DNA of 63,843 bases, counting the filler, from Dugesia japonica (taxonomy: Eukaryota): the NCBI GenBank assembly GCA_001938525.1. It is 7 parts of 7 records of this genome, joined end to end, with 100 filler letters (N's around TTAATTAATTAA, not from the genome) between each part and the next. Parts side by side here need not be neighbours in the genome. Positions count along the whole stretch, not along the records: positions 18,950 to 28,611 come from MQRL01645037.1; 6 more parts are not named here. One strand, given 5' to 3'. Both the position numbers and the translations under genes were made by a program. Of the stretch, positions 1-63,843 are shown in pieces; positions within the stretch are counted from its first letter, which is position 1, and each line of letters begins with the position of its first letter. The notes below the pieces were generated by a model, which was not told the origin of the DNA, ran no database searches, and saw nothing but the letters and a program-made list of their open reading frames with translations.

Positions 1-291
1 TTATTATTATTAGTACTCTGCTACTGTTTAAATAAATTTCCAAAATAATAGGCTCCCACTATATCTAAAGTGATATTCATTTTTTGTATTTGCCTACCTT
101 TTAGAATGGATCATATTTTATATCCTTCTAAAAACATTAACCAAAAGCTAGCTAAAAATATTCTTAAAAAATTTAAAGCTGAGACTAATTGGGAAATATT
201 ATAGGTAACATAACATACAAATTATAAATGATTGAGAATATGGATCAATAATAGAAACAAATTAAATCTCATAAAGAAACAATAAGTTTAC

Positions 292-3200
292 CATCAATTT
301 ATCAGATTGTAAGCTCTGTTCATTTTCTTTCTCACAATTCTTCAATTCACCATTAATGATATCTAAAGCATTCTTTTGACTGATCACACGAGCATCCAAT
401 TTATTATATTCTTCAACAATTTCGTTCATCAAAGCAATAAAATCATCAATATCTTCAAATGTTTTTACAAATAAATTTTCTACATCAATTGTCACCAAAT
501 CACTAGTTGAAACGTTTTCAGAAATTAATGCTTTTTCCAATGAGAGAAGAAAATCTTTCATGGTAACTTTACTTTCCAAGTCTACTCTTTTGCTCTAAAT
601 ATTAATATTTACATATAATAATAGCTAAATGAAATATTATGAAACCTGAAGGTTTTCTAGAGTACCACTTATTTCCGAGTAATTAATATTTTCCTTCTCT
701 AATGATCCAAACTGCAATTGGATATCATTTAAATAATTATACAATTCCTGTGAAATTTCAAGTGCTTGTTTATATTTATCAGAAATGTCCATAAATCGTC
801 GTTGAGATTCATTAATCAACTCAATGTATTGAATGACACTAGTTTTTCTGTCTCTATGAGTACACTGTTGATCATCAAAATCATTGTTAATCAATTTCAT
901 TTGTTCTTCCAAGTTAAAAATTCTTTCAATTAGTTCGTTTCCAGTTTCTAAACCACCTATTAAATTTTCCAATGCTTCTTTTCTTAATTTAATTAAATCA
1001 GGAGCAAGACTTGATTGTTGTGTTGAATTCTGAAGAGCTTTAATAGATTCTTTCAACCAAGTTTCTTGTTTCAATTTTGTTTCATCTAAATTTGATTTCA
1101 AATTTTCCACAATTTTCATCAATTTTGTTTCCTCGTCGTTCAATAACGTCCTTAGTTTTCCATCGAAATCTTCTAAATTATCCTTCAATTTTACATTCTC
1201 AGAACAATGGATTTTCTTTCCCAAATCGATAGTATCTTGTAATAATTTGAAACATATCTCTCCAATTTTATTTAGTTTTTTACAGAGAATTTCAGAATGT
1301 TTGTATTTATCCACACAATCAATAGATTTAGGCGATGGTTCATTAATTAACTCTATCAGTTGATTCTCTAAATTTAAGACCTCTTTCTCTATATTTAAAA
1401 TGTTTCCTATTAAATTTGTAAAATGTTTTCTAGCTTCAATAAGTTTTTCACTACCATTTGAAATGAGTTTTTCAAAACTCGGATTATCTATAGAAATTGG
1501 TTTCACAATATTTTCAAATTCTTTTTCAATGCAACCCAACATTTCATCAATTTTTGTAAATGAAATGTAACCATTATCTTCAACTAAAAATAAATGAAAC
1601 ATTTTCAATTTCTCCATGATTTGATTTAAATTGTTAATAGTATTTTCCTTTGCAATTTTTTCTTCTAATAGTAAGTTAATTTTCTTTTCTAACAAATCTT
1701 TTGACTTATTAAGATTGTCTGATAACATTTTTATTTCACTGATATGTTGTTGTTGTTCATGACAATACAGACCTTCTTTAACAAGGCGTGTTTTTATTAC
1801 TGATAACTTAGTGATTAGATTTGTTAAGTCATTTAAATAAATTTCCAATTGATCTCGATCATTTATATTATCAATACTTTTGTATTTTATTGATTCTTCA
1901 ACTACAGCCTCTAAATCTTCAAATAATCCAAACAAAGTTACTGATTTTCTGTCAATTATATTTTGTATTTCCAAAAATTCCTTAACGACTTGAGATTCCA
2001 TTACTTTCAATTCAGTTTTAGTATTTTCTTTTAGAGAATTTTCAAACGAATTCATATGTATTTGAATTGAATCGATTTTTTCTTTAATTTCTTCTGAAAA
2101 TTCTTCAATTTCTTTTCGAAATAAACATTCCTTTTCACCGCTGTCAATATCGATTAGTCTTCGAATACCATTTTTAATATCATTGAACTGAGTAAGCAAT
2201 TCATTTTTTTCAATTAAAATATTTTCTTCATTATTGAGAGTTTGCAGAAAATTCTCTGTTTCATTTATCCAAATACTATACGAATGACTCAAGTCAACAG
2301 TTTCTTGACAACAAATTTCATTAGATAAATTATTTTTTAAATTTATCAAATTTTCCAAATATTCCTTCAACGATTTTCTGAGTTCTTCAATTTCATCAAT
2401 TGTTACGAAATTTCCTTCGATCCATGTACTCATTTTATGAACATGATCTATTCGTCTTATTTCATTTAATTTCAAATTTTCATTCAGACTATTAATAACT
2501 TTTTCAATTTGATTTATTTTCACATTTTCCATTTCAATTTCTTCCTTAAATTGTTCAACATTATCTAATTCTGTTCCGTTTTCTTTCACTATAAAATCTA
2601 TCAAATATTTAGCCTGGGAAACATAATTAATTATATCTTTCAATGATTTATCACAATTATCACCATAGATTATCTCGAATATTCGATGAATTTCGTCAAA
2701 TTGCAATTTTATATTTTCCAATTCAATTTCTCTTGATATTCTACGTTTTATATTTTCAATTTTCAAATCGATATCTTGTTTTACAAACAATTGATTTGTA
2801 CTTTCTTTAAATTTGTTATCAATGATCACCCCATCTAATTCTGGACATTGGAAATGATTTTTCAATTCTTCTAATTGTTGTTTTTTATCTTTACTAGTTG
2901 ACATATTTACCAAAACATTGTTTAGCTTATCTTCAACATCCTCGACCAATTCTGACGTTGTAAATAAAATATTTTTATTATGCTCCAGTTTAATTAAATA
3001 ATCATCAAATATATTTCTAATATTTTCTGACATTGATTTACAGTCAAATAAATTCTGAATGATATCAACGAGAATTTCAGTATCTTTCCATTTCACTTCA
3101 AGATCTTCTAAAGAATTTAGATGATTTTTAATTCTATCCAATATAGAATCACTGTTTAGATTTTGATCACCACATTCTACTAATTCCTGTAAATTTTTAG

Positions 3201-6200
3201 CTTCAGTTTTACATTTTTCCAATTCTTCAATAAATTGCTTTCTTATTTTTATAGTTTGTAAATTTTCAGAAATAATTTTAGAATTGTTTAATAATTTATC
3301 AATATTTTCTATATCGATTAATTTCGATTTTTCCAATTCAATTCTATCAGAAGAAATATATTCATTGGAATTATCAGGTTTTGACAGTTGATTCTTAGAT
3401 TCTAATAACTGATTTTGAATGTCAATAATAATTGTATCATTTTCAATATTCAATTCCAAATCGTTCTTTATATTTTCTAGATGAGCTTTATGAGAGTCTA
3501 TTGTTAATCTATTTGTTTCGTAAATCGATAAATTCTTATCAAAATCATCTTTCATTTCAACGGATATTTGGTGTATTTTATTTAATTGTTCATTGATTTT
3601 ATTGATTTTACTCGAAATTTCTTCAGGTAAAAGAAACTCTGAAAAAATCGGATTATTCTCTATTTCATTATTTAATTTATTCATTTGTACTGTTAATTCA
3701 TCGATTCTTCTGTTGATTTCTTCAATTTTTAAAGGTGATTCTACAGAATATAACCTTGTTGTTAAATTATCGATTTCATTTTGAAATTTATCAAGATTTG
3801 TATAAATTATTTGCAACGAAGTTTCTTTTTCTTTCTCTTTTTCAATTTTTCTATTTAACAANNNNNNNNNNNNNNNNNNNNNNNNNNNNNNNNNNNNNNN
3901 NNNNNNNNNNNNNNNNNNNNNNNNNNNNNNNNNNNNNNNNNNNNNNNNNNNNAAAGTTTTCATTTGTTCTTTTAATTCATTTAATTTATCTAGCTTCGAT
4001 TTTAAATTTTCTAAAGTTTCAAGGTTAATACTATCAATCAATATCCCATGAAGGTCATTTATTTGATTCAATTCTTCCTCTTTTTCTTTAATAAAGTTAT
4101 CAGTACTTTTTTCAATAACCATCAAGTTTTCCATTAAAGAGTAAACATTATTGATTTCTGATTGGCATAGCTTTGCATTAGAACTATCAAGAACAGAAAT
4201 TTCTTCAATTATTTCTTTCAATTTCTTTATTAAATTATCATTTTCATTTATGCATTTTAATATGTCACTTAAATTCATTGGATCATTTTTTTCTTTTGAT
4301 TTATCGAGTGTGTTTTGAAAATTCAATAAAACATTTTCTTTAATAGTTTTAAAATCACTCAACAAATGTTGAACTTTTTCTTCAGTATTTCGGATTTCTG
4401 TTTGCTGATTTTTAATTTTCAAAATAAAATTTTCCAGTTGTTTTATTACGTTTTTACATTGTTTGCATAAATCATGGATTTCAGAAACATTCAGTGAATT
4501 TCCACAAATCTCAGCATCATTATGAATATTATGAATATTTTCAATTAAATTCTTTATTTCTTCTAATCTGTTATTAAGCATTTCCATATTGGAATCAAAT
4601 ATAGATTCTTGTTGTTTAAATTCAATTTCATCCGATAATTTCTCGNNNNNNNNNNNNNNNNNNNNNNNNNNNNNNNNNNNNNNNNNNNNNNNNNNNNNNN
4701 NNNNNNNNNNNNNNNNNNNNNNNNNNNNNNNNNNNNNNNNNNNNNNNNNNNNNNNNNNNNNNNNNNNNNNNNTTTAAACTTTTTGATTGTATTTCAATTA
4801 GTTGACCAATATCTTTATTGATTTCTACAATCAATAATTCAATATCATTTACTAATGAATGAGAAGATTTAAAAATCGAATCAAGATTTTTGGAAATTCT
4901 ATTAGAAATCGATTTCACCTGTTCAGAAATATTAATCAATTTATTTTGCAAATTATTAAATATCATTTGTTTTTCCATTTCAATTTCCAATCTCGAATTT
5001 ATAGAATCATTAAAATGACTGATTTTTCCATCGATTATTTTTGCTTTGTTAAGAAATTCATCAATTTCATCAAATTTCGGATAGATTTTATTGATTACAA
5101 ATCCAATCAATTTATCTAAATTTTGGATTTTCTCTTTTTTGATTTTCAATAATTCCAATAAATCGATTTTTGAATTTTCAATTGGTTTATCTTCTTCATC
5201 TTTTATTAATTCATTATATTCTTCAATTATCTCATCGATTTTTTTATTTCCTTCTTTGATTATTTCAACAATTTCATTATACTTCTCTTTGAAATTATTC
5301 AACAATAACTCAATAGACTTTATAACAGGTTCACAAGTTACACTTTGTTTTAAATCAAAATTTTCAATCTTTTTCATGGTTTCATTTAAAATTATCAAAT
5401 TTTCTACTGAATTTTCCAGTTTTAGTTTCATTTCATTAATATTTGATAATGTTTCGTTTTTATCAATTTGTAAAAGAAAATTTGATAAACTTTCAATTGT
5501 GAAATTTTTAATATCATTAAAATTCTTTATTAAACTATTCAATTGATCTTGATCATCTTTAATTTTTTTAAATTGTTTTTCAATGTCTTGACTCATTTTT
5601 TCTAATTTATCAATTGTTTTAATACATTCATCTAGTAAACTTTCTATTTCATGAAATAACATAGATTCTTTACAGGTTGCTATTTGATCCTTAACTGCAT
5701 TGACATTGTTTAACATAATATTGATTTCATCAAATCTTTTGTTAAGTACTAATAAATCCATTTCGGAAATTAATTCATGCTCCAAAAAATCGATTTCATC
5801 AGAATATTTATTTAAATTTTCTCTACAATTTTGATATTGATTGAGTGATAAAATTATCGGATTAATTAGAGTTTTCGTGGAATTTATACATTGATCAATA
5901 TCTGCTGAAATAGCATTTTGTGTTACGGTTATTTCATCATTGAAAATAGGACTATTAAAATTGAGATTGTTTGATTTAATTTCTATAATTTCATTTATAC
6001 TTTTCTCTACGGTTTCTAGAGATAAATTTATATTTGAAAATAATGAATTTTCATTATGAACAGCTTCTTTTAAATATTCATTATTTTGATTGATTTTATT
6101 AATTATTAATTTTACATTTTCGTAAATTCTTCTCAACTCATCTTTAATATTATGGAAAATATTTTGATTTTCTATTTCAATTTCTATTCGGCAATTTATC

Positions 6201-9200
6201 CAATTATTATTTTCACTGATATTTACAGAGAGCACTTGAGCTTTATTAAGAAAATCATTAATTTCTACAAAATTTGGGTAGTTATTATTTAATATTTCAC
6301 TGAGTTGTTGATCTAAATTTTCAGTATTTTCTTTCATTATTTCTAAATCCTTCAATAAATCGATTTCTTCTTTGTNNNNNNNNNNNNNNNNNNNNNNNNN
6401 NNNNNNNNNNNNNNNNNNNNNNNNNNNNNNNNNNNNNNNNNNNNNNNNNNNNNNNNNNNNNNNNNNNNNNNNNNNNNNNNNNNNNNNNNNNNNNNNNNNN
6501 NNNNNNNNNNNNNNNNNNNNCTTTTCACAATTTAAAATTGATTTTGGATCTAAGTTAACGATATTATTTATCATATCTTTCATAACATTTAGATTATTAT
6601 CAGCGAAATCTAATGATTTCTCAATTGTTTCGAAATTTAAAATATCCTTCTTTTCATTGATTTTTGTATTTATTTCTACCAAATGATTGGATGTAGCATT
6701 TTTTATATTAATGAAATTAATTAAAAGATTTTGTAATTGTTCGTAGTCATCTTTTACTTTCTTTTGCTGAATTTCAATTTCCAATTTCATTTGATTTAAA
6801 TTTTCTTTATTCATAGCACTTTGATCAAATAAATCACAAATCTCTTGAACATTAATTGAGTTTCTACAAATTTCTAATTGGTTCTCAACATCCAAAACAT
6901 TACTCATCGTATTTTCGATTTCTTCTAATCGTTGATCCATATCTAAAATTGGATTGTTTTTTAAATAATCAATATCTTCAGTACATTTTTCGACATAAAA
7001 TCTCAAATTTGGATATTTATTCAACAAATCATTAATTGGTCCCAATGATGATTGCGTTGTGTTGATACAATTATTGATATTTTTCGATAGATTTGTTTGA
7101 ATGAGTGTAAATTTATCATTGAAAATAGGACTAACAAACGATAGATCATTGTTTTGAATTTTGAAAATTTTTTCTAAATCCATTAAAATTTTCTGCATTT
7201 CATCTTCAATATTATTTATTGAATTTTCAGGAGAAACTATTAAAATTTTTAATTGATCAATTGATCTATTAATATTATTAGAAATCAATTCCAATTCCGT
7301 ATTTAAATCCATTAATTTACTGTAATTTTCCATTGTAGATTTTATTTTATCTAAATCAACTAAATGTTTTTGTTGTTTTTCATCCAATTTATTTAAGAGT
7401 TTTCCATCATCATTTAAAAATTCTTCATTGATTTTATATTTAAAATTATCGATTTTATTTAATTGATTTTGGACATCATTCATCGCTTGTTTAATTAAAC
7501 TTGAAATGTCCTCGTTTTGAGATAGAGATTCATTCGTTAATGAAATTGTCGAATCACATGTTTCGATAACTCTATTAACCAACTCAATTTTTTCTTCATA
7601 ATTCTGATAATGATTTGATAATTTCAACTTCAAATTTTCAATAATATTATCTAATTCTGCAAAATTTTCATTGGGAAAATTAATTTTACAATTTTCTAAT
7701 TCAGATACTTGACAGTTCATTTGTTCTTCAAGTTGTTTTAATAATTCATAATTGTTTTCAATGACCTCTTTATCACTGTTTTCCCAACAAACCTTTTCAA
7801 ATTTATCGAGATATTCATTAAGACTACTTGTCAGTTCTATCCGTTGTTTTGTTAGTTGATCAAGTTTCTTTTTCTCTGTAGTAAATAAATGAATGTTTTC
7901 TTCTACAATAGTCTCGGTTATTTTCAATTCATTTTTCAAATTTTCAAATCTATCTTCAATGATTGATGACAAAGTCATTTGATTTCTTGAGAAATTTTCT
8001 TTCAAAATTTCCAACGATTCTTCTAATGGTAAAATCTGTTTTTGTAAATCGACAATATTTTTTCTTTGATTTAGTAATTGATTTTCATTATCTATCGGTT
8101 GATTTTTTATTTCCTTTTCAAAATTACTTTCCAAATTACTCAAATTTTCAACAAATACTTTACAATTTTCCATTAAATCGATTTTAGCAACACATAATTC
8201 TGAAATTTCCAAGCAATTTTTCAATGTTTTTTCAATTTGTTTGATTACTTTTTCATGAGATTGACAATTTGGAAATTTTTCCAGATGATTTTTGGATATT
8301 TCAGTATCGGATTTAATGGTTTCTAATTGTACTAAAGACGATTGTAGAAGAGAAATGATATCGTCAGCATATAATTGATTATCTGAATTTGTAATATCAT
8401 CAAATAATTGTAAACTAATACTATTGATAATTTGATTATTGCGCTCATTTTCCTGTTCGATTATTATTCCAAATTTCAAATCGATATTGTGATTAATATT
8501 TGTAATTTTGTCTTTGACAATATCGATTCCGGGATAAATATTAAAATTTTTCAAAAATTCTTTACCTTCTACAGGAATTATATCAATTAATTCAATTTCT
8601 TCAATTTTTTCTGTTGATTCATTAAGAATATTTTTTAATTCCAACATTTTTTCAATATTATCCATATTTATAAATTCAGTGGTATTTTCCAGATTTTCTA
8701 GTTTCGATAAATAAAAATTGATTTGATCCATTTTTACTTTATAATTGATTTCTACAGTTTGCATTATTGAATACATTTTGTCTAGATTTTCTATTGATAA
8801 ATTAGCATCTTTAAGTAATGGAACTTGGTCTTTTAATAGATAAATACAATTTTCTACAGAATGACAAAGTGGATAGATATCATTGGCAATTTCACAACAA
8901 AGTTCTTTCCATTTTTTAATGTCTTCAAGGGATTTAATATCAAATATACTCTGCTCTAATATATTCAGATTTCTTTGGGTATTTAATAAATTATCTGCAA
9001 TTTCTTTAACATCGGATTCATTAAAAATTTGATTATTGTCTTCATCAAAACTAGAATGAGCTACAACGATTTTCCTTAGGTTTTCATCTAATTTTTCCAA
9101 ATTATTATCAATTGAATTTTGGCATAGGTTTTTCTCTTCCAAAAGAACTGATTTAGCTTTATCAAGTGGAATTTTAATTATAGATTGTTTGAGTTCAGCA

Positions 9201-9870
9201 ATATCTGTTTCAATATTCAATACACAGTTTGATAGAATATTCTGAACAATTCCGATATTTAATTTCTTCACCGCTTCTTGTTTAAGTTCATCTAATTTTT
9301 CGAACTTTTCTTGACAAAAGTTTGACAGAAAATCTGTATAATCACGACTAAGTTGAGATTCATTTTGAGACTGAGTATTATAAATGAATTCTATTGATTT
9401 CTGAGCTTGAAGAAGTGTAGGATTCAGCATTTCATTTGATTTGATAATGTTCGGAACGATTGTTTCTTGTAGGTTTTCTACTGTCGCTTCTAAAATATCG
9501 ATTTCTTTTGTTATTGACAATCTTGTATTAATTAAAAATTTATTGTGTGTTAACACTTCAATTGATTTTGATTCAGCTAATTCACAGAGCTGTTGAATAT
9601 TCTCAATTGTAGGTAAAACCATATTGGCAATAGTTGGGTCTTTCAGTTCTAGTTCTGTGAATTTCGATTTAGTATTTTCTACCAGTTCTCTGTACATTTG
9701 TTGAATTTGTTCTACAATTCGTTCTTGTTGTCTTAGTTCCCCCAAAAAAATGTTTTCTTCTCCAATCGATATTAAATCAAATCGCTTAATTTGCGATTGA
9801 AAATCTCTAATCTTTTCCGTTTCATTTTCAGCTTCTTCTTTGAGTTTTATTGCCTGCGAAATGTTTGATC
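292..9870 (-). CDS. Internal exons of a giant coiled-coil / spectrin-repeat-like protein (nesprin/ANC-1/spectraplakin-like; family not resolved)
   Basis: ORFs 4628-9904 and 637-4587 join across the N gap 4646-4771 (…EKLSDEIEFKQQESIFDSNMEML…). Inferred exon 9870-646 (acceptor ttttag at 9871, donor CAG|gt at 645), 51-nt intron 595-645, exon 594-292 (SKRVDLESK…DKLM|gt). Over 3000 codons rich in E/K/N/I/L heptads with internal repeats. No CH or KASH domain visible. Confidence 0.8.
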
Positions 9871-10125
9871 CTAAAAATGTTAGCAACATTAAAAATGGAT
9901 TCAATAATATCTAAATTTTGACATTTTTATGTNATTATTTCTTGCAATACTTTGTTCTTTTGTATTAGCAAAAGCTTATAAAATTAATCTGAAATTCTAA
10001 TCGACAATTTTTTATTTACAATAATTTAAATGAGTATAACATTAGTATAAAATAAAATTTTATTCGAATTTTGGTGAAAAAACTAATAAAAATACCTTGT
10101 AAAATGAAAATATAAAATAATAATA

Positions 10126-10225
10126 NNNNNNNNNNNNNNNNNNNNNNNNNNNNNNNNNNNNNNNNNNNNTTAATTAATTAANNNNNNNNNNNNNNNNNNN
10201 NNNNNNNNNNNNNNNNNNNNNNNNN
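10126..10225. other. Artificial contig spacer N44-TTAATTAATTAA-N44
   Basis: Identical 100-nt structure with a six-frame stop linker; occurs six times in the window. Confidence 0.97.
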
Positions 10226-11179
10226 CGCTTGCAAATAGCCTTGCCAACTTATGTACCCCTTTTAAAAAAGGTTTGTTCTTAAATCGTAAGTATTAACACG
10301 GGATGTATCACATAAATTATCCACTGTTTCATATTCTAGCTGCACTTTGCTAATTTTCAAAAGAATCCTCTCACAGTAAATTAGCAATAATATTTTTGTA
10401 TTATTTGATAGCGTCATAGTATCTAATAATATTTTTCGAGTTAAACAAATAAGAATTATAAACTATTTTATTATAACTATATCTATAGTTAAAACTAAAT
10501 AAATAAATCGGGCTTTTTATGGTATGGATTACATGTATTAGTCATATAATAAGTCTTCTAAATATTTTATTGGAATTTTCAGTTACTTATACAATAATTC
10601 TCAATTCTTTGACAATTTTGGCAAACTGTTATTTTTCATTCTGTTACCTATTAAATTATGCTTATTATTAGTCATTATTATTCTAATATTAGTGTTATTA
10701 TTTATTGTGAGTTTTGTTACTGTTCGCTATAAAAGTATTAGTCAAAATTGTATTATTTTAATATTTTTTATAATTATAAATTATAATGATAATAATTATT
10801 ATTGTTATTAATATTCTTATATCCTTAAAGCAATCATTCAATTTCTTTTATGAGAGGTAGGTTGTTAAGCATTTTTTTCTTTTCATGTGTGACAGTCTAG
10901 CATCAATATGCGGTGACAGCAATGAAATTAGATAAATATCAACAGTTAAAATACAAAAGATTAAAGTTAACTAGTTTATTAAATATTATATTATAAAATG
11001 AATACAATGAATGTAAGATCGAACGAAAATAAAGAATTGTAGAAATTTAATTAAACATATTTATGCTAAAATTGTAATACTATAGTTGGGTGTACAAGAA
11101 CTTTGTTGTCGTTTTATTTAGAGTATAAAATTTAATGTGAATTCTATTATGTTATATGCTATATATTAATGATATAAAT

Positions 11180-11621
11180 CAAAGGTCTCAAACCCAAATG
11201 ATCTCTTGGGCCGCATTAAATAAAATTCGGTAGTCAACAGACCGCACTACTGCTGTGACTCACTATAACACTTCGTGCAACTCTATACAACATTACTAGT
11301 AATAGTATTATTAATAAAATCTATTATATTATATCGAATTTGTAAGGTAAATCTTACAAAGATAATTTATTCTTGAATAAATTGATCATTTTAATCATTT
11401 TCTATTGGCTTAAAATCTTCATAACCATTTCCTTATAGCATGCATATAATATATTAAAACATTAAGTAGGATCATTATTGCACACCATTGAAATATAATT
11501 TTTAAATACTATTTCAATTAGAAGCTATAACTATTTACAATCAAAGTAAAGCTGTAATTGTTGAAAAGTAATATTTGCTAGTCGCAATGAAGCATTGTGG
11601 GCCGCGTATTTGTCACCAATT
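11180..11621. mobile_element. Non-autonomous hAT (Charlie-like) MITE
   Basis: Left end CAAAGGTCTCAAAC…GGGCCGCA, right end GGGCCGCGTATTTGTCACC; 8-bp flanks ATATAAAT / AAATAAAT resemble a TSD. Confidence 0.5.
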
Positions 11622-11826
11622 AAATAAATATGCTATATATTATACTATATATTACAAAATGTGGTGACGACTTAAAAATATATTTGTTTGTACATATTTA
11701 TATATTGTATTGATCATGAACATTCGATTAAATTAAAACAAAATTTAAATTCATAATATTTTTAATAAATTTGAAAACATATTGGTTGTTATAAATTTTT
11801 TATTAATTAATATTATTATTAATATC

Positions 11827-11874
<48 letters not shown>

Positions 11875-12989
11875 TGTACAATTTTCTAAAAATATCAAAA
11901 TAGAAAATTTAGAAAACATTTTCCATTCCTATTCATTTTAAGCAACTAAAATAATAATAATTTATTATATTTTATTAGATTTTTTATAAAAAAAAATCAA
12001 CCGCAATAAGTACAAAATGATTTTTATTTTGTACAATGGATTAAAATTAACTTTTATTGATAATTTTAATTGAAAAAAATTTTTTTTTAAAAAAAAGTGA
12101 AATATAGAGAATTTCAAGTTAAACTTGAAATCGGGGCAATTCTCAGCAAAGTGTTAATTTCATTGCTAATTAAACAATTCAACGATGATCTCTGAATAGA
12201 AATGACNGATATAATTATGAAAACTATACAAATATCCTCAATACATACAAAATAAACAATCAATGCCAAAATGATGTTCAATTTATTTTTTTGGCATTAA
12301 GGATCGAAATTAATCAAGAGAAATTATTTTTTTTTATTTTCCATTTATCAAAATAATGCATTTCATTAGCGGATTTATTTTAAAAAATAACTAATTGAGT
12401 ATTTATTAATAGTTAATTTTTAAAATTAATACAAATAAAAAAAAACTGAGTCCTGTAATTTTAATTTTGAAATTTAATAATAAATAAAATATCATTAATC
12501 AAACAATTTACATTTCTCTATTCAAACAAAATATTCATTGTATTATCTAAAAGTAACAATAAATCAATTTGAATTTTCTTTGAATTATCGAGTATTTATT
12601 CAATAAATACGGTTTATGTATCTAAGATATTCTAATAATAGTGAGAACAGTTTGAGATTTTAACAATAGACATTCTTTTCATTTGGATGTTTAATGCGAT
12701 TTTTTAAATGTACACATAATGGTTAACATAAGCTAGAAAACAAAAAAAAACGATAAGATCTAAAATTCTGTAGAATAGTATTGTTATTTAATTTAATTGA
12801 CTGCAATTCATTCATATATGGAATACAATTATGTTTTCATATTTATAAGAGAAATAAACGTATCATTTTCATTTACATTCATGTTTATTTATTCTTTTAT
12901 TTAGTTTTCTCCAATCTGTATTATTTTTTCAAATGTCTAGTAACAATAGTTTTAATAATAATATAATTAACATTTGAATAATGATATCG

Positions 12990-13033
12990 AATTTTAATAA
13001 TACTAATAATACTAATAATACTAATATTAATAC

Positions 13034-13095
<62 letters not shown>

Positions 13096-13145
13096 NNNNN
13101 NNNNNNNNNNNNNNNNNNNNNNNNNNNNNNNNNNNNNNNNNNNNN

Positions 13146-13210
<65 letters not shown>
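12990..13210. repeat. (AAT)n microsatellite with gap; similar tracts at ~11810-11875, 37325-37420, 40690-40870, 50498-50564, 52572-52606
   Basis: Direct trinucleotide repeats. Confidence 0.95.
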
Positions 13211-13213
<3 letters not shown>

Positions 13214-13518
13214 GTTGAACCAATGTCAAAATTACGAATCTAAATAATTTTTAAAAAAAATTCTGTTTGATAAGTTTGAAATTTATTCGGGTATTGAGTC
13301 GTTATATGGATATAATTTAAATAGGTCTCATCGTTCGAAAAAAATATAAAATTTTAGCACTTTGTAAAATGGATTAATTAAAACTACTACTGAGTATATA
13401 AAAAAGAATTCAAAACAGTATAAGTAGATGAATTTGTTACATCCTAATATTAGGTTTCCTCTAGAGGAGGAAAGTATTGATATTTTGTTCTTGATCTTAT
13501 TCAAAATGTATTAAAAGC

Positions 13519-14760
13519 AGTAAGGGGATAGTAGCGCATGACGGCAATTTTTTTAAGCAGTTATCCGAGGGGGGCTAGGAAACACGTTACGCTTGAGTTG
13601 CGTTTTTTACTCGATAATTATTGATTATCGATTTTTGATCTGATTGATTATCGATTTTTGATCGGATCAGTTTTTTTGATCGGATCAGTTTTTTTTTGAG
13701 CGGATCAGATTTTTTTTTCATCGGATCAATTTTTTTAAAATCTTTATTTTTATCTTTTTTCATCTTTATTTTTCTTTTTTTTTACCATGTTGCAATTTTT
13801 AATAAAAAGTCTCATTACCGATGTAATTTTCCATTAAAAAAAACATATTGACATTGCAATTTTCCAAAATAAAACATTGGTGATGCAAATTTTTTATAAA
13901 AAACATTGGTGATACAATTTATCCATAAAAAACATTACTAGTGACAATATTTCTATGTTTTATTTTGGAAAATTGCAATGTCAATATGTTTTTTTTTAAT
14001 GGAAAATTACATCGGTAAAGAGACTTTTTATTAAAAATTGCAACACTAATGATACTTTTTATTAAAAATTACGACACTAATGAGATTTTGTATTAAAAAT
14101 TACAACACTAATGAGACTTTTTATTAAAAGTTACAACACTAATGAGACTTTTTATTTAAAAGTTGCAACACTAATGAGACTTTAATTAAAATTTGATCAG
14201 TAATATGCTTGTTTTATAAAAAATTACCTAGTTAAGATTTTTATGAAAAAAGTTCTATGTTTTTAAAATCTTGTAAAGAAAAGTTTTAATTTGAATATTA
14301 TATCATGAAAATATCAAAGTTTTTTGATAGATATATATTTATCGTGTTATTATCCTAAAGACGCCCCTCTTTGGTTATTTTTTTACCATATAGTTATATT
14401 TTATCATGAAAAATATTACAAAGACTCCCATTTTTGCCGTATTTTTGATATATTTTATCGAGAAAATAAACCATAGACTCTATTCTTTAAACTTTTTTCA
14501 TATATTTTATCATGATAATATCACAAAGACTTCCTTCTTTGAACTTTTTATTAGAATATTGTATCATAATAATATCACAAAGACTCCCATTTTTGCCGTA
14601 TTTTTGATATATTTTATCGAGAAAATAAACCAAAGACTACCCTCTTTAGTTATTTTTCATATATTTTATAATGAAAATATCACAAAGACTCCCCTCTTTG
14701 AACTTTTTTCATATATTTTATCACAAAAATTTCACAAAGACTCCCCTCTTTAAAGTTTTT
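13519..14760 (+). repeat. Putative terminal repeat region of a large DNA transposon: AGTA-N4-GATAGTAG terminus, then ~20-bp, 30-bp and ~53-bp tandem arrays
   Basis: Terminal motif at 13519; GATCGGATCAGTTTTTT units ~13620-13735; CAACACTAATGAGACTTTTTATTAAAAATT units ~14010-14190; ~53-bp CACAAAGACTCCC units ~14350-14760. Confidence 0.55.
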
Positions 14761-14889
14761 CATGTGTTTAAATAAAAGAGTTGAAAAAACTGTTCGTCAA
14801 GAGTTCAACAGCATAATCGTTTTATGGTAGTAGTAATATTGTTGAGCATAAAAATTNAAATAAAAGTAATTACAATGCAAATGTACAAC

Positions 14890-15320
14890 AATATAACCTA
14901 ATAAACGAATATTAGTCCCAAAAACTGTTTGGCATGGTGATAATTCTGAATCTTCCCCCGCCGTGTTACGGATTACTAACATTGCTAATGGAAGATTTTC
15001 TAACCAGCTACGTTCAGCATTAGTTCATTGAGTCCCTAGAGCATTCTTTAGAGACCTTTGGAGTCTTTCTATTTTCTCATTGCACTGGGGGTGGTATGGT
15101 GCTGTATGCCTATGTTCAATTCTAAAATAATTGCAGAAATCGTTAAATTTATCAGATATAAATTGTCTACCATTGTTGCTTACTATTATCTCTGGTACTT
15201 TGAAGCGAAATATCGATTCTTTAGTTAAGGCTTTTAGCACGAATTCGGATGAAATTTCATTCAGAGCCACTACTTCTGTTCATGAAGTATCAGGATCAAT
15301 CATTGTTAGTATAAAGAAAT
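14890..15320 (-). pseudogene. Ty3/gypsy integrase (rve core) fragment
   Basis: IIVSNNGRQFIS…HTAPYHPQCNEKIERLQRSLK…WLENLPLAMLVIRNT…SPCQTVFG matches the DNGxQF / YHPQxNGxxER pattern; internal stop. Confidence 0.85.
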
Positions 15321-15339
15321 AATTATTATTTAATATTTT

Positions 15340-17040
15340 TTTTGCTTGAATGGTCAAACCTTTCCTCAGCATTATTAATTTTTGGGCGATTTATGTGAAA
15401 AGTGTCAAAGGTTTTCTCGATGAGGTCGAATATGGTCAATTTTAGAATGGTTTAGAGTAATTTTTAGGTGATTTGGTTGTATTGTTTCCTTAGGATTGGA
15501 AGATCTTTGGGTGATTTTGCAGGTTTTCCACAAGATTAGTCAATTTGGGTCAGTTTTGTAAAAATTGATCAATTATTTACTCGGTTTAAGTGATTTGGTC
15601 AATTATTTCTTCAGGATTGGTTAGTTTGGGTCAATTTTGGACAATTTGGTCAATTATTTACTCACAAATGTTAGTTTTGGGTGAATTTGAATGATAATTT
15701 ACTCGGGCTGGCCAGTTTGGGTTGAAATTTTAAAAAATTAATGGTAAAAGTCGAATTTGTTCATGTTGTTTAAATAATTTGAAAGTTTAAAATTTTTTAA
15801 ATCAAACTTTTATGAGAATCTGGGCGAACAATCGAAATATTTTAAAAAATATGTTATACATATCAGATTTCAAAGATTTTTATACTAAACTGCTGAGAAC
15901 TTTACTGCGATCATTTTCCACAAATACAAAATTTTCGAAAATATTTTCTTTTTCAAATAGGTTAAGAAAGTGTCTATTCAATAGTGAATTTTATGCTGAC
16001 TCAAAATATGTTAACCTAAATTTACCCAAATGAATACTCAATGTAATAAATAGGGTTTTGTGATAAAAAAATGTTAAATTTTGAATATTTGTACTCAATT
16101 TTCTCTTCCTACATAACTCGCATGGTTTCAAATTTAGTATTATTTTACTCAGGAGGAAAATGTGACAATGCAAAGTAAAAATATCGTCTTGGTAAAAATG
16201 CTTCCTAATGAATATGTTCGCCGTCCTTCCGAATTTTAGTAACATTTTTCGAAAACATAAAAATTATCTCAAAGATATCCAACTAGGTATTTCGTAGATA
16301 GAGACTTTTTCACTGATTTCAAATATGTAAACTTAAAATCATCAAACATTATAGATAAAAAGTTATATTGGAAAAACAAGTACTTACTTTGGGTGTCCCT
16401 GAAGAAAAAATGAATTTTAAAAAGAGTAACTGCAACTTAATTAGAACGTAGTTTATTTGATAGAGACCTTTATACTGATTATGGAAGACCTAGTTAAAAA
16501 TCACTACATTTTGTCTGGAGCTCTGAAAAATGGGATAAAACCGAGAATTTTTGACAATGTTTTAGTCTTTCTTCTCAAACCGTAACGAAACATGCATTAT
16601 TCGATAGAAAAATTTTCACCAATCATAAAAAACATCACCTAAAATCACATAATTTAATGTTGACAGAGAAAATTTGAAAGAACATGGTTAAAAATTCCAA
16701 GGCTACTTAACCGACACAAATAAAAAAATATTTTTTATAATTTTCATCTAAATTAAATGGTCCAAGTACTATTAGATAGAGAATGTTTTACTGATCTAGA
16801 ATATATACAGTAAAAATTTGTGAAAATAAATTTTTTTTAAAAAGTTAAAAGTTTTTAATTCTCAATAATTAATTAAAAATAAAAAGTATCTCAACCAGTA
16901 ATAATAAGTAATTATAAACCAGTTTATAGGATAGAGAAGTTTACACTGATTCCAAATATATTAACTTAAAATCATCAAATTGTATAGATAAGTTATTGCA
17001 ACAACAAAGTATTTAACTTAGGAATCCACGAAGTAATACT
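15340..17040 (+). repeat. Dispersed modular repeat family; inverted copy at ~58305-59830
   Basis: GGTCAATTATTTACTC-type short units followed by recurring GATAGAGA…ACTGATT.CAAATAT…AACTTAAAATCA modules; 16860-17040 aligns by eye with the reverse complement of ~58305-58490. Confidence 0.65.
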
Positions 17041-18187
17041 TGATGATAGGGAGTTAGGGATGGTTCATTCCCATTTTAAGAAGGAGATTTATCTTTATAT
17101 TATAGTTATAAATGATAATGATAAGACATCATGAATGTAAACCATTAATTAAATATTACTATAATGAATCATTTATGANNNNNNNNNNNNNNNNNNNNNN
17201 NNNNNNNNNNNNNNNNNNNNNNNNNNNNNNNNNNNNNNNNNNNNNNNNNNNNNNNNNNNNNNNNNNNNNNAAATTTAATACAGAAAGCTTTATTATCATT
17301 ACTAAAATGCTATTAATTATTAAACTGTTGAATAGATAAATTAAACCAAGACTTACGTGAGTCATTGATTGTCCGGAGCAAGCACCTGATTGATTTGTAG
17401 TTGTTGCGCCGATTTGATTGTATTATATTCTACTGGTGACCAATGCTTTTTACGATGAATTTATACGCACTATATATTTTCTGTGCACTTGTATGCAACT
17501 ATTTATCTTGTGATTAATTGATTTATCATTGATGCATGGATTCAGTACGCCAGCAATTGTCTACAATTCATGCGCTTATGTGAAACTACCTTCCGAATAC
17601 TAATCTTATATATTATAGTTGGTTGCTATGCCAACTAGTTAATTTAATTTTTCTAACTGATGGTTCTGCCAAGTTGGAAACCGTGGTTGAAAATAAAAAA
17701 TCAGTTAAATTCTCACAGTTTCAAACTTTCAGTCGATAATTCTAATTGCTAATTTTGGTTGAAAATTTATGATTATTGATGTCTGAAATTGATCAGTATT
17801 TAAACTAAAATTTAGTACGCCTTCTTTCTTCTCATTGTCCAATGCAAATGTGTTTTTATTAGATAAAATACTCAAATTATGCCACCTGAATTGTTATTAT
17901 TAGACAAACATTTGGAATTCCAAAATTATTGTAATTTTATTGGTTAATTTAAAAATCCTTACAACTTCTTTTCTGATCTAGCCATGGTCTTCTGGTTTAA
18001 ATCTTTGAAATCTCAGATTTTTCGCAACTAGTATTTTCTTTACTGATAATTTCTTTCTTAACTGTAAGCCTTCTTATTTCGATATTTCTGAATATATTAA
18101 ATTTTTGTTTCTAATAAATTATTTTAATTTATATAATTTATTTTATTTAATAAAATNAATTTTTTTTCTTCTAAATTTATTAATTAG

Positions 18188-18580
18188 AGTAGGTAGATAG
18201 TAGTGCACTAGATCACTAAGAAATATTAGTCGCTTATAAACTACTTACAAATAGTAAGTAGCTTAATTAAATTAAATAATGATTATGAAAAATTTGTATC
18301 ACTCATCCTTTTTAGTAGCAAAGAAATGAGTCATGCTGATGAGTCATTGCCGGTTTGAACAAAGACCATGACTCGTCATGATGAGTCATCGGTTATGTAG
18401 AACAAAGACAATGACTCAATGTATGAGTCAAACATTTTTTCGAAAAATTTTCCAAGTCAGAACAAAGACCCCCCTCCCCCTCACAAAGAAAAGTATATAA
18501 TAAAGAATTACGTTTTCTAGATCATGAATCATAGTTTTTTTCAAAATTTTTTCTAAGTCAGAACAAAGACCCCCCCCTGA
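18188..18580 (+). repeat. Putative terminal repeat remnant (AGTA-N4-GATAGTAG) with GAACAAAGAC and ATGAGTCAT subrepeats
   Basis: Terminal motif at 18188; four GAACAAAGAC copies; duplicated AAGTCAGAACAAAGACCCCCC. Confidence 0.5.
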
Positions 18581-18849
18581 AGATTCTTTTTTTGATTTTT
18601 AATTATTATTATTTTTTTTGCTTTCAAGTACTTTCTTTGTTATAAGTGGATTCATGTTGCATACATATTGCAAGTTTAATGAAAACACATGAAATTAAAG
18701 TTTTTTTTACACATTATTTAAAGAAAACAAATAATAAAAAAAGTCAAGATTAAAATTTTTATTTTACATCAATATAATGAAATTTCAATTAAATTACAAT
18801 CGTTGTCCTTTATTTATGACTATAACCATAAATTATATCAATAAATTTT

Positions 18850-18949
18850 NNNNNNNNNNNNNNNNNNNNNNNNNNNNNNNNNNNNNNNNNNNNTTAATTA
18901 ATTAANNNNNNNNNNNNNNNNNNNNNNNNNNNNNNNNNNNNNNNNNNNN
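18850..18949. other. Artificial contig spacer
   Basis: N44-TTAATTAATTAA-N44. Confidence 0.97.
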
Positions 18950-19099
18950 TATATGACTTTTAGTGAACAAATTAATTTGATTGGTCAATTATTTTAACTA
19001 TTAAAAACAAACCATAAAATACACCTGTATATATGAATACAAAGAAATACAAATGAAAAAACGAGTCAAATAAGTATGTATAATATTTATTAGTTTTCA

Positions 19100-19490
19100 C
19101 TCACTTCCGAAAAAAATCTGTTATTTTATCTTGGCATTTTTTCCTTTCATTTAGAATAATATTTTCAATTTTTTACCATTATTTTCTTAATTTACCATTA
19201 ATATTTTTCATCAAAAAAATTTCTAATTTTTTAACACAAAGACAAAAGCATCATGACTTGTAATAGGTAGTTCTTCAATTATTTCATTAATGTCTGATTT
19301 CTTGGAGTTTCTTTCAATTTGTTCAGATTGTTGAAAAACAATGCCGTTTTATCACAATTAAAAATGTAATTTTCGGCATATTTCTTTAATTTGACATTAA
19401 AACAGTCCTTAAACATTAGCACAAAATCTGACCAAATGAATGTTTCTTCTCCACAATTTTTTTTTTAATGGAAATAATTTCTGCTCAAAA
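19100..19490 (-). pseudogene. pogo/Tigger-like DDE transposase remnant
   Basis: LKKYAENYIFNCDKTALFF resembles the pogo IFNxDETALF motif; the rest is decayed. Confidence 0.4.
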
Positions 19491-20061
19491 ACAAACTAAA
19501 NNNNNNNNNNNNNNNNNNNNNNNNNNNNNNNNNNNNNNNNNNNNNNNNNNNNNNNNNNNTACATTTTAAAATTTTATCACTATTTGTATTATTTTGGGAG
19601 CGTTGATACTGAAACCATTGGTACAGTGTGCTTTGTTTCACTTAATGTAAATATCACATTTTCTTTGTAAATTTTCTCGAACACGGCCTTTTCATCATAA
19701 TTGACAAAACCAGCAAAAACTTTAAATTTTTTATTTACTGTTGTTGTTGGAACGTTAAATTCGTCCTCGTTTTTAATTTGGAATTGTTCATTATATGGAG
19801 TTAAACTAATCATAAAGTTTTAACAAATTATGTATTGTTTTACGAAATTATCAAAAACCGTGCTCACTGTTCACAATGTATGAATATAGAAATTTTCTAT
19901 AGAATTTTTGAGAAGTTGTATATTTTATTCATATGGAATGTTTACTGTATGCATTGTTCATTATACACATGCTTGACTGTATGTTTATATATTCAATTTC
20001 TACTAATATTTTATCTTAAATATTTTATCTGTGTAAGATTTTAATATCTAATTTATTTTAG

Positions 20062-20352
20062 TAAAACCTACTATAAGAAACATTACACACGTTATTTATC
20101 ATTACAGAAACGACAGTGTCTTTCTTCTATGCATTTTCAATCCATATTCAGTGCCTTATTTGAAAGGTAAGCTTGAATGGATTTATAATAATAAAACAAT
20201 TTCCTCAAAAAATGCTACATTCCATCATTACAATATTATACATTTCAATTACACTATTGAAAATCTTAATAAAACAAAATCCGGAATTTACAAATGTCAA
20301 TTAACAATGGGCAATTTCACAGCTTCCACTGCTTTTAATGTTATTTCTAAAA
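20062..20352 (+). CDS. Single immunoglobulin-domain exon (phase 1-1) of a cell-surface or secreted protein
   Basis: Acceptor tttag|, donor |gtatga; KPTIRNITH…VFLLC…LEWIYN…TIENLNKTKSGIYKCQ has the C…W…GxYxC Ig signature and about 7 N-glycosylation sequons. Confidence 0.75.
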
Positions 20353-21057
20353 GTATGAATATAATAGTTTAAATTTTTCAATAATTATTCTAGTTTTTTA
20401 ATTTCAAATGTTTTCAAAAGCATTTTTAAAATCATGTGTTTTATTATGTAAACATTTTTACACTGTTAATGATGTAAAACAAATTTATTCGTAACAATCA
20501 GATTAATATGATCAGAATAATTTATTAAAATTATTAATTGATAAAGACATTTGAGTTAATTTAGTTAAAATTATACAGTTATGAAAATCAATAATCTTTG
20601 AAATTTGTGTTCAATAGAATTATGCATAGATCGTGTATTAAATGGAATAATTGAAATACATCAACTTCACAATAACAAACACGCATCAAATAATCAATCA
20701 CTTAATTATATTTGTTGACACGAGTAGATCTTTTATTTAAAAGCTTTCCTTCCACAGCTGAAACTTCTGTTTAAATTCTATTTCTAGGTAGGCTTTCTTG
20801 CTCACGACCAAACATTTTGGAGGTTAAATTAAATTTATCTCGTTCCCACTCATTTTATAACATTTCAAATTTATTTGAGTTCACTTCAAGTGTGATTAAT
20901 TATTATATTCTCATAAGATTGTCATATGAAAGATTTATCCTTAAAATTCACTTTAAAAACTCAAAAAACAGACAACTTTTTCATAAAAATAAAAGAACGC
21001 CATTTAATAAAAATATTTATTTATGATTAGCTTATATATATATATATATATATAAAC

Positions 21058-23165
21058 CAAGGGGCTCAAAGGTTTATGTATGGGGGAACCATTTTTGAAA
21101 ATGTTAAAATACTGAAAAGCCACAAAATTTTCAACATAAACTTCAATTGAAATTTATTTTTATTGCTATAATTAATTAATAACTAAACACATTACTTTTT
21201 AAATTTTATACTATTAACAAATTTATTAAATACAAAGAAAACTTCAATAATTACATTTAAAAATTATTTGTAAAATCTGAAATATGTGTCCAAAAATTTA
21301 TCGTTTTTGCTTAACGAGAATTTTCAAATCGGGTTCATAATTTGTTAGATATGTCTTTAATAATTCAGTTAAATGGATATATGTTAGCTGTGAACGATGT
21401 TTATTTTTAACAAATTTTATAGTTGAATAAAATTATTTACAATTATAAGTGGTTCCGAATATAGACAATATTCGAACCACGAAATTAATTAAATTTGGAT
21501 ATTTGGATTCCGAAACAAGTTTCCAAAAGTCTATTATGGATTCTATTGATTTGTGCTCGATGATTATTGCTTCATCTGCCTGAATTTCTATCAACTCTAA
21601 TTTCAAGTTTGCAGAATTAGAAAGGATGACCTCAAGTATATTAAATCGTTCTTCAATAACATCCACTAGAAATGGATTTAAGAAAATTTTTATAGAAAAT
21701 TTCAAAGTTTTCAAATCTGAAAATCTCGACTTGAAACCTGAAAACAATTCTTTCAATTTATTTTGATATTCACTTAATTTTTCATTTGAAATTTTAAGTT
21801 GACTTTCTTTTAGACGAGGAAAATAATTTAAATCGTTAAAGATCAAATCTTTTTCATAAATTTGAATTTTCTTTTGAAAACTAAAAATTGTGTGGCACAG
21901 ATTGCTGACGAGTTTTTCTTTACCTTGTAATTCCAAATTCAGATTTTGTAAATGTTGCATGAAATCTGATAAAAAAATTATATCTAGTTTCCAATTATAA
22001 TTATTAAAATTACATAAAACATTATTTATCTGTCCTATAGTATATTTTTTGCTTTATCCGTTTTTTTGCTTCTTCTAGTAATTTTGTTTTATTTTGAAGA
22101 TAACAAGTAATTGGATTTAGTAGTTCTAGAAATTTATTTAATACATTATACGTGGATAACAACCTGACGATGTAATAAAAAAGCACACCATTTGAAATAT
22201 ATTTGTCTCAGGATTCAAAAAATTTTTAAACTGATGATGATTTTTTGCATTAGCTCGTATATAATTAATTGCATAGAAAACAGTATTCATGACATTTTAA
22301 TATTTGAAGTGCTTGGTAATGAGTTGTTCTCGATGCAATATGCAGTGTACTGAAAGATATTTGGGTATATTATGATATTTTATAAAGAGTCCTGTAAAGC
22401 CATTTATACTTCCTACCATAGCAGGAGTACCATAAGTTGCAATGCTTACCAATTTGTTAATAGGAATATCAAAATCGATTAACATTTTATCAAATGAATT
22501 TTTATTTTCGATACCGCGAGTTAATTCTTTAAGAGAAACTAAATCCAATAATTCTTCTTTTATAGTTATATCAGATAAAATAAAACGTATAAAAACCGCT
22601 AACTGTGGAGTACCATTAATATAAGTTGACTCATCTAGGGCCAAACTAAAGGCGTTATAGTTTTTAATATCAATTTTAAGTTTTTCAACTTTATCTAGAC
22701 ATATATCTGTAATACGTCTTTCTACAGTGGATCGAGATGTGGGAATTTTTGATATTTTTTTTATGTAATTTTGAATTCTCAGGATTTATAATTTTAACTA
22801 TATTTTTCAAATTTTTCTTAATAAATTCTCCTTCTATATATGGACGTTTGCCTCGTGTGATATTCCATGCCATGACATAACTTGCTTCCTTTAAATTGTC
22901 ATCTACATTGTTGAAAATGGAGAGAAAAAATTGTTGTTTCTCGAGTTCATTTTTAAATAGTTTAATTTTATCTTTTTTTAACTTTGTTTTTTCAGGGGAT
23001 GTGGAGTGGAAATCGGTGTGAATTGCATGGTAGTGCCTTCATAAATTTCAAAATTGAAAATGCATAATGGTTTTCCATTATTATTTATGAACAAAAAGTT
23101 TTGTTCCCACTTTTCATTAAAACTTCGTTTCTCTTCTTCATATTTTCTTTTTTAGCCTTATCCAT
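21058..23165 (-). mobile_element. Decayed hAT transposon, Charlie/SPIN (GTF2IRD2/EPM2AIP1-like) transposase
   Basis: RSFNEKWEQNFLF, LALDEST…QLAVFIR, HCILHREQL, HLQNLNLELQG, SIFGTTYNC motifs with stops and frameshifts; TIR-like CAAGGGGCTCAAA at 21058. Confidence 0.9.
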
Positions 23166-23231
23166 GATAACTCTAAAATATTTTTAAAATTTTTAGCAAT
23201 CATGAATAATAAAATACTAAATAATTAATGA

Positions 23232-24342
23232 TTATATGGAGAAGATGCCGTAAATTTCGTGAGTTTTATGCTAGATTATTATATGTATGGTAAGGCCTAT
23301 GGATGGCCAGAAAAAATCATGGTAATTCGATTGCCATTATATCTAAAAAGAACTGCTAGAGATGCGTACTGTCAGTTAGAGGCTTCGCAATTGGGTAGCT
23401 AGGCACATTGCAAAGATGCATTAGTCGAAAAATTAGTTAGTGAAGATGTGGGTAGAATTATGAGAAAGAAATTCTTTAATCGAGTACAAAATGAAGGAGA
23501 GTCGGTGAATGAATTCGCTTTTGAGTTGAGTACTTTAGCCGAGAAAGCCTTCAGATTGCGAGAAAACTAGGGAGATCATATTAAAAATATTTTTGCAAGA
23601 TCAATTTCTAATGGAAGCACAATCAAGTAATAGAACAGCGCTTAGTTTAGTAGATTATCAGGATTTTGATGATCTCGTTAAAAAAGCCAGACGAATTGAA
23701 GTAAATTCTGCGGCGACAACAAAAGCTCCTACAGTAAATTACACTGAGACGGCAAAATTTCAGAGACCTGAACCAGAAAGTCCAAATTTTAGAAAAGGGT
23801 CAAATTTCAAACCAAGAACATTTAATCCACCGTCGCCAAGGAATAATAGACCATCTCCAAAATATGAGAGAAATAGCAATTTTCAACAAAACGCGTTAAA
23901 AAGGACAGTGAAAGGTTTTAGGTGTCAACTTAAAGGACATACTGCAAATCAATGTCTTACAAAATTGGGTAATGGAGGAAATCGTGAAAGCAGGAGAACA
24001 ATACAATGTAATAATTGTGGACGAATTGGACATTTATATAGAGATTGTTACGCTCCAAAGTCGCGTTGTCCATCAACCTCTCCATCTCCGCAAAGAAATA
24101 CATTAAATTCCAAAGGCCAACAACAATGTTATTCATGTCAGAAATATGGTCATATTGCAAGATCATGTCCAAATAATGTTGATCGATTCCAAAAACCAAT
24201 TTTAAAGAAATCAGTCAAAATTGATAACAATCCTAGAGTTAATTCCACCTTTTCCCCATATAATCATGAAAGAATAAAATTTGAGGCAGAATTAGATGAA
24301 ATGAGACGAAGGACTCAGATAGCGATAACGAAAACTCAATGA
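23232..24342 (+). pseudogene. gag: Gag: capsid plus three CCHC zinc knuckles
   Basis: KAYGWPEK…LPLYLKRTARDAY…RVQNEGESVNEFAFELSTLAEKAF (major-homology-like region); knuckles (C>G)FRCQLKGHTANQC, CNNCGRIGHLYRDC, CYSCQKYGHIARSC. Confidence 0.9.
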
Positions 24343-24672
24343 TATTTTTAGAAAATGATCCACAAATTGGATGTGAAATACCAAATCTTCTTGGTCAAAT
24401 TTCACCTATGATAGACGATGTCGTAGTAAATAAAAGCCAAATTTTATACTCACATTTTTCAGCTAATATCGAAAATTGCGAATGAGATATGGAGGAGATT
24501 TTGGTAATTTTGCAATAGTTAATAAAACTGAATTTGCCTTTAGAAAAATTAGAAAATGTTATGAAGAAATGTATTTATAATTGTAATAATGGAGCTAAAC
24601 ACGTTTTGGAATTGAAACTCATCATGACAAAGATTGGACAAGAAATGTGCAAAAATTTCGTGGTTAGAAGAT

Positions 24673-24886
24673 GTATATGTAGTGTTTATTGATAACAATG
24701 GAGATAAACTTACAAAACCTATTAGTGCTTATAGTACAGTCAGAGACTTATTTCAGATGATTGGTGAATCCAAGGAATTGAAAATTGTGAAAATGAAATT
24801 TGCTAATNAAACTTTGGAGGATATAGATGCTTATATTGTGGATCTAGAAATGATCCCCGGAATGGAAAATGAAGTTACGATTTTAC
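24673..24886 (+). pseudogene. Ubiquitin-like (beta-grasp) domain within the retroelement polyprotein
   Basis: VYVVFIDNNGDKLTKPISAYSTVRDLFQMI…MKFANxTLEDIDAYIVDLEM…EVTIL parallels ubiquitin IFVKTLTGKTITLEV…TIENVK…LIFAGKQLEDGRTLSDYNI…TLHL; same frame as the zinc-knuckle ORF. Confidence 0.55.
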
Positions 24887-25627
24887 AATTTCACGAGATA
24901 ATAAAGACGGTACCTCAAGCAACAGAGTTGATTTTATTACGTAAATTACAATGCGAATTAGAGAGTAAAAATGATGATAAAATCCAAATGGTACTGCATG
25001 ACATATTGAGCATGCCAAAAGGAGGCAGTATGAAACGTGATTTTATCTAATTATTGGTACCGTATTTGTATACAATGCATAAAAATAAAATTAAACTAGA
25101 AATGTAAAAATTTGGAAAAGAGTTTAGAGAGGAAAAAGCCAATTTTCCTCCTTTTATACTAAAATAGACATGGATCTATGTGGAATTAAATATTGTAAAC
25201 TAAACAAGTTTAACGAAAATTCAGCGAACAAGAGATAATTGTGGACTTTCGCGAATTGTTGATGAGATGATGAAAATCTCAGAGAACCAATGTAACGTTA
25301 GGGATCGCATTGAGTGCAAAGAACTTTTAATGGGATTACAAAGTGAGATATACCCATGATAGAGAATAAAAAGTATTAAAAGAATTTATACTAGAGATAT
25401 GGCGGACAACTTATTCGAATTTGTCCAATTATAATGATTGAGATAAATAAAACTCCTGACGAAGACAAGGTCGAAATATCGATTTGTTATCCAATATCAA
25501 TAATTAAAACCTAAATTTTGATCNNNNNNNNNNNNNNNNNNNNNNNNNNNNNNNNNNNNNNNNNNNNNNNNNNNNNNNNNNNNNNNNNNNNNNNNNNNNN
25601 NNNNNNNNNNNNNNNNNNNNNNNNNNT

Positions 25628-25888
25628 GGATTGGCATTTCTAATTCAGCAAATGGGAATTTATATTTCAGTTGATTATCAAAATATGGGCGATATGATTG
25701 AAGAAGTATTGAAAATAATCCTAAAATATATGTATCCGTTTGTCCAAAAACCAGGAGGCTGGGAATTTCTGGGAAACGTGAGAAAAATCGAACGAAAAAG
25801 TTCTATGTTTTCAACGGGATTCAGAGGTGTCTCACCGTGGTTAATAATAATGATTCTTACGATTGGGTTGGTAAATTACACAACTTCG
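25628..25888 (+). pseudogene. Bcl-2-like C-terminal half (BH2) plus hydrophobic anchor
   Basis: GLAFLIQQMG…IILKYMYPFVQKPGGWEFL resembles the BH2 motif (WIxxxGGWxxF) with Bcl-2-like spacing from the post-BH1 AF, followed by a basic linker and PWLIIMILTIGLV; BH1 would fall in the N gap 25524-25626. Confidence 0.55.
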
Positions 25889-28008
25889 TTAACAGCATAT
25901 GACTGTTCACAAACTGAATTAGGAAAAGTTTATTCTTTAGTTGATGTAGCAGAATGTCCAGAAGCCCACCAATTGAAACTGAAAACTGAGGAAAATGTAC
26001 CTTATTATATCTATCAAGAGTTAGGATTTTGTCGGACAACAGTTAGAGAATGCATAGTTAAACGAACAACTTTTATCTTTTATTGTGAAAAATGGAGTCA
26101 TTCATCATTGATATAGTTTAAATCAATGCCTAGGCCAGTGGACATAACGCAAGAAAATTGCGAATCGGCTTTTTAGACTAAAGAGATTAAAATTAATGCA
26201 GAAATTAAACTATCTGCTAAAAAGAATTTTATTATCCGATAATCATTTACAGTAAAAAGGAAGCTTATGAGTAATGGAGATTGTACTGGAGAACCTTATA
26301 AAATTGGGAATAATATTGTTGATAAAGTAATGGTAGTTGAAGAGTACTCGACTGAGTTACGAGAATTTGAAGGGACTTTTAAAGATGTAACAGGAAAATT
26401 ACAAACTCATGCGTTTTGTGATATATATAGCACTAGCTGTCATACAGGAAAATCTATGCTTGTGTATAAAGTTAAAGTAAAAGAATGTAATTTAGCTTAA
26501 TTGAGACAGACAGAGTTTATTGAAATTACTGGAGAGCAATTTAAAATTAATCTAGACGTCTCTAATTTCCCCAAGGATAAGGGAAACAGCAGTAGACAAA
26601 CATTACCTGTTGAAAAAAGTAAAACACAAACTGTGCTGGTGACATTAGTAAAAGAAGAAGTTATGAGATTTATTAGAAAGGATCCAATTGTGAAATGTGG
26701 TAAAACATTGTATGAAACGAATTATAAAAGGGTGTATGTGTCAAAAACAAAAATGGAAGATGCAAAAGAGAATATACATGTTTCGGAAGTAAAGCTAACA
26801 CAATATTTTAATAATAAGATAGACTTTCTTTTTCATTTTCATACTAAAACAATATCAAACATATATAGTGAAATAATACTAAATGACTGTAAATCAAATA
26901 GAGAAATTTTACGGAATCGGATGGCAATGGTAATGAATAATCCAAATGTGGTTGCACCTTTGCTTATAGTTGAAAATTGAGTATTTGCTCGAGTAATGAG
27001 GAAAGTATTATATAGCTACAAATGTAAAGAGGTGTCAGTCAAACTAATGAAATATGATGAGTGTACTAACGGATTGCCAGTCAACGTAGGTGGAATGTTG
27101 AGATTCATGGAACCTATAACAAGAGTCTTATTAGATAAAGATACAAAACCAAAAAATTGTATTGCAATCGATTATAAGCACCTTTGTATAAATTAACTCC
27201 AGATACGTGAATATCACTGCCGGATCGAAAGCAAGTTAAAAAACCGGAAAAACTGGAAATGACAAAATTAGACTATTTACTAAATTTTACAGCATTGGGA
27301 AAATTGTCATCTTCAGGAATCTATTCAACTGAAAACATTGAGAACGCGAGACGGAATTTGCTATTCCCATCAAAAAGAGAAAGAATTATAACGGAATTTG
27401 TAGACAGGATACTACCTAGTAGAGCGGAAAGTGTAAATTACGATTATTTATTCTCTCCAGATCATTACAAAAAAACTACTTTAAATACTATGAAAAATAT
27501 ATGAGGACATTTTTTGTATTTTGGACAAGTAACGTCCAGCTTTATTGGAGGGTATTTGTTATGGAAATTCTCAAGAGTAGTGATTTCTTACGTATTATCT
27601 ACGTACAGATTATATACCATGTTTGGGCTTTCATTGAAATTAATTGTGGGATGTATACCATTCCTTGCAAAATTTTTAATAATTACTCACCAATTTAATG
27701 AAATGAGGAGGATAAAGGAGCAAGTTTCGAGTAGCAAACAAAATAAAAGGAAAAAGAAACACATAAATCGGAATAAGCATGTCAAATTCCAAGATAAAAC
27801 TGACGATAGTAGCAGTACCGAGAATGATAACACTAACAGTGCAAGTACTAGTGGTACATTGAACGTGGATAATGTTGTAAATAGCACTCAATCGTTATTT
27901 TCAGTTGAGGATTGGAACACTTATAAAATAAAACGTATTCCAGAGATGATTAAAGATCCAAATTACTATCAATCTCAGCCACCATGTTATCCAATGGGGT
28001 CATTATAA
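25889..28008 (+). pseudogene. env: Chuvirus/Jingchuvirales-like envelope fusion glycoprotein
   Basis: AYDC…SLVDVAEC…VREC…YC.KWSHSS, GDCTG, KCG…ETNY, YFNNKIDF, YKCKEVSV…CTNGLPV…FMEPITRVL, SGIYS…RRNLLFP, then hydrophobic segments FGQVTSSFIGGYLLW…MFGLSLKLIVG; several stops and one frameshift near 27155. Confidence 0.8.
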
Positions 28009-28107
28009 GAAATGAAATTTATTGAAATTAATGAGTTTGGTAATGATAAAAAGAAAATAGATATTGAAACAGAAAGATGAAATATTTTGGGATTACCGAC
28101 TAATTAT

Positions 28108-28290
28108 GTGTTGATGAAAATCGCAAATTTCGGCAGACAACCAAAAATCACAGTGCAATTAAATGGAATTTCTATAAAAGCAATACTAGATTCAGGTTGT
28201 AGTGTAACTATTATTTCAGAGGAAATTCTAGATCCAGGAGATCTAGTTAATATGACAACTACAGAAGAAATAATTCGATCAATGTCAAAA
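28108..28290 (+). pseudogene. Retropepsin-type aspartic protease, N-terminal part
   Basis: PKITVQLNGISIKAILDSGCSVTIISE (DSG at 28189-28197), same frame as the Env C-terminus; homology is lost after ~28290. Confidence 0.85.
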
Positions 28291-28611
28291 ATGCTAAAGA
28301 TTTGGTTGTTGTTGGACAAAAACTTGGTCTTTATATTGTCTAAAAGACTTATGAGGTTGGATGCATGGTTTGTCTTAGAAGTGTGGTAGCGCCAAGAAAC
28401 AGTGGTATGAGTTATCGTGTGGTGTTTTTTGGGGGTTGTAGGTTTGTATGTGGTTGGGTTAGGGTTATAGGTATGTGATTTTCATTGTATGTGTGAGTAG
28501 ATGGATAGTGGCAGTCCTCACCACGCACACATTTAGTACCCCCCCCCGCCGTGACGTAACGTAATGAAATTTAATCCTAATGTATTTAGTTGGGAATTTA
28601 AAAATTGCATC

Positions 28612-28711
28612 NNNNNNNNNNNNNNNNNNNNNNNNNNNNNNNNNNNNNNNNNNNNTTAATTAATTAANNNNNNNNNNNNNNNNNNNNNNNNNNNNNNNNN
28701 NNNNNNNNNNN
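28612..28711. other. Artificial contig spacer
   Basis: N44-TTAATTAATTAA-N44. Confidence 0.97.
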
Positions 28712-29573
28712 CCGTGTGCCACTATCTACATACTGTTTATATATTAATTTTATTGATTTTCCTTTCTGTTGAATTCTCATCATTTTTATTTTTTGAATAA
28801 GTTTTTACTTAGTGTTGTTTTTTGTCCAAACAGATTACTCCCAGGGTATTTCAGATTCGGTCCTTGAATCAATATTTCATTTTTCATTGGTTTTGGCTTT
28901 TTCTTGGTTTGGATTGCATTCAATTCACCGTAGATATCCAACAAATAAAAATTATAAAAATCTTAAAAATTTTACATTCACATTTGGTGATAATAATAAT
29001 ATAGAAGAAGAAATACTACCATATTATTATCATAAGTTTTGAATAAGTTGAGAATAAGCATGGTTAGAAAGAAAATAAATAAATACATACATATGTTATC
29101 ATAATGTCAACTAGTCTGACAATGAAAGTTCTAGAAAAATATTTCTGCATAATATTGCTGGATTGCATCCTGGTTGATTAGTGGATTGTCTTGATTGAGC
29201 AACTTTTAATTTGAGTAGGTCTGATAAATGGAGTCAAGGAATCGTATTTCCGCGTCTTTTAATTCCTGCTTTTTCTCGTAATTGGTGTTTGATTTAACTT
29301 CTTTATTTTCTTTTTCTCCCTCCATTGTTCAATCGACTTGTTAAAACCGTGTTTTCGTTGAGGTTTTGGTTGGATATTTACATCTAATCCCTAGCTTGCT
29401 GAACTGCATATTTAGCTCGGTTTGCAGCTAATCAATATCATCTTTTGCATTATCTAACTTGGCTTAAAAAAAATTTAAAATACATTTAATAATTTATTTT
29501 TAGTAAATTTTAAAAAAATAAATGATTGATAAATTTGATAATCTATTATCAAGAATAAATTTTGAAATTTATG

Positions 29574-30835
29574 TCAAACAAAATCATTGAATAATAAGTA
29601 TTTCTCAAAGAATTGATCTTCCATTAATTGATCAATTGTTGCTCTCTTTTTTGGTTCTTTTTTCACACAACTATCGATAAAATTGAATAAATATTCTGGT
29701 TGGTTTATTCTAGTTTTATCATATTCAATTGTCTGTGATTCCTTGATCTTTTGAACTATTTCAGATTCTTTTAATCGAGGAAATAATTGACCGTCTTTAA
29801 TTAAATAATAAAATAAATAATAATCAATATAATAATCACGTGTGATAATTTCTATCATAATAACACCAAGTGACCACACATCAACACTCGCATCATAAGG
29901 TTTACTTTCCAATATTTCTGGTGCAACATATGTCAAGATACCATCTCTATGTTTACATTTATCAACGTCTTCATCATCAAGATGATTCAAATATTCAGTC
30001 ATATTGAAACTTAATAATTTGACATCACGATTGCCATCAATCCAAATATCGATTGCTAATATAATCATTATACTTCATTTACATAATTAATAATATTACG
30101 ATTCAAGTCTTTCATAATTATATTATGATTGTGCAAATGTTTCAGCCCTGCTAGGATCTGATATGCCCATTTAGATATTTCATATGTTGATGTTTCATAG
30201 TTTACAAGAAAGGTTTTCATTGGTTTCTTCATTAAAAAATAGTTATTAATAAATATCATAATTTATACGAACAAATGCAACCTTTGTCGCATTCTCCATT
30301 TCTATATAGACACGGTTTTTACCAATATAAATATCAAACAGTTTCATAAATCTTGAATGAGATTTGGTTATTTTAAACATTTGTAAATCGTCTATCAAAA
30401 TCCTTGATAAATCGTTATTATGTGCATTTTCCATGTATTTCATGTCGTATCCTTTCAACAAGGCTGGCCTAATTTTGTTTGTCCGAGTAAACAGATTAAT
30501 AGGATCAAAATCACTCAGTATTTGAATATCTTTATCTTCATCTAAACTATATTTTATAATTAATTTTTAATTTATAATAAATATTAATTAATTAAATGAT
30601 TAATAAATACACACCTTTTGAAATAACAAAATTCCACCAATGATTTACTATCAATATTATATTCATAAATGAATTTATCATTTTGCAGTACTGTTTTATT
30701 TAAAAATATAACAAAATCATTGGTTGCCATTTTGTGTTGTATTTTCTGAATAGATTTGTTGATAATGTTTGATACTTTTTCGGATTTTGAGAATTCAATT
30801 GATATTGTTTCTTTATCAGTGAAAATTGATTTCAT
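29574..30835 (-). CDS. Ubiquitin-like domain + Ser/Thr pseudokinase, multi-exon; 5' end uncertain
   Basis: Introns 30542-30612 (donor uncertain), 30227-30281, 30056-30099 and 29795-29839 restore one frame: ALLK…EMENAT…YQILAGLKHLHNHNIIMKDLNPIDIWID…VKLLSFN…GILTYVAPEIL…DVWSLGV…PKKRAT. First exon TISIEF…VLQNDKFIYEYNIDSKSLVEF is Ubl-like. Confidence 0.75.
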
Positions 30836-32199
30836 TGTAATATTTTGTATTTCTCTATTTTATAAAAAATATGATAAGTTTTATTGCTCTTTTTAATCAT
30901 TTAACATTTGCAAACTACAATCAATACAAAATATCAAAAGTAATCTTATACAAGTCTAAGTTAAATTTGTTATGAAAAATAAATTGTTTCAAATATCATT
31001 TACACTATTATATATAAAATAAATCCAAAGTTTCTGAATTTCATATTAAAATTAAAACCGACGGTTAAATAACTTTGGAAAACTTCAAATAATATTTTAC
31101 TGAGATGTTTTATACATAAAGGTGTTCTAGACTTTGAACCTGTTTTAGAAATTCGTTGATTTGACCTTTGGATCAGGCTTGAACCTTTATATCCGAAATA
31201 ATTCACGCGAGAATTCAAACTTTCTTAGGCAAGTCGGTATTATTAGCAAGAAAAACGCTATCTTCATCAAAAATATATTTTAAACAAATAAAAACTTATT
31301 AGAAAAGTTTTAATATTCAAACAAATATGCTCTATAATTATTTTAATTATTTTCTTGAAATATTTTTAATTTCAAGGATTTTATAAATATTTTTATTGGG
31401 CATATTAATTTGAAATTAAACAATTTAAATACCATTCTCACAGGTATTATACATGTATTGCCATGATATTGTTAGACACGACGGATCTCATGGTTAATCT
31501 TTGAGTCAGTCAAGCGTTACGGTGAAAAGTTATTAAAGATCAAATAATGAAAAGTTGCGCCACCCAAAATATTGATCAGATTAAGTCTGTCTTGGTAACA
31601 TTTTATTGTAAATTAAAAAGTACTTATACATTGTCTAAAGTACATTGACCATAAAATGCTTCGTACCCACATAAACGTTGTTCAAGTTCAAAAAAAGACT
31701 ATTTAAAATTGAATTTAAAACGAGTAGATACATGCTATGGAAACTGTCATGATAACGATGGATGTGTAATGACGCACGGATCTCATGGACAGACTTCAGT
31801 TCTTAGGGATCAAAAAATAAAAACTTTCCCGGCATAAAATTTCATTGGATCAAGTCGAACGCCGATGAAGTGTTTTAGAAAATTGGTTTTCAAATTTAGA
31901 TACAAATGTTTTCCTAACGGCTATATTGATAAAATAAAGATTTTGACCCTATGGTGGGCGATTCCAATTTTTTCTATATACTGCTTAAAGAACTTGTTAG
32001 ATGAATCTGTAACAGTCATTTGAATTCAATACTATGGAATTGTCAATTAGAAACTCCTATAGATTGTCTAAAGGATTGATTTTGAAATATTTTGATGATT
32101 ACGATTAAATTACATAAGAAAAAACAAAGGACTTTTAAAATGAATTGTAAATAGATAAAATTTATTTTATAAAGATTATGAAAAATTTTAAAATGCATT

Positions 32200-33080
32200 T
32201 ATGTTTCATATGCAATATTTAGTAATAAAAAATCGAACTTGAACCAAGATACTTGAATATAGTGATATAATCTTTCTTGCTGAAATCAGATGGTTAAGCC
32301 GCCGAAATTGTTTAAAATGATTTTTTGAACTTCAAGACGAAATTAATACATTTATGTGTACTTGAAGGTAAAAATGTCGTTAAGTTCACAGATAAACAAT
32401 GGGCACTTGATCTTGTTTATGTTGTCAATATATGTGATCATTTGGACTTTTTAACTATGAAACTTTAAAAAGAAACTATATTAATAATTTCAGTATTTTC
32501 ACTGATAAAGACATTCAAAGAAAAATTGAGACTATGAAGAACATAGTTCAAAAAAGCAGACATTTTTCATTGCCGGTGTTTTAAAAGCATTGCACTTGAT
32601 ATTAATAATTCAAAAATCATTTTTAAGTACTTCGACAAATTCTATTATTAAAAGATGAGTTTTACATTCAATCTTTGGAAATTAATAAGTATGATAAGTT
32701 TTTAAAATTGATTACCTGCCATTTGACATTGAAGTAAATTCTGCACCAGAAAAATATCAACTAGAACTGATAGACTTACAATGCAACACTGAACTTAGAA
32801 ATCATTTTTTTGCTACTGAAAATATAACATACTTTTATAAGAAATTTCAAAAAATAGATGCATAGAAAAATTGAAGAGAGCATGGTTTGAAAGTTTTCAG
32901 AATTTTACTAGTAAATATCAATCCGAAGCATTCTTTTTATAGTTAACTTTTGTTAAAAATAAAATGAGAGCAAATTCAACCCATCAACCGTTAGAAAAAA
33001 AAATTAAGAGTTGTTGTATACAATATTAAAACTGATTTAGAATATCTCAATCACGAAATTAAACAACACAAATCTAAATA
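32200..33080 (+). pseudogene. hAT (Charlie-like) transposase C-terminal remnant
   Basis: AEIRWLSRRNCL (EVRWLSRG motif), YQLELIDLQCNTEL; many stops. Confidence 0.7.
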
Positions 33081-33149
33081 AATTTTCAAGTGTTATTCAA
33101 TGTTTTTAGTTATATGTATTTTTATTATTAAATAAAAATTCACATCTTA

Positions 33150-33670
33150 TATTTAAAGATTGGTTCTTGAAAAAAATAAATTGGGCTTATTGTGTATATT
33201 ATATGACCTTATACGGATAAATAGATTGTATAAAATGACTCTATTGGGTATATTGTGTGTATGTATAATAACCATTGGTTTCATATATGTATAAGGCTCA
33301 ATTGGGTTTATAGTCTGTATAATATCCACTAGTTTCATGTGTGTAGAATACATACAATCTTTTGACGTACATGTAATCCCTTAAAGAAAACATATAATTA
33401 CCATTTATTTACCTTATCAAACCCTGTAATAACTCTATAATTACCTTTAAACCTAATAAACCCTATAATAAACATATCAATTCCTTAAAGAAAATATATA
33501 ATAACCATATATTTACCATATAAAATTATAGAACTATAGAATAACTCTATAATTACCTTATAAACGCTATAATAATCCAATAGTTACCCTATAAAACCAT
33601 ATCCTACAAAAAGAAACTATAGTAAATACCCTATAAAATCGTATAATTACCTTATAAACCTAATAAAACA
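33150..33670. repeat. Degenerate short tandem repeats downstream of the gag remnant
   Basis: Repeated CCTTAAAGAAAA.ATATA, AATTACC and CCCTATAAAA units. Confidence 0.45.
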
Positions 33671-33849
33671 ATTTCACAAATTTATATGTGAATTGTACAT
33701 ATTAAGTGTAATAATAGGTATGGAAATATATTTAATGCACTTTACGCATAACGCTTATGGAATTATTTGCGGATCTCAGTCTCCTGAGGATGATCAAACA
33801 GTATTTCATGTAATAAATGGCTTCTTGTTTTGATGAAGCCTTGCATTTT

Positions 33850-34816
33850 GAGTATTTACTTCTCGGATATAAATTTTTTTCTATGTTCCCAAAAATTATT
33901 TCATCACTTTCATCATTTTCCTCTTCATAAATGGCATGGACTTGTTTGATACGACTCCTATCTTTTGTTTTATGTCCGCTTTTAAAATTGTGTCTTTCTT
34001 TTAATCTTGGCTTGTTCATGTTCAAATAACATTTTTCAGCTCAGTGACTTGGGCTTTTACATTTATTGCATATAATTTCTGTGCACATCCTTCTGATGTG
34101 ACCAATCTTACCACACCCAAAACATTTTAGAGGCTCCTTGTCTGGACAGTTTCTACTTAAATGCCCTTTCATGTGGCAAGTCCAGCATTCTACTTGAGAA
34201 TTTTTCGGACACTCTTTTTGTCTGCTCATAACTCTGGCATGCACAACACTTAGGTTCTGTTTTTTCCTGTTCTTCTTTTGTTGATGGTATCTTCTCTACA
34301 TGCAACTACCACGTTACACTTTACTTCATTAATAGGTTCTCTTCTTTCTATTTTTGAGTTTCATTTTATATATTTTACTTTATCCAATTTTCACATGATT
34401 ATCTTTTTTTCTGCTTTTAATTATTAAAATTTTTGAAAAGATCTTTTCTCTTGTCAGATTTAAAAATTACTAAATATTTATCGACTAAATCTTCCACTAT
34501 TTTAAAAACACCACAAGTCCTTCATTAGCATGTCAATAGTTTACAAGATTGTGGAAATATTTTATTACGTCACTATTGCTCTCGAAAGCTAATTGCAATC
34601 TTCCTTGATATCTAGCAACTTTTTAAAATATTTTTGCATATGCCTCTATTAGTTCTTTATCAAGCATACATGTTGTTAAGCTCTCCGGATCTTTTTTATT
34701 AACGATGCCCTTTGTCTCGAAGTATATTTCACACCGTTTCTAGATCATCGCCTCTGCAAAATATCTTTGACAACACTCTCTCTATGATGGAATCGGAGTT
34801 TACCACTTTCACCATG
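33850..34816 (-). pseudogene. gag: Ty3/gypsy gag remnant with three zinc knuckles
   Basis: CWTCHMKGHLSRNC, CFGCGKIGHIRRMC, CNKCKSPSH*; upstream region decayed. Confidence 0.75.
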
Positions 34817-35957
34817 TTAGATGAGTTTGAAGTGCTCATCGCAGAACTGGGCTCACAACATGATTAAAAAATAATTTATTCACAAAGGATTTTAAGAAAA
34901 TCGGATAACACAGAAAAGAATATAAATACCCCAGAAAAGGTTTAACATCAGCACCGACAAAAATCATCTACGTCAAAAATTCCTGTGGATAATCAGAAAA
35001 CAATCTATGGAGAAAACACAGATAAAATTCACGATAGTTTTTTATAATTTGAAATTAAAATTAATTTTATTCTCAATTTGCCACTCATCAATTTAATCAA
35101 CAGTTGATTCTACCTAGTAAGGTTAATTTTAAAAAATATATTATTCTCGAAACAACCACGTTGGCATACCCATTCTCATTAAAAGTTAAAGTGTCAGAAA
35201 AATTATATTAAAAATAATATCTATGTGAGTATGTTTTAAGCGAGTTGAAATTTTTGTGTGGTTGGTGATCATTTTTCTTGAAATCTTTTTTGAAAAAGAT
35301 TTAAATTTTTAATGAAAAATTAAATGACGAATAAGAAAAAATTTTGAAATTAAAAAAAAATTAAAATTAATGAAAAGTTTTAAAAATAGGAATAAAAAAT
35401 CAAATGACTTAAAAAAAATTTTAATAAATAAATTGAAAATCTATTTTAAAATCTGATTAAAAAATCAAATGACTTAAAAAAAATTTTAAAAAAATCTTAA
35501 GAAACGATAACCAATTTAAAACAGGAATTTAATTTGTTTAAAAAATACAATTAGTGTTTTTTAATGAATTCGAGTTCTGATATTAATGATCAGATGAGTG
35601 TTTAAACCCCTGATCAGTGATATTCTATCAAAATATTATCAAAATATCTACATTGACTCTTAATGAACTATTTAAAATAATCAATAAATGTATGAAAATT
35701 GAAGATGCAACATTTCTTAAATCAAAGGAAGATAATGTTTCAGAAATTAAATCAATGCTTACAGTTGAAATTATAGGATAAAATGAATTGAAAGACATGG
35801 TTAAACCAATTTGTAAGATATAATCAATTCAAAAGATTGAATAAAACTTCATTGAATAAATATTAGTATAATTAAACAGTTTGTCTTAATTATTTGTAAC
35901 TTTGCTATAAATTAAAGGATGTATAAAACAGTAAAGTTTATTTAATTCAATCCCATA

Positions 35958-36670
35958 TCATTTGATGTTCCAGTGACATTTGACAACTGAAATTATAATA
36001 TTAAAATAAATTATTAAGCAAACAAAATTATGAAAAGTATTTGAATTTCTTTCCAGTTTGCATTCATGTTGTTGTCTTAATGCAATTGCCATAGCTTTTA
36101 GTTTTATATGCATTTGTACTTGATTTATTATTTCTGAACTTGAATAACTTAAATATTTTTTGAAATCTTCAGTTGGCGCTTCTTTTTCATTCTCATAAAA
36201 ATCATTTGCAAATGTTGACATATAACGTTTATGAAATTATTTATTAGGAATGTCATATTGCCAACGATTCTTGATTAAAGTTTAGTTTATTCATTTTTTC
36301 TAATTTTCTGAGAATTACAAGACTATCAGGAAACTGTATCTGAATAAGACCTTGTATACCGGATTGTAATGTTTCTTCTAATTTATTTCGATAAAGTATA
36401 ATTTTATTGTTTGATTTTTCTTTAATAACAATAATAAATGGCTCGAGGTTGAATGAATTAGCTAAATATCAGCCACATCAACTTTAAATTTGAGATAATC
36501 TTCATAATTCAATGATAAACATTTTTTGTCTCTGAAATAATTTTTTGAAAAATAATTTCTTCCGTGCTATTTCACGAAAGTTATCATGAATTAATCATCG
36601 TATTCAATAATAACATCTTGATTACACAGCTCTAGTTCGTTTAGCATTTTTGTCTGACAAGATTTAATCG
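35958..36670 (-). pseudogene. Decayed ORF with a possible PC4-like ssDNA-binding segment (candidate Maverick accessory gene)
   Basis: FMITFVK*HGRNYF…KKCLSLNYEDYLKFKVDVADI resembles PC4 [20 protein letters not shown]; in-frame stops. Confidence 0.3.
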
Positions 36671-36809
36671 TTTTTAAAACGTTAACAATTACTTAATTTA
36701 AACAATTATATTTAAATTTTTAATTAAATTATTTAATTCCATTATTATTTCATTTACTATAGATTAATAATGATTGATAAATTCCAATCAAAATAAATTA
36801 TGGTTTGTC

Positions 36810-37030
36810 ATAGAACTCGTAATTTAAATGTTCAATATTTAGTTATATTTAATAATTCAAGAGATCAAACTGTTGTTGATTTTTTATCAAGGCATGTATA
36901 TTTTAATAAACAACAATTCCTATTGGATTNNNNNNNNNNNNNNNNNNNNNNNNNNNNNNNNNNNNNNNNNNNNNNNNNNNNNNNGTCTTGAACTGATATT
37001 TTTAATCCAAATGTACATTCTATAAACAAT
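36810..37030 (+). pseudogene. Maverick/Polinton packaging ATPase C-terminal fragment
   Basis: RTRNLNVQYLVIFNNSRDQTVVDFLSRHVY…FLLD matches RTISLNxQYxVLFKNPRD…LARQxYP; after the gap *TDIFNP matches the RTNIFP ending. Confidence 0.65.
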
Positions 37031-37224
37031 AACAAGTAAGTTTATTATTACTAAAAATGTCTAAACTTTTAGTTTTAGTATATTATAAGGATATTATTGT
37101 TCCAAACGATTTTTCTATATTTGGCCAAATTTTCTTACATTTTTTTTATATTTATTTATTTATTAAGTTTCAAATAATATTAATAACTCATGGTTTATTT
37201 TATTGAATAAAGGATTGAGTCTAT

Positions 37225-37324
37225 NNNNNNNNNNNNNNNNNNNNNNNNNNNNNNNNNNNNNNNNNNNNTTAATTAATTAANNNNNNNNNNNNNNNNNNNN
37301 NNNNNNNNNNNNNNNNNNNNNNNN
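37225..37324. other. Artificial contig spacer
   Basis: N44-TTAATTAATTAA-N44. Confidence 0.97.
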
Positions 37325-37357
37325 AATTATAATAATAATAAAAATAATAATAATAAC

Positions 37358-37401
<44 letters not shown>

Positions 37402-39689
37402 TAATAATAATAATTAATAATAATCGAATTTTACTTAAATATATACATTTTACTTAAATGTATACATAATTGACGGTATTATTGTTCCTTGTTTATTAAA
37501 TAATTAATTTAATTTGTTAAGTCTAGTATTCATGTAAATAGTATTATTTATTATAGTTATAAAAATAAATTTATTATGACTTGCAGTTACATATTCTGTC
37601 ATATGAATCTAAGAACATTTACTAATAGCCATTAAAAATCAAGTTGAGGAGCAAAAGACTAATTGCATGTCAATTTTTATGTAATTTCCATTATGATTCA
37701 TTTATTTTTTCTTAATTTTTTAAAGAAGAAATGTGATAAATTTAGTATGCATATAATGTATAACTAGAGTTTAAAAATACTAACCTATCAATCACATCTA
37801 AAATATGTAAACCGTTTGTAAAAACCTTCATAAAATATGATTGTATTACTTGAGTAGTATTATATCATATAGCAAAGTATTATAACGCAAAGAATTTTAT
37901 TACTTATTTAGGAATCAGAATTGAATTATGTATAACATACTCGAATTTAAAAAAATACTCAACAGCTTTTTATTCTACCAGTTATAACAAGGGAAGAAAT
38001 CTTTAATAATTTTTTAAAAACAAATATGAATAGCTAGGCAAGAATATAATGAAGCTCTGATGAATTAATTAATTAAAAAATATTCTGACAAATAACGTTA
38101 AAAATATAAGTATTTTAATTCGGTCTGTTTCTTTCTCGTTATGTAATTAATTAATAATTTATTCACAAATAGTTATAATTCAAAATTGATGTAAAATCAT
38201 ATCTTTCTTAGTCATTACGATGAATAATAATATCATTAATTCAAATATTTTCTCTAAATAAATACCGTTAGATCAAAAGATATTGTGATGCTTGATGCCA
38301 AAGAAAAATATTTTCAATTTTCTAGATTTTAAAAGTTTTTGTTTGAGCGGCTTTTTTGTTTTCTATTTAATTCTCATTTCTAAATTGGAGTATAAGTTAT
38401 TTATTCTTGTATTTTTAGACCTGTGACTAATTAATTCTTAATTCCAAAGTATTAATATTAAACTATTAGTCAGAAATAAAATAAAATTATCATTTTCAAT
38501 CTATCTATTAGACGGAAAATCTTTTTAAAAAGAATAATTATTTATTGCTTTAATTATTAGATAAGACATTTATAATTGAAATTTTTTTCTATTCTGATTA
38601 TTACTAATTATATACAAAAAATCTATTACGTTAAATATTTTCAATAAAAACTTTAAATGAAATCAAATATAGAAACATTTTAATTGATAAAGTTTAAGAG
38701 TTTTTAAAAATATTAGACAGTATTTATTTTCATACCAATACATACAGCATTCACATTTGTTTTTAAAATTAAAACGATGGCAAATGTTTAATAAAAAGTA
38801 AATAACGCCATTTAAAATAAAACGTTATTTTATATATTTCGAAGAATCAACCGACATCATCAGACAATAATTAAAAAAACAAAGATTAATGCGATTATAC
38901 TGAATATAAAGCGGTATAATTCTTAATTTTTAAAAAATTCTTAATTTTTAAATTTTTTTAACAATTTTTCAATAAAAAATTTATTTATTAAGATGTTTTT
39001 CCAAAAATATTTAAAATTTTTATATAGATTATAGATTATATTAAAATTTTTTCAAAACATGAAATAATAAAAATTGAAATTTATTTTAAAAAATTAAATA
39101 CAAAAAGTATGAAAATAAATTAAGATTTCAAAGATATTTAAAAATTATTTTATATCCAAACAATTTAAAATTTTTTATTAATTTAGTCGAATGAGCTGCC
39201 TGTACATTAATGCTTGGATTATGAAATCTAATCATTAACGCCTCATACAACGCTCTCTCCCAGTAATTCTTAAATTGCTTAGACAAAATTTTAAAATTTG
39301 AAATTTCAACATTTGCATTTAATTACTTTTATTTTTATTTTTATGCTCAGCAATATTACTACTATCAAAACGATTATGTTCTTGAACTCTTTGAATTTGT
39401 TATAAAGAAAGATCTTTTTAAATTTGTAAAGCTGTAATTCCAATCTTTATAATAATCATACTTTGATTAATTTTAGTTATTTTACAGAATTTTTTATTTT
39501 TATTATTATGCAGAATTTTTTTTAAATTTTTTAAAGAAACTGATTTATTGTAATATTTCTTAAAATCGATCGAGAATATTTTTCAATAAATTTAATGTCA
39601 GAATTAATAACCGATGAAAATTAAACTTAATCAAATTAATTTAAATTGTATTTGTATTTTAGAGTTTATAATCAGAATTTATTGAATAG

Positions 39690-39720
39690 TTCCTGATGAA
39701 GGCATAACCGAAATATTGAA
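39690..39720 (+). ncRNA. Minimal type I hammerhead ribozyme motif (Penelope-type)
   Basis: TTC-CTGATGA-A-GG cataa CC-GAAA-TA-TT-GAA: intact core, short stems. Confidence 0.5.
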
Positions 39721-40420
39721 AAATCTGTGAAAAAAAGAGGAACATCTTATTTGATCTTTGCTTGTTAAAAAGATTTTAAATAAAATTTGTTTTTCGAAAA
39801 ACTTTTAATCATATTTTCATTTATCAATTTAAAATAATTTTAAAATATTTTTTTATTTAAAATTATGCAAAAATTAAAACTGGAAATTAAGATCAGTATC
39901 ATGTTTTAATTAAACGCATTTATACCATAAGTATTTTTTACCTGTTGTAACTTGTATGTTATATTTTACATTTTTATTCGTATTTTATTTATTTGTGCAT
40001 TAAATGATAATCCACTTTTCTTGTAGTAATTTCAAGCAGATGATTTTCTATCTATTTATAGGAAAAATAAAGAAGTTTCTATTAAGCTTATATGATTTCT
40101 TTCAGGTATTGGAAGTAGAATGTTTTTATGCACAGCACCGTCATGTATCCCTAGGATTAATCGGAAATCTTTCTGTTTTTAAATAATTATAAATTTTGGA
40201 TTTATTAATTTGATTTCATTTAACATGGTTATAATGCATTAATTTTTATTTTTTAATATACGAATTTACTTTATTATTGGTTGTTACCCATTTCATAATT
40301 AGATCTTGAATTATTTTGTCAAACAATAATTTAAATTATTTTATACAGAATATAATTTCATTCAATTATAAGTATCGATCAAAACGTTGTTTTATTTTAA
40401 TTTTAATTTTAGTTGTTAAT

Positions 40421-40456
40421 AATTAGACTTTTTGACTATTGTCTTCTTCAGGAATT
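40421..40456 (-). ncRNA. Degenerate minimal hammerhead motif
   Basis: AATTC-CTGAAGA-A-GAC aata GTC-(G>A)AAA-AG-TC-(G>T)AATT. Confidence 0.4.
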
Positions 40457-42875
40457 GACTTTTAAACAAAATTAATATCTAATAAATATTCCAAAATTAT
40501 TTTTCTAGAATCTAAAAGGATAATAAAATAAATCACAATCAGTTTTCTCAGAACATTAATACCAAATTGGTAATTAATTTGAAACCATTATTATTATTAT
40601 TATTATTAATTCCAAATATTTTTTACACTATTTAAATAAATGAATAAATTTATTTTAAATATAATTAATAAAAACTAATAATAAATATATGAAAATAATA
40701 TTAATAACAATATTAATAATAATAATATNNNNNNNNNNNNNNNNNNNNNNNNNNNNNNNNNNNNNNNNNNNNNNNNNNNNNNNAATAACAATATTAATAA
40801 TAATAATATTAATAACAATATTAATAATAATAATAATATTGATAATAATAATAATAAATAAATAAATAATTAATATTGCGTTACATATCCAAAATAATTT
40901 CAATAAGTTCAATTCATTTCATTGTTTCATTTATTTTAGCTCTACAAATAAATTGAAACAAGACAGTCGAGTGTACGGGTCACAAATTCGGCAGTTTAAT
41001 AACATAATTCAGTGAAGCAGAAATGAATTGATTGATTTATTGATAATCCTACATCAGCTGGTTAAAATGTCATTAATGATTTATTGAATTCCTTAACTAT
41101 ATGTTTAACTTCTATCTTTGAACTAGGCGGGACGTAATAAGAAACTCCAACTTTTTAAATCGGCATTTATAATTACTTTAATCTATNNNNNNNNNNNNNN
41201 NNNNNNTTAAATGTTTCCAAATGAAATAATGAAATGAATAATCAATTTTCTTGATTTAAATTAATTATTAATAATTATGTTATTTAGAAACATAATTTGG
41301 AATTATTCATGTTTTCCAATAGTTATTTTAAAAATATATATTTTTATTATTGAAAAATTGTCACTATAAAGTACAGATATTAAATACATAAAATGAGATT
41401 GAAATCCAAATAAAAATAACTGATTACTAAATATATAAAAATAAACTTTAATAATTTAGAAACCCTTTTAATCATTTAAAAAAACATTAGGTATTAGAGA
41501 TGGGTTGCAAATCNNNNNNNNNNNNNNNNNNNNNNNNNNNNNNNNNNNNNNNNNNNNNNNNNNNNNNNNNNNNNNNNNNNNNNNNNNNNNNNNNNNNTCT
41601 AACCCTAATGGCTAAATTAATGCAGCGCCCCATGTAAAGGTCTAATCATTTTAACATTACATTTATAACTGTACTAGATAAATTTGTTAAAATTATATTA
41701 TTAGAAAGAGCTTATTTTTAGCTCAGTTATATTTTATTAAAACAATAAATAACTGTATTTCACGCAGGTTTTTGATACAAATAGAAACAATTTATACATT
41801 TCCAAGAGAGCTATATTGATGTTAAATATTTTCCAGTTATACTAATATAACAATAAAAAATTATTAAATATTTAATCAATTATAAAAGAACTAAATAGAA
41901 AATAAAATGAAAAATTAAATTAAATTAATTAGAAATAGTTAAGCAAATATTCAGTGGAATATTATTTAATTTTATATTATTATTATTTGAATAATAAATG
42001 AAAGTGATAATGAATATAACCATTTTTCGTTTTAAAATGCTTGTCAATATCACAAAATAAAAATCAAACGTATTTTTATATTATAAATTACTTTTCATTA
42101 AATACTGTAAATATAAAAATACTAACCAAATTTTAAAATTATTCTAACATTTTTTAAACTTTATAGTCAGATAAATAATTTATGTGACAAAATATGTAAA
42201 CTGTGATATTAATAAATTATAATTTATCTAAAATATTTATGTAAACAAAACAAATTAAGAGAAAAATATTTTCTGTAATTCTAATGATAAAATCAGATTT
42301 TGTTGCTCAACCTGTATTTAATTCTCTTCAATTTGACTACTTCTAGTTTAATATAATTTTATGTTAATACTTTGAAATTTCTTGTGAATATTGATTTGCT
42401 TTTCATTGATAAAAAATTTCTTAATATTTTTTTCATTTTACTCTGTATTTTTTACAACTAATTGTTAGTGTTCAAGTGCTATTGTTGCATGAATTATAAA
42501 AAAAACGAATAATGAATGTTATCGAAAGAAATCAGATCTTTTCCGGTTTACTTGATAAGCGTTTTACATAGTTAATACTGTAATAACTTCAAAAGAGTTT
42601 TATTAAATCATAAACATTTCAACCTCCTAATTTAATAGAAAACAAAATAAAGATTTGTCGCCGATTAACTCCCTTTAATTAAATTTAATTAAATATTTTT
42701 TTGTAGTAATTTTAGAAAATTATTATTTTTTTGAAATTGTAAATCTCTCTTGAAAATTTTTAATAGATATTGTGATATAACATAAAAACTAAGTGTTTAA
42801 ATATCCAAATTTTGAAGAAAATAATTTGAACCGTTTTATTTGAATAAATATTATTTTAGTAATTTACCGTTAACA

Positions 42876-43981
42876 TGGCGTCAGAAGCTGAATTGGTTAT
42901 TGTAAAAAACTAAAGCATTAAATCGTAACTAAAGAAGAAGCGCCTATCACTGTTTTATCTAGATGAATACCGATAGGACTTGGGGATAAAGTTGATAATT
43001 TAGTTGAAGATTTATTAAAAAAGAAATAATCAGGAAAAGACCGTGGAATGTACCTTTAGTGTGTATCACTAAGGCAATGGTGGCATATTATTATGTGCAG
43101 ATTACCGGCAGTTAAACTTAATCACAACCAGACCAATATATCCAATTCCAGAAACTNATCAGCTTTTTGATGCACTGGGTGGAGCAAAGATATTTAGCGT
43201 TTTAGACTTATTTAATGGATAATATAATGTCGAAGAAATAAGGTGGCTAAAAAACAGCATTCTTTACTAGAAGAGGGCAGTATGAATTTAATAGAATGCC
43301 ATTTGGCCTGAGTTCAGCCCCAGCAATATTTCAACGACTTATGCATCTGATATTGCAAAATGAAAATTGGGAACAATGTTTTATTTATCTGGACGATGTT
43401 TTGATATTTGGAAACTTGTATGAACAACATCTCAGTCGATTGGAAGTAGTTTTAGTTATAATAGAAGAATTGGGAGTTGAATTAAAACCTACAAATGTAA
43501 TGTTATGCTAAAGGAAGTTTCGTATCTGGGACATAGAATTACGATAGAAGGTATAAAAAATAATCTAATAAAGATAGAAAAGTTCAAAATTGGTCAAAAC
43601 CAGGGTGTTACTCAAATCTACATTCTTTTAAAGCTTTCTGTAAATATTATAGAAAATTTATAAAAGATTTCGCGTACGTCGTTCAACCTTTAGAAACTAT
43701 ACTGAAACAAGACAAACAAAGAATAAATGAGAAATAAAGCAATAAACCAATAATTTTGGATGCTGAAGGAAAAAAAGCATTTTAAAAACATACAGGAACT
43801 TTTAACAACAGCCACAGTTATATCTTATCCTCTTAAAGAAGGTATGTTCATATTAGACACAGATGCAAGTCACAGTCATATTAGATGAATCTTAAGCTAA
43901 TTTCAAAATGGAGATGAAAAAGTCATCGCATATACGTCGAAGAAGCTGACAAATTCAGAATTGAAATATTGTGTTACTCGC
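42876..43981 (+). mobile_element. pol: Ty3/gypsy remnant: PBS-like site, reverse transcriptase and RNase H
   Basis: CA|TGGCGTCAGAAG PBS-like; CADYRQLN, MPFGLSSAPAIFQR, YLDD, FILDTDAS, VIAYTSKKL; many stops and frameshifts. Confidence 0.9.
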
Positions 43982-43989
43982 GGTATCAT

Positions 43990-44210
43990 TGCTTTACAAC
44001 TACGATCACTGAATATCACTCCACTGGAATTTGTTCTTGGGTTATGTAAAGAGTATTTAAGCAAGATAAAACATTTGGAACATTAAAAGACTTGAATTAC
44101 ATACACCATTGCAACAGTCTCTCCGGAAATGATTCAAAACACTTGGGCTGATATTGAACACAGCCTTGACATGCTATACACAACGATTAGCTCCCATGTA
44201 AAAATTTAAT
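43990..44210 (+). pseudogene. Tc1/mariner-like transposase C-terminal remnant
   Basis: LRSLNITPLEF.LGYVKS resembles PRSPDLTPLDFFLWGYVK. Confidence 0.55.
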
Positions 44211-45329
44211 GATAATAATGAAGACGCTACAAATTTTGCACTTTCTGTTACAAAGTCATGTAAATAAATTATATAATTTGCTCCTCTAATAAACGTTTTA
44301 TGCATTTTATTTACGTAAGATTCTTTTNNNNNNNNNNNNNNNNNNNNNNNNNNNNNNNNNNNNNNNNNNNNNNNNNNNNNNNNNNNNNNNNNNNNNNNNN
44401 NNNNNNNNNNNNNNNNNNNNNNNNNNNNNNNNNNNNNNNNNNNNNNNNNNNNNNNNNNNNNNNNNNNNNNNNNNNNNNNNNNNNNNNNNNNNNNNNNNNN
44501 NNNNNNNNNNNNNNNNATTTTCTAATAAAATCTATTTCAAAAGTGAGATCAACTAATAATATTTAGAGCTTATCAATTAATGTCATTTCTATACCATATT
44601 GTCTGACGTGGAAATCAATTTCATTCTTGTGTAATTTATTTATTATTAATGTTATATAATTGCCAAATTTTATTGATTTATAATGTATGAAACATTCATA
44701 ATTATTAAGTCAAGGAAAATGTTTGTGTGTCGTGTTGAAATTATAGATTTTTTTATACTATACTATTAGGTTCCATTTTTTTCAAAGCTACATTTTTTTA
44801 TAGGTATCTTGGTGATATTTTATCTTAAAATCATCTTATTTCCCACCGATCAAAATTTCATTATATAACTTACAAAATTTGTTTAAGTAATCTAGAAAGA
44901 TTGGGCCACAAAGTATTAATCTAATTTCAACACTGTTTTAATGGCATTTGATTATGAAAGAACACATTTTGAGATTCAAGCGTTTNAATAAAGGCTATTT
45001 GGATCTTGTTGATAGGACACTTTTCGGACGAAGGAAACCTTTAGATTCAAAGCCAAAGTAGTGGTACTTTGACTAAATTTGAAAGGTTTTGAAGAAACGT
45101 TGTTTTTGAATAAGTTCTTGCATAAAATATATTTTTTTTAAACCCAGTACTCAAATATTTTCCTCAACCTAATGTGATGAGTTGCAAATCAGTTTCCTTT
45201 ACAACAAAAACACTACAAAAAGCCATTTTAATTGATTAATTTTTTTATTAATAATTTAGACTTAAGTTTTAATAATAAATCGAAAAAGTTAAATAGATTT
45301 CTAAAATTATGTATATATGTTATATGATG

Positions 45330-45681
45330 CAGCGGTTCCCAACCTTTCTGATGCTGTAACCCCTTTTTACCATTTCTCAAGTTGTTGCGACCCCTACGAT
45401 AAAATTAATTGGGTTACTCCTCCTTCACCACATTTTTGCAGATAAATATTATGTATTTGATTTCTAAAAAACCTTTCAATTTTATAGGCACTATATTTTC
45501 AGTTACATATTTTACATAATGGAATCCGTTTTGTAACAAACCCCTTGTTAGCGTAGCCTAATCACAGTAGATAACCTTCAAAAAAGAAGGTTTATACAAA
45601 TTTTACAAAAAAATTTTTTTCTATTTTAAAATACATTTTCAGAAGGTTCAGGGGTCGCGACCCACAGGTTGGGAACCGCTG
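45330..45681. mobile_element. hAT MITE with perfect 16-bp TIRs
   Basis: CAGCGGTTCCCAACCT … AGGTTGGGAACCGCTG; flanks ATATGATG / ATATAATT; related copy at 57493-57799. Confidence 0.85.
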
Positions 45682-45715
45682 ATATAATTTAATTAATTTA
45701 ATTAATATAATGTAG

Positions 45716-46830
45716 TATTAGGTGTGTAAATATGACTCCATTGAAATTTACGATTTAAAAATCAATGGCAATGACAAAATACAGAGTAAATTTTTATTAC
45801 AAATAACTTTCATTATTAATAAACACATTTTCCCCAATTTGGACCAATTCAAATAAAATTCTATCATAAAAGAGTTGATCTTGTTTTGAGGCATTCCGAT
45901 CATCTTGACATTTTTTAACATCTTTGTAATATGAGAAGCTCTGCTCCAGCATACTGCGTCCCATCGACCAAAAAGTGCTAATACTATAAAGTAATATTTG
46001 GTGAGTACGGCGGGTATTGTAAGACTTCACATTTCAGCTTTTCGACAGGTTTTGCTACATCAGCCTGGGTGTTGTCATGCAGCAAGATCACTTTTCTATG
46101 CCTGTGAACCAATTATAGTCGCTTTCCTGTGAGTTCATGATTTAATTTCATTATTTGATTTAATAAAGCTTTTCAGTAATTTCTTTCTATTGGTTTCAGT
46201 AGATCAAAGTATAGAATATCTTTTTGACCCTCTATACACATAAAATTATTTTTTCCATGAAAATTGCGTTTTGCAATTAAATTTGACGGCTGGTTTGGAT
46301 CATACCACGACCTTTTAAACTTTTAATTACCAAATAAATTTATTTTTCATATCTAGGACTATATGATGAAGGAAAGAATTTTTTCTTATCCTTTCTATTA
46401 AAATTTTGTAAGTATTTTTTATCTACTGTCGGTTTCTTTGTGTCAACCCATAAGGCACTCATTTTTCTTCATTCCTAATCTTTCTTATATTACTTAAGTA
46501 GTTTGAAATAGCTTGTTGAGTTACATTTAGTGAAGAAGTCATTTAATCTTACCTTTTAGTGTTGTCTTTGTTAAATAACACTTCATGTTCATCGTCTTCA
46601 AATTTAATTGGTAGTTTTCCATACTCCTTGTCGTTCACACCAAAATTTCTGGTTTTGAATCGTAAAAGCCCTTCTCGCAAGTTTTTTTTAGCCAATGCAT
46701 GGTTTACATAAGCCTCTACAAGCAATTTATGTGCACCAATAGTACTTTTTTTTAAATTGAACATAAAAAGTAATGCTTCTCGTAAATGACATTTTCCAGG
46801 CACAAATGTTCACGTCTAAATTTCAAATTA
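45716..46830 (-). mobile_element. Decayed mariner transposon, Mos1 (mauritiana)-like
   Basis: HLREALLFMFNLKKS…HKLLVEAY…RFKTRNFGVNDKEYGKLP.KFED…VTQQAISN, LLHDN, PPYSP; TIR-like TA|TTAGGTGTGTAAATATGA at 45716. Confidence 0.85.
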
Positions 46831-46897
46831 AAAACTTTGTATAAATATTTTGGGAAATCGTAAGATATAAAATAAACTGTACTTTAGATAAACAACA

Positions 46898-46997
46898 NNN
46901 NNNNNNNNNNNNNNNNNNNNNNNNNNNNNNNNNNNNNNNNNTTAATTAATTAANNNNNNNNNNNNNNNNNNNNNNNNNNNNNNNNNNNNNNNNNNNN
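46898..46997. other. Artificial contig spacer
   Basis: N44-TTAATTAATTAA-N44. Confidence 0.97.
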
Positions 46998-47035
46998 AAT
47001 TTGAGTATTAAAAATCGGATTATGCAACCAAATTC

Positions 47036-48060
47036 TCAAAGCCTCACACGCAATTCTTTCAAAATAGTTACCAAAACTGTTAACTCAGCAATGTTTATTT
47101 TGCCTTTTTTATTTTTGCAGCAACAGGCATGATCTAAAACCGAACTTTTCCTGTTCAATTGCATATGCTCGCTAACACGTGTGCGAAGATGACGTTTTGT
47201 CTCTCCAATGTTCGTGGCATCACACCTGTTATAATTAAATTGATAAACTAGGTTAGCGAGCAAATTAGCGAGTAGTAGATTTTTTGCTTAAATAACTGGA
47301 GGTTGTTTTTAGTGAAAATTAATATAAATTTATTATCATCAAAATATTTCATGAGTGATGCTTTTAATGATTTAGATCCTTCCGAGATGGTAGTTTTATA
47401 GTAATTTTTTGATTATTTTTAATTTTTTCTTCTTGGTCATTATTTGATGTTGAGCACAGTTTGTTTAGAGTACAACTTATATTATTATAAATCGTTTTTT
47501 GGTTATATCCATTAGCTCGAAGACTACTATTTAATCTGTTAAGACCATCATCAGCAATCTCAAAGCTTGATGATATACACCACACTCGATGAACCAAACC
47601 TTTTATTGATCCATTCTTATATCGATCATCACAAAAACTTTTAGGAGTGGTGTCTGTCCTGTGTCTGTTGGTTTTTTTATAACGTGAAGTATTATAGTTG
47701 CGACCCTGTCTACAAACAAGAACATCTAAGAATTGTAGTTTACCTTCTTTTTCAATTTCTTTAGTGAATTGCATATTTGGATGAAGACTGTTCATATATT
47801 CAAGGAAAGGTCATATATCTACTCGGTCTTTAAAAATAAGGAAGATATCATCTACGTATCTTTTGTATTCTATGGGTTGATTACCAGAAAAATTAGTAAT
47901 ACTAGACTCAATTTTAGACAAAAATTATGATGCTAATGTTGGTGCCACCTTAGAACCCATTGCAACACCATCTTTTTGAGTGAACCAGTCATTATTGAAT
48001 AAAAAATTAACAACTTTCCACACTTCTTTTTAAGTTGAATTAAATCTTTCCAAGAAGTTA
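47036..48060 (-). mobile_element. Penelope-like element (RT + GIY-YIG endonuclease), decayed
   Basis: QKDGVAMGS, YKRYVDDIF, NSLHPNMQFTKEIEKEGKLQFLDV, LVYQF…CDATNIGETKRHLRTRVSEH. Confidence 0.9.
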
Positions 48061-49284
48061 ATTAAATTCATGCAAAAGGAAGTTTAATATTAGCTTTATA
48101 ATAGATAATATACTAATACAAGCTTTATAAGAATCTGTCAATACAATGAATTAGAGAATTATATCCTATCATAATAAAGACTTGATTATTGACAATAAAA
48201 CTGATTAAATTCTAATTATTCCTATTTCGATTTATAAAGGTTTTACTATGATTTAATATTCTGTACTGAATTTGATTTTTTGAAGTTGTCATTTTTGCGT
48301 CAATTTATAAATTTAATTTTAGAAATTAAAATGAAACAATGAAAATAATGAATCATCTTGTTTTAATTTTATTTTGTGAAATATCAATTTTTCAATAGAG
48401 TTCTTTGAATTATTTCTCAAACACATTTTGGTATCAATAAGAAATCAATCNNNNNNNNNNNNNNNNNTTTTTTCGAACTTTTGAATACTTGAATTATTAT
48501 CAAAATTAGAAACGATGAATAAACCTATTTATTTATATATCACATCCGACTATCCGATTCTGTTGTTATTTTGATTTAACAGTTTATTTTCTTAAAAATA
48601 ACAAAAAGATTTTAAATTGAAATCTAAAAACTATTTTGTGGAATACAATTCCTAATCGATCGATTTAATAAGGAATTGACTGATGGAAAAAAAAACTGTT
48701 AAAACTAACTGGTGATGATGAATCATAAATTCCATTTTGCTTAACAGTCGTCACAAACTAGTTTCCACTATAAATAAGTATATTAGTCAGGATTTTCATG
48801 CACCATTACAATTTTAGGTTAGCTTTCGAAATATCGAAAATTTTTGATTATTAAATGTCTTGGAAAATGAAATTGTCCAGACATTTTAGTTCATATTATT
48901 TTATAATTGTATTTAATTTTGGCCAATCCAGTTACTCAAAAAAAACAAAATTAATTTTTATGCGCTTATAATTGCTACTGTTTCTATAAGTATGTTTAAT
49001 GAGTCAATTGGTCAAAAAAAAATTTTCGACAACATAATCTTCGATATAAAATGTAATATGTTTTTTATTTAAAATTATATAAAGAAAAATATAAATGAAT
49101 ATATATGTGTGCTTATAATTGCGAATTATTTATAATAAATATTTCAATATTTTATAGCAATCTACACAATGCTTATTAATGTTTGAGTTATGTAACTTCT
49201 GGGCCACCGTGTACATTCATTATATTTCCATGAAGTATTTTCTAAAAATAATTATTATAAATAATAATTATAAATAATATTATT

Positions 49285-49644
49285 CAGGACTTTGGAGCGG
49301 AGATCCTAGCACAATAATTTTGATTGCTCCACTGCTCCAGTTTATTAAAAAATACATGTAATAAACTTACCAAACTAGTACATACAATGTATGTCATACA
49401 TACATTGCTTACACGAATTTCCTTGCTGGAGTTTATGTCGATCTACTATATAGGATTTTAATAAGTTCATCGCAAAATTTGAAAGCTAAAGCTATGTAAT
49501 AACTTGGAATAAAGTTTATTTAGTTAATTTACAGTAAAAAACTTTTTTACTTTAAACTTTTGAAGATTTGTAATTTTTATTAATTTTCCTTGGAGCATGG
49601 AGTGGAGTGGAGCACCATAAAAATTTGTCTGCTCCAAAGCACTG
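49285..49644. mobile_element. hAT-like MITE with GGAGC subterminal motifs
   Basis: CAGGACTTTGGAGCGGA … TCTGCTCCAAAGCACTG imperfect TIRs. Confidence 0.6.
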
Positions 49645-50298
49645 GTTATATTCAATTTATTATTATTCAATTTATTCATTTTAATTCAAATAATAATAAT
49701 AATAAGCATTGTTGGGTTTTGTTTAAATATTACTATATATTCTGTTTTTTATCCGATCATCATCTATCTGTTTTCATGCTCAATTTTTAAAATAAATAAA
49801 AATGTATGGAAAAATCGATTGCTTGTAACTTAAAGATTATATGGAATTTGATTTTATAGTTATGGTGATTAATAAATGTATTAATATAATAAAATTTTTA
49901 TTCTATTAATATATTTATAATAATAAAGTCGTAATAAATTAATTCTAAATTTAAAAAAAATGAAACTAAATAAACGAGTTTATTCCAACAAATTCTGGAT
50001 ATTAAACAAGTTAAATTTGTATGCATTTTTAGATTCATATTGGAATTTATCTACGATGTAGAACTCTTTAATAAGAATTCAATCATACCATTATTGTAAA
50101 CAATTTGTGTTTCTAAATTTATAATTTTGGTAGCATGATAATCTTGTATGAATTTAGATTAACACTTCAATGTTATTTAAATTCATGAATAAAATAATGC
50201 TTTGATAAAATTATATATGAAAGCAAACTTAAATAATTATGCATATTATGCAAATTTCATTGTTTACAATTATATATTGATAATTATATTTGTTCCAG

Positions 50299-50494
50299 CA
50301 TGGTATCTGATAGCATAAATGACTTGTTATCCGCATGTGCTAGTACATTACCAGTAACACAACAATTATGTGAAAGTTCGCAGAGACAATTAGAAGCTCT
50401 CAAAACAAATTTGTTAGCTGAGCCTCCGTTATTACCTATAAATGACTTATCATATAATCAGTGTATGCAATCAGTCGATGAGTTATGCCAGGTC

Positions 50495-50564
<70 letters not shown>

Positions 50565-63590: not shown

Positions 63591-63843
63591 TATAACCTTA
63601 ATATCGTCAGTTTATATAAATGGTATTCAATAAAAATAGTCTATATAGTGATCTTTACATGAATCGATAAAACTTTACTTTTAATAATTTCTTGTTTAGA
63701 ACTACTAATAAATTAACACTTTTATTATTTTTGCACTCAGTTGTTAAGTGTCAAAGACCAAAAACAGTTTAGCGTGTTTAGAAGAGTATTTTCAGAACAG
63801 AATTATGCACATCAATTGAAAATACCAAACCTTTTGTGCAGTT

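Follow-up and report, generated by a model that had tools for sequence, protein, structure and literature searches.

A decayed, doubly truncated planarian retroelement whose ancestor likely joined Gag, Ubl, Bcl-2-like, class III fusogen and Pol parts in one polyprotein

Are the remnants of a gypsy-type Gag, a chuvirus-like glycoprotein and a retropepsin that lie one after another in planarian DNA, together with possible host-like cargo, what is left of a single polyprotein? This question is raised by positions 23232-28290 of a 63,843-nt stretch of the Dugesia japonica genome (hereafter the window), for which the first-pass annotation had proposed an LTR retroelement with its envelope gene inside the polyprotein. 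As that annotation had it, domain matches along 23235-28291 place the capsid, the nucleocapsid knuckles, a ubiquitin-like (Ubl) domain, a Bcl-2-like domain, the glycoprotein and the protease on the plus strand in collinear order. Our reading, to which we assign a probability of about 0.85, is that this locus holds a dead copy, cut short at both ends, of an endogenous retroelement that is repeated and likely of Ty3/gypsy type, that the ancestor likely encoded one chain in the order Gag, helical module and Ubl, Bcl-2, class III fusogen and Pol, and that this chain may have used an internal-signal topology. Both ends of the copy are truncated, no LTR pair was seen in the window and no reverse transcriptase (RT) follows the protease, the element ending at 28291, so that the label of LTR element goes further than this copy does. 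Because the copy lacks an LTR, a primer site and an RT, its assignment to gypsy is based on Gag and on its relatives.

The capsid region (23235-23700, plus strand, as are all parts of the element below) is retrotrans_gag-like and 5'-truncated. Its match to PF03732 (E 0.002) falls below the Pfam cut-off; a natural protein, P0157, which itself passes that cut-off, aligns with the Gag by tblastn at 71% identity over 120 amino acids and 62% over 242, relative to which the copy is missing about 59 N-terminal residues. The region is interrupted by two stops and, near 23590, by a frameshift. We take a PF03732-type Gag to be gypsy-type. The nucleocapsid (23914-24168; PF00098, E 6e-10) had been credited with three CX2CX4HX4C knuckles, of which a motif scan upheld the two at 24007 and 24127, whereas the knuckle at 23914 is degenerate here, lacking its first Cys; all three are intact in P0157. 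That protein reads in one frame from Gag through the three knuckles into the additional coding sequence, where it continues across 24312-24650 with 36% identity over 80 amino acids.

This latter interval is delimited by the continuity with P0157 and a weak helical-profile match (24462-24641, E 1.4-3), and comprises an acidic linker and, ahead of the Ubl, a short module that is helical. In the structural model from a relative, the module folds into a four-helix bundle, and none of its matches is specific (highest Z 6.2, at rmsd 4.0 over 93 aligned residues). A TFIIS N-terminal-like domain, considered for this module, was not supported: no such chain stood out, and the best matches, at Z 6.2, were generic helical repeats. 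The Ubl itself (24680-24890, start approximate) is weak here and was located with a profile built from relatives, whose best match in the six-frame translation of the 64-kb window is 24727-24882 (E 0.027); the relatives' alignment A2 matches the ubiquilin UBL (E 0.001). Direct BLAST of the Ubl region against the relative P0006 gave no match, a homologue search with the same region gave 0 matches among 87 candidates, and an ESM Atlas search with residues 380-545 of P0006 returned leads that all scored under 0.9, some of them ubiquitin/SUMO-like. A probably helical stretch with indels follows (24900-25300; weak second helical-profile match at 25069-25149, E 1.6). Relative to other copies it contains a deletion near 25203, marked by loose contig ends, so that this copy may overstate how compact the family is.

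The Bcl-2-like domain (25300-25770, start set by eye) is split by a secondary insertion, with its BH2-like part 3' of the gap. Here too the relatives' profile finds its best match in the six-frame translation of the whole window at the expected place (25631-25765, E 0.03). The natural relative P0090 is 39% identical to the Bcl-2 region, and in a structural comparison of its model by VIA every chain at ranks 1-31 has the Bcl-2 fold (highest Z 8.9, at rmsd 4.0 over 111 aligned residues); the model has a mean pLDDT of 45.5 and gave no Foldseek match at E<=0.001. The earlier proposal of a Ubl followed by a Bcl-2-like domain thus holds for the order and for best-in-window profile matches, whereas Pfam, applied to the window segments, detected neither. 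An arrangement of a Ubi2/SUMO-like and then a BCL2-like motif before env, as in Burro elements, is likely, the profile matches being weak and the identity of the motifs coming from relatives. The insertion (25453-25630, no strand assigned) is a very-high-copy repeat that includes a 103-N gap and is foreign to the element, as indicated by contig depth and loose ends: summed depth in this bin reaches ~3e5, contigs have loose ends at 25454 and at 25523, a single contig runs from 25452 straight to 25631, skipping the repeat, and a second copy of the repeat lies at 59405-59472. A hammerhead-like motif at 25456 was rejected as a candidate ribozyme (4 matches against 1.25 expected, as many in 6 of 100 shuffles; fold z -0.64; no Rfam hammerhead match).

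Directly downstream, hydropathy marks a segment at 25817-25897 that ends in small residues and is followed by a YDC start conserved in the window and 12 relatives. An alignment of P0090 with full-length Bcl-xL pairs the equivalent segment with the C-terminal tail. Judged from this hydropathy and YDC context, the segment is a predicted Bcl-2 tail anchor that likely doubles as the internal signal sequence of Env, an idea that we did not find in the literature searched, although ectodomains flanked by two transmembrane domains are noted in PMC13524379. The glycoprotein proper (25898-27792) is chuvirus-like, as the first-pass annotation had recognized, and of the HSV/gB type (class III): PF24664 matches it at E 1e-44 and 1e-29, on a reading broken by a frameshift near 27150. 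Homologues number 774 proteins at E<=0.001; against the PDB there was no sequence match. The C-terminal membrane region (~27505-27690) contains two hydrophobic segments, the first being the stronger in 10 of 10 relatives and the second scoring higher in this copy (2.13 versus 1.07).

The Env cytoplasmic tail and linker (27793-28137) run in the frame of the protease, split only by stops at 28006 and 28078, exactly as first described. The protease (28138-28291) is the N-terminal half of a retropepsin, now confirmed by PF00077 (E 2e-4, above the cut-off), with its catalytic Asp at 28189; this Asp and the Gly are invariant in 11 of 11 rows. Three sequencing runs supply ungapped contigs (424-475 nt, depth 277-580) spanning 27969-28291, and after 28291 other copies continue differently. 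The GT-rich DNA 3' of this point matches elsewhere only through 28561-28611 (to 60173-60223) and pairs as an LTR with no sequence seen in the window. An RT at 43076-43978 and an integrase at 14860-15327 (other strand) lie far off and were not linked to this copy.

Readthrough before the protease is common in retroviruses, and the two stops that part the tail from the protease, both outside the comparison rows listed, could be taken as a sign that Env and Pol were expressed from the same gene order by programmed stop readthrough or frameshifting. The main text of PMC13524379, which speaks of 'ORFs arranged as GAG-ENV-POL' and in which the terms 'in-frame' and 'polyprotein' are absent, would also accommodate such a mechanism. 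However, a pair of stops over ~115 linker codons is in line with the general density of 23 per 1,629 codons, Burro elements are described as having env in frame (PMC6431247), and the glycoprotein runs into the protease as one predicted protein in 11 relatives. We therefore regard readthrough or frameshifting at this junction as very improbable and favor a continuous ancestral reading frame.

These 11 proteins, with PF24664 and retropepsin in one chain, came from 23 long or top matches that were scanned, chosen from 150 listed; 5 also contain an RT and 4 an integrase. No single protein among those retrieved has Gag, Ubl, Bcl-2, Env, PR and RT all together, and P0006 carries Gag, knuckle, Ubl, Bcl-2 and Env in one ORF. 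Both cargo domains were found in P0006 and P0007, the Ubl only in P0008 and P0013, and neither was detected in P0014, P0019 and P0022. Without the insertion, the spacing from knuckle to Env is ~517 amino acids here, compared with 601 in P0006 and 613 in P0008. On a FastTree phylogeny the window Env falls in a starred clade of 16 rows (96) with 11 of the 13 rows labelled as polyproteins, and the Env-clade relatives P0011, P0013, P0018 and P0019 have the order PR-RT-RH-IN. The tree used 102 of 152 rows, those dropped having covered under 280 query positions or spanned 600 or more, and group labels were not significantly clustered on it. Together with P0157 and the published Burro layout, the single-chain relatives support the ancestral Gag-accessory-Env-Pol polyprotein of gypsy type and Burro affinity that the first-pass annotation had proposed.

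The copy itself is far decayed, with the scattered point stops that had been reported amounting to 23 in 1,629 codons, and with six frame segments across its length. The ~3.7 kb of extra coding sequence is present and in order, but it is not one frame here and holds the N gap and the secondary insertion. Could it have arisen by nested insertion or misassembly, a chuvirus-type glycoprotein and pieces of host Bcl-2 and Ubl having come to lie between a gypsy gag and pro? The scaffold has many N gaps, one of them inside the region, no contig among the matches listed spans the whole stretch, and solo chuvirus glycoprotein fossils beside gypsy fragments are described as common in arthropods (PMC10084718). 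Against this, contig depth is uniformly high, at a summed ~1,600-15,700 across 23032-28365 versus 60-290 in the hAT flank in all three DNA runs, and the insert is covered as deeply as Gag and protease, so that other copies do not lack it. Contigs bridge the Env tail to the protease and the linker to the Ubl, the latter by a 522-nt contig (depth 257, one gap) across 24330-24852; the short repeat at 25453-25630 was the only foreign sequence found. The stops are likewise private to this copy wherever they were compared, rather than conserved separators of gag, env and protease: 6 of the 11 in-frame stops in 24150-25450 were covered among the matches listed (40 of 86 rows), with another letter in 76-100% of the depth at each, and the two env stops compared gave the same result among the matches listed (40 of 1,063 rows). 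High depth throughout, the private stops, P0157 reading into the insert and the 11 of 23 single-chain relatives, many in the same order, show that the stretch is not a chimera, and this explanation, largely refuted, keeps only the slightest probability. The element is repeated in the genome, as shown by contigs in the thousands, partly diverged, from each of the 3 DNA runs, depth here not being equal to copy number. RNA run X22 contained 395 matching reads, most of them less than 95% alike and from either strand, and run X21 contained 0; neither result bears on expression.

How might such a chain have been sorted across membranes? The hydrophobic segment after the Bcl-2 domain would act as internal signal and anchor, passing the ectodomain of Env into the lumen of the ER; cleavage by signal peptidase ahead of the conserved YDC would leave Gag, Ubl and Bcl-2 together as one piece tethered to the membrane. 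At the C-terminus of Env, one stop-transfer helix would bring the chain back to the cytosol. There protease, RT, RNase H and integrase would stay attached to the Env tail until released by the protease of the element, and a single membrane would receive capsid, fusogen and enzymes in 1:1:1 proportion for budding. Meanwhile, the putative Bcl-2-like domain might engage BH3 proteins and so postpone the death of the cell that produces the element. In this tentative model, to which we give somewhat less than even odds, in-frame capture of a Bcl-2 domain would have created a flavivirus-like topology: its tail anchor would serve as the fusogen's signal, one cut would release an anchored Gag-Ubl-Bcl-2 that both nucleates budding and blocks apoptosis, Pol would ride on the Env tail, and Ubl and Bcl-2 would be optional modules across a wide Gag-Env-Pol lineage. 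The higher score of the second C-terminal segment in this copy speaks against the model, in that two membrane passes there would place Pol in the lumen. The model is concrete and testable, and describes how a single polyprotein could put each of its parts, whether capsid, fusogen or enzyme, on the proper side of a membrane. If the Bcl-2 domain works, an endogenous retroelement would control host cell death in an animal dependent on stem-cell turnover, an idea raised by Arkhipova and Yushenova (PMC6431247) and for which we found no test in the literature searched.

Capture of this glycoprotein family by an LTR retroelement is known from Anakin, mosquito elements described by Dezordi et al. in 2020 (PMC7642597), as described there on a BEL/Pao backbone with no mention of Bcl-2 or Ubl cargo in the passages searched, in contrast to the PF03732-type Gag found here and the gypsy-like Pol of its relatives. 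Closer in layout are Burro1-4/GYPSM1, giant gypsy elements of planarians (Arkhipova and Yushenova 2019, PMC6431247), which are described as having the order Gag-Ubi2-BCL2-env in frame-PR, a length of >30 kb, an ORF of ~4,900-5,100 amino acids, MATH, Smc, BIR and ankyrin cargo, a dUTPase and long LTRs. Shared with the published description are a retrotrans_gag Gag with three CCHC knuckles, Ubi2/SUMO-like and BCL2-like motifs, an env before the protease and matches to mononegavirus fusion glycoproteins. Burro's single in-frame ORF is broken in our copy; the Env-protease junction retains one frame, the stops compared are private and relatives are single-chain.

This likeness, the decaying Burro fragments reported in D. 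japonica (PMC6431247) and the deletion near 25203 are what would be expected if the locus were a copy of a giant Burro proper, with its ~4,900-residue polyprotein, that has lost internal sequence and looks compact through decay. Yet no MATH, Smc, BIR, ankyrin or midasin-like cargo was detected between Gag and protease (~1,630 codons). Between knuckles and Ubl, where Burro1 has MATH_TRAF_C, there was no Pfam match, and the ~170 codons there are collinear with P0157 and with the high-depth bridging contig over knuckle, linker, helical module and Ubl; natural relatives have similarly short spacing. The Burro-like ORF1 of D. tigrina is also reported without MATH (PMC6431247), so that its absence here argues against Burro1 and not against the wider Burro group. 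Since the nearest published Envs, moreover, are those of Smed_errantivirus_1 and _2, whose 14.8-kb regions minus apparent flanks would leave ~2,900 codons, we consider descent from Burro proper, with Burro1 compared by its description, to be unlikely, and retain a compact family as the preferred reading. An identification of these two elements as giant Burro elements, made from the 14.8-kb coordinates, was dropped; the regions appear to include 3-kb flanks on each side.

Smed_errantivirus_1 and _2, reported by Chary and Hayashi (eLife 2026, PMC13524379) as multi-copy GAG-ENV-POL errantiviruses of Schmidtea mediterranea (45 and 215 copies) with an HSV/gB-type Env, have env between gag and pol as here, and the same Env type, to which we assign ours by PF24664 and sequence identity. 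The first 100 columns of the printed Env alignment, counted by eye, have 57 residues identical between the window and Smed_2 and 53 between the window and Smed_1; the two published Envs are 64% identical to each other and 32-38% to those of Smed_3-6. An in-frame env between BCL2 and PR downstream of a Ubi2/SUMO-like motif was thus described in 2019 and flatworm GAG-ENV-POL elements with this Env type in 2026, and the novelty that the first-pass annotation implied does not stand: the layout is already published and this fossil copy adds little as a find. Its contribution is a further compact family, indicating that Ubl and Bcl-2 cargo with an in-frame fusogen is not confined to giant Burro elements. 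Compared with Smed_errantivirus_1 and _2, the family is distinct, is dead in this copy and has a Pol reduced here to half a protease, and the main text of PMC13524379 makes no mention of Bcl, ubiquitin, apoptosis or Burro and describes no such cargo. We place the family beside Smed_errantivirus_1 and _2, as their compact sister with a Burro layout.

Three-frame translation and Pfam searches recovered, on the plus strand of 23232-28291, a capsid-like region followed by zinc knuckles, a stretch free of annotation, a Monjiviricetes fusion glycoprotein (PF24664, a chuvirus-type Env; E 1e-44 and 1e-29 for two segments read through with X) and a retropepsin of which the first half is present, confirming the collinear order of Gag, knuckles, extra coding sequence, Env and retropepsin that the first-pass annotation had described. 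It had also counted three CX2CX4HX4C knuckles, of which a motif scan found two to be canonical, the third having lost its first cysteine in this copy. The scaffold is AT-rich and gapped, and the element stretch is A-rich with a G+C of 0.32 compared to 0.25 in its left flank; coding DNA in AT-rich genomes of this kind tends toward higher G+C and A-richness. On its left, the truncated Gag is abutted by a minus-strand hAT transposase remnant (21433-22785, to 23236 including its edge; PF05699, PF14291), which is broken off at about 23236, past which other hAT copies in the contigs run on differently. On its right, contigs identify an unrelated, GT-rich and very-high-copy repeat from 28292. Protein kinase exons lie close 3' of the element (29574-30566, minus strand; PF00069 E 2e-19 for 29574-30074).

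The copy in the window is dead: its reading frame is split into six segments with 23 stops in 1,629 codons, an N gap and a short high-copy repeat sit within the Bcl-2 region, short deletions relative to other copies in the contigs fall near 24308, 25203 and 27957, Gag lacks about 59 N-terminal residues and the protease ends abruptly at 28291. No LTR pair is present among the repeats shown for the window. By contig depth and sequence match, the very-high-copy short repeat occupies 25453-25630 and 59405-59472, and one contig lacks it at the former site. Its copy at 25453-25630 starts with a hammerhead-core-like motif of the kind typical of Penelope-like elements and retrozymes; this motif was not significant against shuffles, and Rfam returned no match for it.

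Elsewhere in the window, and separate from the element, are decayed gypsy remnants of an RT-RNase H (43076-43978, plus strand), an integrase core (14860-15327, minus strand) and zinc knuckles (34047-34208, minus strand). By eye, 47364-47810 and 61585-61926 (both minus strand) resemble remnants of the C-terminus of a Penelope-type RT and of a GIY-YIG endonuclease. The minus strand of 637-9910 holds two very long, N-gapped open frames (1,378 and 1,760 aa) for a host protein of helical, repeat-like character that matched no Pfam family above cut-off; our guess is that both may belong to a single giant exon in a spectrin/nesprin-like gene. The strongly strand-skewed stretches at 62600-63430 (CA-rich) and 28292-28560 (GT-rich) do not match each other.

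The possibility that other copies lack the insert (about 24.4-28.0 kb) is not borne out. In three DNA runs, summed contig depth, which is not a copy number, was ~1,600-15,700 over 23032-28365 and did not dip across the insert; for the hAT flank it was 60-290. P0157, a natural relative protein of 503 aa with 62-71% identity over Gag and three intact knuckles, continues into the insert without a change of frame. The region 24150-25450 holds 11 in-frame stops, six of which appear in the 40 differences listed out of 86; at each of the six another letter dominates the depth, as is likewise the case for two env stops among 40 of 1,063 listed. The two stops at the Env-protease junction (28006 and 28078) fall outside the differences listed. 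Ungapped contigs (depth 277-580) bridge 27969-28291 in all three DNA runs, and one 522-nt contig (depth 257) bridges 24330-24852. With an identity of about 83-85%, these bridging contigs suggest a younger sister subfamily.

Pfam detected neither a ubiquitin-like domain (Ubl) nor a Bcl-2 domain in the window. Profiles made from five natural relatives and searched against the whole six-frame window nevertheless gave their top matches at the expected places, 24727-24882 for Ubl (E 0.027) and 25631-25765 for Bcl-2 (E 0.03). The alignment of the relatives' helical and Ubl regions matches ubiquilin UBL domains (E 0.001); a Ubl is likely present. A four-helix module ahead of it recurs in four relatives and gave no specific match. 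P0090, a relative 39% identical to the window from BH2 through the signal to the start of Env, matched only Bcl-xL-type chains in the PDB by sequence (best E 0.056). Its model is of low confidence (pLDDT 45.5); the first 31 VIA ranks are filled by Bcl-2-fold chains (best Z 8.9, rmsd 4.0, 111 aligned), and so are all Foldseek rows listed, none of which reaches E<=0.001. A Bcl-2-like domain is well supported in the lineage and likely in the window copy.

With the Env segment as query, a full HMMER scan returned 774 proteins at E<=0.001. Among the 23 long and top-scoring relatives (of 150 listed) covered by a domain scan, 11 join glycoprotein and retropepsin in a single chain, five also with RT-RNase H and four with integrase; none of those scanned holds every part together. 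P0006 carries Gag, knuckle, Ubl, Bcl-2 and Env within one ORF, and in P0008, P0013, P0014, P0019 and P0022 a motif scan placed the glycoprotein between a knuckle on its N-terminal side and a protease motif on its C-terminal side. P0019, P0014 and P0022 are minimal Gag-Env-protease forms with a knuckle-to-Env gap of just 220-320 aa and no match to the Ubl or Bcl-2 profiles. In a FastTree phylogeny of 102 rows, window Env falls within a starred 16-row clade together with 11 of the 13 rows labelled as polyproteins; the stand-alone glycoproteins of 600-850 aa lie outside it. After the glycoprotein, P0008, P0009, P0011, P0012, P0020 and P0022 carry two to four retropepsin-like domains in tandem. 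Long C-terminal extensions past integrase, with more hydrophobic segments, occur in P0011, P0013 and P0018 and are possibly a second surface protein. P0013, a knuckle-Env-PR-RT-RH-IN polyprotein, is filed at NCBI under a Flavobacteriaceae MAG, probably because eukaryotic DNA contaminated the bin.

Behind the BH2-like motif lies a hydrophobic stretch (25817-25873) with small residues at its end, after which the glycoprotein opens with a YDC/FDC motif, in the window as in 12 relatives; the corresponding stretch of P0090 could be aligned to the C-terminal tail of full-length Bcl-xL. In each of 10 relatives, the Env C-terminus carries a strong hydrophobic segment (1.72-2.41) and then a weaker one (1.01-1.71), strengths that are reversed in the window copy. 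Motif scans found no furin-type site in the window Env ectodomain segments and a single K-x-K-R in the Env tail. Under established signal-anchor and stop-transfer rules, the simplest topology would leave Gag-Ubl-Bcl-2 cytosolic, with the stretch after Bcl-2 acting as anchor or signal, the Env ectodomain lumenal and freed by signal peptidase, and one stop-transfer helix at the Env C-terminus returning the tail, protease, RT, RNase H and integrase to the cytosol. Capsid and Pol would thereby be tethered to a fusogen-bearing membrane. What merits further attention is this predicted use of a tail anchor as signal, together with the patchy distribution of the Ubl and Bcl-2 cassettes.

The earlier description holds for the most part, and its reading as a Gag-accessory-Env-Pol polyprotein was right in substance, but GAG-ENV-POL architecture is itself already known: the available text of Chary & Hayashi 2026 (PMC13524379) describes such elements, whose ENV is of the HSV/gB type, from Nematoda, Bryozoa and Platyhelminthes, and six of these elements come from Schmidtea mediterranea. 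Partial texts also describe separate glycoprotein capture by BEL/Pao elements (Dezordi et al., PMC7642597, PMC10084718) and a rise in BURRO1 RNA upon smedwi-2 knockdown (PMC8532177), and the portions available of PMC12440569, PMC13238120 and PMC11410931 held nothing further on the element layout. For the giant Burro elements of planarians, Arkhipova & Yushenova 2019 (PMC6431247) describe Gag, a Ubi2/SUMO-like motif, a BCL2-like motif, env and protease in this order, with env in frame, and they note decaying Burro fragments in Dugesia japonica. Burro1 itself is ruled out because it has a MATH domain between knuckles and Ubl, whereas the window element has none there. Window Env shares 57 and 53 identical residues per 100 columns, counted by eye, with Smed_errantivirus_2 and _1 (available text of PMC13524379), which points to a planarian as host and to a distinct sister family of these two. 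The window element, a decayed fragment, belongs to one more compact family among the Burro-type GAG-ENV-POL errantiviruses.

Follow-up and report, generated by a model that had tools for sequence, protein, structure and literature searches.

Capture of Bcl-2 is familiar from DNA viruses, in which viral Bcl-2 proteins are encoded by separate genes. A preliminary description of a 63,843-nucleotide stretch of Dugesia japonica DNA (the window, filler included) placed a Bcl-2-like domain inside a retrotransposon polyprotein, and this raises the question whether the domain is genuine and, if so, what it could do there. The Bcl-2-like segment is carried by a broken polyprotein on the plus strand (23240 to 28290), with the domain order gag, ubiquitin-like, Bcl-2-like, gB-type env and protease (Table 1). 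The distance from the Gag start to the protease is about 5.0 kb, and about 575 aa separate the last zinc knuckle from env. Neither RT nor integrase was found after the protease in the element's piece, where homology stops near 28290, and self-BLAST of the window gave neither an LTR pair nor a second copy of the element. By identity and architecture this is very probably the dead remnant of a GAG-ENV-POL Ty3/gypsy element of errantivirus type, compact and Burro-like, in whose polyprotein a captured Bcl-2-fold domain was an accessory module. There are 19 stops in the assigned frames outside the uncertain stretch before the gap, together with several frame changes, and 7 more stops within that stretch in the frame holding RDMADNL. 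With at least 19 stops the copy is dead and contributes nothing functional, and what is said of function below refers to live elements.

Table 1. Features of the element, in window positions
Feature	Position	Strand	Basis and remarks
Gag capsid-like region	23244..23706	+	tblastn of relatives P0007 (E 8e-12) and P0010 (E 7e-14); stops and a frame change near 23560
Gag CCHC zinc knuckles	23899..24231	+	Pfam zf-CCHC E 2.6e-7; tblastn of P0001 and P0010
Helical segment before ubiquitin-like domain	24468..24548	+	weak match to the relatives' four-helix module, 7 of 500 shuffles as high
Ubiquitin/SUMO-like domain	24721..24882	+	relatives-only HMM E 0.0016 among 1,278 pieces; 0 of 500 shuffles
Helical segment earlier taken for a second Bcl-2 copy	24892..25230	+	weak likeness to helical module; none to Bcl-2
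Presumed N-terminal half of Bcl-2-like domain	25231..25523	+	by position only; heavily decayed; contains RDMADNL
Assembly gap, 103 N	25524..25626	.	N count need not equal real length
Bcl-2-like helices 5-8 with BH2 (F-x4-GGW)	25628..25771	+	relatives' profile; fold from relative P0085
Basic linker, n-region of signal sequence	25772..25837	+	sequence
Internal env signal peptide	25838..25888	+	12-residue hydrophobic core; small-x-small site two residues before AYDC as putative cleavage position
gB-type envelope glycoprotein (Monjiviricetes_fusion, PF24664)	25889..27792	+	Pfam E 1.3e-42 and 2.7e-31 in two frames; stops plus a frame change near 27155; C-terminal membrane segments
Aspartyl protease, N-terminal part	28138..28248	+	Pfam RVP E 0.01, below cut-off; tblastn of relatives

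The motifs lie where they had been described: LKYMYPFVQKPGGWEFL at 25721-25771, RDMADNL at 25393-25413 in a different frame from LKYMYPFVQKPGGWEFL, then the gap, the basic linker and a hydrophobic helix, the last at 25838-25873 and thereby just past the end first given for the domain (25800). GGW occurs once in the 127,682 six-frame residues of the window. The assignment of the window's segment to Bcl-2 is indirect, via relatives, because its own fragment gave no Pfam Bcl-2 match, no PDB sequence match at E<=10 and no Atlas match; a homologue search with the fragment (word index, proteins of 285-2000 aa) yielded 0 of 133 candidates. An HMM was built from five relatives only, with env and the window sequence left out. 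Across the window's six frames this HMM ranked 25628-25765 top (domain E 0.0022), the same region reached E 0.0017 among 1,278 pieces, and the segment scored 18.6 bits, a value attained by none of 500 shuffles. A frameshift-aware scan peaked at the same segment, with 41.6 as compared to 27.3 for the next peak. On these profiles, the prediction holds that 25628-25771 represents helices 5-8, including BH2, of a Bcl-2-fold domain in a decayed polyprotein.

The relatives were collected by phmmer with 25628-27190 against 1.84 billion representatives, which gave 774 proteins at E<=0.001, and the best 150 of the 774 were examined. In the closest among these, a long open polyprotein has env placed after gag and ahead of the protease. 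Of the 26 of the 150 that were scanned in Pfam, four contain RT, RNase H and integrase in full, and the gypsy order PR-RT-RH-IN was seen in P0004, P0006, P0013 and P0014. A [GQ]GW-bearing domain stands just before env in 5 of the best 150 (P0002, P0003, P0010, P0011 and P0085), many other matches among the 150 being fragments without the region before env. Leave-one-out profiles recovered each of the five carriers (E 1e-4 to 4e-14), and the open reading frames that share the domain with P0085 are only 18-25% identical to it. Homologue searches from P0085 and from the six-row alignment returned P0085 alone (1 of 148 and 1 of 984, respectively), and the alignment stayed at six rows.

These data bear on whether the GGW segment is Bcl-2-derived at all. 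GGW as a coincidence is contradicted by the segment being the best match in the window, at the exact syntenic position and with no shuffle scoring as high. A segment of other origin, or a domain that is a functionless passenger, would be consistent with the missing direct match of the window's own fragment and with an N-terminal half that fails to align (see below), but the same rank, position and shuffles, together with the recovery of all five relatives by leave-one-out profiles, speak against it, and a fold kept in open frames at 18-25% identity implies long purifying selection. We regard this pair of explanations as very improbable, and non-homology is largely refuted already.

Long open polyproteins without a Bcl-2 domain before env were also found (P0001, P0006, P0007, P0013, P0014 and P0017), while P0004 and P0005 are N-terminally incomplete, and their non-carrier status covers only the 150 residues in front of env. 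In an env tree of 18 rows, with P0085 left out as too short, the five carriers tested did not form one clade (p-AU 0.012), and all five fell inside a moderately supported group of 10 (89/86) together with five non-carriers. A quick env tree of 42 rows was similar. One gain followed by losses and module swapping would both fit this distribution, and the patchy occurrence among relatives argues that the Bcl-2-like domain is an accessory. Two further peculiarities of the relatives are tandem protease-like domains (two or more) after env in P0001, P0002, P0004, P0005 and P0017, with up to 4 stretches in P0001, and the joining of mitochondrial ribosomal protein L47 to the env-family signal peptide and start in P0018, which may be a gene-model or assembly chimera.

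Comparison with known Bcl-2 folds was made on the relative P0085, modelled with AlphaFold from an alignment of 6 rows without any cellular Bcl-2 (pLDDT 70.3, pTM 0.67). The model is a helical bundle around a central hydrophobic helix 5, as in the Bcl-2 fold, and matched Hydra Bcl-2-4 with Z 13.6 (rmsd 3.1, 132 aligned). Rows 1-36 of the structure comparison are Bcl-2-family proteins or poxviral proteins that we take to have the Bcl-2 fold; the title of row 37 is uninformative, and the first unrelated row has Z 5.2. Canonical BH3-binding members reached Z 11-13.6 as compared to 5.5-7.5 for A52, B14, A46 and A49. Foldseek with the same model agreed in ranking, with all 39 listed PDB rows belonging to the Bcl-2 family, and its best values (E 3.1e-3 in PDB, E 1.3e-2 in the viral library) did not reach E<=0.001 in either library. 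When the six-row profile was run against PDB sequences, Bcl-xL was found with E 7e-4 and 59 of the 60 best rows were of the Bcl-2 family; the remaining row, at rank 1, is a designed coiled coil. The Atlas model of P0085, made from the single sequence, was of low quality (pLDDT 0.38) and did not find Bcl-2. Pfam PF00452 scored P0003 with 20.1 bits (E 0.001) and P0085 with 16.5 bits (E 0.012), both below the curated cut-off of 31.4 bits, and gave no match at E<=0.05 in the other three carriers. P0085 is 17% identical to the window's piece; the fold is modelled for P0085, the profile links the window's helices 5-8 to it, and the fold is therefore transferred to the window by profile. Taken together, the relatives' profile and the predicted fold of a relative support the original proposal of a Bcl-2-like domain embedded in a retrotransposon polyprotein, and place this domain immediately before env.

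The conservation of the BH motifs is uneven. Canonical BH2 reads W-x4-GGW, and the window has F-x4-GGW, which aligns to BH2 of Bcl-xL and in which GW is invariant in 6 of 6 rows. BH1 had been expected to be hidden in the gap and to be recognizable as an NWGR-like motif. The window's own BH1 position falls in the gap or just before it. With the register fixed by alignment to Bcl-xL, the Gly position of NWGR is occupied by D, N, S, T and N in the five relatives (Gly kept in 0 of 5), the Gly and the Trp are both gone in all five, and only the Arg position remains basic throughout (K, K, K, K and R). Since the five relatives are without NWGR and one of them is predicted to fold as Bcl-2, no NWGR is to be expected in the gap and its absence would not refute the fold. 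The weak BH3-like character ascribed to RDMADNL did not find support, as the region does not align significantly to the relatives in any frame: for 25220-25523 in three frames against four relatives, all 12 pairwise tests gave p 0.21-0.94, profile tests gave p 0.34-0.46 and the lowest p among 16 anchored tests was 0.08. To the eye, helices 1-4 of P0085 seem to recur in 25300-25520, spread over frame changes, and the gap would then be short; these tests lent the resemblance no support. BH3 motifs take the form LxxxGD, and the four relatives whose sequence includes helix 2 show neither a motif of this type nor a GD core.

The hydrophobic helix after the basic linker had been taken for the tail anchor of the Bcl-2-like domain. 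In 22 rows (21 picked from the 150 relatives, plus the window) a hydrophobic segment with [AG][YF]DC is present in 20, of which 14 are without GGW, and three of the 20 are stand-alone glycoproteins that start 21-28 aa before [AG][YF]DC. The distance from GGW to AYDC is 47 aa in the window and 51-81 aa in the five relatives. Because the helix is also found in relatives without the GGW domain and in stand-alone glycoproteins, it is the env signal peptide and not the Bcl-2 domain's own tail anchor. Nevertheless, the env signal peptide could tether the Bcl-2-like domain at the ER. The position of the domain, which in all 6 of 6 carriers lies 47-81 aa ahead of where env starts, and its synthesis in a 1:1 ratio to Gag and Env, given a polyprotein translated as a single unit, would also suit a structural, matrix-like spacer whose Bcl-2-fold membrane affinity keeps Gag beside Env at the ER during assembly. 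The six long open polyproteins named above have no such domain there, so assembly does not need it, and a spacer function appears improbable.

The ubiquitin-like neighbour was followed in the same relatives. The model of P0001 (pLDDT 81.8) is predicted to fold as SUMO/ubiquitin (Z 9.6 to SUMO1, rmsd 1.5, 75 aligned), and Pfam ubiquitin matched P0010 with E 0.031. A leave-one-out test of the ubiquitin-like module was strong in only 1 of 5 relatives. The domain is also present where the Bcl-2 domain is not (P0001, P0006). In P0001, P0006, P0010 and P0011 the ubiquitin-like domain has a module of four helices packed in front of it (pLDDT in this part of the model about 80-87), and the window has possible weak matches to this module on both sides of its ubiquitin-like domain (24468-24548 and 24892-25230). 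A TFIIS-N-like identity of the module was considered, and the fold searches were filled by ubiquitin matches instead. The second of these segments covers what had been suggested, around 24930 and 25150, as a second decayed Bcl-2 copy. It has no Bcl-2 likeness and flanks the ubiquitin/SUMO-like domain: 24930-25150 scored 0.3 bits on the Bcl-2-like profile, with 193-199 of 500 shuffles as high, and a copy there was rejected. In a pairwise test against the piece after the gap, 41 of 1000 shuffles were as high, with few identities and no GGW in the alignment. On the helical-module HMM, 24892-25230 was equalled by 2-5 of 500 shuffles, and when it was compared directly with 24360-24626, 997 of 1000 shuffles scored as high, which speaks for no likeness between the two.

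What the domain would do in live elements can be outlined from topology. The N-terminal part of the polyprotein (Gag, ubiquitin-like and Bcl-2-like) would stay cytosolic, while the internal env signal sequence would insert into the ER and signal peptidase would free Env into the lumen. The cut signal peptide would then be a de facto tail anchor, holding the Bcl-2-like domain on the cytosolic face of the ER, where it may dampen the death of the producing cell via host Bcl-2-family or BH3 partners, using a divergent groove. We tentatively consider such an ER-tethered cell-death modulator the likeliest role, because the predicted structure is nearer to the BH3-binding members, because BH2 persists together with a basic residue in BH1, and because BIR domains occur in Burro. 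The proposed anti-apoptotic role is plausible but weakened by the loss of the BH1 glycine. Against a role in cell death stand this replacement in 5 of 5 relatives and the lack of an LxxxGD-type BH3 in the four covering helix 2; in addition, Bak acts at mitochondria, and an ER signal peptide would not put the domain there. A double role of a signal sequence is known from flavivirus anchor C, which is also the signal of prM (PMC7601889), and vaccinia F1L inhibits apoptosis despite highly divergent BH motifs (PMC2836074), with LGVR replacing NWGR in variola F1L (PMC9609553). The BH1 Gly is described there as very strongly conserved; its mutation abolishes pro-survival activity in Bcl-2 and KSHV Bcl-2, and F1L keeps it (PMC2836074, PMC9609553).

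Loss of both the BH1 Gly and Trp in all five relatives, with a ubiquitin/SUMO-like domain next door, could alternatively point to a Bcl-2 fold repurposed as a non-apoptotic scaffold that blocks host antiviral or ubiquitin-dependent signalling in concert with its ubiquitin-like neighbour. Poxviral A46, A52 and B14 have such roles in blocking host signalling. However, by structure the domain resembles canonical members (Z 11-13.6) more than A52, B14 and A46 (Z 5.7-7.5), BH2 and the basic BH1 residue are retained and some relatives have the ubiquitin-like domain but no Bcl-2 domain; the scaffold is thus somewhat unlikely, even though Burro also carries MATH/TRAF domains (PMC6431247). A wider and more speculative picture, rather doubtful as a whole, would make the domain an old, repeatedly lost or swapped accessory of the whole compact GAG-ENV-POL lineage and no peculiarity of Burro, possibly beyond planarians, with the env signal peptide as anchor, the BH1 glycine lost throughout and a non-canonical ER function parallel to that of poxviral Bcl-2-like immune antagonists. 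Relative to viral Bcl-2 proteins (ASFV A179L, KSHV Bcl-2, BHRF1, avipox CNP058 and the divergent F1L, M11L, N1 and A52), the domain has the same predicted helical bundle; in both cases a selfish element has captured it from a host, and a hydrophobic segment comes next. The domain differs in being embedded in a retroelement polyprotein, in having an env signal peptide as putative anchor and in the loss of the BH1 XXGR glycine.

A Bcl-2-bearing layout is already published for Burro. The Burro/GYPSM1 elements of planarians are gypsy-like LTR retrotransposons of giant size (PMC6431247, reviewing Grohme 2018 and Jurka 2007). Following Grohme 2018, that review places Gag, Ubi/SUMO-like, BCL2-like, env and protease within a single frame, and it also describes BIR apoptosis-inhibitor and MATH/TRAF domains. 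By this description, the element shares with Burro the order of Gag with CCHC knuckles, Ubi/SUMO-like, BCL2-like, mononegavirus-fusion-related env and protease, and decayed copies with stops and frameshifts are reported there too. It is set apart by size, since Burro ORF1 has 4,873-5,140 aa (PMC6431247) as compared to about 575 aa from last knuckle to env here. BIR, MATH/TRAF, ankyrin, SMC and AAA domains were not found in the element (Pfam, E<=1). Compared with Burro as described, the element is a compact Burro-like variant and not a member, as the layout matches and the giant ORF does not.

GAG-ENV-POL elements with gB-type env are described from Nematoda, Bryozoa and Platyhelminthes in PMC13524379. 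The element resembles these errantiviruses in its gB-type env between gag and pol and in having relatives with the gypsy order of pol domains, and differs in that this copy lacks the part of pol that would follow the protease. Neither "bcl" nor "burro" occurs in the main text of that paper or its 7 supplementary files. In the available text, PMC11410931 mentions Burro once, the Dugesia preprint 10.64898/2025.12.11.693146 does not contain it and PMC6114478 adds nothing on Bcl-2 in LTR elements; Troyka elements, as presented in the accessible part of PMC12440569, are unrelated. In a literature search that left most subscription papers and Repbase outside its range, the motif annotation of Burro, which came without a functional test, was the only report of Bcl-2 in retrotransposons. 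New here are the predicted full Bcl-2 fold, the domain in compact elements and its presence or absence among close relatives. Compact carriers and natural non-carriers should make the suggestion of apoptosis meddling easier to test, as it concerns a single 150-aa domain.

The surroundings of the element deserve a few remarks. Six identical linkers (44 N, a 12-base six-frame-stop spacer, 44 N) at 10126, 18850, 28612, 37225, 46898 and 55876 recur every 8.5-9.7 kb, and the stretch is probably a concatenation in which only 18950-28611 is contiguous with the element. The pieces are probably unrelated, so neighbourhood across linkers is no evidence. GC is mostly 0.17-0.34 (AT-rich). A decayed hAT transposon (DUF4371, hAT dimerisation domain) at 21433-23038 (-) ends about 200 bases upstream of gag, at the place expected for the 5' LTR. 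Across a linker from the element, 29574-30859 (-) holds a gene for a protein with a ubiquitin-like domain at its N-terminus (PF00240 E 2e-5) plus a protein kinase domain (E 2e-19) that is divergent and in which no HRD or DFG was seen. Other gypsy-type fragments (RT-RNase H, integrase, gag zinc knuckles) lie on other pieces at 43076-43978 (+), 14911-15327 (-) and 34041-34295 (-). The regions 46549-46809, 47036-47810, 61585-62471 (-) and 20052-20372 (+) hold a mariner-type HTH fragment, fragments with a Penelope-like RT/GIY-YIG look and an Ig-domain exon; the Penelope-like identity is presumed, and two pieces were scanned without a matching Pfam family. Two very long, intronless-looking coiled-coil ORFs of 1,378 and 1,760 aa at 637-9910 (-) have no Pfam family above cut-off and are presumably nesprin/ANC-1-like, and talin rod exons (I/LWEQ, Talin_IBS2B) are present at 50237-53541 (+).

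Follow-up and report, generated by a model that had tools for sequence, protein, structure and literature searches.

Introduction

Can one hydrophobic helix be both the tail anchor of a Bcl-2-like domain and the signal peptide of an envelope glycoprotein (Env)? The question is raised by a retroelement copy in the genome of Dugesia japonica (GCA_001938525.1), in which the 24 residues encoded at 25835-25906 on the plus strand, translated here exactly as they had been quoted in a preliminary description of this DNA, stand between a BH2-like segment and the first Env motif. That description proposed that signal peptidase would release at this point a membrane-tethered Gag-Ubl-Bcl-2 product (Ubl, ubiquitin-like domain) and a lumenal Env whose cytosolic tail carries Pro-Pol, in the manner of flavivirus or alphavirus polyproteins. 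How proteins are made by retroelements whose env lies between gag and pol in the same frame is unaddressed in the parts of the literature covered here. We have compared the locus with unbroken relatives from public collections, and discuss below what the helix belongs to, where it would be cut, and what may become of the domain ahead of it.

The element copy in Dugesia japonica

The window, that is, the whole stretch of 63,843 nt that was analysed, is AT-rich, animal-like DNA with a GC content of 18-31%. Pfam, tblastn and profile searches place in it, in this order and all on the plus strand, a Gag-like region, CCHC knuckles, a weakly matching Ubl, a Bcl-2-like domain, the helix, Env and a piece of protease. 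What remains at the locus is a decayed, truncated member of a multi-copy family of gag-env-pro(-pol) retroelements that have Ubl and Bcl-2-like domains ahead of a herpes-gB-type Env. The capsid-like region of Gag, broken by stops, lies at 23253-23552 (tblastn with the relative P0007, E 2.7e-13; Pfam Retrotrans_gag, E 0.0027, below the cut-off), followed by two CCHC zinc knuckles at 24007-24168 (24007-24048 and 24127-24168; Pfam zf-CCHC, E 5.7e-10) and by the Ubl at 24721-24885. A frame without stops (25628-26113) then holds the C-terminal half of the Bcl-2-like domain (25628-25765), which ends in the BH2-like PGGW (25751-25762), the predicted internal signal peptide of Env (25829-25888) and the first Env motif; the in-frame link between these parts was therefore correctly described beforehand. 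The Env ectodomain (25889-27519), which is Monjiviricetes/chuvirus-like with a herpes gB-type fold and contains stops and one frame change, matches Pfam PF24664 in two frames (E 1.1e-44 and 5.1e-30). One second frame encodes the hydrophobic region 27520-27684, made up of the Env membrane helix (27520-27582) and a second, Cys/Pro-containing segment (27628-27684), as well as the basic stretch of the Env tail, read from the sequence itself (27736-27762), and the protease motif ILDSGC (28183-28200). The latter belongs to the N-terminal part of an aspartic protease (28141-28296; Pfam RVP, E 0.0015, just below the cut-off), and the order of membrane region, basic stretch and protease is the one first reported.

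The copy at this locus is dead, with gag, env and the Env tail all interrupted by stops. Five stops occur in the first Env frame ahead of its end, the env frame changes near 27150-27190, one stop lies just 5′ of the membrane helix and two more between that helix and the protease, and a run of N covers the middle of the Bcl-2-like domain including BH1, which is unreadable in this copy. At about 28297 the copy is cut off inside the protease, where a higher-copy repeat starts; in sequencing reads this position is marked by 18 contigs with loose ends and by a jump in depth. It is because this other repeat starts here that no RT or integrase follows the protease. A repeat pair that could represent flanking LTRs was not found around the truncated copy. 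The broken frames, the N run, the weak Ubl and the lack of RT and integrase are caveats absent from the preliminary description. In one DNA run the env stretch recurs in 878 contig records, whose depths add up to thousands while some single contigs have about 10; the organism therefore carries many diverged copies of the family.

Other features surround the copy. The repeat that ends the protease (28297-28610) is GT-rich, has near 28540 a minus-strand G-run that resembles a polypurine tract, and is found again in part at 60173-60223. Just upstream of the gag remnant lie decayed pieces of a hAT transposase (21433-22785, minus strand; DUF4371, E 4.5e-5; Dimer_Tnp_hAT, E 6.6e-5), and a piece of a Pkinase domain is encoded at 29574-30074 on the minus strand (E 1.9e-19). 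Two very long open frames at 637-9910, also on the minus strand (1378 and 1760 codons, rich in E, L, I, N and K, coiled-coil-like, with no Pfam match above the cut-off), probably belong to a host gene for a rod protein, as large exons. Decayed RT/RNase H (43076-43978, plus strand) and integrase (15327-14860, minus strand) fragments are from other retroelement copies; as candidates for the Pol of the present copy they were rejected, being too distant or on the wrong strand.

Relatives and the identity of Env

Most of the relatives were taken from the best 150 of 1,369 listed matches, and word-based protein searches added 2, 1 and 3 proteins. Env starts were compared in those 30 of 157 collected proteins (the Dugesia japonica copy included) in which 15 or more residues precede the Env start motif; these 30 are cluster representatives at 50% identity and yet related, so that the counts given below overstate independence and the p-values are too small. 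They comprise 8 Bcl-2-bearing proteins, 10 without Bcl-2 that have at least 120 in-frame upstream residues, 8 that start at most 30 residues before the motif, and 4 left ungrouped.

Among the relatives, P0007 has Gag, Ubl, Bcl-2-like domain and Env in one frame, and P0010 a Bcl-2-like domain, Env and three proteases. A single ORF joins Env to protease, RT, RNase H and integrase in P0013, P0017, P0023 and P0028, with Gag as well in P0023, and the order of Pol domains in relatives is PR-RT-RH-IN; no Bcl-2-bearing protein extending to RT was found among the matches listed. The 'Pro-Pol' assigned to the Env tail is seen in these relatives only, and not in the Dugesia japonica copy. P0011 was modelled with AlphaFold from 38 sequences (mean pLDDT 75.6), and the model matches the gB of HSV-1 (herpes simplex virus 1) with E 5e-14 and chuvirus-like glycoproteins with E 1.8e-39. 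A sequence search of the PDB with the Env piece of the Dugesia japonica copy returned no match, nor did a scan of viral contigs with P0011. The Env tree (24 rows, 6 of the 30 proteins being too short) leaves 11 of its 21 inner branches open and does not fix whether Bcl-2 was gained or lost. It does group, with support 90/92, the Env of Bcl-2-bearing P0011 with that of P0012, a protein with Gag, a helical domain, Ubl and the full helix, and no Bcl-2 match.

Several further features of the relatives deserve mention. Between two and four tandem aspartic protease domains follow the Env tail in P0010, P0012, P0013, P0016, P0031 and P0042, an arrangement that might permit dimer formation within a single chain while it is still tethered to Env. 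After the integrase, and in the same ORF, P0013 (residues 2486-2740), P0017 (2257-2557) and P0028 (2780-3130) have a second hydrophobic pair, shaped like a signal peptide, lumenal module and membrane helix, with which the polyprotein would cross the membrane four times. A conserved helical domain of about 70 residues, for which Pfam has no name and which by eye we take to resemble the TFIIS N-terminal domain, is present after Gag in P0007, P0008, P0012, P0022, P0036, P0039 and P0053. It stands directly 5′ of Ubl in 6 of the 7, and a profile search did not detect it in the Dugesia japonica stretch; farther along from it, several relatives have a GRP(R/K) motif similar to an AT-hook. Finally, P0028 carries upstream of the signal helix, in the place of Bcl-2, a different passenger without Pfam match, the end of which, judged by eye, resembles that of a DEDD exonuclease.

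The ubiquitin-like and Bcl-2-like domains

A profile of three relatives finds the Ubl of the Dugesia japonica copy with E 0.016 against the collected proteins and with E 0.11 against six frames, where it is the only match under E 1, and relatives themselves match Pfam ubiquitin at E 0.0046 and 0.031. The Bcl-2-like nature of the domain upstream of the helix, as it had been proposed, is supported. With a profile of eight relatives that leaves out the Dugesia japonica copy, 25628-25765 is the only match under E 1 in six frames (E 6.6e-4), and a profile of eight sequences that includes it matches Bcl-xL over BH1-BH2 with E 2.4e-5. The model of P0059 is poor as a whole (mean pLDDT 50), with a core at about 70-83; in Foldseek its top rows are all of the Bcl-2 family, but at E 0.016 or worse, the level of E 0.001 never being reached. 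In a wide fold search Bcl-2-family chains hold the top 8 ranks, the best with Z 8.2 (rmsd 4.5, 116 aligned), a value that according to the tool is not decisive for helical bundles. A search of the ESM Atlas with the Bcl-2-like part gave no usable match. Together, these results support a real yet divergent Bcl-2-like domain.

In the register given by the profile alignment to Bcl-xL, the glycine of the BH1 motif NWGR is missing in all eight readable relatives, whereas the Lys/Arg is kept. Bcl-2 and Bcl-xL need this glycine in order to bind BH3, and an anti-apoptotic role is therefore not assured; canonical membrane-bound Bcl-2 activity of the domain appears doubtful. The domain resembles Bcl-xL and other proteins of the Bcl-2 family in its BH1-BH2 profile match, and differs from them in lacking the BH1 glycine (8/8) and in having its helix in an internal position, followed by a cleavage motif and Env.

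The helix as a probable signal peptide of Env

A hydrophobic core is found just upstream of the Env start in 30/30 proteins. In the Dugesia japonica copy it consists of 15 residues (25829-25873) followed by 5 polar ones (25874-25888), and the medians of the relatives are 14-15 and 5. Nucleotides 25888 and 25889 flank the proposed cut, which leaves T at -3 and S at -1, in agreement with the preliminary description. Small residues occupy -1 in 28 and -3 in 25 of the 30 proteins, against 10 at -2 and 3 at +1, the local background being 0.375. At this register both (-3,-1) rules hold in 28/30 proteins, and at the eight other registers from -8 to 0 in 3-10 of them; three residues later they hold in 21, partly because the search motif fixed a small residue there. 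The two proteins that fail the -1 rule, P0010 and P0074, both bear Bcl-2 and each have another possible site nearby. In the P0011 model a 15-residue helix (residues 125-139) is followed by a loop and by a first strand that begins at residue 146, the predicted mature start. What is directly observed is that the domains stand in this order, that the junction is in frame, that the n/h/c shape is conserved and that the (-3,-1) pattern holds.

In each of the ten relatives with 120 or more in-frame residues upstream and without a Bcl-2 match, the same helix precedes Env. It does so too in the eight proteins that start no more than 30 residues from the motif, such as the stand-alone glycoprotein P0108, where it is N-terminal. 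Core length (medians 14 and 15), c-region and hydrophobicity are alike in the groups with and without Bcl-2 (p 0.27-0.54, small samples). From these comparisons the Bcl-2-like domain is an optional insert, a passenger ahead of a helix that belongs to Env. An origin of the helix as a Bcl-2 tail anchor, or its retention on behalf of Bcl-2, gains no support from them, its length, hydrophobicity and cleavage signature being the same where Bcl-2 is lacking; such an origin is improbable. The helix is instead, with good probability, Env's own signal peptide, inherited with the glycoprotein, now enclosed in one Gag-(Ubl)-(Bcl-2-like)-Env-protease-(Pol) frame, and predicted to be cleaved internally, with Env lumenal and the protease cytosolic. 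The tests of signal and topology on which this reading is based are comparative, employing Kyte-Doolittle windows and the alignment and conservation of relatives.

Topology of Env and its tail

In each of the ten relatives whose ectodomain is whole, exactly 14 cysteines lie between the cut site and the membrane helix, which is what a lumenal domain with disulfide bonds would lead one to expect. Of the two hydrophobic segments at the end of Env, the first one (27520-27582) is the strongest hydrophobic window in 14/14 relatives, in which its KD19 (Kyte-Doolittle) score is 1.79-2.54, against 1.28 in the Dugesia japonica copy. The second segment scores below 1.6 in 13 of the 14, with Lys/Arg inside it in 13, the exception in score being P0031, where both segments are above the threshold and the second reaches 1.71. 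In the Dugesia japonica copy this second segment (2.13) outscores the aligned membrane helix, which goes against a reading with one span. The second segment (27628-27684) is probably amphipathic and on the cytosolic face; a single membrane span would place the Env tail and protease in the cytosol. N-glycosylation sequons did not separate lumenal from cytosolic parts. The proposal of an internal cleavable signal, a lumenal Env and a cytosolic protease thus gains support from comparison (the rule kept in 28/30, 14 cysteines, one span), while its Pol part draws on the relatives.

Proposed maturation and alternative readings

The maturation that may be envisaged begins with the ribosome making the Gag, Ubl and Bcl-2-like domains in the cytosol, after which the helix would engage the ER translocon and host signal peptidase would cut after the TTS-type motif. 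The gB-type ectodomain would fold in the lumen with seven disulfides, one membrane helix would stop transfer and so leave the tail, protease and Pol cytosolic, and the element's own protease would then free these three. After the cut, the Bcl-2-like domain would at first hang on the signal remnant, a state that nothing shows to last.

Other readings of the same junction have to be weighed. Env might be made separately, from a spliced RNA or from an internal start just 5′ of the helix, the fusion mattering only for Gag-Pol. This would suit a helix that is a complete ordinary signal peptide and would avoid the equal amounts of Gag, Env and Pol that synthesis from one ORF would force, and the Dugesia japonica copy does have a Met just upstream of the core. 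However, a Met within 12 residues before the core occurs in only 4/8 Bcl-2-bearing and 3/10 other relatives, so that an own start is not conserved, and a full-length Gag-Env-Pol product must pass the helix anyway; we consider separate synthesis decidedly unlikely. Two RNA runs yielded no splice joints, but with 5 and 112 reads, all less than 95% alike, they are too few to test splicing. Were the helix an uncleaved signal-anchor, Env would be held by two helices and stay joined to the upstream part until a cytosolic-side cut by the element's protease. This reading would accommodate P0010 and P0074, the two Bcl-2-bearing relatives that fail the -1 rule at the main register, as well as the two arrangements that the covered parts of one paper report, on the basis of DeepTMHMM, for the flanks of gB-type ectodomains: a signal peptide with a helix, or a pair of helices (PMC13524379). 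It has no need, though, of the (-3,-1) pattern that is kept in 28/30 proteins while -2 varies freely, and we hold it to be highly improbable. There is scarcely any likelihood that Env has two C-terminal membrane spans, with a lumenal protease and Pol that would hence be made from another RNA: despite the scores of the second segment in the Dugesia japonica copy (2.13) and P0031 (1.71), this segment remains under 1.6 in 13/14 relatives, contains Lys/Arg in as many, and is found in stand-alone glycoproteins too, and the in-frame RT and integrase need the cytosol.

The reading of the helix as Env's signal peptide is compatible with a dual use, in which after the signal-peptidase cut the helix would remain as C-terminal anchor of the Bcl-2-like domain, alone or joined to Gag, and would replace the tail of the captured Bcl-2. 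By topology alone the cut product would be tethered at first. The core begins 23-57 residues after the BH2 Trp and is always the next hydrophobic segment; the 23 residues of the Dugesia japonica copy come near the spacing in Bcl-xL, with which the profile alignment continues from BH2 to a Trp at the anchor, the residue that we take to open it. A Trp at the upstream edge of the helix occurs in 6/8 Bcl-2-bearing relatives against 1/10 others (Fisher p 0.013, post hoc and among related sequences). The spacer between BH2 and core nevertheless varies 2.5-fold, and the helix is neither longer nor more hydrophobic when Bcl-2 is present. As a lasting membrane anchor takes about 18-21 residues, a core of 11-17 is short for this role. 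True tail anchors are inserted post-translationally, whereas this helix is internal and would become C-terminal only after the predicted cut; it is found equally in 10/10 relatives without Bcl-2 and at the N-terminus of stand-alone glycoproteins. The BH1 glycine missing in 8/8 readable relatives also speaks against canonical activity at a membrane. Release of the tethered product, by signal peptide peptidase or by the protease of the element, is a further possibility. We therefore regard dual use as conceivable, while leaning against it.

Comparison with known systems

The proposed processing has counterparts among viruses. The flavivirus capsid anchor, the hepacivirus core signal and the foamy virus Env leader are glycoprotein signals with a second part to play, as the C-terminal tether of a cytosolic protein ahead of them or as a component retained in the particle. 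In flaviviruses and hepaciviruses the capsid is freed by a second cut, which signal peptide peptidase or a viral protease makes. Of the viral comparison drawn in the preliminary description, the flavivirus/hepacivirus part may be retained, whereas alphaviruses fit less well, their capsid cutting itself off ahead of the signal. The likeness to flaviviruses, hepaciviruses and foamy viruses is one of analogy only, with no sequence relationship. The nematode endogenous retroviruses (NERV) reportedly have a continuous gag-env-pro-pol ORF, and to our knowledge no Bcl-2 domain. Their Env precedes Pol (PMC13524379, in a passage citing Sacco et al., 2022).

The nearest description is that of the Burro/GYPSM1 giant gypsy-like LTR retroelements of planarians. 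According to the section that Arkhipova and Yushenova (2019; PMC6431247) devote to them, Gag with CCHC knuckles is followed by Ubi2/SUMO-like, BCL2-like and mononegavirus-like Env domains and then by the protease, env being placed between gag and pol in the same frame. The same order of Gag with CCHC, Ubl, BCL2-like domain, Env and PR is found here, in the Dugesia japonica copy with a weak Ubl and in P0007, P0008, P0010 and P0022 between them. The distance from Gag to protease is, however, about 5 kb, unlike the 4,873-aa ORF1 given for Burro in that section (PMC6431247), and the MATH/TRAF, BIR and ankyrin domains of the giant Burro ORF (about 4,900-5,100 aa) have no Pfam match here. We take the element for a compact Burro-like retroelement of gag-env-pol order with a gB-type Env, and keep it apart from Burro proper since the giant ORF and the extra domains are absent and RT is missing. 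The Burro section is silent on signal peptides, topology and processing (PMC6431247).

GAG-ENV-POL errantiviruses with HSV/gB-type Env are described from Platyhelminthes, Nematoda and Bryozoa in the covered parts of Chary and Hayashi (PMC13524379), and share with the present family the gene order, the gB-type Env, an ectodomain that lies between a signal peptide (or a helix) and a C-terminal helix, and the multi-copy state. The order gag, env, protease/pol is found up to the protease in the Dugesia japonica copy and up to the integrase in four relatives, and the HSV/gB type of Env is seen in the PF24664 match and in the match of the P0011 model to HSV-1 gB (E 5e-14). The words 'Bcl' and 'ubiquitin' do not occur in the main text of that paper, and its covered parts contain no discussion of processing (PMC13524379). 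A precedent for RNA-virus-style glycoprotein processing in a one-ORF LTR element is Atlas virus, a hookworm belpaovirus with a single Gag-Pol-Env polyprotein, whose glycoproteins are predicted, in the portion covered, to be released by cellular proteases (PMC9094657). Unlike here, its Env comes last and is of class II (phlebovirus-like), the virus belongs to the BEL/Pao lineage, and Pol is off the Env tail, as far as the same portion describes it (PMC9094657). Anakin elements, likewise from a partial source, combine a chuvirus-like glycoprotein with a Pao element (PMC7642597). The literature search yielded on Burro only the 2019 review, and turned up no account of internal signal peptides in such elements or of how their proteins are processed, although Sacco 2022, Grohme 2018 or Figure 5A of PMC13524379 may already state the topology.

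Implications

The domain layout itself is already published, as the covered parts of the two papers have it, for Burro (PMC6431247) and for gag-env-pol errantiviruses (PMC13524379), and this known layout, together with the dead state of the copy, limits the surprise. What the comparison adds is a precise predicted cleavage site and topology, testable for the whole group. A bolder possibility, which we offer as rather unlikely, is that an enveloped particle is built from one membrane-threaded polyprotein. The remnant of the Env signal would stay on Gag as a tether in place of matrix, the Env tail would carry Pol into the particle, and a captured Bcl-2 would, in one branch, use the same helix as its anchor. 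If this were true, each Env made would come with a regulator of cell death or immunity placed on the ER membrane. Should the remnant tether Gag or the Bcl-2-like domain, this would be a mode of assembly, for a reverse-transcribing enveloped particle, unlike that of retroviruses.

Follow-up and report, generated by a model that had tools for sequence, protein, structure and literature searches.

Is the glycoprotein gene at this locus a viral gene recently caught by a retrotransposon, or an old part of the element that surrounds it? The window (the whole stretch of DNA that was analysed, 63,843 nucleotides) had been read from its sequence as carrying a chuvirus-like fusion glycoprotein captured by a gypsy-type element. 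We consider it very probable (about 0.9) that what lies here is one dead copy, truncated at both ends, of a high-copy retrotransposon (likely a planarian gypsy of Burro type), in which a broken env gene of predicted class III lies between a BCL2-like domain and a protease. Judging by its sequence relatives, env appears to be a member of an old retroelement-borne lineage related to the chuvirus glycoprotein (G) and not a recent capture. The link between chuvirus G and retroelement envs is old and has already been described, and the gene arrangement is already in print.

Structure and decay of the env gene

Translation and a motif scan located ten env motifs, in the expected order, within positions 25,895 to 27,369 (Table 1). 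The coding stretch (about 25,850 to about 27,730, ca. 625 codons) is not a single open reading frame, as it is spread over two frames with eight stops (26,114, 26,174, 26,240, 26,498, 26,978, 27,175, 27,208, and 27,502) and a frame change at about 27,145 to 27,160, where the tblastn high-scoring segment pair (HSP) switches. The env gene is dead. Two hydrophobic stretches, 25,817 to 25,890 and 27,505 to 27,700, each contain one 19-residue window above a Kyte-Doolittle value of 1.5, and the segment that precedes the mature N terminus is predicted to be an internal signal sequence of env.

When translated with X in place of the stops, the two parts of env match the Pfam family Monjiviricetes_fusion (PF24664) with 149 bits (E = 1.5e-43) and 105 bits (E = 3.5e-30), the cut-off being 27 bits. 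Together they reach position 638 of the 653 in the profile, and the match can be regarded as far beyond chance. Neither part contains a furin-type R-x-R/K-R site; according to the available part of Chary and Hayashi (PMC13524379), gB-type envs do not always keep one.

Table 1. Features of the element copy and of the repeats inserted in it or abutting it (positions along the window).
Feature	Position	Strand	Evidence or remark
gag capsid region, 5' end cut, with stops and a frame change	23237..23700	+	Retrotrans_gag, tblastn
gag nucleocapsid	23914..24168	+	zf-CCHC, E 5.9e-10, 2 stretches
Accessory region, broken	24300..25453	+	Depth continuous with gag and env
Short repeat of very high copy number, inserted in the element and extending into the assembly gap	25454..25626	.	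Depth, loose ends
BCL2-like domain, C-terminal part	25631..25765	+	HMM of relatives, iE 0.002
Hydrophobic segment before the mature env N terminus	25817..25894	+	Hydropathy 1.73; same segment precedes env in relatives
Predicted class III fusion glycoprotein ectodomain (PF24664)	25895..27504	+	8 stops, one frame change
env motifs AYDC; SLVDVAEC; KWSHSS; GDCTG; YFNNKIDF	25,895; 25,934; 26,090; 26,276; 26,804	+	First frame
env motifs C.EVSV; GLPV; FMEPITR	27,023; 27,071; 27,104	+	Same frame as AYDC to YFNNKIDF
env motifs SGIYS; LLFP	27,313; 27,358	+	Second frame
env membrane-proximal and transmembrane segment, then charged tail in the same frame	27505..27730	+	Hydropathy 1.74 at 27,610
Aspartic protease start, DSG at 28,189	28120..28291	+	Pfam RVP, 21.3 bits (cut-off 20.7)
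High-copy repeat abutting the cut 3' end, outside the element coding region	28292..28611	.	Depth, 51-nt match

Predicted fold of Env

A search of the PDB with the single env sequence gave nothing at an E value of 10, so that a family profile was needed. With a profile of 110 env relatives, all 38 PDB sequences listed were herpesvirus gB, the best at an E value of 2.8e-5. The AlphaFold model of env residues 1 to 452 (mean pLDDT 90.7, pTM 0.73) contains long strands and a 48-residue central helix. Among solved structures, Foldseek found herpesvirus gB as the best match (E = 6e-12, TM-score ca. 0.43), and among predicted viral structures the best were glycoproteins of chuvirus-like and related negative-strand viruses (E = 1e-29), with TM-scores of up to 0.76 at 15 to 21% identity. 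Since the model matches both chuvirus-like G and herpesvirus gB, env is predicted to encode a class III (gB/chuvirus-G-like) fusion protein. The sequence-only reading had listed the ordered motifs over some 600 codons, proposed homology to chuvirus G, and named the class III fold beforehand as a check. The motifs are all in place, though within a decayed frame, and the profile and structure searches bear out both the homology and the predicted fold.

The element around env

From 5' to 3', the element contains gag with CCHC knuckles, an accessory region, the BCL2-like domain, env, and the protease. In the gag capsid region, Retrotrans_gag is matched at an E value of 0.003 (18.2 bits, below the cut-off of 24.1), and tblastn places residues 33 to 133 of a relative, P0013, on 23,253 to 23,552 (E = 3e-13). 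Two CCHC zinc knuckles can be read in the translation (24,007 to 24,048 and 24,127 to 24,168), preceded by a degenerate third (23,914 to 23,955). The accessory region gave no Pfam match at an E value of 0.1, nothing beyond a chance match in the PDB (E = 0.18), and no relatives among the longer proteins searched. Inside it, a putative ubiquitin-like stretch may lie at about 24,670 to 24,885: an HMM built from the helical and ubiquitin-like segments of four relatives weakly matches 24,730 to 24,882 (iE 0.36), its sole match in the six frames of the window, and at the corresponding place P0013 matches Pfam ubiquitin with an E value of 0.031. No MATH domain was detected in the element with Pfam or with the HMM of the relatives.

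An assembly gap (N's at 25,524 to 25,626, some 200 bases ahead of env) separates gag from env, and just the C-terminal part of the BCL2-like domain is visible after it, with the helices before BH2 and a terminal GGW. A profile of this stretch from four relatives and the window matches Bcl-xL in the PDB from BH1 to BH2 (E = 0.004). Pfam Bcl-2 is matched in the relatives P0006 (E = 0.001) and P0013 (E = 0.055), both below the cut-off, and the ESM Atlas gave no usable match for the BCL2-like stretch of P0013. One open frame, from 25,508 to 26,116, holds the BCL2-like tail, the hydrophobic segment, and the start of env. At the other end, the protease continues the frame of the env tail, with two intervening stops (28,006 and 28,078), and a single HSP with the relative P0018 covers 27,148 to 28,230, from env into the protease. 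We found no Rfam match in 23,000 to 29,000 and no tRNA gene in the window.

With cuts at about 23,237 and about 28,291, the copy contains no LTR, reverse transcriptase (RT), or integrase; as these are absent from the element in the window, its gypsy class is taken from its relatives. A gypsy-type carrier, as proposed from the sequence, agrees with the position of env in a retroelement that has gag and protease and whose relatives resemble gypsy elements. That earlier reading had missed the position of env before pol, in frame behind a BCL2-like domain.

Sequencing depth and other copies

Summed contig depth is uniformly high over 23,030 to 28,365 in all three contig runs (ca. 1,500 to 15,000, a sum that is not a copy number). 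It is 60 to 290 over the hAT remnant beside the element, and many single contigs have depths of 6 to 31. The depth marks one high-copy family from gag through protease. Across the assembly gap, the link between gag and env is given by the matching depth and by one contig joint, as a contig of run X2 joins 25,452 to 25,631 (the letters between are not known). No single piece listed from the contigs of the three runs covers the whole element stretch. Loose ends occur at 23,236, together with a jump in depth, and at 28,291. Contigs with depths of 277 to 580 align up to 28,291 and then continue with other sequence, which indicates that other copies extend beyond the cut.

Two repeats interrupt or border the copy. 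The one at 25,454 to 25,626 has a summed depth of about 300,000, compared with 1,500 to 15,000 around it, and many loose ends at 25,454 and 25,523. The one at the 3' end has a summed depth of 55,000 to 103,000 (last bin) and is linked to 60,173 to 60,223 by the 51-nt match. Among the RNA reads aligned from a quarter of one run (n = 395), 2 were at least 99% alike and 362 were less than 95% alike, on both strands, which suggests that they come mostly from other copies.

Relatives and phylogeny of env

A search of 1.84 billion representative proteins with env gave 763 matches at an E value of 0.001. Within the best 150, long polyproteins stand at the top, with 35 to 40% identity to env. Pfam scans of the best 16 found protease and/or RT behind env in 11, a knuckle or Bcl-2 before env in 2, and env alone in 3. 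Relatives among those scanned show the order protease-RT-RNase H-integrase, with RVT_1, RT_RNaseH, Integrase_H2C2, and rve; five of them (P0008, P0010, P0016, P0017, and P0154) carry env-protease-RT-RNase H-integrase in a single chain, and P0013 shows the order gag-ubiquitin-Bcl-2-env, with weak Pfam matches. Names were checked for 30 env matches, of which 2 were chuvirus glycoproteins, from Tacheng tick virus 4 (P0059, 24% identity) and Guangdong red-banded snake chuvirus-like virus (P0074, 21%). A word-based homologue search with env returned 2 proteins only, and no related loci were found in metagenome contigs searched with the window env and with P0003 or in viral contigs searched with P0013.

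Some of these polyproteins are unusual in themselves. P0154 (4,844 aa) has seven aspartic-protease stretches, ankyrin and C2H2 matches, and a long tail after the integrase, and P0005, also an env-pol polyprotein, has three aspartic-protease stretches. P0010 (HBK71150.1) is annotated as a hypothetical protein from a metagenome bin assigned to the Flavobacteriaceae; as it is an env-protease-RT-RNase H-integrase polyprotein, it is likely animal DNA in a bacterial bin.

For a first tree, 170 proteins found with the env profile were reduced to 112 rows by removing 41 that were too short and 17 near-duplicates. The window falls in a clade of 17 rows (SH-like support 89) that includes all 13 rows flagged in advance as polyproteins, the named chuviruses and the insect sequences form a separate clade of 58 rows (99), and a third clade holds 35 rows (100). 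A 42-row IQ-TREE analysis (LG+G4, without a mixture model) gave the three clades SH-aLRT values of 99, 99, and 100 and placed the window next to P0013 (91), and a clade uniting the window with the chuvirus-like rows is rejected by an AU test (p = 0.0004); both the selection of 42 rows and the group tested were settled on after the first tree had been seen. Two rows in the trees are named chuviruses, and none is labelled Anakin. The trees are unrooted and so give no direction of transfer. The polyprotein clade is deep, with members down to 27 to 31% identity to the env query among the matches listed. With these caveats, the trees exclude a recent chuvirus origin of env.

Origin of env

How the gene came to lie here can be weighed against three other readings. 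One is that a gypsy element of the host lineage recently and independently acquired its G from a chuvirus (Jingchuvirales), which would fit the PF24664 match, the chuvirus-like G as best viral fold matches, and a gene order unlike that of canonical errantiviruses. We regard it as very unlikely, as env is only 21 to 24% identical to the two named chuvirus G and 35 to 40% identical to retroelement polyproteins, is not nested among chuvirus-like G in the trees or by the AU test, and belongs to a deep clade of a published element type. An ancient capture from an unsampled chuvirus relative is possible and compatible with env being an inherited part of a Burro-type element. The capture from a chuvirus that was proposed at the outset is not supported, as env lies outside the clade that holds both named chuvirus G and the arrangement has been published for Burro. 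Its claimed independence from the arthropod BEL/Pao cases survives in part: the trees, which hold no Anakin row, are consistent with a separate lineage, but a new capture is unsupported. The suggested tree with chuvirus G and retrotransposon homologues, once built, puts env in the retroelement-polyprotein clade and not among chuvirus G.

The N gap just before env and the repeat pile around it could also suggest a stand-alone endogenous chuvirus G fragment among unrelated debris, mis-scaffolded across the gap. This is highly improbable in view of the single open frame that joins the BCL2-like tail, the signal, and env after the gap, the single P0018 HSP over env and protease, the level depth across the element block, and the same gag-ubiquitin-like-BCL2-env order in P0013, sister to the window in the 42-row tree. 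Domestication, in which env would serve the host in cell fusion or receptor blocking, has been put forward for solo mosquito genes of the chuvirus-like G type (PMC7642597, available part). Here its probability is negligible, given the eight stops and frame change and RNA reads that come mostly from other copies, and for the window copy the broken frame refutes it. We therefore retain the reading of a dead copy of a Burro-type element with its own env.

Comparison with known elements

(i) Burro and GYPSM1. In the available part of Arkhipova and Yushenova (2019, PMC6431247), the gag of the planarian Burro/GYPSM1 elements is described as carrying two or three CCHC knuckles and as being followed by a Ubi2/SUMO-like motif, BCL2, and then an in-frame env before the protease. 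The Burro env has multiple matches among the fusion glycoproteins of mononegaviruses from arthropods and fish, and decaying Burro fragments are reported in Dugesia japonica (same source). A citing paper (PMC13465017, available part) attributes to Burro1 an anti-apoptotic role in stem cells. The window copy shares with Burro the gag motif (weak Retrotrans_gag, strong P0013 match), two intact and one degenerate CCHC knuckle, a BCL2-like domain directly before env, an env in frame to the protease (decay aside), mononegavirus-G homology, and high copy number. At the place of the Ubi2/SUMO-like motif it gives the iE of 0.36 with the HMM of the relatives and no Pfam or PDB match. It differs in being a dead fragment of 5 kb that lacks LTRs, RT, RNase H, and integrase, and the BIR, ankyrin, and dUTPase parts of Burro would fall in the portion missing from the copy. 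Another difference is that PMC6431247, in its available part, likened the Burro env to the gypsy Env (F-type relatives), whereas the fold predicted here is class III.

(ii) Errantiviruses with gB-type env. The available part of Chary and Hayashi (PMC13524379, 2026) describes gypsy elements with a gB-type env and GAG-ENV-POL order in Nematoda, Bryozoa, and Platyhelminthes, and argues for their ancient origin. It also notes that a BEL/Pao-type glycoprotein that resembles Chuviridae envelopes adjoins gypsy pol as well. Supplement 1, as available, gives nine flatworm elements, among which Smed_errantivirus_1 and _2 have configuration C1a. Our element shares the GAG-ENV-POL order and gB-type env of the Platyhelminthes HSV/gB-type errantiviruses. 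In a hand count by eye over domains I-II, env and Smed_errantivirus_2 agree at 108 of the first 184 ungapped positions (ca. 59%), near the 63.7% between Smed_errantivirus_1 and _2. The element is a distinct family or their counterpart in another species. Smed_errantivirus_1 and _2 are intact there, with 45 and 215 copies, whereas the window copy is broken. Intact ORFs and LTRs are the inclusion rule in the available part of PMC13524379, a property of the copy and not of the family, and one that this copy lacks. Given its stops, its frame change, and its two cut ends, we file it as a dead copy of the family and not as an intact errantivirus.

(iii) Anakin and the Chuviridae. Anakin elements are BEL/Pao elements with a chuvirus-like G in mosquitoes (PMC7642597, available part). 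They share with ours an env of the same broad PF24664 family on an LTR retrotransposon and differ in belonging to the Pao superfamily and in their insect hosts. Membership in Anakin/Pao was rejected, as no Pao-specific Pfam family was found in the gag or protease of the window or in the 18 relatives scanned. The families sought were those taken to be Pao-specific. Chuviridae G (P0059 and P0074) has the Pfam family, the cysteine frame, and the predicted class III fold in common with env; it differs in its low identity, its separate clade, and its form, as it is a stand-alone protein of about 660 residues outside any gag-env-pol polyprotein. In its available part, an arthropod-centred screen (Dezordi 2023, PMC10084718) reports no clear gypsy capture, which may be a reason why the present case looked new.

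Proposed function in intact relatives

In intact relatives, the parts form one polyprotein, as shown for env-protease-RT-RNase H-integrase. The hydrophobic segment before env would serve as an internal signal sequence, through which the ectodomain enters the ER lumen, where signal peptidase may free its N terminus. The C-terminal anchor of Env would then return the chain to the cytosol, and the protease there could cut out Pol. Trimers of Env on budding particles may fuse these with cells nearby; the BCL2-like domain would protect the element-producing cell from death. The window copy can perform none of these Env, BCL2, or Pol steps.

A bolder proposal, which we think unlikely, is that the env-polyprotein clade is an old class III fusogen lineage, sister and possible donor to chuvirus G, with RT packaged through a tether to Env and not through Gag. 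Here Pol would be synthesised as an extension of the cytosolic Env tail, both in a single chain, and RT would thus be tethered to Env; if true, this is a packaging route unlike that of retroviruses. Under the favored reading, that of a dead Burro-type copy, the fragment alone matters little, as the anatomy of its family is published. What the analysis adds is a check of the fold (class III, chuvirus-G-like) together with a small tree in which Burro-type envs form their own clade beside chuvirus G. Both bear on whether class III fusogens passed from negative-strand RNA viruses to retrotransposons or the other way, which the copy alone cannot answer.

Other features of the window

The GC content of the window is 17 to 34% per kb. 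It contains animal genes (talin, Ig domain), and env is closest to Schmidtea elements. Talin-like exons (I_LWEQ and Talin_IBS2B; 50,746 to 53,460, plus strand) identify the host as an animal. As suggested earlier, the host is probably not an arthropod, and a flatworm is probable. We also found a protein kinase domain (29,574 to 30,566, minus strand) and an immunoglobulin-domain exon (20,052 to 20,372, plus strand). On the minus strand, 262 to 9,910 hold about 3,100 open codons, divided among two or three exon-like blocks of great length with a high content of E, K, L, I, and N; this frame has no Pfam match and is probably a giant coiled-coil or spectrin-like host protein.

The inserted repeat at 25,454 to 25,523 has a second copy at 59,405 to 59,472 on the minus strand. 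It starts with what we took to be a hammerhead-ribozyme-like core (CTGANGA, a short stem, GAAA), presumably as in Penelope-linked repeats. This assignment was not supported by the tests, with no Rfam match, a fold z of -1.15, and the pattern occurring 5 times against 3.4 expected. Two minus-strand stretches, 47,364 to 47,810 and 61,585 to 61,926, share a 77-nt repeat and, without a Pfam match, presumably resemble Penelope-type RT and GIY-YIG remnants. A broken hAT transposase (Dimer_Tnp_hAT, DUF4371) lies at 21,433 to 23,038 on the minus strand, immediately ahead of the truncated 5' end of the element. Other LTR-retrotransposon debris occurs at 42,892 to 43,996 (plus strand) and at 14,860 to 15,327, 34,083 to 34,208, and 54,873 to 55,298 (minus strand), and comprises RT-RNase H, integrase core, and gag knuckles, plus a gag-like stretch judged by eye.
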